This document shows, in pieces, positions 1 to 38,201 of a stretch of DNA of 38,201 nucleotides. This stretch comes from Woeseia sp. (GTDB lineage Bacteria > Pseudomonadota > Gammaproteobacteria > Steroidobacterales > Woeseiaceae), in the NCBI GenBank assembly GCA_018701055.1, contig JABIUH010000437.1:1-38201 (forward strand), written 5' to 3'. The position numbers and the translations under genes were made by a program. The stretch's first letter is position 1, and every line of letters starts with the position of its first letter. A model generated the notes under the pieces. That model was not told the DNA's origin, made no database searches, and was given only the letters and a program-made list of their open reading frames with translations.

Positions 1-2
1 CA

Positions 3-1034
3 CTAGCCGCCCTCAATGCCAGTCAAAAAGTTAAGCGTATTCTGCCCGATCCACTCAACAGAATAACCGCCCTCCAACACGACCAGCGTCGGTATGTCGA
101 GTGAAGCAATCGCCTCGCCCATGTCACGGAACTCATCCGTTTGAATATCAAAATAGGTCGTCGGGTCGCCCGCGAATGTATCCAGACCTAGCGCGACAAC
201 CAACACATCCGGTGTAAAACCTCGCAGCTGAAGCAGCGCGTCCTCCAAAGCGACTTTGTAACTGCCCCAATCGGTTCCAAATGGTAATGGATAATTAACA
301 TTAAACCCATGACCGATACCCTCACCCGGTTCATCGGCATACCCTAGAAAAAAAGGATACTCAACGGACGGGTCCGCGTGAAGCGAAATAGTTAGCACGT
401 CATTACGTGAGTAAAAGATGCTCTGCGTTCCATTGCCATGGTGATAGTCGACGTCAAGGATGGCGACCCTCCGTGCTCCGCCATCAAGAAAAGACTGGGC
501 CGCTAAAGCGTTATTATTGAGGTAGCAATAACCACCACAGTAGTTTTGTGTCGCATGATGCCCGGGCGGGCGGCACGCAGCGAACGCCATTCGATCATTG
601 CCTTTAACCAACTCCGCGCCAGTCAACGCGACATTCGCAGAGGTTCGAATCGCCTGCCAACTGCCGGCGACGAAGGGTGATGTTGCGTCGAAGGAGTACC
701 GACCTAGTTTTCCAATCACACACTCGGTGTCGGCATAACGCATTCCGTTTCCAACAAAAGTATCCGGACGTGCGTTACCGCCAGTCTCATCGGACTGCTC
801 CCACTGCGTCCATATGTTCTTCAAAAAGTCGACATAGTCGGGAGTGTGAATCCTGAGTATCTTCTCGTCAGCGAAACTCTCTGGCACGACGAATTCCCCG
901 AAACTCTGATCACGTAACGTACTGGCGACGTTGTTCGCTCGCGCCGGGCATTCAGAACTTGGGGCCCAACTGTCGCCGCGAGACGCTAGCAAACCATCGT
1001 GCATATTGTGGTCTTCGGAATATACGATCTTCAC
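3..1034 (-). CDS. Histone deacetylase / AcuC / acetylpolyamine amidohydrolase family zinc hydrolase (343 aa, complete)
   Basis: Translation carries deacetylase-superfamily motifs RPPGHHA, DVDYHHGNGTQ and LEGGY. Stop codon at 3-5. Only a 29-bp gap to the upstream same-strand gene. Confidence 0.85.
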   Translation of the reverse strand: MKIVYSEDHNMHDGLLASRGDSWAPSSECPARANNVASTLRDQSFGEFVVPESFADEKILRIHTPDYVDFLKNIWTQWEQSDETGGNARPDTFVGNGMRYADTECVIGKLGRYSFDATSPFVAGSWQAIRTSANVALTGAELVKGNDRMAFAACRPPGHHATQNYCGGYCYLNNNALAAQSFLDGGARRVAILDVDYHHGNGTQSIFYSRNDVLTISLHADPSVEYPFFLGYADEPGEGIGHGFNVNYPLPFGTDWGSYKVALEDALLQLRGFTPDVLVVALGLDTFAGDPTTYFDIQTDEFRDMGEAIASLDIPTLVVLEGGYSVEWIGQNTLNFLTGIEGG

Positions 1035-1063
1035 ATCAATTCTCTGTTCGGCTCATTGTTCAA

Positions 1064-1876
1064 CTAACTGTCCGGCAATTGGTCTGCCCGCCAGGCCAGT
1101 GCCGCCTTGGCACCCTCTGCGTCAAGGATACGATTGAACTCCGCGGATTCTGGTGTCTCCGTTGTTTCGATTTCGATATCAATCTCGAGCGCATTCTCCA
1201 GTGCCCGATTGAGACCAGCAATATTCAACGAGTTCAGCAAAGCCTTCTTGGTGAGTTGTACAGCCAGCGGGTCATTAAGGGAAATTTCGCCGGCGAGCGC
1301 GAACGCCTGTGGCAACAACTCATCCTCAGCAACGACGCGATTAATCAGGCCGATTGCTTGTGCACGTTCGGCGTCGATTTTATCGCTCCCTACCAAAAGC
1401 ATCTCCCGCGCATTTTTTTGGCCGATAATCCAAGGGAGTATCATACAAACTATGCCGCTCCCGAAACGGACCTCAGGCGCACCGAAGCGACAACCTTCTG
1501 CGGCGATGGTTATATCGCAGACTGCGGATACTTCCATCGCGCTACCGAGACAATACCCGTGTACGGCTGCGACTATTGGTTTCGGAAAATTTAGAAACTT
1601 GGTAATGACCGCGAAATTGCGACGCATTTCGCGAGCGACAAAATCATCGTCTGACTCCCCGTTTTGCGCATCGCCCATGTCGAGATCGAAGCCTGCAGAA
1701 AACGCTCTACCTTCGCCGCTAAGAACAAGCGCCCGAACATCAGCATCCTTTGCCGCAGTCTCGAGATGCTCCTCAAGCATATCCAACATTTGAGCATTAA
1801 CAGCATTCAGTTTGTCTGGTCGATTCAACCGCAGATGCCCAACAGCACCACGTTTTTCGTACAGAACCGAACTCAT
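1064..1876 (-). CDS. Enoyl-CoA hydratase/isomerase (crotonase) family protein
   Basis: The N-terminus (RLNRPDKLNAVN), the GEGRAFSAGFDL oxyanion-hole segment and the 270-aa length are typical of crotonases. Confidence 0.9.
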   Translation of the reverse strand: MSSVLYEKRGAVGHLRLNRPDKLNAVNAQMLDMLEEHLETAAKDADVRALVLSGEGRAFSAGFDLDMGDAQNGESDDDFVAREMRRNFAVITKFLNFPKPIVAAVHGYCLGSAMEVSAVCDITIAAEGCRFGAPEVRFGSGIVCMILPWIIGQKNAREMLLVGSDKIDAERAQAIGLINRVVAEDELLPQAFALAGEISLNDPLAVQLTKKALLNSLNIAGLNRALENALEIDIEIETTETPESAEFNRILDAEGAKAALAWRADQLPDS

Positions 1877-1922
1877 CGGAGCAGACCTACTCGAGCGGAC
1901 AGTGTTTGTCGGACCAAGTCCA

Positions 1923-2173
1923 TCAGTACAATCGTAACCACGCTGATTTACTCTGCGTGTAGCTCAACAAGCTATCAATACATTTATCTCGAGCGTTGCC
2001 CGATTGCTTATGCCCACCGAAGGGCTGCGTCATGTCACCCTCATCAAAACTATTCACCCAAATAACACCCGCTTCGATTTCCTTGATCAATCGATGTGCC
2101 CTATTGAGATCGCTGCTCCAGACGCCTGCCGCCAACCCTGCAGCGTATTTTTTGAAAGTGCTTCAATACTCAT
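1923..2173 (-). pseudogene. C-terminal remnant (about 80 codons) of an NAD(P)-dependent aldehyde dehydrogenase, with a frameshift
   Basis: ORF 1923-2135 reads LAAGVWSSDLNRAHRLIKEIEAGVIWVNSF...PFGGHKQSGNARD, the conserved ALDH C-terminal region. The upstream piece MSIEALSKNTLQG (from 2173) lies in another frame, so one base is missing near 2136-2140. About 400 N-terminal codons are absent. The remnant abuts the stop codon of the upstream gene at 2179. Confidence 0.7.
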
Positions 2174-2178
2174 TTCAT

Positions 2179-4275
2179 TTATTCTCTTAAGCCACTTACG
2201 ACCAGCGCATCAACAGCAATGCATTCATGCTCACTAACAATAACAGGGTTTACATCGACCTCTCGAAGATCCTTGCCAAGCGCGTCGATCATTACTGAAA
2301 ACTTCGCCGCTGCGCGGCAAAATTCATCGATCGCAGCAGGATTGGCGCCGCGAACACCCTCTAAAATCGGCCTAAGTTTTAACTCGCTAAGACGACGATT
2401 CGCATAGGCTGCGTCGAACGGAGGAAGCGCGAAAACGACATCCTTAAGAACCTCAGCCAGTATTCCGCCAAACCCGAGAATAACGACAGGGCCAAATTGC
2501 GGATCCAGGCGTGAACCCAAAATCATCTCAATACCCGGTGGGGCCATTGCCGCAATGACGACATCTGGACCAAGACGCTTGTCCAGATCCTGGTATGCCG
2601 CGATCAATGACTCACTATCAGCGATGTTCAATACGACGCCTGCGTGTTCGGATTTATGTGCGATGTCCGCCATGGCGGTTTTTATCACGACAGGAAACCC
2701 AAGGTCTTTTGCACAGGCCTGTAATGCGTCACTTGAATCAGCGAGCCGAGAATCACTTGCAGGGACACCGAAGTCGCGCAGCATTTGCAGCGATTGTGCT
2801 TCGCCCAATTGATCTTGTTCCAAAAGCAACTGTCGCCATTTCTTGATAACTTTCGAGGAGATCGACGGTAAGTCCATCGGCGGCAATGATTTGAAATCGC
2901 GGTAATCCATCAGACCGCGAACGCCTTTCAAAAATGGCTTCACACCATCCAAAACGGGCAAACCCCGATGGGAAGTATCAACAACCAAAGGGTCCAGCCC
3001 AGTACCCTGGCGCGCAGCAACCAGTGCCGCCGGCTTTCCAGATTCCGCATGCGCGCAATCAATGTAGTCGACGTAGGACTCGTAAATTTTACCGTCTGGC
3101 GCACGGTCGTGAATAGCGGCACCCATCGCCGCACCAACATCACGCATCATAATCGTCAGGCAGTCGATCATTTGTTGTGTTGCGCCTTCACCGCCGCGAC
3201 TCCACGCGTCCAGCGGATTGACCGCCGGCAACTCCGGGTCGAGCACGCCTTTAAGTGCGGCAACAGATTCGTCCGTCAGTTCGGTAAGTGGCACACCGGC
3301 ATCATCGGCTAGGTCAACAATGAGTTGCCGCTCACCACCTGAATCGTGCAGCGTTACCAAACCACCCGGGCCCAGCGGCGTCAATTCCGAAAAAAGAATG
3401 AGTGCAGTCGCAAACTCATCCATGTCATCCACACGATAGACGCCGTAACGATCAAACAACGCTGCGTACGCGGCGTCATCTCCGGCGATCGCGCCTGAAT
3501 GCGACACGGCGAGTTCTGCCGACTTCGCTGTACGCCCAACTTTTATGGCGACAATCGGGATTTGCTTATCGGCGGCCTTTTGCAAAGCCGCCCGAAAACC
3601 AGCTGGATTTCTCGCCGTTTCAATAAATAGACCAACCGTCTTCGTCTCGGGCAACTCCAACGCAAAATCGAGGTATTGATCCATCGTGACCGACAATTCA
3701 TTGCCCGTCGAGACGACCAAATTTGTTCGCATGCGCTCTTCGCAATCGACAATGCCAGACATGCCCGACCCGGAGTGACTAATGAGGCTGACGCCGCCGG
3801 GCTCGTGATGCGCGCGACTGTCGAATCCGCACGCCCAAGTGTGATCTCTAAAATTGTAAAAACCCATGCCATTCGCGCCACACACCAGCATGTCGGCTGC
3901 CAGGATTTTTTGCTGAACGCGCGCCTTCAAAAACGGTGCTTTGTCATCGTCTATACAAAGTGACGACATGATGACCGCGGCGGGCACACCCAATGCAATC
4001 GCTTCATCGAGAGCGGCCTCAATGCGCTGATCACCAACCGCGAAAATGACCATCTCGGGAATCGCGGGGAGTGCCTGCAAACTCTGGTAGCAAGAAATGC
4101 CCTGGAGCTCTTCATACCTGGGGTTGATCGGGTAGATCGTGCCTCGAAAACCGCCACGCAGGAGATTTTTGAGCGACCACTCGCCCATCGAATCTTCTCG
4201 CGCCGAGGCGCCCAATACGGCGACCGATCGGGGCCTCAGCAGGCTATCGAGTTTGTGCGTCACGCCCCACCTCAA
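2179..4275 (-). CDS. ADP/NDP-forming acyl-CoA synthetase (acetate--CoA ligase family, fused alpha-beta, CoA-binding plus ATP-grasp domains)
   Basis: N-terminal CoA-binding domain (SVAVLGASAREDSMG...IYPINPRY). Succinyl-CoA-synthetase-like middle region. C-terminal ATP-grasp (GFPVVIKTAM...HKSEHAGVVLNI). Length 698 aa. The ORF-track start is TTG at 4275. A GTG at 4263, preceded by GAGGTGG, is an alternative start. Confidence 0.8.
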   Translation of the reverse strand: MRWGVTHKLDSLLRPRSVAVLGASAREDSMGEWSLKNLLRGGFRGTIYPINPRYEELQGISCYQSLQALPAIPEMVIFAVGDQRIEAALDEAIALGVPAAVIMSSLCIDDDKAPFLKARVQQKILAADMLVCGANGMGFYNFRDHTWACGFDSRAHHEPGGVSLISHSGSGMSGIVDCEERMRTNLVVSTGNELSVTMDQYLDFALELPETKTVGLFIETARNPAGFRAALQKAADKQIPIVAIKVGRTAKSAELAVSHSGAIAGDDAAYAALFDRYGVYRVDDMDEFATALILFSELTPLGPGGLVTLHDSGGERQLIVDLADDAGVPLTELTDESVAALKGVLDPELPAVNPLDAWSRGGEGATQQMIDCLTIMMRDVGAAMGAAIHDRAPDGKIYESYVDYIDCAHAESGKPAALVAARQGTGLDPLVVDTSHRGLPVLDGVKPFLKGVRGLMDYRDFKSLPPMDLPSISSKVIKKWRQLLLEQDQLGEAQSLQMLRDFGVPASDSRLADSSDALQACAKDLGFPVVIKTAMADIAHKSEHAGVVLNIADSESLIAAYQDLDKRLGPDVVIAAMAPPGIEMILGSRLDPQFGPVVILGFGGILAEVLKDVVFALPPFDAAYANRRLSELKLRPILEGVRGANPAAIDEFCRAAAKFSVMIDALGKDLREVDVNPVIVSEHECIAVDALVVSGLRE

Positions 4276-4296
4276 ATCTGGGTCGTACTGATATTT

Positions 4297-5490
4297 TTAG
4301 AACGGGCCGGGTGGTGTCGCACGTTTGCGAGGGGGGTCCCAAAATGGCTTATCGACGACAGTCGCCTCGGCCATCATCTTTGACCAATGCATTTCACGTT
4401 GATAATAGATCTCAACATAGAGTTTCTCACCAACTTTTCCATGCGGTGAACGCACAGTCCCCAGCGCTACATTCTGTTTGCACACGGGAGACCAAGCTGC
4501 GGACGTAATAAACCCAACATCTTTTTTACCCTTGGACGTCGAATAGATGTACGAGTGATGGGCTGGCTTGTTGCCTTCAATGTCGAGCTTCACAAGTTGC
4601 CACGTCGAGCCGTTGCGCTTTTCGCGCGCGAGCGCGCGACGGCCATTGAAATTTGGTTTCTTGAAGTCGACCAACCAATCCAGTCCTAACTCGAATGGAG
4701 ATCGAGATCGTCCGGTGCGCACAGTCACGTTTGCAGGCAGGAAGTCGACGTAGGCAGCAATGAAGCCCGCCTCGATTCTCGCTTGCTCCAGCGCCTCGGT
4801 GCCCATGGCCATGATGCCGTAGATTTTTCCGGCATCGAACATCGCATCCCAAAGATCCAACGCCTTGTCATTAGACAGCCATACCTCGTACCCCAGATCA
4901 CCTGTAAACCCTGTCCGGGAAATCATGATCTCGGTGTCTTGAAACGCATAGGTCGCCATCCCGAAAGGTCGCAGGGTCTCGATACCTTCAATGCCCATCG
5001 CCTTTAGAATGCTGCAGGACGTAGGTCCTTGCAGCGCCAGCCCACAGACCTCTTCCGTTTCATCGACAATTGTGACATCCATGCCAATCGCGGACATCTG
5101 TAACCAGGCCATATGCCGCTCCTGAGAACAAAGACGATACTCACCCTGCTTTAGATGAAAGATGGTGCCATCGTCGATAACCTGACCTTCGTCATCACAC
5201 CAAACAGCGTAAGCGACGCGTCCTGGCTTGATCTTGCTCATGTCGCGCGTGACCAGTCGATTGATATAGACAAGCGCATCCGGACCCGTGATTCGATATT
5301 TCGTCATCGGCGTCAGATCAAAAACACCCGCACTATTGCGCACCGAGAAATACTCGAGCGTCGTATCGTAAAACCCTTCTGCACTCGCATAACCTTTCCA
5401 ATCATGCCATTGGAAAAGTCGATCAAGATCCGCCTGACGCGGATAAAAAGGTGACCGCAACCGTCCCTGAGGAACTTCCTGAATGGTCAT
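4297..5490 (-). CDS. GcvT-family aminomethyltransferase (folate-binding, glycine-cleavage T / DmdA-type fold)
   Basis: GVFDLTPMTKYRITGPDA, ISRTGFTGDLGYEVW and the length of 397 aa fit the GcvT family. The start overlaps the upstream stop (ATGA at 5487-5490). Confidence 0.8.
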   Translation of the reverse strand: MTIQEVPQGRLRSPFYPRQADLDRLFQWHDWKGYASAEGFYDTTLEYFSVRNSAGVFDLTPMTKYRITGPDALVYINRLVTRDMSKIKPGRVAYAVWCDDEGQVIDDGTIFHLKQGEYRLCSQERHMAWLQMSAIGMDVTIVDETEEVCGLALQGPTSCSILKAMGIEGIETLRPFGMATYAFQDTEIMISRTGFTGDLGYEVWLSNDKALDLWDAMFDAGKIYGIMAMGTEALEQARIEAGFIAAYVDFLPANVTVRTGRSRSPFELGLDWLVDFKKPNFNGRRALAREKRNGSTWQLVKLDIEGNKPAHHSYIYSTSKGKKDVGFITSAAWSPVCKQNVALGTVRSPHGKVGEKLYVEIYYQREMHWSKMMAEATVVDKPFWDPPRKRATPPGPF

Positions 5491-7034
5491 AGTGAGTATC
5501 CCGATTTGAGAATTTCCCGCGCAGCATTACGACCCGCCGCGCCGCTAACCCCACCGCCCGGATGCGCTCCAGCGCCACATAGATACAAGCCGTCAAGTGG
5601 CATGGCATATTGCGCCGCGCCTCCGACAGGTCGGGTGAACAGGAATTGATCCATGGTCAGCTCTCCATGATGCCAATGACCGCCATGAATATGGAATTGC
5701 TCTTCGATGTCAGCCGGTGTTAACAATTCTGACGCGGTGATGCGATCGGCTAAATCCGGCATGTATTCCGCCATCGTTTCAATGGCCAGTTTTTCGAACG
5801 CACTGCGCGTCTTATTTGACCACCCTTCGCGCAACTCGAACGGCACATACTGAACAATTGCAGACATCACGTGTTTCCCGGTGGGCGCAAGGCTTGTGTC
5901 GCGGAAACTTGGAAAGCAAATTTCGAACACCGGTTTAACCGAAGTCTCGCCATACTTGGCATTGTTGAAAGCACGTTCAACATAGTGATCGTCAGGCGCG
6001 ATGACAAAGCGATCTGCATACTCGCGTTTTTCAACGCCCGGTATTGTTGGCAACCCGTCCAGCGCCAAATGTAGCTTCGCAGCGTTGCCTCGCATGCGTA
6101 AATGATGAATGCGGTGCGTAAATTCGGTTTCGACATTTCTTGCCTGAACCAAATCCATAATCGTTGACTTCGGATCTGCGTTTGAGACGACGAGCCAACT
6201 TGAAAATCGCTCGCCATCCTCTGTTTCAACGCCCGCCGCGCGACCGTTCTCAATAACGATGCGTTTCACTTTCATGTTGGTGCGAATCGTAGCGCCATTC
6301 TCTCGCGCAGAGTGCGCTAAAGCTTCGGCAACAGAACTCATGCCGCCTGTTGGTTGGCTGATCGCCCCGTCACCCCCCGCCAAGCGATAGAGATAGGTGA
6401 GTATCGTGTTGGGTGATCGCGGTCCCAAATGGGTACCCATCACTGCATCCAGGCTGATTGCACCACGTAACAAATCGCTGTCGAAGCGTTCCACGACTTC
6501 GTCACGCATGTTCATGCCGATAAGGCGCAGAAACTCCTGCATCTCAACTTTGCCTAAGCGCCGGATATCCAGGCCGAGTTGAGCGAGCGTAAACAGGTCC
6601 GATTTGCTGGCATCATTTGCCAATCGCGGCGGTGTTTTGTTTAGAAACTTTTTTAGAAGTTTCGCAAAACGTTTCATGCGCTTGCGAAAATCTCGAAATT
6701 GCACGACATCTTCATGGCCAACACCAGAAACTTCATCGCCGTTGAATCGCACATGATTGCCGTCGGCCGACAGCGCGATGGTTCCCATGTCGTTCGACAC
6801 CGTTTCGATATTCAGCGCGAGGTCTTTAACGACCTGCGGCTGTAACTGATAGAGCAAGTGAGCGACCGCTGAAACCGAATATCCCTCAGCAAATGAGCGG
6901 GTGACGGCTGCACCGCCAACCTGCGAGTTTGCTTCGAGTACCAAGACTTTTTTGCCTGCTTTCGCCAGCAGGGACGCGCAGACCAGACCATTGTGGCCGG
7001 CACCTACGACGATGGCATCGTATCTATCACTCAT
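5487..7034 (-). CDS. NAD(P)/FAD-dependent oxidoreductase, phytoene-desaturase (CrtI)/amine-oxidase-like, paralog B
   Basis: N-terminal dinucleotide fold DAIVVGAGHNGL...LEA and C-terminal GAGAHPGGGVSGAAGRNAAREIL. Alignable over its whole length with the gene at 7034-8650. Confidence 0.8.
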   Translation of the reverse strand: MSDRYDAIVVGAGHNGLVCASLLAKAGKKVLVLEANSQVGGAAVTRSFAEGYSVSAVAHLLYQLQPQVVKDLALNIETVSNDMGTIALSADGNHVRFNGDEVSGVGHEDVVQFRDFRKRMKRFAKLLKKFLNKTPPRLANDASKSDLFTLAQLGLDIRRLGKVEMQEFLRLIGMNMRDEVVERFDSDLLRGAISLDAVMGTHLGPRSPNTILTYLYRLAGGDGAISQPTGGMSSVAEALAHSARENGATIRTNMKVKRIVIENGRAAGVETEDGERFSSWLVVSNADPKSTIMDLVQARNVETEFTHRIHHLRMRGNAAKLHLALDGLPTIPGVEKREYADRFVIAPDDHYVERAFNNAKYGETSVKPVFEICFPSFRDTSLAPTGKHVMSAIVQYVPFELREGWSNKTRSAFEKLAIETMAEYMPDLADRITASELLTPADIEEQFHIHGGHWHHGELTMDQFLFTRPVGGAAQYAMPLDGLYLCGAGAHPGGGVSGAAGRNAAREILKSGYSL

Positions 7035-8650
7035 CAGTCGTCCCCAAAGTTAGCCGGCGTAATATCCGGACGTTTAAGATCAAATAGAATCTCCCGCGCA
7101 GCGTTGCAACCAGGTGCTGCCATCACCCCACCGCCAGGATGGTTACTGGACCCACACATATAGAGTCCGCCAACCGGGCCGCGGTACTGTGCATATCCCG
7201 GTATGGGTCGGTTAAACATCAATTGATCCATTGTTAGCTCGCCGTGGAAGATGTTGCCCTCGGTCAAGCCGGCTTCATTCTCAATTTCTTTCGGCGTTCT
7301 GACTTCGCAGTGCAAAATTAGATCCTTAAAGTCGGGACTGTATTCAGCAATTTGGTTAATCACGGTTTGACCGAATTGATCACGCTCTTCGTCCGTCCAA
7401 TCCCGGCCTTCAATTTGCGCCGGACAGTACTGCACAAAACAACTCATGAAGTGTTTGCCCGGGGGTGCCATTGTCGGATCACTAACCGTTGGGATGACCA
7501 TGTCAACGTAGGGGTCCTTCGACCAGGTCCCTTCTTTCCAGTCGTCGTATGCACGTTCCATACGCTCCATCGAATCAATGAAATGCATGTCTCCGTCTAG
7601 CAACGGGCTACCTTTTGGCAATGCCGGAAACGTGGGTAAACCGTCAAGCGCGATATTGAGCTTGCCGGACGAGCCACGAATCTTGAAATTGTTAACGCGG
7701 TTGTAAAAATCGTCATCGAGATCGCTTTTATCCATGCACTTTAAGAAGGTACGTTTTACGTCCATCGCCGAAACAACGATTTTCGCGTCGATCTCTTCAC
7801 CCGTCGTCAGCGCAACACCTTTGACCTTACCGTTCTTGACCACGATCTGCTCGACGCCAGCATCGGTTCGAAGCTCGCCGCCGTAAGCCTGAAATGCACT
7901 GCTAAGGGCTTTCGCGACCGATCCCATTCCGCCGCGTGCATAGCCCCAGGCGCCGATGTTGCCATCGACATCGCCCATATAGTGATGCAACAAGACGTAA
8001 GCCGTACCCGGCGAATGAATACCCAACGCGGTACCGATAATTCCACTGCCCGACAAGGCCGCTTTGATGACGTCAGTCTCAAAATATTCGTCAAGATATT
8101 CGGCGACACTCATCGTCCAAAAACGGATCGTGTCGTACATCTGTTGCTCGCCCATTCCATAAAATTTGGACCCTAGGTGGGCAAGTTCTTTTAAGTCACG
8201 CGGTTTGAAAGAGGTCGGATCAGGCGGTGTACGCAAAAGAAAATCGCGAATAAAGCGACATTGGCGCATCGTATCCGCTGAATACCGCTCGTAGGCGTCG
8301 GCGTCCGCTCTGGAGAAGCGCGAATACTCTCGATGATGTACTTCTTCATCGGGGTAACTACCAAGATAATCTCCGTTTTCCATGAATACGGAGCCACCGC
8401 CATACGGCGTGATTTGTAAGCCATGACGCGCCAAATCCAGGTCGCGAAAAATTTCCGGCCGCAGCAGGCTGCATACGTAGGAACAATTGGAGTAGTACCA
8501 ATCCTTATATAAGTTACGACTGACTGTCGCTCCACCAATATAGTCGTTCTTTTCCAGACACAAGACATCCAGCCCCGACTTCGCCAAATAAGCGGCATTC
8601 GTCAAGCCGTTGTGTCCCGCGCCAACCACTATGGCGTCATAAGTTTTCAT
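7034..8650 (-). CDS. NAD(P)/FAD-dependent oxidoreductase, phytoene-desaturase (CrtI)/amine-oxidase-like, paralog A
   Basis: DAIVVGAGHNGL...LEKNDYIGGA at the N-terminus and GSSNHPGGGVMAAPGCNAAREIL at the C-terminus. Its stop overlaps the next start (TGATG at 7032-7036). Confidence 0.8.
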   Translation of the reverse strand: MKTYDAIVVGAGHNGLTNAAYLAKSGLDVLCLEKNDYIGGATVSRNLYKDWYYSNCSYVCSLLRPEIFRDLDLARHGLQITPYGGGSVFMENGDYLGSYPDEEVHHREYSRFSRADADAYERYSADTMRQCRFIRDFLLRTPPDPTSFKPRDLKELAHLGSKFYGMGEQQMYDTIRFWTMSVAEYLDEYFETDVIKAALSGSGIIGTALGIHSPGTAYVLLHHYMGDVDGNIGAWGYARGGMGSVAKALSSAFQAYGGELRTDAGVEQIVVKNGKVKGVALTTGEEIDAKIVVSAMDVKRTFLKCMDKSDLDDDFYNRVNNFKIRGSSGKLNIALDGLPTFPALPKGSPLLDGDMHFIDSMERMERAYDDWKEGTWSKDPYVDMVIPTVSDPTMAPPGKHFMSCFVQYCPAQIEGRDWTDEERDQFGQTVINQIAEYSPDFKDLILHCEVRTPKEIENEAGLTEGNIFHGELTMDQLMFNRPIPGYAQYRGPVGGLYMCGSSNHPGGGVMAAPGCNAAREILFDLKRPDITPANFGDD

Positions 8651-8675
8651 CTCTGGTATTGCCCCTTAGTCTTGC

Positions 8676-10010
8676 CTACGCCGTTTTTATTGCGTGTCGG
8701 TCGGCAGGTGTTTTCTTCAGTGTAATTTTCACTGCTTGTTCAAATTTGTCCAGTGTTTCATTGAGGCATTCCACATCATGAGCCTCACATAAAAACCAGG
8801 GCTCGCGAGAGTCCGGCTCAACCAAAATTCCAAGCTCATGCAGCTCTGCCGCCAGTGCGTCATAAAATTCGTAATTCGTGTTGACCCATGCCCGATAGTC
8901 AACCGGCGCTTCATCGCTAAAAAACAGTCCCATCATTGATGGATGACCAACGAAATTATGTGGAATACCGTGTCCATTGAGAATACGACCCAAACCTTCC
9001 TGTAGCTGAAGACCGTATCGCTCGATCGAGGCTAAAGCATCCGTTTCGTCCAGAATTTCCAACGTTTTATTCGCCGCTGCCAATGATACAGAATGACCGG
9101 TAAAAGTACCGCCGTGAACGACTCCGTTTCCAACGTGGCGCATGATATCTTCCCGCCCGGCCACCACCGATATTGGATAACCGTTGCCGAGTGCCTTGGC
9201 GAAAGTACAAATATCCGCTCGCACACCGAGCAACTCCTGAACGCCACCCTTTGCGACTCGAAACCCCGTCTTAACCTCGTCAACGATTAATACGACGTCG
9301 TATTTATCGCACAGCAATCGCACGTCTTCGAGATAGGATTTTGTGGCCGTCAAACCGCAACAATTCCCCATAATAGGCTCGATCAGGAAAGCACCGATGT
9401 CGCCATGGTGCTTCTTGAGAACATCCTCTGCGACATTCGCGTCATTCAGAGGAACGGTATGGAACAACGGTTTGACGATTTTGGGCGTGCCTTCACAATA
9501 GGGCAGCACCTCTGGCGGGCCGTTTTTCGGATCCCAGTCTTCAACTTCGGTATACCAAAGTACTTCAGTGAACACGCCGTGATAGCCGCCCTCGACAATA
9601 ATGTGACCGTCCTTGCCCGTATGCGCACGTGCGATACGCAGCGCCGCCATGACGGCCTCTGTACCTGAATTTGAAAACCTGACTAACTCTGCCGCGGGGA
9701 CCATGCGACTAATGCGACTGGCGACTTCGTATTCAAGCTCTGTCCCCAGGGCAAATACACCGCCGACATCCATTCCCGCTCGTGCGGCGTCATCTACTCG
9801 CTGGTCTGCATAACCCAGAATGGCCGGACCGTATGCAAGTCGATAGTCGATGTACTCGTTATCATCGATATCCCAAATGCGACCACCTTTGCCACGTTTA
9901 ACGTAGATCGTTTTATCGTCGCCCCAATAACGAAAATTTGATGACACCCCCAACGGCAGTTTCTTAACGGCTTTTTGAAAATGGCTGTTGGATTTTTGGA
10001 GCGAGCGCAT
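8676..10010 (-). CDS. Class-III (GSA-aminomutase-like) PLP-dependent aminotransferase
   Basis: FSNSGTEAVMAALRIARAHTGK, IVDEVKTGFR (PLP lysine context) and YHG are present. I place the start at the ATG at 10008-10010 (MRSLQKS...), preceded by a G-rich SD-like tract. The longer ORF-track start at 10085 adds a non-conserved leader. Confidence 0.8.
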   Translation of the reverse strand: MRSLQKSNSHFQKAVKKLPLGVSSNFRYWGDDKTIYVKRGKGGRIWDIDDNEYIDYRLAYGPAILGYADQRVDDAARAGMDVGGVFALGTELEYEVASRISRMVPAAELVRFSNSGTEAVMAALRIARAHTGKDGHIIVEGGYHGVFTEVLWYTEVEDWDPKNGPPEVLPYCEGTPKIVKPLFHTVPLNDANVAEDVLKKHHGDIGAFLIEPIMGNCCGLTATKSYLEDVRLLCDKYDVVLIVDEVKTGFRVAKGGVQELLGVRADICTFAKALGNGYPISVVAGREDIMRHVGNGVVHGGTFTGHSVSLAAANKTLEILDETDALASIERYGLQLQEGLGRILNGHGIPHNFVGHPSMMGLFFSDEAPVDYRAWVNTNYEFYDALAAELHELGILVEPDSREPWFLCEAHDVECLNETLDKFEQAVKITLKKTPADRHAIKTA

Positions 10011-10074
10011 ATGGCCCCCAATTAACGGAAGAAGCGCGTAGCTTCTCACTATTTGCCGGAAACGTCTACATAAC

Positions 10075-10092
10075 TGAATGAACAATCATTCA
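10075..10092. promoter_or_regulatory. Candidate TetR/BetI-type operator: perfect 7-4-7 inverted repeat TGAATGA-ACAA-TCATTCA
   Basis: Read directly from the sequence. It lies in the 158-bp divergent intergenic region between the aminotransferase operon (start 10010) and the TetR gene (start 10169). Confidence 0.45.
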
Positions 10093-10168
10093 TTTTATGT
10101 CATTATCACCCTACCAAACAAAGTCTTAGGTAGTTTCTTTTGTCCATTAATCCTGAAAAATCAGAAAG

Positions 10169-10822
10169 TTGCCAGCGATGGTAGCCGGCAGCGCAACCGT
10201 GGGCCGGCGCGCATTGGCGAAAGAACAGCGCCGCCAGCAATTGATCGATGCCACGATCAAATGTATCGCGAAGAAAGGATTAAGCAGCACAACACTCGCG
10301 GATGTTGCGAAGGAAGCCGGCTTATCCCAAGGAATCGTCAACCTGCATTTTGATAGCAAAGATAATCTGCTTTACGAGACCTTGCGATACGTATCAGAAG
10401 ATTATGACAAACAGTTCATGGCAACCTATGCGCAAACATCCGCCGACCCTGCCGCCTGCTTGCTCGCGTTGATCAAAATGGATTTACAACCATCAATCTG
10501 TGATGCCAAGAAACTCGCGGTGTGGTTCGCGTTTTGGAGCGAAGTGAAAGCGGTCCCAACCTATCAGAAGTTATGTGCCGCGAGAGAACGCAAATATGAC
10601 GATGTCCTTGTCGACCTTGCCGCACGAATAATCGATGACGGCGGCTATGAGGATGCTGATGCCAGCCTGGTTGCCAAAGCACTGGGGTCGCTCACAGATG
10701 GATTGTGGCTCTCGTGCCTTGTCGATCCTAAAAGTTTCGACCGACAAGTCGCACTGAATACGGTTAAAAGCTATCTGCGCGGCATATTTCCCGATCATTA
10801 CCTAAGAGAACCAACAGCGTGA
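10169..10822 (+). CDS. TetR-family transcriptional repressor, BetI-like
   Basis: N-terminal HTH (RRQQLIDATIKCIAKKGLSSTTLADVAKEAGLSQGIVNLHF). BetI-like internal signatures WFAFW and LTDGLWLS, recalled from E. coli BetI. An alternative start lies a few codons downstream. Confidence 0.8.
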   Translation: MPAMVAGSATVGRRALAKEQRRQQLIDATIKCIAKKGLSSTTLADVAKEAGLSQGIVNLHFDSKDNLLYETLRYVSEDYDKQFMATYAQTSADPAACLLALIKMDLQPSICDAKKLAVWFAFWSEVKAVPTYQKLCAARERKYDDVLVDLAARIIDDGGYEDADASLVAKALGSLTDGLWLSCLVDPKSFDRQVALNTVKSYLRGIFPDHYLREPTA

Positions 10823-11979
10823 AATTAGAACTCAGTGACAACACCCTTGACTGGCAGGCAAAAGCGCGCGCATACGCGGATAAATACCTGCAACCCCACG
10901 AAGTCGAAGCCGAACTCAATGGCGGCGTACTAAGCGCCGAAATTACAAAGCGCAATAAAGCGCGTGCACTCGAGCTGGGCTTCAGTGCAATCGATGTGCC
11001 CAAGCGATGGGGCGGCCTGGAATTGCCGTTGATCGAACAGGTCGCCATTTGGGAGCAACTGGGTCGCGTAACCAATGCACTCTCGTGGTGTTTCCCAGAG
11101 CCACAAAAGTGGATGTTCGAGGCCTGCTCCGACGAGCAAATCGAGACCTATATCCTGCCAATGATGCGTGGCGAGAAAAAAGACTGCTACGCAATAACAG
11201 AGTCCGGTCCAGGATCGGATGTCGCCGGACTTGAGGCGACCGCAAGACGAGTAGGCGATGCATACCTATTAAATGGTGAAAAGTGGTACGTAACGAGTGC
11301 AAACCTGGCCAACTTTTTCTGGTTTCAGGCGGTCATACCCGAAGAGAACGCCGAAGCGCTGTTCCTGGTCGACATCGATGCACCGGGCGTTACGATGACA
11401 GCCAATCCTCTTTTCAGTCACACATACGCAGCACATCACCCGACCTACCAATTTAGTGACGTCGAAGTACCGCTGTCACAGCGCGTCGGCAGACCCGATG
11501 ACGGTATGGCTTATACCCGTAGCTGGTTTCGACACGAACGATTAATGATCGGTGCAAGAAGCTGCGGTGCCGCCGCGCGACTCATCGAAGATGCCACAAC
11601 GTTTGCTGAATCCAGAATGATTGGCGGAGAGCCCTTGAGTGAAAAGCAGGCGATTCAGTTCATGCTTGCAGATTGCGCAACCGAACTTTGGGCAGCCCGA
11701 CTAATGACCTTTGAGGCGGCAGCCGCCAGCGATCGCGGCGAAGATTTGAAGGCTCTACACAATCGTTGCTCCATGGTGAAACTGTATGTTTCTGAGATGG
11801 CAAATCGCGTTGTGGACCGAACCCTGCAGATTTTCGGCGGGCGCGGTTACATGCGAGAGAACGTTGCGGAGCGTTTCTTTAGAGAGCTGCGAGTTGACAG
11901 AATTTGGGAAGGCACAAGTGAAGTGCAGCGCCTGATCATCGCCCGAAACCTGCTCAAACGCGGCTTAGACAAGATGTAG
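10819..11979 (+). CDS. Acyl-CoA dehydrogenase family flavoprotein
   Basis: YAITESGPGSDVAG, FGGRGY and RIWEGTSEVQRLIIAR are present. The GTG start overlaps the TetR stop (GTGA at 10819-10822). Confidence 0.85.
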   Translation: MKLELSDNTLDWQAKARAYADKYLQPHEVEAELNGGVLSAEITKRNKARALELGFSAIDVPKRWGGLELPLIEQVAIWEQLGRVTNALSWCFPEPQKWMFEACSDEQIETYILPMMRGEKKDCYAITESGPGSDVAGLEATARRVGDAYLLNGEKWYVTSANLANFFWFQAVIPEENAEALFLVDIDAPGVTMTANPLFSHTYAAHHPTYQFSDVEVPLSQRVGRPDDGMAYTRSWFRHERLMIGARSCGAAARLIEDATTFAESRMIGGEPLSEKQAIQFMLADCATELWAARLMTFEAAAASDRGEDLKALHNRCSMVKLYVSEMANRVVDRTLQIFGGRGYMRENVAERFFRELRVDRIWEGTSEVQRLIIARNLLKRGLDKM

Positions 11980-12065
11980 TGAAATATTGATTATGCTTTT
12001 TGTAACCGTCGGCGTTGTGCTGGCCTGGTTTGTCGGCAAGAGAAAGCAAAAGTCAGCTGACGATG

Positions 12066-13286
12066 CTACCCATTGACGCTGGACGCTGTTCGAAGCTCAT
12101 GTAATAGCCACTCAACCCAGCGATTTTCATTAATTTCCATGAGTGAAAACGGGCCGGGACGATAAAATCGCGAATTTACACCGCGCCAATTGTTCACGAT
12201 GATCTCTTCATCCGCATAAGTGGTTACATCCCATAACCAAACCAGCTCATCACGATTGTAGTCTTGCCCCTCTACCGCATCATTCCGCACTAGCCAATAA
12301 ACCGTGCATTGGCAATTGCCCTGATCAACGGGTGTAAAAACATACATAACGACATGATCGCTGTACGCGAGCAGGTACGAGAACGGGCCAATCATGATAT
12401 CGGACGCGCCGCCATCGTAGTCCGTCAAATTGCCGAGCAACGGCGCTACCGGCGCTCCGTCACGGCTACCGGTTTTGTAGCCCTCAAACATTGCTGTTCG
12501 GCTATAGCCGTAGCCCTGCTGGCCGGCCGGCGCGTCCAGGTCGGTAAAGTCCAACTCCATATCTCTTAGGCCGCAGCTCTGCATGCGTTCCAGCATTTTC
12601 GATTGCACACGCGCCATTTTCTTGCCGTCGAGCATCAACGTGTGCATTTTCGCGTATTCCGCGTGGGACGGCGCACAGTGGTAACACTCTTGATAGTTCT
12701 CAACCGCAAGTTTCCAGTTCGCGGCAATCGGATAAGTTTTGACAGCCGCTACTTTCAGATCTTCGAGCCCAAACATTCGCAGAGGCTCATCGAGATCACT
12801 TTTCGCACGATCGAGAGATGGCGGTCCCTCACTGAAACAAACGAACATCAATCCTTGTATTACGTCGATTGAGATTCCATTCAGTCCGTACTGACTCTTA
12901 TCAAAATCCGCAGGCATATTCCGCGCCCCGACCAAGTTCCCCTCAGTGTCATAAACCCACGCATGGTAGGGACACTCGAAGCGACGTTTGTTACCCGCCT
13001 CCTCGAGGCAAACCACCGAGCCTCGATGCCGACACACGTTCGCGAAAGCCCGAAGAGCACCATCCTGGCCACGCACAATAATGGCGGATTCATTGGCGAC
13101 ATTGATTACTTTGAAGTCGCCAGGTTCTGCCACCTCAGATTCATGCCCGGCTAGAATCCAATTACGCATTACAATTTGATCTATCTCTAACTGATAGACC
13201 TCTGGATCGACGTAAAACCGTTGCTCCAGCGACCAGCCGCTTTTTTGGCAGGCGATCAGCTCGCTAATGGGTCGGGTATCGGACAT
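12066..13286 (-). CDS. Rieske [2Fe-2S] non-haem-iron oxygenase, alpha subunit type (GbcA/CntA/Stc2-like class)
   Basis: Rieske motif CRHRGSVVC...CPYHAWVY and mononuclear-iron motif ENYQECYHCAPSH. Length 406 aa. Confidence 0.85.
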   Translation of the reverse strand: MSDTRPISELIACQKSGWSLEQRFYVDPEVYQLEIDQIVMRNWILAGHESEVAEPGDFKVINVANESAIIVRGQDGALRAFANVCRHRGSVVCLEEAGNKRRFECPYHAWVYDTEGNLVGARNMPADFDKSQYGLNGISIDVIQGLMFVCFSEGPPSLDRAKSDLDEPLRMFGLEDLKVAAVKTYPIAANWKLAVENYQECYHCAPSHAEYAKMHTLMLDGKKMARVQSKMLERMQSCGLRDMELDFTDLDAPAGQQGYGYSRTAMFEGYKTGSRDGAPVAPLLGNLTDYDGGASDIMIGPFSYLLAYSDHVVMYVFTPVDQGNCQCTVYWLVRNDAVEGQDYNRDELVWLWDVTTYADEEIIVNNWRGVNSRFYRPGPFSLMEINENRWVEWLLHELRTASSVNG

Positions 13287-13358
13287 ATTGAAAACTCAAT
13301 TAATTCTTAGCTACATTCTAATATGGTAGAGAACGATGTCGAGACTCAAATTTCACCT

Positions 13359-13370
13359 TGTGAATTCACA
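13359..13370. promoter_or_regulatory. Perfect 12-bp palindrome TGTGAATTCACA in a divergent promoter region
   Basis: Read directly. It lies 57 bp upstream of the first gal-operon ATG (13427) and 73 bp upstream of the Rieske gene start (13286). Confidence 0.3.
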
Positions 13371-13426
13371 CCATTATACTGCTCGCATAAAAAGAGCCTT
13401 TAGCGGCCTGTGCCGGGTTATCAACC

Positions 13427-14392
13427 ATGAAAAGCCGAGTTGGGGATCAGCTTGCGAATATCGCAGGCAACGTGTGTCTGCAGAATTCATCTGTGGCGAT
13501 TTCTTTCCTGCCTGGTGCTGGCGGAAATATCTCCGCAATCACTGGCTTGCGAACCGGTCGCAATTGGCTTTGGCAAAACCCACATCTTCCGATTACGAAC
13601 AATCGTAGTGGCGAAGATTATGGTCAGTCTTTGGACTCCGGCGGTTGGGATGAAATGCTGCTGTCTATTGCGACGTCTGAATTTGAAACCACGCATTCAA
13701 CTCGGATACAGATAGCAGATCATGGGGACCTGGTTCGTCAAAGCTGGGGCGCAGAAGTTCAAAGCGACACCCATGGAAACGAACGTTGTCGCATGACCGC
13801 AAGCGGTGCTGCGCTGAAATATGACTTTGTGCGGACAGCACGCCTGCAATCCGATGCGCCGATAATCATCTTCGACTATTCGCTAACCAATAATGAAGCG
13901 TTCGAATGGCCCTTTTATTGGTGCCCACACGCATTGCTCGATGCACAGTCGGGCATGACAATTGAGTTACCACCCGATCTCCCATTTCATCTTGACGGTG
14001 CGGGCGTTCCAGCCATTGAGCGTTGGCCGTGGCTTCCGGTTGAGGGCCGTCCGTCGCTTGATCTTTCGAACAGTTTTGCTGCAGATGGTGAAAATTTTGC
14101 CCGCAAGATTTTTGTTCGCGCACCCAGTGACGGAAGCGTATCGGTTATTGCCTCGGAAACAGATGAACGACTGACCCTGACATTCGATCCCAACGTACTA
14201 CCCTGGTTGGGATTGTGGATAAACAACCAAGGTTGGTCTGAGTGCGGTTCTGAGCCGTACCAAAACTTAGGGTTGGAGCCCTCGACGACGAACTACGATT
14301 GCGTGGCCGAGGCCGTTAGGAATGACGCCATAGATTGGATTCAGCCTGACGAAACACGCGCATGGACGCTTACAGTAGAATTAACCGCATGA
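13427..14392 (+). CDS. Aldose-1-epimerase (galactose mutarotase)-like fold protein
   Basis: Mutarotase-superfamily pattern: GGWDEM, DHGDL..QSW, a conserved His in WCPHALL, and LGLEPST. It is the first gene of the galK-galT operon, and its stop overlaps the galK start. Confidence 0.6.
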   Translation: MKSRVGDQLANIAGNVCLQNSSVAISFLPGAGGNISAITGLRTGRNWLWQNPHLPITNNRSGEDYGQSLDSGGWDEMLLSIATSEFETTHSTRIQIADHGDLVRQSWGAEVQSDTHGNERCRMTASGAALKYDFVRTARLQSDAPIIIFDYSLTNNEAFEWPFYWCPHALLDAQSGMTIELPPDLPFHLDGAGVPAIERWPWLPVEGRPSLDLSNSFAADGENFARKIFVRAPSDGSVSVIASETDERLTLTFDPNVLPWLGLWINNQGWSECGSEPYQNLGLEPSTTNYDCVAEAVRNDAIDWIQPDETRAWTLTVELTA

Positions 14393-15533
14393 TTCAAGCC
14401 GCGCAATTCGTTAGTGACGTCGCCTCGGACGCCAGGATTTTTCGAGCACCCGGTCGAGTCAATATCATCGGCGAGCACACTGACTACAACGACGGATTGG
14501 TCTTACCAACCAATACAGCCTTATACACCTGGCTTGCGATCAAACCTCGCACAGACCGAGTCGTATCAATACTCGCGAAAAACTTCGAGGAACAACGAGA
14601 CTTCAATCTTGATGCGATTGAGCCGAGCAACAAACCTGAGTGGATTGACTACCTGAAAGGGGTTTGTACAGAAATCGAGGCAACCGGCATCACCTTGTGT
14701 GGCGCTGAAATTGTCATTCACGGCGAGATTCCGATTGGTGGCGGCATGAGCTCCTCCGCGTCGCTTGAATTAGTGATGGCGACAGCAATGCTGGCAATCT
14801 CCGACGCGTCATTACCGGCTCAGGAAATCGCCAAACTATGCCAGCGAGCCGAACACACATTTGCCGGCGTCAATTGCGGCATCATGGATCAGTTCTCCAT
14901 CGCTTGCTGCGGCGAAGGGCAGGCGATATTGCTCGACTGCCGTTCGCTAGACACGAGGCCGGTCGTCATTCCCGAGGAAATTACGTTACTGATCACCGAT
15001 AGTGGCGTCAATCACAAGTTGTCAGACGGTGGCTACAACCAACGCGCAATCGAATGCCAAGACGCGGTAGCGATTATCCAAGAGCGATATTCTTCCGTCA
15101 CGTCGTTGCGTGATGTATCACCCAAACAAATGCACTCTGTGACCGAACAGTTAGGAGATCTGTTGCTACGTCGTTGCCGCCATGTCATCACAGAGATCGA
15201 GCGCGTGAAGACTGTATTCGATGCGCTCAATTCAGGTGACATTGAAACCGTCGGGCAGCTGGTAAGCAGATCGCACTCAAGTCTGCGCGATGACTTCGAG
15301 GTGAGTTGCGACGAAGTCGAGTCGCTGGTGAGCATCACAAACGCCTGCAAAGGTGTTCTGGGCTCTAGAATGGTGGGCGCCGGTTTTGGCGGCTGTGTTT
15401 TGTCTATCGTTCAAGCTGTACATGTCGAAGCCGTCAGACAACAAATAGCGCAGGAATATAGAACCAACAATGGTAAATCGCCGTGGATGCATACCGTGGC
15501 ATCGACGATGCCTGCAGCAGAGTACAGCGCGAC

Positions 15534-15537
<4 letters not shown>
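14389..15537 (+). CDS. galK: Galactokinase
   Basis: Signature APGRVNIIGEHTDYNDGLVLP and GHMP ATP motif GGGMSSSASLE. I place the start at ATG 14389, forming an ATGA overlap with the upstream stop. The ORF-track start at 14362 lies inside the upstream gene. Confidence 0.92.
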
Positions 15538-19798
<4,261 letters not shown>

Positions 19799-19807
19799 GA
19801 ATTATTC

Positions 19808-21373
19808 ATGCATCTTGAATCACTGGATTTAGCCGTCGTCGCAATTTATGCGATCTCCCTATTGTTGCTGGCTCAATGGGTGTCCCGAGAAAAAGCAGGG
19901 CATCAAAAAGGAACCTCCGATTACTTTTTGGCCGGACGCTCATTGCCTTGGTGGGCGATTGGCGCATCTCTAATTGCCGCCAATATTTCAGCCGAACAAA
20001 TAATCGGCATGTCCGGATCGGCCTTCGTGATGGGCATAGCAATCGGTGCTTACGAGTGGATGGCCGCCATCACGCTAATTCTCGTGGGCAAATACTTACT
20101 GCCGGTTTTCCTCGAACACAAGATCTACACGATGCCACAATTTCTCGAGCAACGATTTGATGCAAGAGTGAAAACCATCCTGGGTCTCTTTTGGCTTGGT
20201 CTTTATGTGTTCGTCAATTTAACTGCCATCCTTTGGTTGGGCTCACTCGCGATTAATACAGTCACTGGTTTGGATATCGGGTACGCGTTGGTCCTTCTCG
20301 CTGCTTTTGCCACAGCCTATTCACTCTATGGCGGCCTCAGGGCCGTCGCCATGACTGACATCATTCAAGTGGTATTGCTGGTTTTGGGCGGCCTGTTCAT
20401 CGCCTACATTTCGATGAACGAAATCTCAGGGGGTGCTGGCGTCATTGCCGGGTTCCAAATGGTTCTCGAACAGGCACCGGAGAAATTCGATCTAATATTA
20501 TCCAAAGACAACCCAAACTATATGAGCTTGCCAGGCATCTCCGTGTTAGTTGGCGGCATGTGGATTATGAATTTATCTTATTGGGGGTTTAACCAATACA
20601 TCATTCAACGTGCGCTCGCGGCCAAAAACAATCGAGAAGCACAAAAAGGCATTATGTTTGCTGCATTTCTGAAAATGCTGATGCCGGTTTTGGTTGTGCT
20701 ACCTGGCATCGCGGCGGTCATTCTCACGCCGGACCTCGAGTCGCCAGACCATGCCTATCCGGAAATGATGAAATTACTGCCTACCGGGCTTGCAGGTCTG
20801 GTGTTCGCCGCATTGATCGCAGCAATCGTGTCGTCACTGGCGTCGATGATGAACAGCATCTCAACGATATTCACAATGGACATTTACTTGCAGTTCACAA
20901 AGAGCACTAAAACGGAATCACAATTAGTGACGGTCGGTCGAGTGACCAGCCTGACCGCTATTATCATCGCCGCAATTGTTGCCCGCCCACTACTCGGTAA
21001 TTTCGATCAGGCCTTTCAATACATCCAGGACTTCACCGGATTCTTCACGCCTGGCGTCGTCGTCATCTTCCTGATGGGTATCTTTTGGAAAAAGGCAACC
21101 GCATTGGGTGCCATTGGTGCTGCGCTCGGCTCTTTCTTCATATCGCTAGGCTTCTATCTATATCTCCCATCCATGCCATTTATGGACAGAGTCGGAATTG
21201 TCTTCCTCGCCTGCCTTACTATTGGAGTCGTGGTTTCGATTGCGCAGGGACAGGGCGAACAAGCAAAGGCTATTGACTACGAATCCGTTGATACTTCAAC
21301 CAGCAATAGCTTCAATCTCGCCGCTGCTGTAATCGCAATGTTACTCATCGCACTTTATGCCACTTGGTGGTAA
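19808..21373 (+). CDS. Sodium:solute symporter (SSS family, SGLT/vSGLT-like sugar transporter)
   Basis: YFLAGRSLPWWAIGASLIAANISAEQIIGMSG and a polytopic hydrophobic profile. It starts 9 bp after lacZ. Confidence 0.85.
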   Translation: MHLESLDLAVVAIYAISLLLLAQWVSREKAGHQKGTSDYFLAGRSLPWWAIGASLIAANISAEQIIGMSGSAFVMGIAIGAYEWMAAITLILVGKYLLPVFLEHKIYTMPQFLEQRFDARVKTILGLFWLGLYVFVNLTAILWLGSLAINTVTGLDIGYALVLLAAFATAYSLYGGLRAVAMTDIIQVVLLVLGGLFIAYISMNEISGGAGVIAGFQMVLEQAPEKFDLILSKDNPNYMSLPGISVLVGGMWIMNLSYWGFNQYIIQRALAAKNNREAQKGIMFAAFLKMLMPVLVVLPGIAAVILTPDLESPDHAYPEMMKLLPTGLAGLVFAALIAAIVSSLASMMNSISTIFTMDIYLQFTKSTKTESQLVTVGRVTSLTAIIIAAIVARPLLGNFDQAFQYIQDFTGFFTPGVVVIFLMGIFWKKATALGAIGAALGSFFISLGFYLYLPSMPFMDRVGIVFLACLTIGVVVSIAQGQGEQAKAIDYESVDTSTSNSFNLAAAVIAMLLIALYATWW

Positions 21374-21386
21374 CCGGAGCTCGAAC

Positions 21387-23231
21387 ATGAAAATCATCAT
21401 CAGCGCCTTGGCGATATTTTGCTCAATACTCGCCTTCGCCCAACAAAGTGATACGACGTACGGCGTCGATATCGAAAAAAGTGTCCAAGTCGAAATGCGC
21501 GATGGCACGCATCTCTCAGTAGATCTCTATCGGCCGTCAGGAAAGACGGACAAGCAATCGACCATATTGGTGCGCACCCCGTACAGTAAGAATTTCTCAG
21601 GCGCCTTTAATGATCCGTATCAGCGATCATTGGTCCGCAAGGGCTACACGTTGGCAATTGCGGATATGCGTGGCCGCTTCGAATCAGAAGGGCTCTACAA
21701 ACCGGCCGTTAATGAACGAAACGATTCCTATGATTTGGTTTCGTGGATCACTGAACAGTCGTGGTCCGATAACAAAGTTGCAACCATGGGCTGCTCCTAC
21801 CTCGGCGACGCTCAAGTTATCCTGGCCGCGACTCGTCATCCCAGTCATGTCGCTGCCATACCAATGGCGTCAGCAACCGGCTACCTTGCGGAGGGACGGC
21901 CTTGGCAGGCATACGATGGTGGCGTATTCGAGCTTGCACAAACAGCCGGTTGGTTCTCCGGCAGCGGCAGTGAAGTTGTCTATGGCCCCCCTGCGTGGAT
22001 CGATCGCCAGGAATGGTTTCAGTCAGAGGCATCAAAAGGGTTTGTACAGACGCAGACCCGGAATCAGATCGACTATTACGACTACGTCTCCTCGTTGCCC
22101 ATCGTCGACATATTGAAGAAATCGGGCGCGCCACCCACCGACTACGTGAACTTTGTATCGAACAACCCAAATGGCGAATATTTTCGCAACCTCGATTGGG
22201 CGAAACCTGACGATCGATTCAACACGCCGATGCTGATGGTCGACTCGTGGTACGACTACGGTGTCGCCGAATCTTTAGAGTTGTGGCAACTGGCGCAAGA
22301 CAACGCGGTCAGTGACACCGCTCGCGACAATCAATTTTTGGTTATCGCGCCGACCACGCATTGTGCTTACACCCGCATGGACGGGAGCGAATTGTGGTCC
22401 GCCGGGGATCGCGACATGGGCTCTGTTGGATTTGATTTCCTCGATATGCAAACCCGCTGGTATGACCGCTGGTTGTCAGGCGAGGAAAACGGCATCACCG
22501 ACATGCCGAAGATCCAGTATTTCCTGATGGGAAAAAATGAGTGGAAAGGCACCGATGTATGGCCTGTGGCGAACACCGAATTCCGGAAATTCTATTTATC
22601 GAGTGATGGCAATGCCAATTCCCGTTTTGGTGATGGCCGAATTTCTTTGACGGTGCCCAACGTCGCAAGATCCGATCACTATGTCTATGACCCTGCGACA
22701 CCCGTGCCGTCCATTGGCGGACAAGCCTGCTGTACGGGATTGGAAACCGGTGCCGGAGCATTTGATCAGTCGGCAACGGAAATGCGCCAGGACGTACTGG
22801 TCTATACCTCGGACACGTTGGAAGAAGGCATCGAAGTCACAGGATCATTGGAGGTCGTTCTATACGTATCGTCCGATGCTAAAGACACAGACTTCATGGC
22901 CAAGCTGGTGGATGTCTATCCTGATGGCACGGCGTTCAATGTTCAGGAAGGTGCACTGCGCATGCGCTACCGCGAGGGTTTCGAAAATAAGGTCTGGATG
23001 GAAACCGGCGAAGTCTACGAAGCGCGCCTGAACCTGCACGCGACGTCGAATTACTTCGGTCCTGGCCACAAAATAAGGCTGGAAGTTTCGAGCTCCAGCT
23101 TCCCGCGTTTCGATCGAAACCTAAATACCGGCGGCAACAACTATGATGAGTCAGAATGGGTATTGGCTAAAAACGCCTTGCATCATTCGGCTGATCACCC
23201 ATCGCACATTATCTTACCGGTAGTCCCATAA
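21387..23231 (+). CDS. Secreted CocE/NonD family hydrolase (S15 X-Pro dipeptidyl-peptidase-like alpha/beta hydrolase)
   Basis: Sec signal MKIIISALAIFCSILAFA-QQ, family N-terminal pattern (MRDGTHLSVDLYRP), nucleophile context GCSYLG, and a C-terminal beta-sandwich (LEVSSSSFPRFDRNLNTG). Start ATG 21387 is preceded by GGAG. Confidence 0.8.
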   Translation: MKIIISALAIFCSILAFAQQSDTTYGVDIEKSVQVEMRDGTHLSVDLYRPSGKTDKQSTILVRTPYSKNFSGAFNDPYQRSLVRKGYTLAIADMRGRFESEGLYKPAVNERNDSYDLVSWITEQSWSDNKVATMGCSYLGDAQVILAATRHPSHVAAIPMASATGYLAEGRPWQAYDGGVFELAQTAGWFSGSGSEVVYGPPAWIDRQEWFQSEASKGFVQTQTRNQIDYYDYVSSLPIVDILKKSGAPPTDYVNFVSNNPNGEYFRNLDWAKPDDRFNTPMLMVDSWYDYGVAESLELWQLAQDNAVSDTARDNQFLVIAPTTHCAYTRMDGSELWSAGDRDMGSVGFDFLDMQTRWYDRWLSGEENGITDMPKIQYFLMGKNEWKGTDVWPVANTEFRKFYLSSDGNANSRFGDGRISLTVPNVARSDHYVYDPATPVPSIGGQACCTGLETGAGAFDQSATEMRQDVLVYTSDTLEEGIEVTGSLEVVLYVSSDAKDTDFMAKLVDVYPDGTAFNVQEGALRMRYREGFENKVWMETGEVYEARLNLHATSNYFGPGHKIRLEVSSSSFPRFDRNLNTGGNNYDESEWVLAKNALHHSADHPSHIILPVVP

Positions 23232-23234
23232 ACC

Positions 23235-25139
23235 TTGCTAACGAAAGACAATTCCACTCAGGCGGTGAAGACGTTGATTAAAAGAACGAATAAATATTGG
23301 TTAGCGGTGCTGATGACGCTGCTAACGGTTCTTCCAGTATTTGCCGCTGATGTCGTCATGGAGGCACCTGACATACTCCTGACTGGAGTGGGTTTCGACG
23401 TTAACGTCGCGGGCCTTGATCCGCAAAGCACTGCCGAATTGCGGTTGAATGGTGAAGTCATCGCGACCTCATCCGACGGAAGTATTGCCGTGTTTGATAT
23501 CGTATTAAGTGACACGGGCACGGCGAATTTCGACGTAACACAAGGCGGCCATTCAGTTGTCGCGCAGGCGCTAACCATCATTCCGGGTTGGGTCTCACTC
23601 TCCCCGCCGGTGATCGCAATCCTGCTGGCGTTTCTGTTGCGATCGGTGATTCCCGCTCTATTTGTTGGCTTGTTTGTCGGCGCCTGGGCAGTGAATGGCA
23701 TGACCTGGGCTGGCGTTGTTTCCGGATTCTTTGAAACCGTCTCTATCTATATCGTCAATACGTCTATCGATCACGATCATATGACGATCATTGCATTTAC
23801 CTTCCTCATTGGCGGGATGATCGGAATCATATCGAAGAATGGCGGCATGAACGGAATCGTTAACGCCATCATGCCGTTTGCCAGTTCACCACGGCGCGGC
23901 CAGGGCGTGATTGCAACCTTAGGCCTCGCGATTTTCTTTGACGACTATTCCAATACGATGATCGTCGGTAATGCGACTCGACCAATGAGCGACAAGCTGC
24001 GAATTTCGCGCGAGAAACTTGCGTATTTGGTGGACTCAACCGCAGCGCCGGTTGCTACGGTCGCCATCATCACGACCTGGATCGGGTTTCAAGTTGGGCT
24101 TATAGACTCAGCAATTGAGGGTCTGGAAGGAATCACTGCCACACCTTATGTCCTTTTTCTAAATTCGATTGCCTACAGCTTCTATCCATTCCTCGCTCTG
24201 TTCTTCGTATTCCTCATCGTCTACACAGGCAAAGACTTCGGCCCGATGTATCACGCTGAAATACGAGCGCGTAAGAATGGCGAAGTATTGAAGGCGCCAC
24301 TAGACGGAGCGGTTGCAAAACCCAACGACGATTTCGAGCATAAAGACGGCGTGCCGTGTCGCGCACTCAACGCAATTTTACCGATCGCAACAATGATACT
24401 CACCGTCGTAGTCGGGTTGTATATCAGCGGCGAAGGCGAAACGATCACTGACATCATTGGCAGTGCTAATTCTTACGTTGTATTAATCTGGGCTTCGTTA
24501 CTCGGTTGTCTGGTGGCAGCAATCGTAACGTTGAGCCAAAGAATTTTGAGCCTAGATGAGACGGTCGAAGCATGGCTGGTCGGCGCAAAATTCATGCTGA
24601 CGGGCCTGGTGCTTTTAGTCATGGCATGGGCCGTCGCAGATGTCGCCACTGTTCTGCAAACAGCGCCTTATTTGATCAGTGTGCTGGGCGATTCGCTGTC
24701 TCCTGAAACGCTGCCAGCAATCATTTTCATGTTGGCGGCATGTACCGCGTTCGCCACTGGGTCCAGTTGGGGTGTCATGGCTATCTTGATGCCACTGGTT
24801 ATTCCGCTGTGTTGGGCCGTACTACAAAGCCATGGAATTGCTGATGCGGAGCACATGCACATTCTGTACTCGAGTATCGCTTGCGTACTAACGGGCGCGG
24901 TCTGGGCAGATCATTGCTCACCGATTTCCGACACCACGGTGCTGTCATCATTGGCGACCGGCTGTGATCACATGGATCATGTCCGAACACAACTCCCGTA
25001 CGCCCTTCTGGGCGGGGTTGCGGCCGTGTTGATTGGGATCCTGCCGGCAGGGTTCGGGCTGCCCTGGTTCTTGTTGTTACCCACCGCCGCAGTGGTGCTA
25101 GTCGTTGTGCATCGATTTCTGGCCAAGCCTACCGATTGA
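23235..25139 (+). CDS. NhaC-family membrane transporter with signal peptide plus an extra N-terminal extracytoplasmic domain of roughly 80 aa
   Basis: Polytopic region with NhaC-type segments (FFDDYSNTMIVG, AFATGSSWG, CSPISDTT). The N-terminus KRTNKYWLAVLMTLLTVLPVFA-AD is followed by a soluble beta-rich stretch. Start uncertain (TTG 23235 or GTG 23265). Confidence 0.7.
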   Translation: MLTKDNSTQAVKTLIKRTNKYWLAVLMTLLTVLPVFAADVVMEAPDILLTGVGFDVNVAGLDPQSTAELRLNGEVIATSSDGSIAVFDIVLSDTGTANFDVTQGGHSVVAQALTIIPGWVSLSPPVIAILLAFLLRSVIPALFVGLFVGAWAVNGMTWAGVVSGFFETVSIYIVNTSIDHDHMTIIAFTFLIGGMIGIISKNGGMNGIVNAIMPFASSPRRGQGVIATLGLAIFFDDYSNTMIVGNATRPMSDKLRISREKLAYLVDSTAAPVATVAIITTWIGFQVGLIDSAIEGLEGITATPYVLFLNSIAYSFYPFLALFFVFLIVYTGKDFGPMYHAEIRARKNGEVLKAPLDGAVAKPNDDFEHKDGVPCRALNAILPIATMILTVVVGLYISGEGETITDIIGSANSYVVLIWASLLGCLVAAIVTLSQRILSLDETVEAWLVGAKFMLTGLVLLVMAWAVADVATVLQTAPYLISVLGDSLSPETLPAIIFMLAACTAFATGSSWGVMAILMPLVIPLCWAVLQSHGIADAEHMHILYSSIACVLTGAVWADHCSPISDTTVLSSLATGCDHMDHVRTQLPYALLGGVAAVLIGILPAGFGLPWFLLLPTAAVVLVVVHRFLAKPTD

Positions 25140-25180
25140 ATAGGCGCTGAACCCTGGCATAGATCTGCTGTAAACGTACA

Positions 25181-25359
25181 GAAACGTTGTTAACAAATGC
25201 GGATCGTTAGTCTGATACTACTGGCGTGTTGGTTACATCCACCACGCGGGGGTACTAAAGTTTTTCCCTGCCCATCGGGTAGCCAGTAATTAGAGTAAAG
25301 ACGGATTAAGCACGCAGACCTCGTCGTGGAGGACTTGCGGACGCGAGTTCGATCCCCGC
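25181..25359 (+). pseudogene. ssrA: Internal/3' fragment of a tmRNA (ssrA) gene, lacking the 5' tRNA-like end, the tag ORF and the 3' acceptor strand/CCA
   Basis: 25295-25359 (GTAAAGACGGATTAAGCACGCAGACCTCGTCGTGGAGGACTTGCGGACGCGAGTTCGATCCCCGC) is colinear with the E. coli tmRNA 3' region recalled from memory (GTAAAGACTGACTAAGCATGTAGTACCGAGGATGTAGGAATTTCGGACGCGGGTTCAACTCCCGC). Weaker colinearity extends upstream (CTGGCGTGT, GAAACGTT). After the T-arm the sequence reads ATTTTGGATGA instead of a CAGCTCCACCA-type acceptor. The T-stem has one mismatch. No GGGGCTGA-type 5' end or tag ORF is found upstream, where the NhaC-type transporter gene ends at 25139. Confidence 0.65.
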
Positions 25360-25513
25360 ATTTTGGATGATTCGGACGCCCAGGGACTCTCGCGTAATGC
25401 GTCTCAGTATGATTTATCTTCGGCGCGATCGTCGCTTTGCCTTACCGCCGGATTAATGACTTTCGGACGTGCCGGGCGGCTGAAAAGCGTGCGCGTAAAA
25501 CATACATATTTGT

Positions 25514-25542
25514 TTGACACTTACTAAAACATTATTTATTTT
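25514..25542 (+). promoter_or_regulatory. Candidate sigma70 promoter: TTGACA, 17-bp spacer, TATTTT
   Basis: Hexamers read directly at 25514-25519 and 25537-25542, in an AT-rich stretch about 30 bp upstream of the peptidase ATG at 25571. Confidence 0.4.
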
Positions 25543-25570
25543 CACTTAGCCGAATTTGGAATTATTTATA

Positions 25571-27526
25571 ATGAAATGGCCTGGAATATTTCTCTGCGTA
25601 CTCTCTCTTCTTGCCACGCGCGATGCACAAACCTCAATCATTGAGGATCTGGCTCGAAACGCCGAGATTCTGAGCGCCAAGATCTCCCCCCAAGGTGACT
25701 ATCTTGGTGTCCTGAGGATAGCGGACGACAAGCGATCACTTGTGATCTTCTCTTTTCCAGGAATGAAGTTCTCAAGCCAGTTGAGTTTTCCCGATCGCGA
25801 TGAGGTTGGCAATTTCTGGTGGGTCAATGATGAGCGGATCGTTGCATCCGTTATTCAGCAGTCAGCCTATCTCGAGGGCGGCAGATCAACCGGCGAGCTG
25901 TTTGGGATGAATGCGGATGGCAAGAAAAAACAGTATTTGTTCGGATACCGAGCTGGGATCAACAATAGATCGAGTCGTATAAGGGAAAAAATCGAGACGG
26001 AGTACGCCAGCGCTACCATTATGGATCGACTGCCAGCTCATCCCAACGAGATGTTGGTCGGCATACGTCAGTGGACCAGCGGTTTCAGTAGTCATGTCGA
26101 ATCTGACTGGTTGGATGTCTACTCTGGCAGACGATCAAATAAAGTCCTGGCCGCCACCCCAAACGCACAACTCGTCGCCGATAAAGACGGTGAGATCTGA
26201 TTTAGTTTTCACACCGATGATGATCAAAACTTCGTTATTCACAGCCGAGATCCCGAGGACGGCACCTGGGCAGAATTTTCGAATACCCCGTACGGTGATG
26301 CCCAGACGACCCCGATAACCTCGCTCGAAGATAATAGCGTGCTCGTGAGGCATTCACCTGATGGAGGACCCTATGGGGTCTATAGGATGAACCCCGAAAA
26401 TGGATCGTTTAAAGAAATTTTTCGCCATGAATATGTTGATGCCGGAGTAGAAGCGGATGACGAGGGCACTCCGTTCGGCATCTATACAACGCCTGGCAGA
26501 ATTGAATTCACCGCATTGGACGAGAATCATCCGTGGTCGAGAGCAGTACAGGCTTTACAAAGGGTATTCCCCGATGGATCAGTCCGAGTAACCAGTTCTA
26601 CAGAAGATAACCGGCTTATGGTGGTTCATCTCAGGCAGGACACCAAGACCCCTGAATACTTCCTGTTTGACACTCAGAAAAACAATCTGAACAGCCTTTT
26701 CGATTCAAGACCCTGGGTGGATGATTCTAAGTTAGCCTCGATGGAGCCCATTAAATTGACTGCGAGGGACGGACTCGAACTACACGGTTATTTGACCCTG
26801 CCCGTCGCCAGTAACGGCAAGAATGAACCACTGATTATCGTACCTCACGGTGGCCCGCACGGACCGCGCGACAGGTGGGGATATCAGTGGTTTGAAGGGT
26901 TCATACTGGCCGGCGGCTACGCGATGTTGCAGGTCAATTTTCGCGGTTCGGGTGGCTATGGACCTAAGTTTGAGCGTCTCGGTCACGGTGAGTGGGCGAA
27001 GAAAGTGCAGGACGATCTAACGGATTCCGTACGGTGGGCTGTTGATCAAGGAATTGCGGATCCCGATCGAATCTGTATTTTTGGTTGGAGCTATGGGGGC
27101 TTTGCCGCGGTGATGAGTATCGCCAAGGAACCCGACCTCTACAAATGTAGCGTGTCTGGCGCAGGGGTTTATGACCAAAATATCCAATACAACGAAGCCG
27201 ACTTCGCAACAAACACTCGATGGGGTAAGAGATACGTTGACAAGGTGATCGGGCCCAACGAGGAAGACAGGAGACTGGCATCACCCACTACGTATGTTGA
27301 AAGCATCAAGACTCCTCTGTTATTGATTCACGGTGAAGAAGATGCACGCGTGCCCATCGATCACGCTCGGGCACTCCAAAGGGCTATGGAAAACGCGGGA
27401 AAACCCAGGCCGCGATTGATTCAGCTCGAAAACGAAGAACACACGCCGCGAAATGAGAAAAACAAGGAAGAAATGTTTCGCGAAACGCTTGCGTTTTTCG
27501 ACAAGTATATAGGGACGAAACCTTAG
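25571..27526 (+). pseudogene. S9 prolyl-oligopeptidase / dipeptidyl-aminopeptidase family serine peptidase, interrupted by one in-frame TGA
   Basis: ORFs 25556-26200 and 26339-27526 share one frame, and the 138 nt between them contain no further stop. The only interruption is TGA at 26198-26200. Signal peptide MKWPGIFLCVLSLLA. C-terminal catalytic domain with GWSYGG (nucleophile Ser), PLLLIHGEEDARVP and EEH. Confidence 0.8.
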
Positions 27527-27528
27527 TT

Positions 27529-27545
27529 TTCCTCGAAGCGAGGAA
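27529..27545. terminator. Short hairpin (TTCCTCG-AAG-CGAGGAA) between convergent genes
   Basis: 7-bp perfect stem read directly. There is no clear U-tract, so terminator function is uncertain. Confidence 0.2.
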
Positions 27546-27586
27546 TCGGTAAGCAGTTGATTTGCCGAGCGACTTCCATGGCCCAA

Positions 27587-28405
27587 TTAGAATTCGAATT
27601 TGAATCCAACCTGAATCTTATACACGGATGGCAGTGCGTAGAAGTTTTCGGGATTGATGCCGTCCCAGAAATCGTCAATGGAACCATAGACGTACTGGCC
27701 ATTAGTATTTAGGGAAACCGAATCAACTGCGGTGAAGCTGAACGGGAAAGAGACTTGTTCCACGCGGCCCCAGTCATCATTTAACAGGTTGCCGAGGTTC
27801 TCAATGTCGAGATACAAGTTGAGTCTCGATTGCCCGATGGCAGGTATGTCGAACAGGCTGATTTCCTGCTGGATGCGAATATTGACTCGAGAACGACTCG
27901 ACGTCGTATCGTGGTTTCGCGGTGTTATCTGACCGCGGAAACCCTCGAGTCCGGCCACAGCGACAAAACTATTGAAGCTCGCTTCCAGTGCAGAATCGTT
28001 GCTCAGGGAGCCCGGCGTGTTACTGAAGATTACGTTCGGGTCACCCATCGTCGGCACATACATCAGCTGGCTGTCAAACTGCGCGAATGCTCTATTGCCA
28101 CCGCATACGGACGAAGGAGGGAATATGCCCTCCCGCATCGTGTAACTGAAGGGCCTGCCGCTGCGATATTCGAAGAACATGCTCACCCGAGTCATGTTGT
28201 CACCGAACAAATCCTTGCTCCAGTCGAGCGTGCCATTGACACGGTTCTTGACCAGGAAGTCGGAATTACTGAGGGCCCGACCGTTGCGATCAAACGTGGC
28301 CGGGGTGCCGTAGTTCGCGCTGACAAAAGAAGCTTGTGCCGGGTTCACGTCCTTCGCATCCATGTAAGTGTAGTGCAAAGTCATGCCGAACAGACCTACG
28401 TTTGT
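27587..28405 (-). pseudogene. C-terminal stump (about 270 aa) of a TonB-dependent outer-membrane receptor
   Basis: Ends in the typical C-terminal beta-strand ...YKIQVGFKFEF with terminal Phe. Alternating beta-barrel pattern. No plug domain, TonB box or signal peptide. The upstream end runs into IS3-derived sequence, and the boundary is approximate. Confidence 0.7.
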
Positions 28406-28560
28406 ATCCCACGCCTTCTTCACTCGCACGCATCAACGCTTCGCGTTTGAACTCAGGGCTATATCGTTTATAGCGCTTCTTCTTCGTCATAAGACACCTC
28501 CACACGCATTATCGCGCACATTTAAAGGTGTCCACCAAACCGAGGCAAGACCAGAACACG
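28406..28560 (-). mobile_element. IS3-family remnant: putative left end plus the first ~27 codons of orfA
   Basis: ATG at 28488-28490 opens MTKKKRYKRYSPEFKREALMRASEEGV, the conserved IS3/IS911 OrfA N-terminus. Upstream of it (minus-strand sense) is a GGTGGACAC-containing segment resembling IS3-family terminal repeats. The rest of the IS is missing. Both boundaries are approximate. Confidence 0.6.
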
Positions 28561-28792
28561 CTTAGCGCCTTCATCAAGAGTACCGATCAACCATGCAATC
28601 GGCCTCGTATCCTGCATCAAAGCGGTTCCGATACCGCACACTACTGCACGCGTATCTTCGCGAGGCAGTCGCAGCTCGGGCGTCAGGTTAGTGTGATCAA
28701 AATGTTACGTGAGACAGCCAAAGAATTGCCTTTAAGGTCATGGCAAACACTACTAGTCTCAAGCATCAGATCTGCTACCTCTCGAACTACCG

Positions 28793-29743
28793 ATGAACGA
28801 GTCAACGAAAATAACAGGTAGAGAGTTTCGTCAAGCGCTGGGTACGTTTGCGACCGGTGTCACTGTCGTCACAACCACCGATTCCAACGGGCTTCCACGT
28901 GGCTTTACGGCCAACTCGTTTACGTCGGTCTCATTAGAGCCACCATTGATCTTGGTTTGTCTTGCCAGCGATGCGGCGACCTGCCCTGTCTTCACGGACA
29001 GCGGCTTTTTCAATGTGAACGTGCTGGCTGAGAATCAGCAAGATGTTGCCTCGATATTTGCCTCACCAGGAGATAAGCGTTTCGATAAAGTCACATGGTC
29101 CATTGGCGAAAACGGTCGACCGATTCTCGACGACACGATTTCGCGATTCGAATGCCAGACCAGTGAAGTCTATGAAGCGGGTGACCACGTTATTTTGCTG
29201 GGCAGAGTGACTGACTACAATTTCTCCAGCCGCAGTCCTTTGGTGTACTGCCGCGGCTCCTATGTCGAGTTCGGGCTTCTGCAACGCGCAATGGAAGCGG
29301 CCAGCAGCGGCAGACTTACGCGAATATCGGCCATTGTTGATTGTGGGGGCTCAATCCTGCTGGCCAAAGACGAAGCCTCCAAAACTTTGGCATTGCCCTC
29401 AGCGCCCCACGTTGGCGTGGCAGAGGAAGACGAATCGCTTATTGGCAAGCTTGCTGCGAGTGGAGTTGAAGTCGAGACGACCTTCGTTTGCTCCGTTTAC
29501 GAAGATACTGCAACCAAAACCAACAACATTGTTTATCGCGGCATCGCGACCAAAGTAGACAAAGCGGCAATTCACGACTACGACCTGGTTGCCCTGGACG
29601 ATATCCCCTGGGATCAATTGTGCGATGACCCACTACGCATGCTGCTTACCCGTTACATAGAAGAAACAGAGGTAGATGCTTTTGGCGTTTACGTAGGCGA
29701 CAACGTGCATGGTGAAGTCCATAAGTTGCGCGCCAGATCCTAA
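28793..29743 (+). CDS. Flavin reductase (FMN-binding split-barrel) fused to a C-terminal Nudix-like domain with a degenerate Nudix box
   Basis: The N-terminal ~165 aa (FRQALGTFATGVTVVTT...GFTANSFTSVSLEPPLILVCL...GDHVILLGRV) are typical of NAD(P)H-flavin reductases of two-component monooxygenases. Residues ~170-316 (RISAIVDCGGSILLAK...LALPSAPHVGVAEEDESLIGKLAASGVEVE...DIPW) follow a Nudix-fold pattern but lack the REUXEE glutamates. Confidence 0.75.
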   Translation: MNESTKITGREFRQALGTFATGVTVVTTTDSNGLPRGFTANSFTSVSLEPPLILVCLASDAATCPVFTDSGFFNVNVLAENQQDVASIFASPGDKRFDKVTWSIGENGRPILDDTISRFECQTSEVYEAGDHVILLGRVTDYNFSSRSPLVYCRGSYVEFGLLQRAMEAASSGRLTRISAIVDCGGSILLAKDEASKTLALPSAPHVGVAEEDESLIGKLAASGVEVETTFVCSVYEDTATKTNNIVYRGIATKVDKAAIHDYDLVALDDIPWDQLCDDPLRMLLTRYIEETEVDAFGVYVGDNVHGEVHKLRARS

Positions 29744-29777
29744 TTTAACGAACACAGAACGACATGAAGGAACACGA

Positions 29778-30917
29778 ATGAGAATCGGCTATTTTTGCAA
29801 TATGACCAACTGGTCGCACAAGGCTTACGATGTGTTGATCGATGAAGTGCGTGAGATTGGCGTCCATTGTGACGAAACAGGATGGGACTCCATCTGGTTT
29901 ACTGAGCACCACTTGAACCATGAAGGAATGGACGCTTGCCCGAACCCGTTGTTGTTCGGCGCCGACATGGCCGCACGCACGAAGCAAATTCGAATCGGTC
30001 AGGCAGCGAACATCATTCCGTTCTGGAACCCACTCCGCGTTGCGGAAGACATCGCCGTGCTCGATCACATGTGCAAGGGGCGTCTTGAGGTCGGCATGGG
30101 CCGTGGCGTATACGGCCGCGAAGCAATCCACATGAACCCTAAAGCCGATCTCAATGACCAAGCGAAAAATTTTCGCTTGTTTAACGAGTCGCTGGAAATC
30201 ATGAAGAAAGCCTGGACTGAGGATTTATTTAGTCACGACGGGGAGTTCTACGCCTACCCAGCGAAGGACTTCGTGTGGAAGCACGACATGAGCCCCCCTG
30301 ACCCCAGCTTCATGGATATGGAAACCAACACTCTGACGAAAATCGGTGTCGTGCCAAAACCATATCAAAAACCTCACCCACCCCTTTGGCAGGTTGTTGA
30401 CGGACACCGATCAATCGATTGGGCGGGACGAAATGGTTTGAATTGCATCATGTGGATACCCACGGTCAAGGCGCTCAAAGAGCGTTTCGAGGTTTATCAA
30501 ACAGCGCGTTCTGAAACAGAAGGACGAGATGTTCCACTAGGTGAAGGGATTTCCTTGGTACGCGATATGTTTGTCGCTGATTCGATGGACGAAGCGCGCG
30601 AAAAAGCAGCGGAAGGAATCATGACCTACATACGTTGGATCGCGCATTGGCGCGGCTTGGGTAATCACATGAATCCGGGTGAAGAACTACCGGAAACACC
30701 GGGTAAGCTGGATCTGTTGGACTACGACTTCCTGCATCCACGCAATCTACTCTTCGGCACACCCGACTACGTTGCCGAAAAAATTGATGAGCTCAAAACC
30801 GAACTCAATTTGCAGCATTTACAGGTATGGTCGAACTTCCCCGGCATGAATCATGACGACGTGATGCAGAGTGTTCGATTATTCTCCGAAAAAGTCTTAC
30901 CTCAATTCGCCGACTAG
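29778..30917 (+). CDS. Luciferase-like (LLM class) flavin-dependent monooxygenase
   Basis: WFTEHH, RIGQAANIIPFWNPLRVAEDIAVLDHMCKGRLEVGMGRG and a length of ~380 aa. Start ATG 29778 is preceded by GAAGGA. The ORF-track start at 29709 overlaps the upstream gene. Confidence 0.85.
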   Translation: MRIGYFCNMTNWSHKAYDVLIDEVREIGVHCDETGWDSIWFTEHHLNHEGMDACPNPLLFGADMAARTKQIRIGQAANIIPFWNPLRVAEDIAVLDHMCKGRLEVGMGRGVYGREAIHMNPKADLNDQAKNFRLFNESLEIMKKAWTEDLFSHDGEFYAYPAKDFVWKHDMSPPDPSFMDMETNTLTKIGVVPKPYQKPHPPLWQVVDGHRSIDWAGRNGLNCIMWIPTVKALKERFEVYQTARSETEGRDVPLGEGISLVRDMFVADSMDEAREKAAEGIMTYIRWIAHWRGLGNHMNPGEELPETPGKLDLLDYDFLHPRNLLFGTPDYVAEKIDELKTELNLQHLQVWSNFPGMNHDDVMQSVRLFSEKVLPQFAD

Positions 30918-30938
30918 AGGACGGATCGGAATGCATCG

Positions 30939-31715
30939 GTGACAACCGCTTATGATGTTTCGGGCACTGGCCCTACGGTCATCCTCGTGCATGGCCTTGG
31001 CCTGAATCGAAATATGTGGTGCTGGCAGCGCGAGGCCTTGGCGGCCGATCATCAAGTCATTCAATACGATCTACTCGGTCACGGCGAAAGCGCGAAGCCA
31101 ACGGGCCTTTATTCAATGGAGCGTATGGTCGAGCAGATCGCCGAGTTAATGGCTGCATTAAACATTCCGAAGGCCACATTGATCGGGTTCTCCCTTGGTG
31201 GTTTGATCGTTCGTGCTTTCGCGTTGGCACATGCTGATAAAACCCAAGCCCTGGTGATACTCAACTCCGCGCATGCAAGAACTCGTCCGCAGCGAAATGC
31301 GATTTTAGAGCGAGTAAAGCAAGCAGAGGAAGACGGCCCAGGCGCCACAATCGACGCCGCGTTGGTGCGATGGTTCAGCGAAGATTTTAGCAGACAAAAC
31401 CCACGCGTATTGGATCAGGTGCGAACCTGGGTAACGCAGAACGATGTGGACGCCTATCCTGCCGCGTATCGTTTATTAGCCAATGGCGATATTGGTCTGG
31501 AGAAAACGATTGCTGCCATTGAGTGCCCAACCTTAATAATGACCGGCGAGGAAGACTTCGGAAACTCGCCCGAAATGGCAGGTCAGATGGGGGCCATTAT
31601 GCCGAACGCTAAAGTTGCGATTTTGCCAGGTCTGCGGCACATGGCGCTGGCGGAGAACCCTGAGATGGTTAATTCAATACTCTTGGAATTCCTTGGGCAC
31701 CATTCGACCGTTTGA
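30939..31715 (+). CDS. Alpha/beta hydrolase, 3-oxoadipate enol-lactonase (PcaD) / RutD-like
   Basis: VILVHGLG...W, nucleophile elbow GFSLGG, PTLIMTGEEDF and a catalytic His in LRHMALAENPE. GTG start. Confidence 0.8.
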   Translation: MTTAYDVSGTGPTVILVHGLGLNRNMWCWQREALAADHQVIQYDLLGHGESAKPTGLYSMERMVEQIAELMAALNIPKATLIGFSLGGLIVRAFALAHADKTQALVILNSAHARTRPQRNAILERVKQAEEDGPGATIDAALVRWFSEDFSRQNPRVLDQVRTWVTQNDVDAYPAAYRLLANGDIGLEKTIAAIECPTLIMTGEEDFGNSPEMAGQMGAIMPNAKVAILPGLRHMALAENPEMVNSILLEFLGHHSTV

Positions 31716-31740
31716 TCACCGCGTAATTTAGGAACTAACT

Positions 31741-32127
31741 ATGGCGAGCAACAAAGAAATCATTGGTGAACCGCTGGTAATCGGCGGAAGGACACTCTCA
31801 CTTTCACGTGCCGTACGCGCTGGCGATATGATCTACCTAACTGGGCAGATACCGATGCAAGATGGCGCACCAATGACCGACGGCAGCATTGAGGATCAGA
31901 CTCGAAGCTGCATCGAGAATATTCGGGCAACGCTGCAGTTGACGGGTTGCGATCTCGACAATATCGTTAAGACGACCGTATGGCTGAAAGATCGCGCCGA
32001 CTTTCCTGGCTTCGACAAGACCTACGGTGAATATTTCAGCGATGCGCCACCCGCCAGAACCGGTCTGGTAGGTGAGTTTCTGGTCGACATCAAAGTCGAA
32101 ATTGAATGCATAGCGTACGCAGGCTAA
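31741..32127 (+). CDS. RidA/YjgF/RutC-family (reactive enamine/imine deaminase fold) protein
   Basis: 128 aa with IYLTGQIP, QTRSCIENIRATL, VKTTVWL and ARTG...VEIECIA. Confidence 0.85.
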   Translation: MASNKEIIGEPLVIGGRTLSLSRAVRAGDMIYLTGQIPMQDGAPMTDGSIEDQTRSCIENIRATLQLTGCDLDNIVKTTVWLKDRADFPGFDKTYGEYFSDAPPARTGLVGEFLVDIKVEIECIAYAG

Positions 32128-32146
32128 CAAAAGACGAGACAAGCAC

Positions 32147-33631
32147 ATGACGGCACTAAAAAATTATCAAATGTACATCGACGGTCAATGGGTCGATGCG
32201 GAAGATGGCGATTCGTTCACGAGCGTCAACCCGGCTACTGGCGAGGAATGGGCCCGCATACCCGCAGCAACGGCCGCAGACGTCGATCGGGCCGTTAACG
32301 CGGCGCATCGCGCGTTCACGTCCGGTCCTTGGTCAACAATGTTGCCGACCGAACGGGGCGCACTACTCCGCAACCTCGCTGAGTTAATGAAGAAACATTC
32401 CGAGATGCTGGGCAGAACTGAGACTGTTGACACGGGAAAATTGTTTACCGAAACGCGTTGGCAAGCCGCTTATCTCTCGAACTACTATCACTACTACGCG
32501 GGACTTGCCGACAAAGTACACGGCGCCACCTTGCCGATTGACAAGCCCAACATGTGGGCAATGACGGTACGTGAGCCGCTTGGGGTTGTTGCCGCAGTTG
32601 TCCCCTGGAACTCACAACTCTTTCTCGTTGCGGTCAAGATCGCCCCCGCGCTAGCAGCGGGTAACACGGTCGTATTAAAAGCTTCGGAACATGCTTCTGC
32701 TGCGATGCTTGAGTTCGGCAAAGTTTTCGAAGAAGCCGGTTTTCCTCCCGGAGTGATCAACATTGTTACCGGCACCGGCGACCCTTGTGGTGCTGCACTA
32801 ACATCGCATCCTCTGGTCGATCGCATTAGTTTTACGGGTGGCTTGAACGCCGCCCAGCAAATAATTCGCAATTCCGCGGAGAATTTCGCGGAAGTCTCGT
32901 TAGAGCTCGGCGGCAAATCACCCATGGTGATCTTTGACGACGTCGATATCGAAAATGCAGTGAACGGTATTTTGCTGAGCATCTTTAGCGCCACCGGTCA
33001 GAGTTGTGTTGCTGGCTCACGCCTGCTTATCCAGGACTCGATGTACGATCAACTCATTGAAAAGGTCGCCGCACGGGCAGCGCAAATTAGAATTGGCGAT
33101 CCGTTGGACGACAACAGTCAAATGGGCCCGCTCGCCACATTGGGACAACTCGAGCGTATCGAGGAAACGGTTGCCAATGCGATTGAGAATGGCGCCACAC
33201 TGGTTCACGGCGGCAAGGTGCCGGATCATACCGATAAGGGCTGGTATTACGAACCTACGATCGTTTCCTGTCCAAGCCAGAACCTCAGAATTGTCCGCGA
33301 AGAAATGTTTGGCCCCGTCGTGAGTGCATTAAAGTTTAGCGATGAAGAGGAAGCCGTGGCACTCGCAAATGACTCACGATTCGGACTCGCCGCTGGCGTG
33401 TTTACCCGGGATATCGGCCGTGCGTTGCGCGTTACGAAAGCGATTCGTGCTGGCATAGTATGGGTGAACACCTACCGGGTCGTTTCTCCTATGGCGCCAT
33501 TTGGCGGATTCAAAGACAGTGGTCATGGTCGCGAATCGGGTCTTGACGCGATTTACGATTACACGCGGGCCAAAACTGTTTGGCTCAATACATCACCGGA
33601 TCCGATCGACGATCCATTTCGAATGCAATAA
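32147..33631 (+). CDS. NAD(P)+-dependent aldehyde dehydrogenase
   Basis: VVPWNSQL, ELGGKSP (catalytic Glu), FSATGQSCVAGSR (catalytic Cys) and PFGGFKDSGHGRE. Confidence 0.9.
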   Translation: MTALKNYQMYIDGQWVDAEDGDSFTSVNPATGEEWARIPAATAADVDRAVNAAHRAFTSGPWSTMLPTERGALLRNLAELMKKHSEMLGRTETVDTGKLFTETRWQAAYLSNYYHYYAGLADKVHGATLPIDKPNMWAMTVREPLGVVAAVVPWNSQLFLVAVKIAPALAAGNTVVLKASEHASAAMLEFGKVFEEAGFPPGVINIVTGTGDPCGAALTSHPLVDRISFTGGLNAAQQIIRNSAENFAEVSLELGGKSPMVIFDDVDIENAVNGILLSIFSATGQSCVAGSRLLIQDSMYDQLIEKVAARAAQIRIGDPLDDNSQMGPLATLGQLERIEETVANAIENGATLVHGGKVPDHTDKGWYYEPTIVSCPSQNLRIVREEMFGPVVSALKFSDEEEAVALANDSRFGLAAGVFTRDIGRALRVTKAIRAGIVWVNTYRVVSPMAPFGGFKDSGHGRESGLDAIYDYTRAKTVWLNTSPDPIDDPFRMQ

Positions 33632-33643
33632 CAGAGTGAATCG

Positions 33644-34033
33644 ATGACAAGCAAAAAATTTGAAGACGGACTGAAAGTCCGCAAAGAAGTTCTCGGCGAG
33701 AAATACGTCGACGCTGCACTAAAGAACGTCGACGATTTCAATCGGCCCATGCAAGAACTCGTAACTGAGTATTGCTGGGGCAGCATCTGGACTCGAGAAG
33801 GACTACCACGCAAAACGCGGAGCTTACTCAACCTCGCGATGCTAACGGCACTCAACCGGCCACACGAAGTGCGCGCGCATGTATTGGGCGCCATTAACAA
33901 TGGTGTGACTCGAGACGAAATCATGGAGACCTTACTTCAGGCTGCCGTTTATTGTGGCGTGCCTGCGGGCATCGATAGCTTCAGAACAGCCAAGGCCGTA
34001 TTCGCTGAATTGGATGAACAGGAACAAATATGA
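33644..34033 (+). CDS. Carboxymuconolactone decarboxylase (PcaC/AhpD-like) family protein
   Basis: 129 aa. WGSIWTREGLPRKTRSLLNLAMLTALNRPHEV..HVLGAINNGVTRDEIMETLLQAAVYCGVPAG matches the gamma-CMD family pattern. Confidence 0.8.
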   Translation: MTSKKFEDGLKVRKEVLGEKYVDAALKNVDDFNRPMQELVTEYCWGSIWTREGLPRKTRSLLNLAMLTALNRPHEVRAHVLGAINNGVTRDEIMETLLQAAVYCGVPAGIDSFRTAKAVFAELDEQEQI

Positions 34034-34911
34034 ATAGAAATGTCATTATTACTTGCGCCGTCACTGGCGCGGGAGACGCGTGGTCGCGACATCCGGATTT
34101 GCCGGTCTCAACAGATCAGATTGCCGCAGCAGTATTGAGCGCAGCGGAAGCAGGTGCGGCTGTTGCGCATATTCACGTACGCGACCCGCAAACCGGGCAA
34201 GGCTCACGTGACGTAGACTTATTTTCTGCCGTGGTTGAAAAGGTTCGCGCCAGCGACACAGACGTCATCATCAATCTCACCGCTGGCATGGGTGGCAGCT
34301 GGTTTCCGTCCGAAGATGGCGACCCTAGCATGCCCGGCCCCGGCACCGACATGATTGGCCCGGCAGAACGACTCGCCCATGTCGACAAAGTACGTCCGGA
34401 TATTTGCAGCCTGGATTGCGGCACAATGAACTTCGGCGAAAATGAAACCTATATCAGCACCCCGGGTTACCTGACCAAGATGGCGGAACTCACACAAAGT
34501 TGGGGTGTGAAGCCCGAGATGGAGGTTTTCGATCTCGGGCACGTTCGTCTGGCCAAAGAGTTAATCAATCGCGGTGTCATTGATGCGCCGCCAATGTTCC
34601 AAATTTGCCTCGGCATACCATGGGGTGCAGATGCCGATACAGAAAGCATGCTGGCTATGCGTAACGCATTACCACCAGGTGCGAACTGGGCGGGCTTCGG
34701 GATTTCGAGAATGGAAATGCCAATGGTTGCCCAGGCAGTGCTGCTCGGAGGGCATGTACGCGTTGGTCTGGAAGACAATCTATATCTAGATAAAGGTGTG
34801 CTTGCGTCAAACGCCGACCTGGTGACGAGAGCGACGGAAATTATTAGCCGTCTCGGCGCGAAAGTTGCAACACCGGATGAAGCACGCGCGATACTCGGTT
34901 TGCGTAAGTGA
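34030..34911 (+). CDS. BKACE-family beta-keto acid cleavage enzyme (3-keto-5-aminohexanoate cleavage enzyme-like, DUF849)
   Basis: IITCAVTGA, AGAAVAHIHVRD and VRVGLEDN are present in a ~290-aa TIM-barrel-type protein. ATGA overlap with the upstream stop. Confidence 0.8.
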   Translation: MNRNVIITCAVTGAGDAWSRHPDLPVSTDQIAAAVLSAAEAGAAVAHIHVRDPQTGQGSRDVDLFSAVVEKVRASDTDVIINLTAGMGGSWFPSEDGDPSMPGPGTDMIGPAERLAHVDKVRPDICSLDCGTMNFGENETYISTPGYLTKMAELTQSWGVKPEMEVFDLGHVRLAKELINRGVIDAPPMFQICLGIPWGADADTESMLAMRNALPPGANWAGFGISRMEMPMVAQAVLLGGHVRVGLEDNLYLDKGVLASNADLVTRATEIISRLGAKVATPDEARAILGLRK

Positions 34912-34939
34912 GACCCGTCAACAACGCCAGGAGAAAGCA

Positions 34940-36439
34940 GTGAAGGAAGCTCGAATAGATAAGGTTCTATTCTTCGCAGCAACCGGCATCGCCATCGCTG
35001 TCTGTATTCCTTTGGGGCTCATACCCGAACGAGCAGAGCTGTTTGTCTCAGAACAATACGTTTGGATTTCAAGCAATCTGGGCGTGTTTTATCAAATGTT
35101 TGCCGTGCTCGCATTTTCCTTTCTTATTTGGCTGGCGCTCGGCAAGTACGGCTCAATCCGTCTCGGCGGCACGGGTGACAAACCGGATTATTCGACCTTT
35201 TCCTGGGTTGGCATGTTGTTTTGTGCTGGGACCGGCGCCTCTTTACTGGTCTGGGCCGGTGTTGAGTGGGCGTTTTACATTGACTCACCCCCCTTCGGCG
35301 CAGTGGCACGCTCTGCCGAAGCGATCGAGTGGGCGTCGTCTTACGGCGCGTTCCATTGGGGCGTTGCTGCATGGAGCTTCTACGCGTTGCCAACGATTGC
35401 GATTGCCTATCCCTATTACGTGCGCAACGTCCCGTACCTGCGTGCCAGCACTTCTTTGCACGCGATTCTCGGTAAGGACGGTGGAAACTCGCCAATAGGC
35501 CGGGCAGTCGATTTGGCCGCGATGATTGCGCTACTGGGCGGCGCCGGTACATCGCTAGGTGTAATTACGCCGACAATAGCGGCAAGCGTTGCCGAGTTAC
35601 TCAACTTGGAGACCTCCTTTTCGCTCGAGCTCATTGTCATGGCCGTGTGTATTGGATTGTTTGGCGCGAGTGTTTATCTCGGTCTGGATAAGGGCATCAA
35701 AAGACTGAGCAATATCAACGTCGTTTTGATTCTTGGCTTGCTTCTGTTCGTACTGATCGTTGGACCAACCCTTTTCATTCTCAAAAACTCACTCAATACC
35801 ACCGGCGTTCTGTTGCAAAACTTTATACGGATGATGACCTGGACTGATCCGGTCGAGAAGTCTGGATTTGTTGAAACCTGGACGGTGTTTTATTGGGCGT
35901 GGTGGATCGCTTTTGCGCTTCCCGTTGGCGTCTTTATTACACGAATTTCGCGTGGCAGAACCATTCGGCAGGTCATCCTGTCAATGCTTAGTTTTGGTAC
36001 GTTCGGTTGCTGGCTTTTCTATTTCATTCTAGGCAACTATTCACTCTCACTCGAGTTAAGCGAAACCTTTTCGGTGACTGGCAGCCTTGCCGAGAACGGC
36101 ATGTACGTTACGGTCGAAAATATTATCTCAACCCTGCCATTTGGCATTGCCGCGTTATCGTTATTTATTATTGCCAGCGTCATCTCCGTTGCTACAACCT
36201 ATGACTCGGCGTCTTACACACTGGCATCCACGGCGACACAGGAATTGAAGGAAGGTGAAAATCCGGCTCGATGGCATCGCCTGTTTTGGGCCGCGATTTT
36301 AGGTCTGGTGCCCGTATTCATGATGTTCGTTGGCGGGTTGGACATCATCCGCTCGGGCGTTCTGGTGGCTTCGTTGCCTCTCTTACTCATCGGCGTAGCA
36401 ATGATCGTGTCGCTCGTAAAATCTCTAAGAGATCATTAG
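34940..36439 (+). CDS. BCCT-family (betaine/carnitine/choline) transporter
   Basis: BCCT signature WTVFYWAWWIAFALPVGVFITRISRGRTIRQ and 12-TM-type hydrophobicity. I place the start at GTG 34940, preceded by AGGAGA. The ORF-track start at 34865 overlaps the BKACE gene. Confidence 0.85.
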   Translation: MKEARIDKVLFFAATGIAIAVCIPLGLIPERAELFVSEQYVWISSNLGVFYQMFAVLAFSFLIWLALGKYGSIRLGGTGDKPDYSTFSWVGMLFCAGTGASLLVWAGVEWAFYIDSPPFGAVARSAEAIEWASSYGAFHWGVAAWSFYALPTIAIAYPYYVRNVPYLRASTSLHAILGKDGGNSPIGRAVDLAAMIALLGGAGTSLGVITPTIAASVAELLNLETSFSLELIVMAVCIGLFGASVYLGLDKGIKRLSNINVVLILGLLLFVLIVGPTLFILKNSLNTTGVLLQNFIRMMTWTDPVEKSGFVETWTVFYWAWWIAFALPVGVFITRISRGRTIRQVILSMLSFGTFGCWLFYFILGNYSLSLELSETFSVTGSLAENGMYVTVENIISTLPFGIAALSLFIIASVISVATTYDSASYTLASTATQELKEGENPARWHRLFWAAILGLVPVFMMFVGGLDIIRSGVLVASLPLLLIGVAMIVSLVKSLRDH

Positions 36440-36458
36440 GAGCGCGCTACAACATGAT

Positions 36459-36479
36459 CCGCTCCACTCGTAGGAGCGG
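36459..36479. terminator. Hairpin CCGCTCC-ACTCGTA-GGAGCGG between the convergent BCCT and LysR genes
   Basis: 7-bp GC-rich stem read directly. A second inverted pair, GCCGCGAT (36486-36493) and ATCGCGGC (36528-36535), follows. No U-tract. Confidence 0.3.
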
Positions 36480-36569
36480 CATCCTGCCGCGATAAGAAGA
36501 TAAATCTACGTAATTGATCAGACCCGGATCGCGGCTGGAAGCCGTTCCTGCGCTTGTTTCAACAGCTCG

Positions 36570-37472
36570 CTAGGATGCCTCTTCGACGATCCAATCGATA
36601 AAGTCTTGTACCTGAGGTAATGGCGACAATGACTTCGGTACAACGGCATACACCGTTTGATTTTGCGTTTGCTGCTCTCCAAGCGGTCTCACGAGACGAC
36701 CATCCGATAAAAATTCGTCGACGAGACCGCTAAAGCCCAAGGCGATACCCTCCCCCTGTAGCGCCAGTTGCATCACGTTGTCGTAAGAATTTAGACCCAT
36801 CAATCGAAACGACGGCGGCACCCGAATATCCATTGCATTCAACCACCACCACCAATCTTCTGTTGAGTGCGTTGCGCCGTCGAGGTTAATGAGTGTGTGC
36901 CGCAATAAATCCTCTGTCGCCGCTAAGGGCGTCGTTGAATCCAAGTAGAGTTGAGAGCACACGGGGAACGCGAAAACATCAAATAAGCGAATCGGCGTCA
37001 ATTCTGGCCAACGACCATCGCCATAGCGCAAGCCAACATCGATGCCATCGGTAATGAGATTTTGCAGTTGGTCCGAGATAGCGATGTGAATTTCGATATT
37101 TGGAAATCGTTTGCGAAATTCTGCCAGACGTGGCGTTAGCCAAAATGATCCAATCGCTATCGTCGCGCCAACGGTGATCTTGAAGTTTTGACGCGGTGCT
37201 CGAATTGTCCCCGAGACATAAGCGATCTTTTCGAGACTGTCCCGCACAACGACTTGCAATTTCTTACCTTCAGGGGTTAGAGCGATGGCGCGGTGCAAGC
37301 GCTCAAATACTTTCACCCCGAGGTGCTCTTCAAGCACCCGGATGTGACGACTGACCGCCTCGCGACTGATACGAATCTCCTCACCGGCACGAGTCAAACT
37401 CAAGTGTCGAGAGGCTGCTTCAAACGCAACCAGACTCTTTAAGGGTGGGAGATTGGCGGACAGGCTTTGCAT
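36570..37472 (-). CDS. LysR-family transcriptional regulator (GcvA-like subgroup)
   Basis: N-terminal wHTH LPPLKSLVAFEAASRHLSLTRAGEEIRISREAVSRHIRVLEEHLGVKVFER and a ~300-aa length. Confidence 0.9.
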   Translation of the reverse strand: MQSLSANLPPLKSLVAFEAASRHLSLTRAGEEIRISREAVSRHIRVLEEHLGVKVFERLHRAIALTPEGKKLQVVVRDSLEKIAYVSGTIRAPRQNFKITVGATIAIGSFWLTPRLAEFRKRFPNIEIHIAISDQLQNLITDGIDVGLRYGDGRWPELTPIRLFDVFAFPVCSQLYLDSTTPLAATEDLLRHTLINLDGATHSTEDWWWWLNAMDIRVPPSFRLMGLNSYDNVMQLALQGEGIALGFSGLVDEFLSDGRLVRPLGEQQTQNQTVYAVVPKSLSPLPQVQDFIDWIVEEAS

Positions 37473-37664
37473 GAACTAAATGTTACGCGAAAACCAGCCA
37501 ATTTCAATTGCCGGAACACTCACTACCTGGGGAAACCTCTGATTAACTGGAAGCCGTAATTTGGAATTGAAAGTTTGTCTTTCTCCAAAACGGATATGCC
37601 GATCATAGATAGTTCAGAAATCGAGGGTCCGCTTACGACCGAGTGGCCAATGGTTGACCCCTGC

Positions 37665-37814
37665 TTACTCGCCGGGATCGAAAACGTCCTCAATTTGTTG
37701 TTCGAAAAGGCGAGCAATCTTGAAGGCCAGTGGGAGTCCGGGATCGTATTTGCCGGTTTCGATGGCATTAACGGTTTGTCGGGAGACCTGAAGCTGGTCG
37801 GCAAGGGTTGCCTG
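37665..37814 (-). pseudogene. XRE-family small HTH regulator (YozG-like), 5'-truncated by an IS3 fragment
   Basis: QATLADQLQVSRQTVNAIETGKYDPGLPLAFKIARLF is the conserved core of ~65-70-aa XRE proteins. The first helix is missing. The annotated ORF start (37859) lies in IS3-derived sequence, giving a chimeric N-terminus. Confidence 0.6.
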
Positions 37815-38060
37815 CTTCTTTGAGTTCGGCGGTGATCTTCGCGGCCCCATACACGCCATTGCTGTCGATGTGAATGCCTCGGATCAAAACCATGAGTCGC
37901 CGGTCTATCTTTGCCCGCTGACGCTCAGGTCGGATTCGCCAGACGTAGTAACCGCTTCTCGATACACGCAGCACGCGGCACATCATTCCCATTGGGTATT
38001 GGTTGCGGCGTCGATCGATACAGATGTATCTCATTTCGACTACTTGGCAAAGAAAACCGC
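37813..38060 (-). mobile_element. IS3-family fragment: last 6 codons of orfA (AVFFAK-stop) and the first ~74 codons of orfB
   Basis: YPMGMMCRVLRVSRSGYYVWRIRPE...SNGVYGAAKITAELKEAG matches the IS3 OrfB N-terminal region. AVFFAK-stop at 38040-38060 matches the conserved orfA end (compare KAATYFAK in E. coli IS3, from memory). The DDE catalytic domain is absent. Confidence 0.75.
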
Positions 38061-38201
38061 TGTAGATTCAACGGGTGGCTGCAACAGATACTCTGAATGT
38101 GTCCATAACGGAGAGTTATCTGATGAAAAGAACATATACACAGGAAGAACGCGATCTTGCCTTTGATTTGTGGAAACAAGGTGCTGGCTTCAGCGATATA
38201 G
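38061..38201 (+). mobile_element. Left end of an IS30-family insertion sequence (terminal inverted repeat plus start of the transposase gene), continuing beyond the window
   Basis: 38061 starts TGTAGATTCAACGGGTGGCTGCAACAG. This closely resembles the IS30 left terminal repeat as I recall it (TGTAGATTCAATTGGTCAACGCAACAG). Confidence 0.75.
38123..38201 (+). CDS. IS30-family transposase, N-terminal 26 codons (partial, runs off the window)
   Basis: MKRTYTQEERDLAFDLWKQGAGFSDI parallels the E. coli IS30 transposase N-terminus MRRTFTAEEKASVFELWKNGTGFSEI (from memory). GGAGAG SD lies 7 bp upstream. Confidence 0.8.
   Translation, partial: MKRTYTQEERDLAFDLWKQGAGFSDI

Follow-up and report, generated by a model that had tools for sequence, protein, structure and literature searches.

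Do eight tightly packed genes in a marine Woeseia genome encode one catabolic pathway, and what would it degrade? [quoted passage not shown] The inter-gene gaps are 34, 21, 25, 19, 12, −4 and 28 bp, the negative value being a 4-bp ATGA overlap between the CMD and BKACE genes (34030–34033) that was read directly. This layout, described by an earlier sequence-only reading, held when all coordinates were re-checked, and Pfam backs the family assignment of all eight genes. The neighbourhood conservation on which that reading had made its proposal depend was also found: no fewer than seven further marine lineages keep the gene order, with same-order loci in Njordibacter, Halioglobus, Dasania marina, several MAGs and metagenome contigs. 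Because the order recurs at 53–86% protein identity across these lineages, the eight-gene arrangement is not due to chance.

The same reading had proposed one eight-gene pathway ending in BKACE. Comparison with related genomes does not support this, and we consider it fairly probable that the run is instead the junction of two catabolic modules, the first of which is a variant of the Tgn/Hom class. The genes from Fre to CMD (28793–34033) form a six-gene cassette (module 1) that is present or absent between the same flanking genes across related genomes. A 3HCDH/ECH/CoA-ligase/ACAD/BCCT/BKACE set (module 2) was found without the LLM cassette in contigs L033, L037, L043 and L045. BKACE adjoins BCCT, 3HCDH and ECH in contigs lacking the cassette, and BCCT adjoins BKACE at every locus holding both genes, cassette-free contigs included. 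A TPR-sulfotransferase gene abuts BKACE in L033 and L037, and an orthologue with 66% identity lies directly against Fre in L011; because module 2 is thus also found on its own beside this flanking gene, it would have a substrate of its own. The Njordibacter BKACE gene is on the other strand, where it adjoins 3HCDH and ECH genes. In a relative with 98–99% identity, module 2 carries on past LysR with a CDH-like 3HCDH, a CaiD-like ECH, an ADP-forming CoA ligase and an ACAD. The window's own lineage comprises L023 and L026 (95–100% protein identity); in L023, the 3HCDH, ECH and CoA-ligase genes start about 1.75 kb past the LysR gene, just past the window end, and in L026 they are followed by ACAD.

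Within the window, module 2 is represented by BKACE (34030–34911, plus strand; Pfam BKACE, 330 bits), whose HxH and LED motifs line up with those of Kce 2Y7D and whose Kce equivalog score of 252 falls short of the cutoff of 382, and by the BCCT-family betaine transporter (34940–36439, plus strand, GTG start; Pfam BCCT; TIGR00842, 429 against a cutoff of 408), which falls in the CaiT/YeaV-like branch. A LysR-family, GcvA-like regulator (36570–37472, minus strand; Pfam HTH_1 and LysR_substrate) is convergent with the operon and occupies the same position at most related loci. In the carnitine dehydrogenase/BKACE route, L-carnitine is converted to 3-dehydrocarnitine and then to betainyl-CoA and acetoacetate, as reportedly described by Bastard in 2014 and for the cdh genes of P. 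aeruginosa. The window and its close relatives share with this route BKACE, a CaiT-like BCCT, a CDH-like 3HCDH and a CaiD-like ECH, as judged by best-scoring equivalogs, but the carnitine equivalogs stay below cutoff (CDH 324 against 414, CaiD 316 against 500, CaiT 407 against 541), the ACAD is not CaiA-like and the CoA ligase is ADP-forming. Module 2 would be a lower pathway in its own right, serving a carnitine/crotonobetaine-like betaine. The cassette would have been inserted directly upstream of BKACE–BCCT, and it probably shares the BCCT importer and LysR regulator of module 2.

The two modules could still be linked metabolically, because in gammaproteobacteria the cassette adjoined module 2 genes in every case found (seven lineages), because an alphaproteobacterial Curvivirga contig has LLM–ABH–CoA ligase–BKACE in one direction, and because CMD and BKACE overlap. 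Together with the Dasania locus, where the cassette is accompanied by 3HCDH and ECH without BKACE or BCCT, and with a cassette that has no transporter of its own, these observations would suit one integrated pathway in which the cassette product passes through the module 2 enzymes. CMD would decarboxylate the ring-opened product to a crotonobetaine-like 4-(N-methylformamido)butenoate and the CoA ligase would activate it; the CaiD-like ECH would then hydrate and the CDH-like enzyme oxidise, leaving BKACE to form an N-formylsarcosyl-type CoA ester and acetoacetate. We regard such integration as unlikely: against it stand the independent occurrence of module 2, the LLM/ABH/ALDH sets found apart from module 2 (SAR11, Kiloniellales and other contigs), the tgn and hom routes as described, which need no CoA-dependent steps, and a proposed chemistry that is without precedent.

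Of the described systems, those that come nearest to the cassette are the clusters for homarine (hom, 2026) and trigonelline (tgn, 2018). The earlier suggestion of a two-component LLM oxygenase core for a heterocyclic betaine, which had named trigonelline and homarine, was thus well aimed (PMC13236597). The homarine operon homABCDER was described in Cobetia sp. OBi1 and Ruegeria pomeroyi DSS-3; knockouts of homB, homC or homD lost growth on homarine, the route was reported to yield N-methylglutamate, and each of the 120 Pelagibacter genomes is reported to carry homABCD (Ferrer-Gonzalez et al, 2026; PMC13236597). HomD is an ALDH, HomC is termed “peptidase”-like, HomA is said to carry an “FAD-binding domain”, and HMM E-values for homB reach 1e-240 and therefore indicate a protein of about 380 aa (PMC13236597). 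Our mapping of HomA to DUF1185 and of HomE to the reductase is putative and sits awkwardly beside the “FAD-binding domain” reported for HomA. As summarized in the homarine study, TgnB is an LLM, and TgnA and TgnB are the flavin-supplying and ring-opening pair (Perchat, 2018, cited in PMC13236597). The trigonelline pathway was reconstituted in vitro and the homarine pathway was defined genetically; TgnF is described as a DUF1185/PF06684 protein aiding the SSADH TgnE. Putative orthology to the characterised Tgn and Hom enzymes was assigned from cluster composition, SAR11 homologues and statements in the text.

The LLM (29778–30917, plus strand; Pfam Bac_luciferase, 150 bits; start codon placed at 29778, RBS GAAGGA) is the oxygenase component and presumed pyridinium-ring opener, of the HomB-type family. 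It is 72–99% identical to the LLMs of same-order clusters and 67% identical to a SAR11 LLM whose gene lies within an LLM–DUF1185–ABH–ALDH cluster; these SAR11 clusters adjoin soxBDAG and formate-THF ligase and have no carnitine-type neighbours. In an NJ tree, the LLMs of same-order and SAR11 clusters form sister clades, beyond which the next 50%-identity cluster representative stands at 56%. Identity to the LLM of tgn-type clusters is only 28–32%, and RutA does not feature among the listed equivalog matches of the LLM (25 out of 26). Among solved structures, the LLM comes closest to luciferase alpha chains and to 3,6-diketocamphane monooxygenase, which is a type-II Baeyer-Villiger enzyme. The latter relation, together with four neighbouring families that have carnitine enzymes as best equivalogs, is what a novel oxygenolytic carnitine/gamma-butyrobetaine pathway would lead one to expect. 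In such a pathway the LLM would open no pyridinium ring; its substrate would be a carnitine-type compound, attacked by type-II Baeyer-Villiger oxidation (of dehydrocarnitine or trimethylaminoacetone) or by C–N-cleaving oxygenation. We hold this to be improbable, since the genomic setting of the 67%-identical SAR11 LLM is in keeping with the homarine route as published, RidA and the TgnC-like ALDH suit N-methyl enamine chemistry, and the cassette can be separated from the carnitine-like genes.

The reductase component (Fre; 28793–29743, plus strand; Pfam Flavin_Reduct) is a 316-aa NAD(P)H:flavin reductase of TgnA-like, two-domain architecture: the Pfam match is confined to residues 17–159, homologues are conserved over the whole length, and PDB 3RH7 (SMa0793) matches over residues 9–312 (E=1e-60). 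The sequence-only reading had overlooked this two-domain make-up. 3RH7 represents the reductase gene of a DUF1185–ABH–Fre–LLM'–ALDH cluster on S. meliloti pSymA; clusters of this tgn composition also occur on a Thioclava plasmid and in A. baumannii, with SSADH added in two of the three. The ABH (30939–31715, plus strand; Pfam Abhydrolase_1), presumed to act in the TgnD/HomC role as deformylase/hydrolase of a ring-opened N-methylformamido intermediate, is 53–60% identical within same-order clusters. The RidA-family protein (31741–32127, plus strand; Pfam Ribonuc_L-PSP; TIGR00004, 88.8 against a cutoff of 106), a presumed enamine/imine deaminase releasing methylamine, has the Arg of the “PPARTG” motif, as read directly from the translation; its gene is kept in all same-order clusters and was not found in the SAR11 and tgn-type clusters examined. 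The ALDH (32147–33631, plus strand; Pfam Aldedh, 560 bits) would fill the role of TgnC/HomD, in which the aldehyde or lactol formed on ring opening is oxidised; assignment as an SSADH was ruled out (406 against a cutoff of 646; 35% identity to SSADH). The last of the six genes encodes the PcaC-like CMD protein (33644–34033, plus strand; Pfam CMD), presumably responsible for a decarboxylase or tautomerase step.

The PcaC and PcaD labels given earlier to CMD and ABH proved to be nearest-family names, both below cutoff (147.3 against 155.7 and 166 against 256, respectively). PcaD is nonetheless the best ABH equivalog, CMD falls close to its PcaC cutoff, and BKACE matches the 3-oxoadipate:acetyl-CoA acetyltransferase model (184 bits), as would be expected of a beta-ketoadipate-type lactone pathway in which PcaC-like, PcaD-like and 3-oxoadipate-cleaving enzymes process an LLM-made, carboxymuconolactone-like intermediate. 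Such a pathway is very unlikely: the BKACE match, too, is below cutoff, the ABH and CMD genes lie apart and BKACE is part of the other module, a CMD gene with 57% identity adjoins SSADH in the tgn-composition cluster of A. baumannii, and the region examined yielded neither a ring-cleavage dioxygenase nor a cycloisomerase. Hardly credible at all is Rut-like opening of a pyrimidine (or other lactam) ring, with ALDH standing in for RutE and RutB lost: the claimed match to the core of E. coli rutA–G holds at superfamily level only (LLM, flavin reductase, ABH and RidA for RutA, RutF, RutD and RutC), but the equivalogs are far below cutoff (RutF 98 against 255, RutD 87 against 239, RutC 44 against 169), RutG is absent from the cluster along with RutB and RutE, as noted earlier for the latter two, the transporter is a BCCT, and close homologues lie in hom/tgn-type contexts. 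The likeness to Rut may be one of chemistry type alone, namely flavin-peroxide ring opening followed by handling of a reactive enamine.

Returning to the Tgn/Hom class, the hom comparison was made through SAR11 cluster proteins standing in for those of Cobetia and R. pomeroyi. Shared with hom are the tight LLM family, the ALDH (54% to the SAR11 protein), an alpha/beta hydrolase, a regulator, a BCCT importer (in the Cobetia operon) and a marine heterotroph as host; in contrast to hom, the window lacks a DUF1185-type gene (the putative HomA), its ABH shares only 31% identity with that of the SAR11 cluster, RidA and CMD are extra, and the products, if RidA acts as proposed, would be methylamine and a 2-oxo acid rather than N-methylglutamate. 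With tgn of Acinetobacter baylyi ADP1 it shares the two-domain flavin reductase and the roles of LLM in ring opening, of ALDH and of ABH in hydrolysis, and with tgn-composition clusters the sequence of Fre (39–41% over the full length), ALDH (56–57%) and, in A. baumannii, CMD; it differs in LLM subfamily, ABH (31–34%) and gene order, in lacking DUF1185 and SSADH, and in having RidA. Two of these differences count against membership of the class: DUF1185, missing here, is common to both described systems, and the ABH shares only about 31–34% identity with its counterparts in either type of reference cluster.

Building on the observed gene content, conservation, modularity and homology relations, we infer the chemical steps and substrate of module 1 by analogy with the two described pathways. 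The two-domain reductase would use NAD(P)H to supply reduced flavin, with which the LLM and O2 would open an N-methylpyridinium ring to give an N-methylformamido-alkenal. ALDH would oxidise the aldehyde to a diacid, ABH would remove the formyl group, RidA would hydrolyse the N-methyl enamine/imine with release of methylamine, and the CMD protein would decarboxylate or shift a double bond. Homarine as substrate would lead to 2-oxoglutarate, and a trigonelline-like substrate to succinate semialdehyde. By its sequence, the LLM speaks for homarine or a close analogue; the accessory genes, CMD here and the SSADH and DUF1185 genes upstream of LLM in Halieaceae relatives, favour trigonelline-like chemistry. 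CMD has no obvious role in homarine degradation. Because LLM sequence and accessory genes point different ways, the candidate substrates are homarine, trigonelline or a relative.

The earlier remark that no described pathway with this gene combination was known is not supported: tgn already uses LLM, flavin reductase, ABH and ALDH, and hom, as mapped here, LLM, ABH and ALDH. What appears to be undescribed is this variant, with RidA and CMD present, DUF1185 missing and a third type of ABH. By sequence and by analogy, module 1 would thus represent an uncharacterised variant of the Tgn/Hom pathways that degrade N-methylpyridinium-carboxylate betaines.

Eight co-directional open reading frames run along the forward strand at 28793-36439 of the window and encode, by Pfam family, a flavin reductase (Fre; 28793-29743, Flavin_Reduct), a luciferase-like monooxygenase (LLM; 29778-30917, Bac_luciferase), an alpha/beta hydrolase (ABH; 30939-31715, Abhydrolase_1), a RidA-type protein (RidA; 31741-32127, Ribonuc_L-PSP), an aldehyde dehydrogenase (ALDH; 32147-33631, Aldedh), a decarboxylase-like protein (CMD; 33644-34033, CMD), a BKACE enzyme (34030-34911, BKACE) and a BCCT transporter (34940-36439, BCCT). 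A LysR/GcvA-type regulator (36570-37472, reverse strand) is convergent with the run. Start codons, set from homologues and from the genes called on a contig of 98-99% identity, give intergenic gaps of 34, 21, 25, 19, 12, -4 and 28 bp in order from Fre to BCCT, and the ATGA overlap of CMD and BKACE (34030-34033) was read directly. Because reading frames, families, gaps and overlap were all re-read in the window, we regard the description of the run in the sequence-only reading as accurate, except that it missed the two-domain nature of the reductase. Promoter and terminator scans returned nothing exceeding shuffled expectation.

Fre is a 316-aa protein of which Pfam covers residues 17-159 only, and its homologues conserve the full length. 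Its C-terminal half (approximately residues 170-316) forms a second domain, about 150 aa long, that is conserved but matches no Pfam family. The structure model of Fre (mean pLDDT 76.5) has its best PDB match in 3RH7 (SMa0793), which spans both domains (E=1e-60 over residues 9-312) and is the reductase gene product of a cluster on pSymA of S. meliloti. A fused DUF1185 was tested as the identity of the C-terminal domain, with a negative result; a regulatory role is conceivable, as in the C1 reductase of HPA hydroxylase. This two-domain reductase is found, too, beside N-methylglutamate-pathway genes without any LLM (locus L018) and beside another LLM in Rhodoligotrophos (L019).

The eight-gene arrangement is no chance juxtaposition. 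When the window proteins were compared by tblastn with loci fetched via the LLM, ABH and 3HCDH proteins, the order LLM-ABH-RidA-ALDH-CMD recurred, usually followed by BKACE-BCCT and the convergent LysR gene, in Candidatus Njordibacter, Halioglobus and Haliea MAGs, Dasania marina, several further gammaproteobacterial MAGs, and TARA and JGI contigs, with identities to the window proteins from 53% (ABH) up to 86% (LLM). The neighbourhood co-occurrence at issue in the sequence-only reading is kept across marine lineages; the cluster exists and is conserved. Marine metagenomes hold very many members of the LLM family (2776 clusters at E<=1e-20); the contig scan, run with a single-sequence query, reached close relatives only, and among plasmid-borne LLM relatives none exceeded 33% identity.

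Around the run, a 280-aa reading frame (27587-28429, reverse strand) ends in VGFKFEF, a motif typical of the C-terminus of TonB-dependent receptors; far too short for a full receptor, it may be what is left of a truncated gene, and it lies directly upstream of the cluster. In the relative L023 (98% identity) other genes stand upstream (Na+/H+ antiporter, peptidase S15). A separate catabolic island at 2179-13286, with an ECH gene at 1064-1876, encodes an ADP-forming CoA ligase, a GCV_T aminomethyltransferase, two FAD amine-oxidase-like proteins, a class-III aminotransferase, an acyl-CoA dehydrogenase and a Rieske-type oxygenase, and may represent another methylated-amine or betaine pathway. Past LysR, at 37473-38201, six-frame translations inspected by eye hold a small XRE-type HTH reading frame and the N-terminal part of an IS3-family transposase in broken frames; in other lineages (e.g. 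L011, L003, L004), genes for a CDH-like 3HCDH and an ECH come almost directly after LysR.

Judged by its proteins, the cluster would belong to a known class, the Tgn/Hom-type betaine ring-opening pathways, in a version that appears undescribed and is joined to a separable carnitine-like module. Trigonelline degradation in Acinetobacter baylyi (tgn; ACIAD254x), as Perchat reportedly described in 2018, starts with TgnAB, a flavin reductase and a ring-opening oxygenase, and is said to continue with a dehydrogenase, a hydrolase and an SSADH aided by a conserved hypothetical protein. TgnB (Q6F9F6) is a luciferase-like protein and TgnF a DUF1185/PF06684 protein that stimulates TgnE. The homarine operon homABCDER was reported in 2026 in Cobetia (sp. 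OBi1, ACFLL8_11490-11520) and R. pomeroyi (SPO3188-3192); that account likens HomA/HomB to TgnA/TgnB, describes HomC as peptidase-like and HomD as an ALDH, includes in the Cobetia operon the BCCT-type importer HomT, reports the operon in 120/120 Pelagibacter genomes examined and has homarine degraded to N-methylglutamate (PMC13236597, Ferrer-Gonzalez et al, 2026). It further credits HomA with an "FAD-binding domain" and gives homB HMM matches as strong as E=1e-240, hence a protein of about 380 aa (PMC13236597); SPO3188 (homA) is annotated as "hypothetical protein".

The SAR11 loci that we fetched carry LLM-DUF1185-ABH-ALDH adjoining soxBDAG and a formate-THF ligase gene, with no flavin reductase within 10 kb. 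This content fits the published homABCD without homE as well as the "hypothetical" annotation of SPO3188, and we infer from it that HomB is the LLM, HomC the ABH and HomD the ALDH; HomA would likewise be DUF1185 and HomE the reductase, two uncertain assignments because of the FAD-binding domain credited to HomA. On SAR11 contig L014 (7354-21167) the four genes are flanked by genes for formate-THF ligase, soxBDAG-like proteins and a dimethylglycine-dehydrogenase-like protein, which fit formate and N-methyl-amino-acid products from homarine. The best 120 matches each for the LLM, reductase and ABH queries were all marine metagenome proteins, with no named TgnB/HomB orthologue among them, and an exhaustive representative search with cluster look-up returned no named Tgn or Hom members.

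On S. meliloti pSymA (L108, 5458-17290), adjoining nodL/noeAB, the gene order is GntR-DUF1185-ABH-Fre-LLM'-ALDH-NIPSNAP-ABC transporter-SSADH, where LLM' denotes the LLM subfamily of such clusters. A Thioclava plasmid has the same composition, there with a BCCT, as has A. baumannii (L107, 7682-17398), in which a CMD gene directly follows SSADH. We take this composition as the tgn type because it equals TgnF, D, A, B, C and E and because the trc (trigonelline catabolism) genes of S. meliloti lie on pSym. The A. baumannii CMD is 57% identical to the window CMD, which argues that this protein recurs in the tgn/hom pathway class.

With the SAR11 (hom-type) LLM, which serves here as the HomB reference, the LLM of the window shares 67% identity, and it may by that be a HomB orthologue; a TgnB-type LLM was rejected at 28-32% identity, tgn-composition clusters (S. 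meliloti pSymA, Thioclava) supplying the LLM that stands in for TgnB. In a neighbour-joining tree the LLMs of the same-order clusters form one clade, which has the SAR11 clade as its sister; among representatives of 50%-identity clusters, the next one stands at 56%. ALDH is 54% identical to its SAR11 and 56-57% to its tgn-composition counterparts; for ABH the values are 31% and 31-34%, and it appears to be a third type. Neither Fre nor CMD has a SAR11 counterpart. Fre is 39-41% identical over its full length to Fre of the tgn-composition clusters and would count as a TgnA-type two-domain reductase, the reference for A. baylyi TgnA being assigned by cluster composition. Of the hom gene set the window holds LLM, ABH and ALDH, a complete match if HomA is the reductase and an incomplete one if it is DUF1185; neither a DUF1185 gene nor a TgnE-type SSADH gene was found in the window. 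In the Halioglobus relatives L004 and L022 both lie upstream of LLM.

The six genes from Fre to CMD, here called the cassette, thus combine a hom-type LLM with a two-domain reductase and a CMD of tgn type, and differ from both systems in the new ABH type, in RidA and in the absence of DUF1185. In a Kiloniellales MAG, ABH and ALDH of the window type go with an LLM of a third subfamily, which shares about 40% identity with LLM'. Candidatus Njordibacter (L001, 8854-11137) has two unlike LLM genes in tandem upstream of ABH-RidA-ALDH-CMD, one of window type (76%) and one in a subfamily sharing about 40% identity with the tgn-type LLM, which suggests two ring-opening enzymes feeding one downstream set. 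Tgn/Hom-type pathways are thus put together combinatorially, three LLM subfamilies being mixed with three hydrolase types.

BKACE carries the BKACE domain (PF05853; 329.7 bits vs a gathering score of 24.8), and its HIHVRD and GLEDN align with HLHIRE and GFEDN of Kce (2Y7D), the HxH and E of which we take to be metal ligands. A Kce (3-keto-5-aminohexanoate cleavage enzyme) identity was rejected on the equivalog NF052387 (251.8 vs a cutoff of 382). BCCT scores 429.1 against the TIGR00842 cutoff of 407.55 and is nearest to CaiT/YeaV, its score for the CaiT equivalog (407.3) lying below the cutoff of 541. In every gammaproteobacterial relative extending far enough, LysR is followed by 3HCDH (best equivalog L-carnitine dehydrogenase, 324 bits vs a cutoff of 414) and ECH (crotonobetainyl-CoA hydratase, 316 vs 500), usually with an ADP-forming CoA ligase and an ACAD after them; a CaiA identity of this ACAD was tested and rejected. 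In L023/L026, which are of the same lineage as the window (95-100% protein identity), LysR is followed after about 1.75 kb by 3HCDH, ECH and CoA ligase and, further on in L026, by the ACAD, so that all four fall just outside the window.

A metagenome scan seeded with the 3HCDH protein yielded four contigs (L033, L037, L043, L045) with ACAD, CoA ligase, ECH, 3HCDH, BCCT and BKACE and without the LLM cassette. A TPR-sulfotransferase gene abuts BKACE in L033 and L037, whereas in L011 the neighbour of its orthologue (66% identity) is the reductase gene; because of this, Fre to CMD are a six-gene cassette that occupies, or is missing from, a single site just in front of BKACE-BCCT. Given the cassette-less contigs, the position of BKACE in Njordibacter (opposite strand, beside 3HCDH and ECH) and the LLM/ABH/ALDH sets without this second module in SAR11, Kiloniellales and other contigs, BKACE and BCCT are primarily part of a carnitine-like module. 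The single pathway with a BKACE end step put forward by the sequence-only reading gives way to two separable modules.

We consider it improbable that the cassette product is nevertheless fed into the CoA-ligase/ECH/3HCDH/BKACE module as one integrated pathway, a reading favoured by the constant adjacency of cassette and second module in the gammaproteobacteria found, by one alphaproteobacterial contig with LLM-ABH-CoA ligase-BKACE and by the overlap of CMD and BKACE. In a specific form, which we likewise hold to be a long shot, the RidA/CMD cassette would be a third N-methylpyridinium-betaine branch, passing a decarboxylated crotonobetaine-like acid to the CoA-ligase/CaiD-like/CDH-like/BKACE module. 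Such a hybrid, if true, would couple flavin-dependent ring opening to a carnitine-style cleavage of beta-keto acids, ending in neither succinate semialdehyde nor N-methylglutamate, and would explain why the cassette always lies beside the second module in marine gammaproteobacteria. An LLM directed at carnitine, as its carnitine-like neighbours could suggest, is unlikely in view of the SAR11 setting in which its 67% homologue lies. The Rut pathway, which the first four genes resemble at superfamily level, fails on curated cutoffs (RutF on Fre, 98.3 vs 254.75; RutD on ABH, 87 vs 238.5; RutC on RidA, 44.1 vs 169.1), RutA (TIGR03612) is absent among the 25 listed of 26 NCBIfam matches to LLM, and by Pfam and NCBIfam the cluster has no isochorismatase, nitroreductase or NCS2 transporter (counterparts of RutB, RutE and RutG). 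The beta-ketoadipate pathway fails likewise, the earlier PcaC and PcaD labels falling short of their equivalogs (TIGR02425 on CMD, 147.3 vs 155.7; TIGR02427 on ABH, 166.1 vs 255.85).

For the separable cassette, we infer every step of the following route. A betaine would be imported, probably via the shared BCCT; Fre would provide reduced flavin, with which LLM would open the N-methylpyridinium ring to an N-methylformamido-alkenal; ALDH would oxidise this alkenal and ABH take off the formyl group; RidA, in whose translation the arginine motif PPARTG was read directly, would hydrolyse the N-methyl enamine/imine to methylamine and an oxo-acid; and CMD would decarboxylate or isomerise. The pointers to the substrate split two ways. 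By the family of its LLM the cassette would act on homarine or a close analogue, which would then yield 2-oxoglutarate and methylamine, bypassing the N-methylglutamate reported for hom. A trigonelline-like, succinate-semialdehyde-forming route is pointed to by CMD itself, by CMD beside SSADH in A. baumannii, by a true SSADH (TIGR01780, 696 bits vs a cutoff of 646) whose gene immediately precedes LLM in three Halieaceae loci and by a DUF1185 gene nearby in Halioglobus. The direct conversion of homarine, with N-methylglutamate dehydrogenase bypassed, is also the milder version of the third-branch proposal.

Phytoplankton and plants contain homarine and trigonelline as abundant nitrogenous metabolites, and how bacteria break them down was elucidated as late as 2018 and 2026. 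A differently wired version is present in marine gammaproteobacteria (Halieaceae, Dasania, Njordibacter) and in some alphaproteobacteria, with the same oxygenase family, another hydrolase, an added RidA and decarboxylase-like protein, and no DUF1185; Dasania marina, which has the cassette but neither BKACE nor BCCT, is a cultured host. The cassette would probably release methylamine and not N-methylglutamate, in which case other nitrogen and one-carbon products would enter the marine food web, and marker-gene surveys based on hom and tgn gene sets may misassign substrates.
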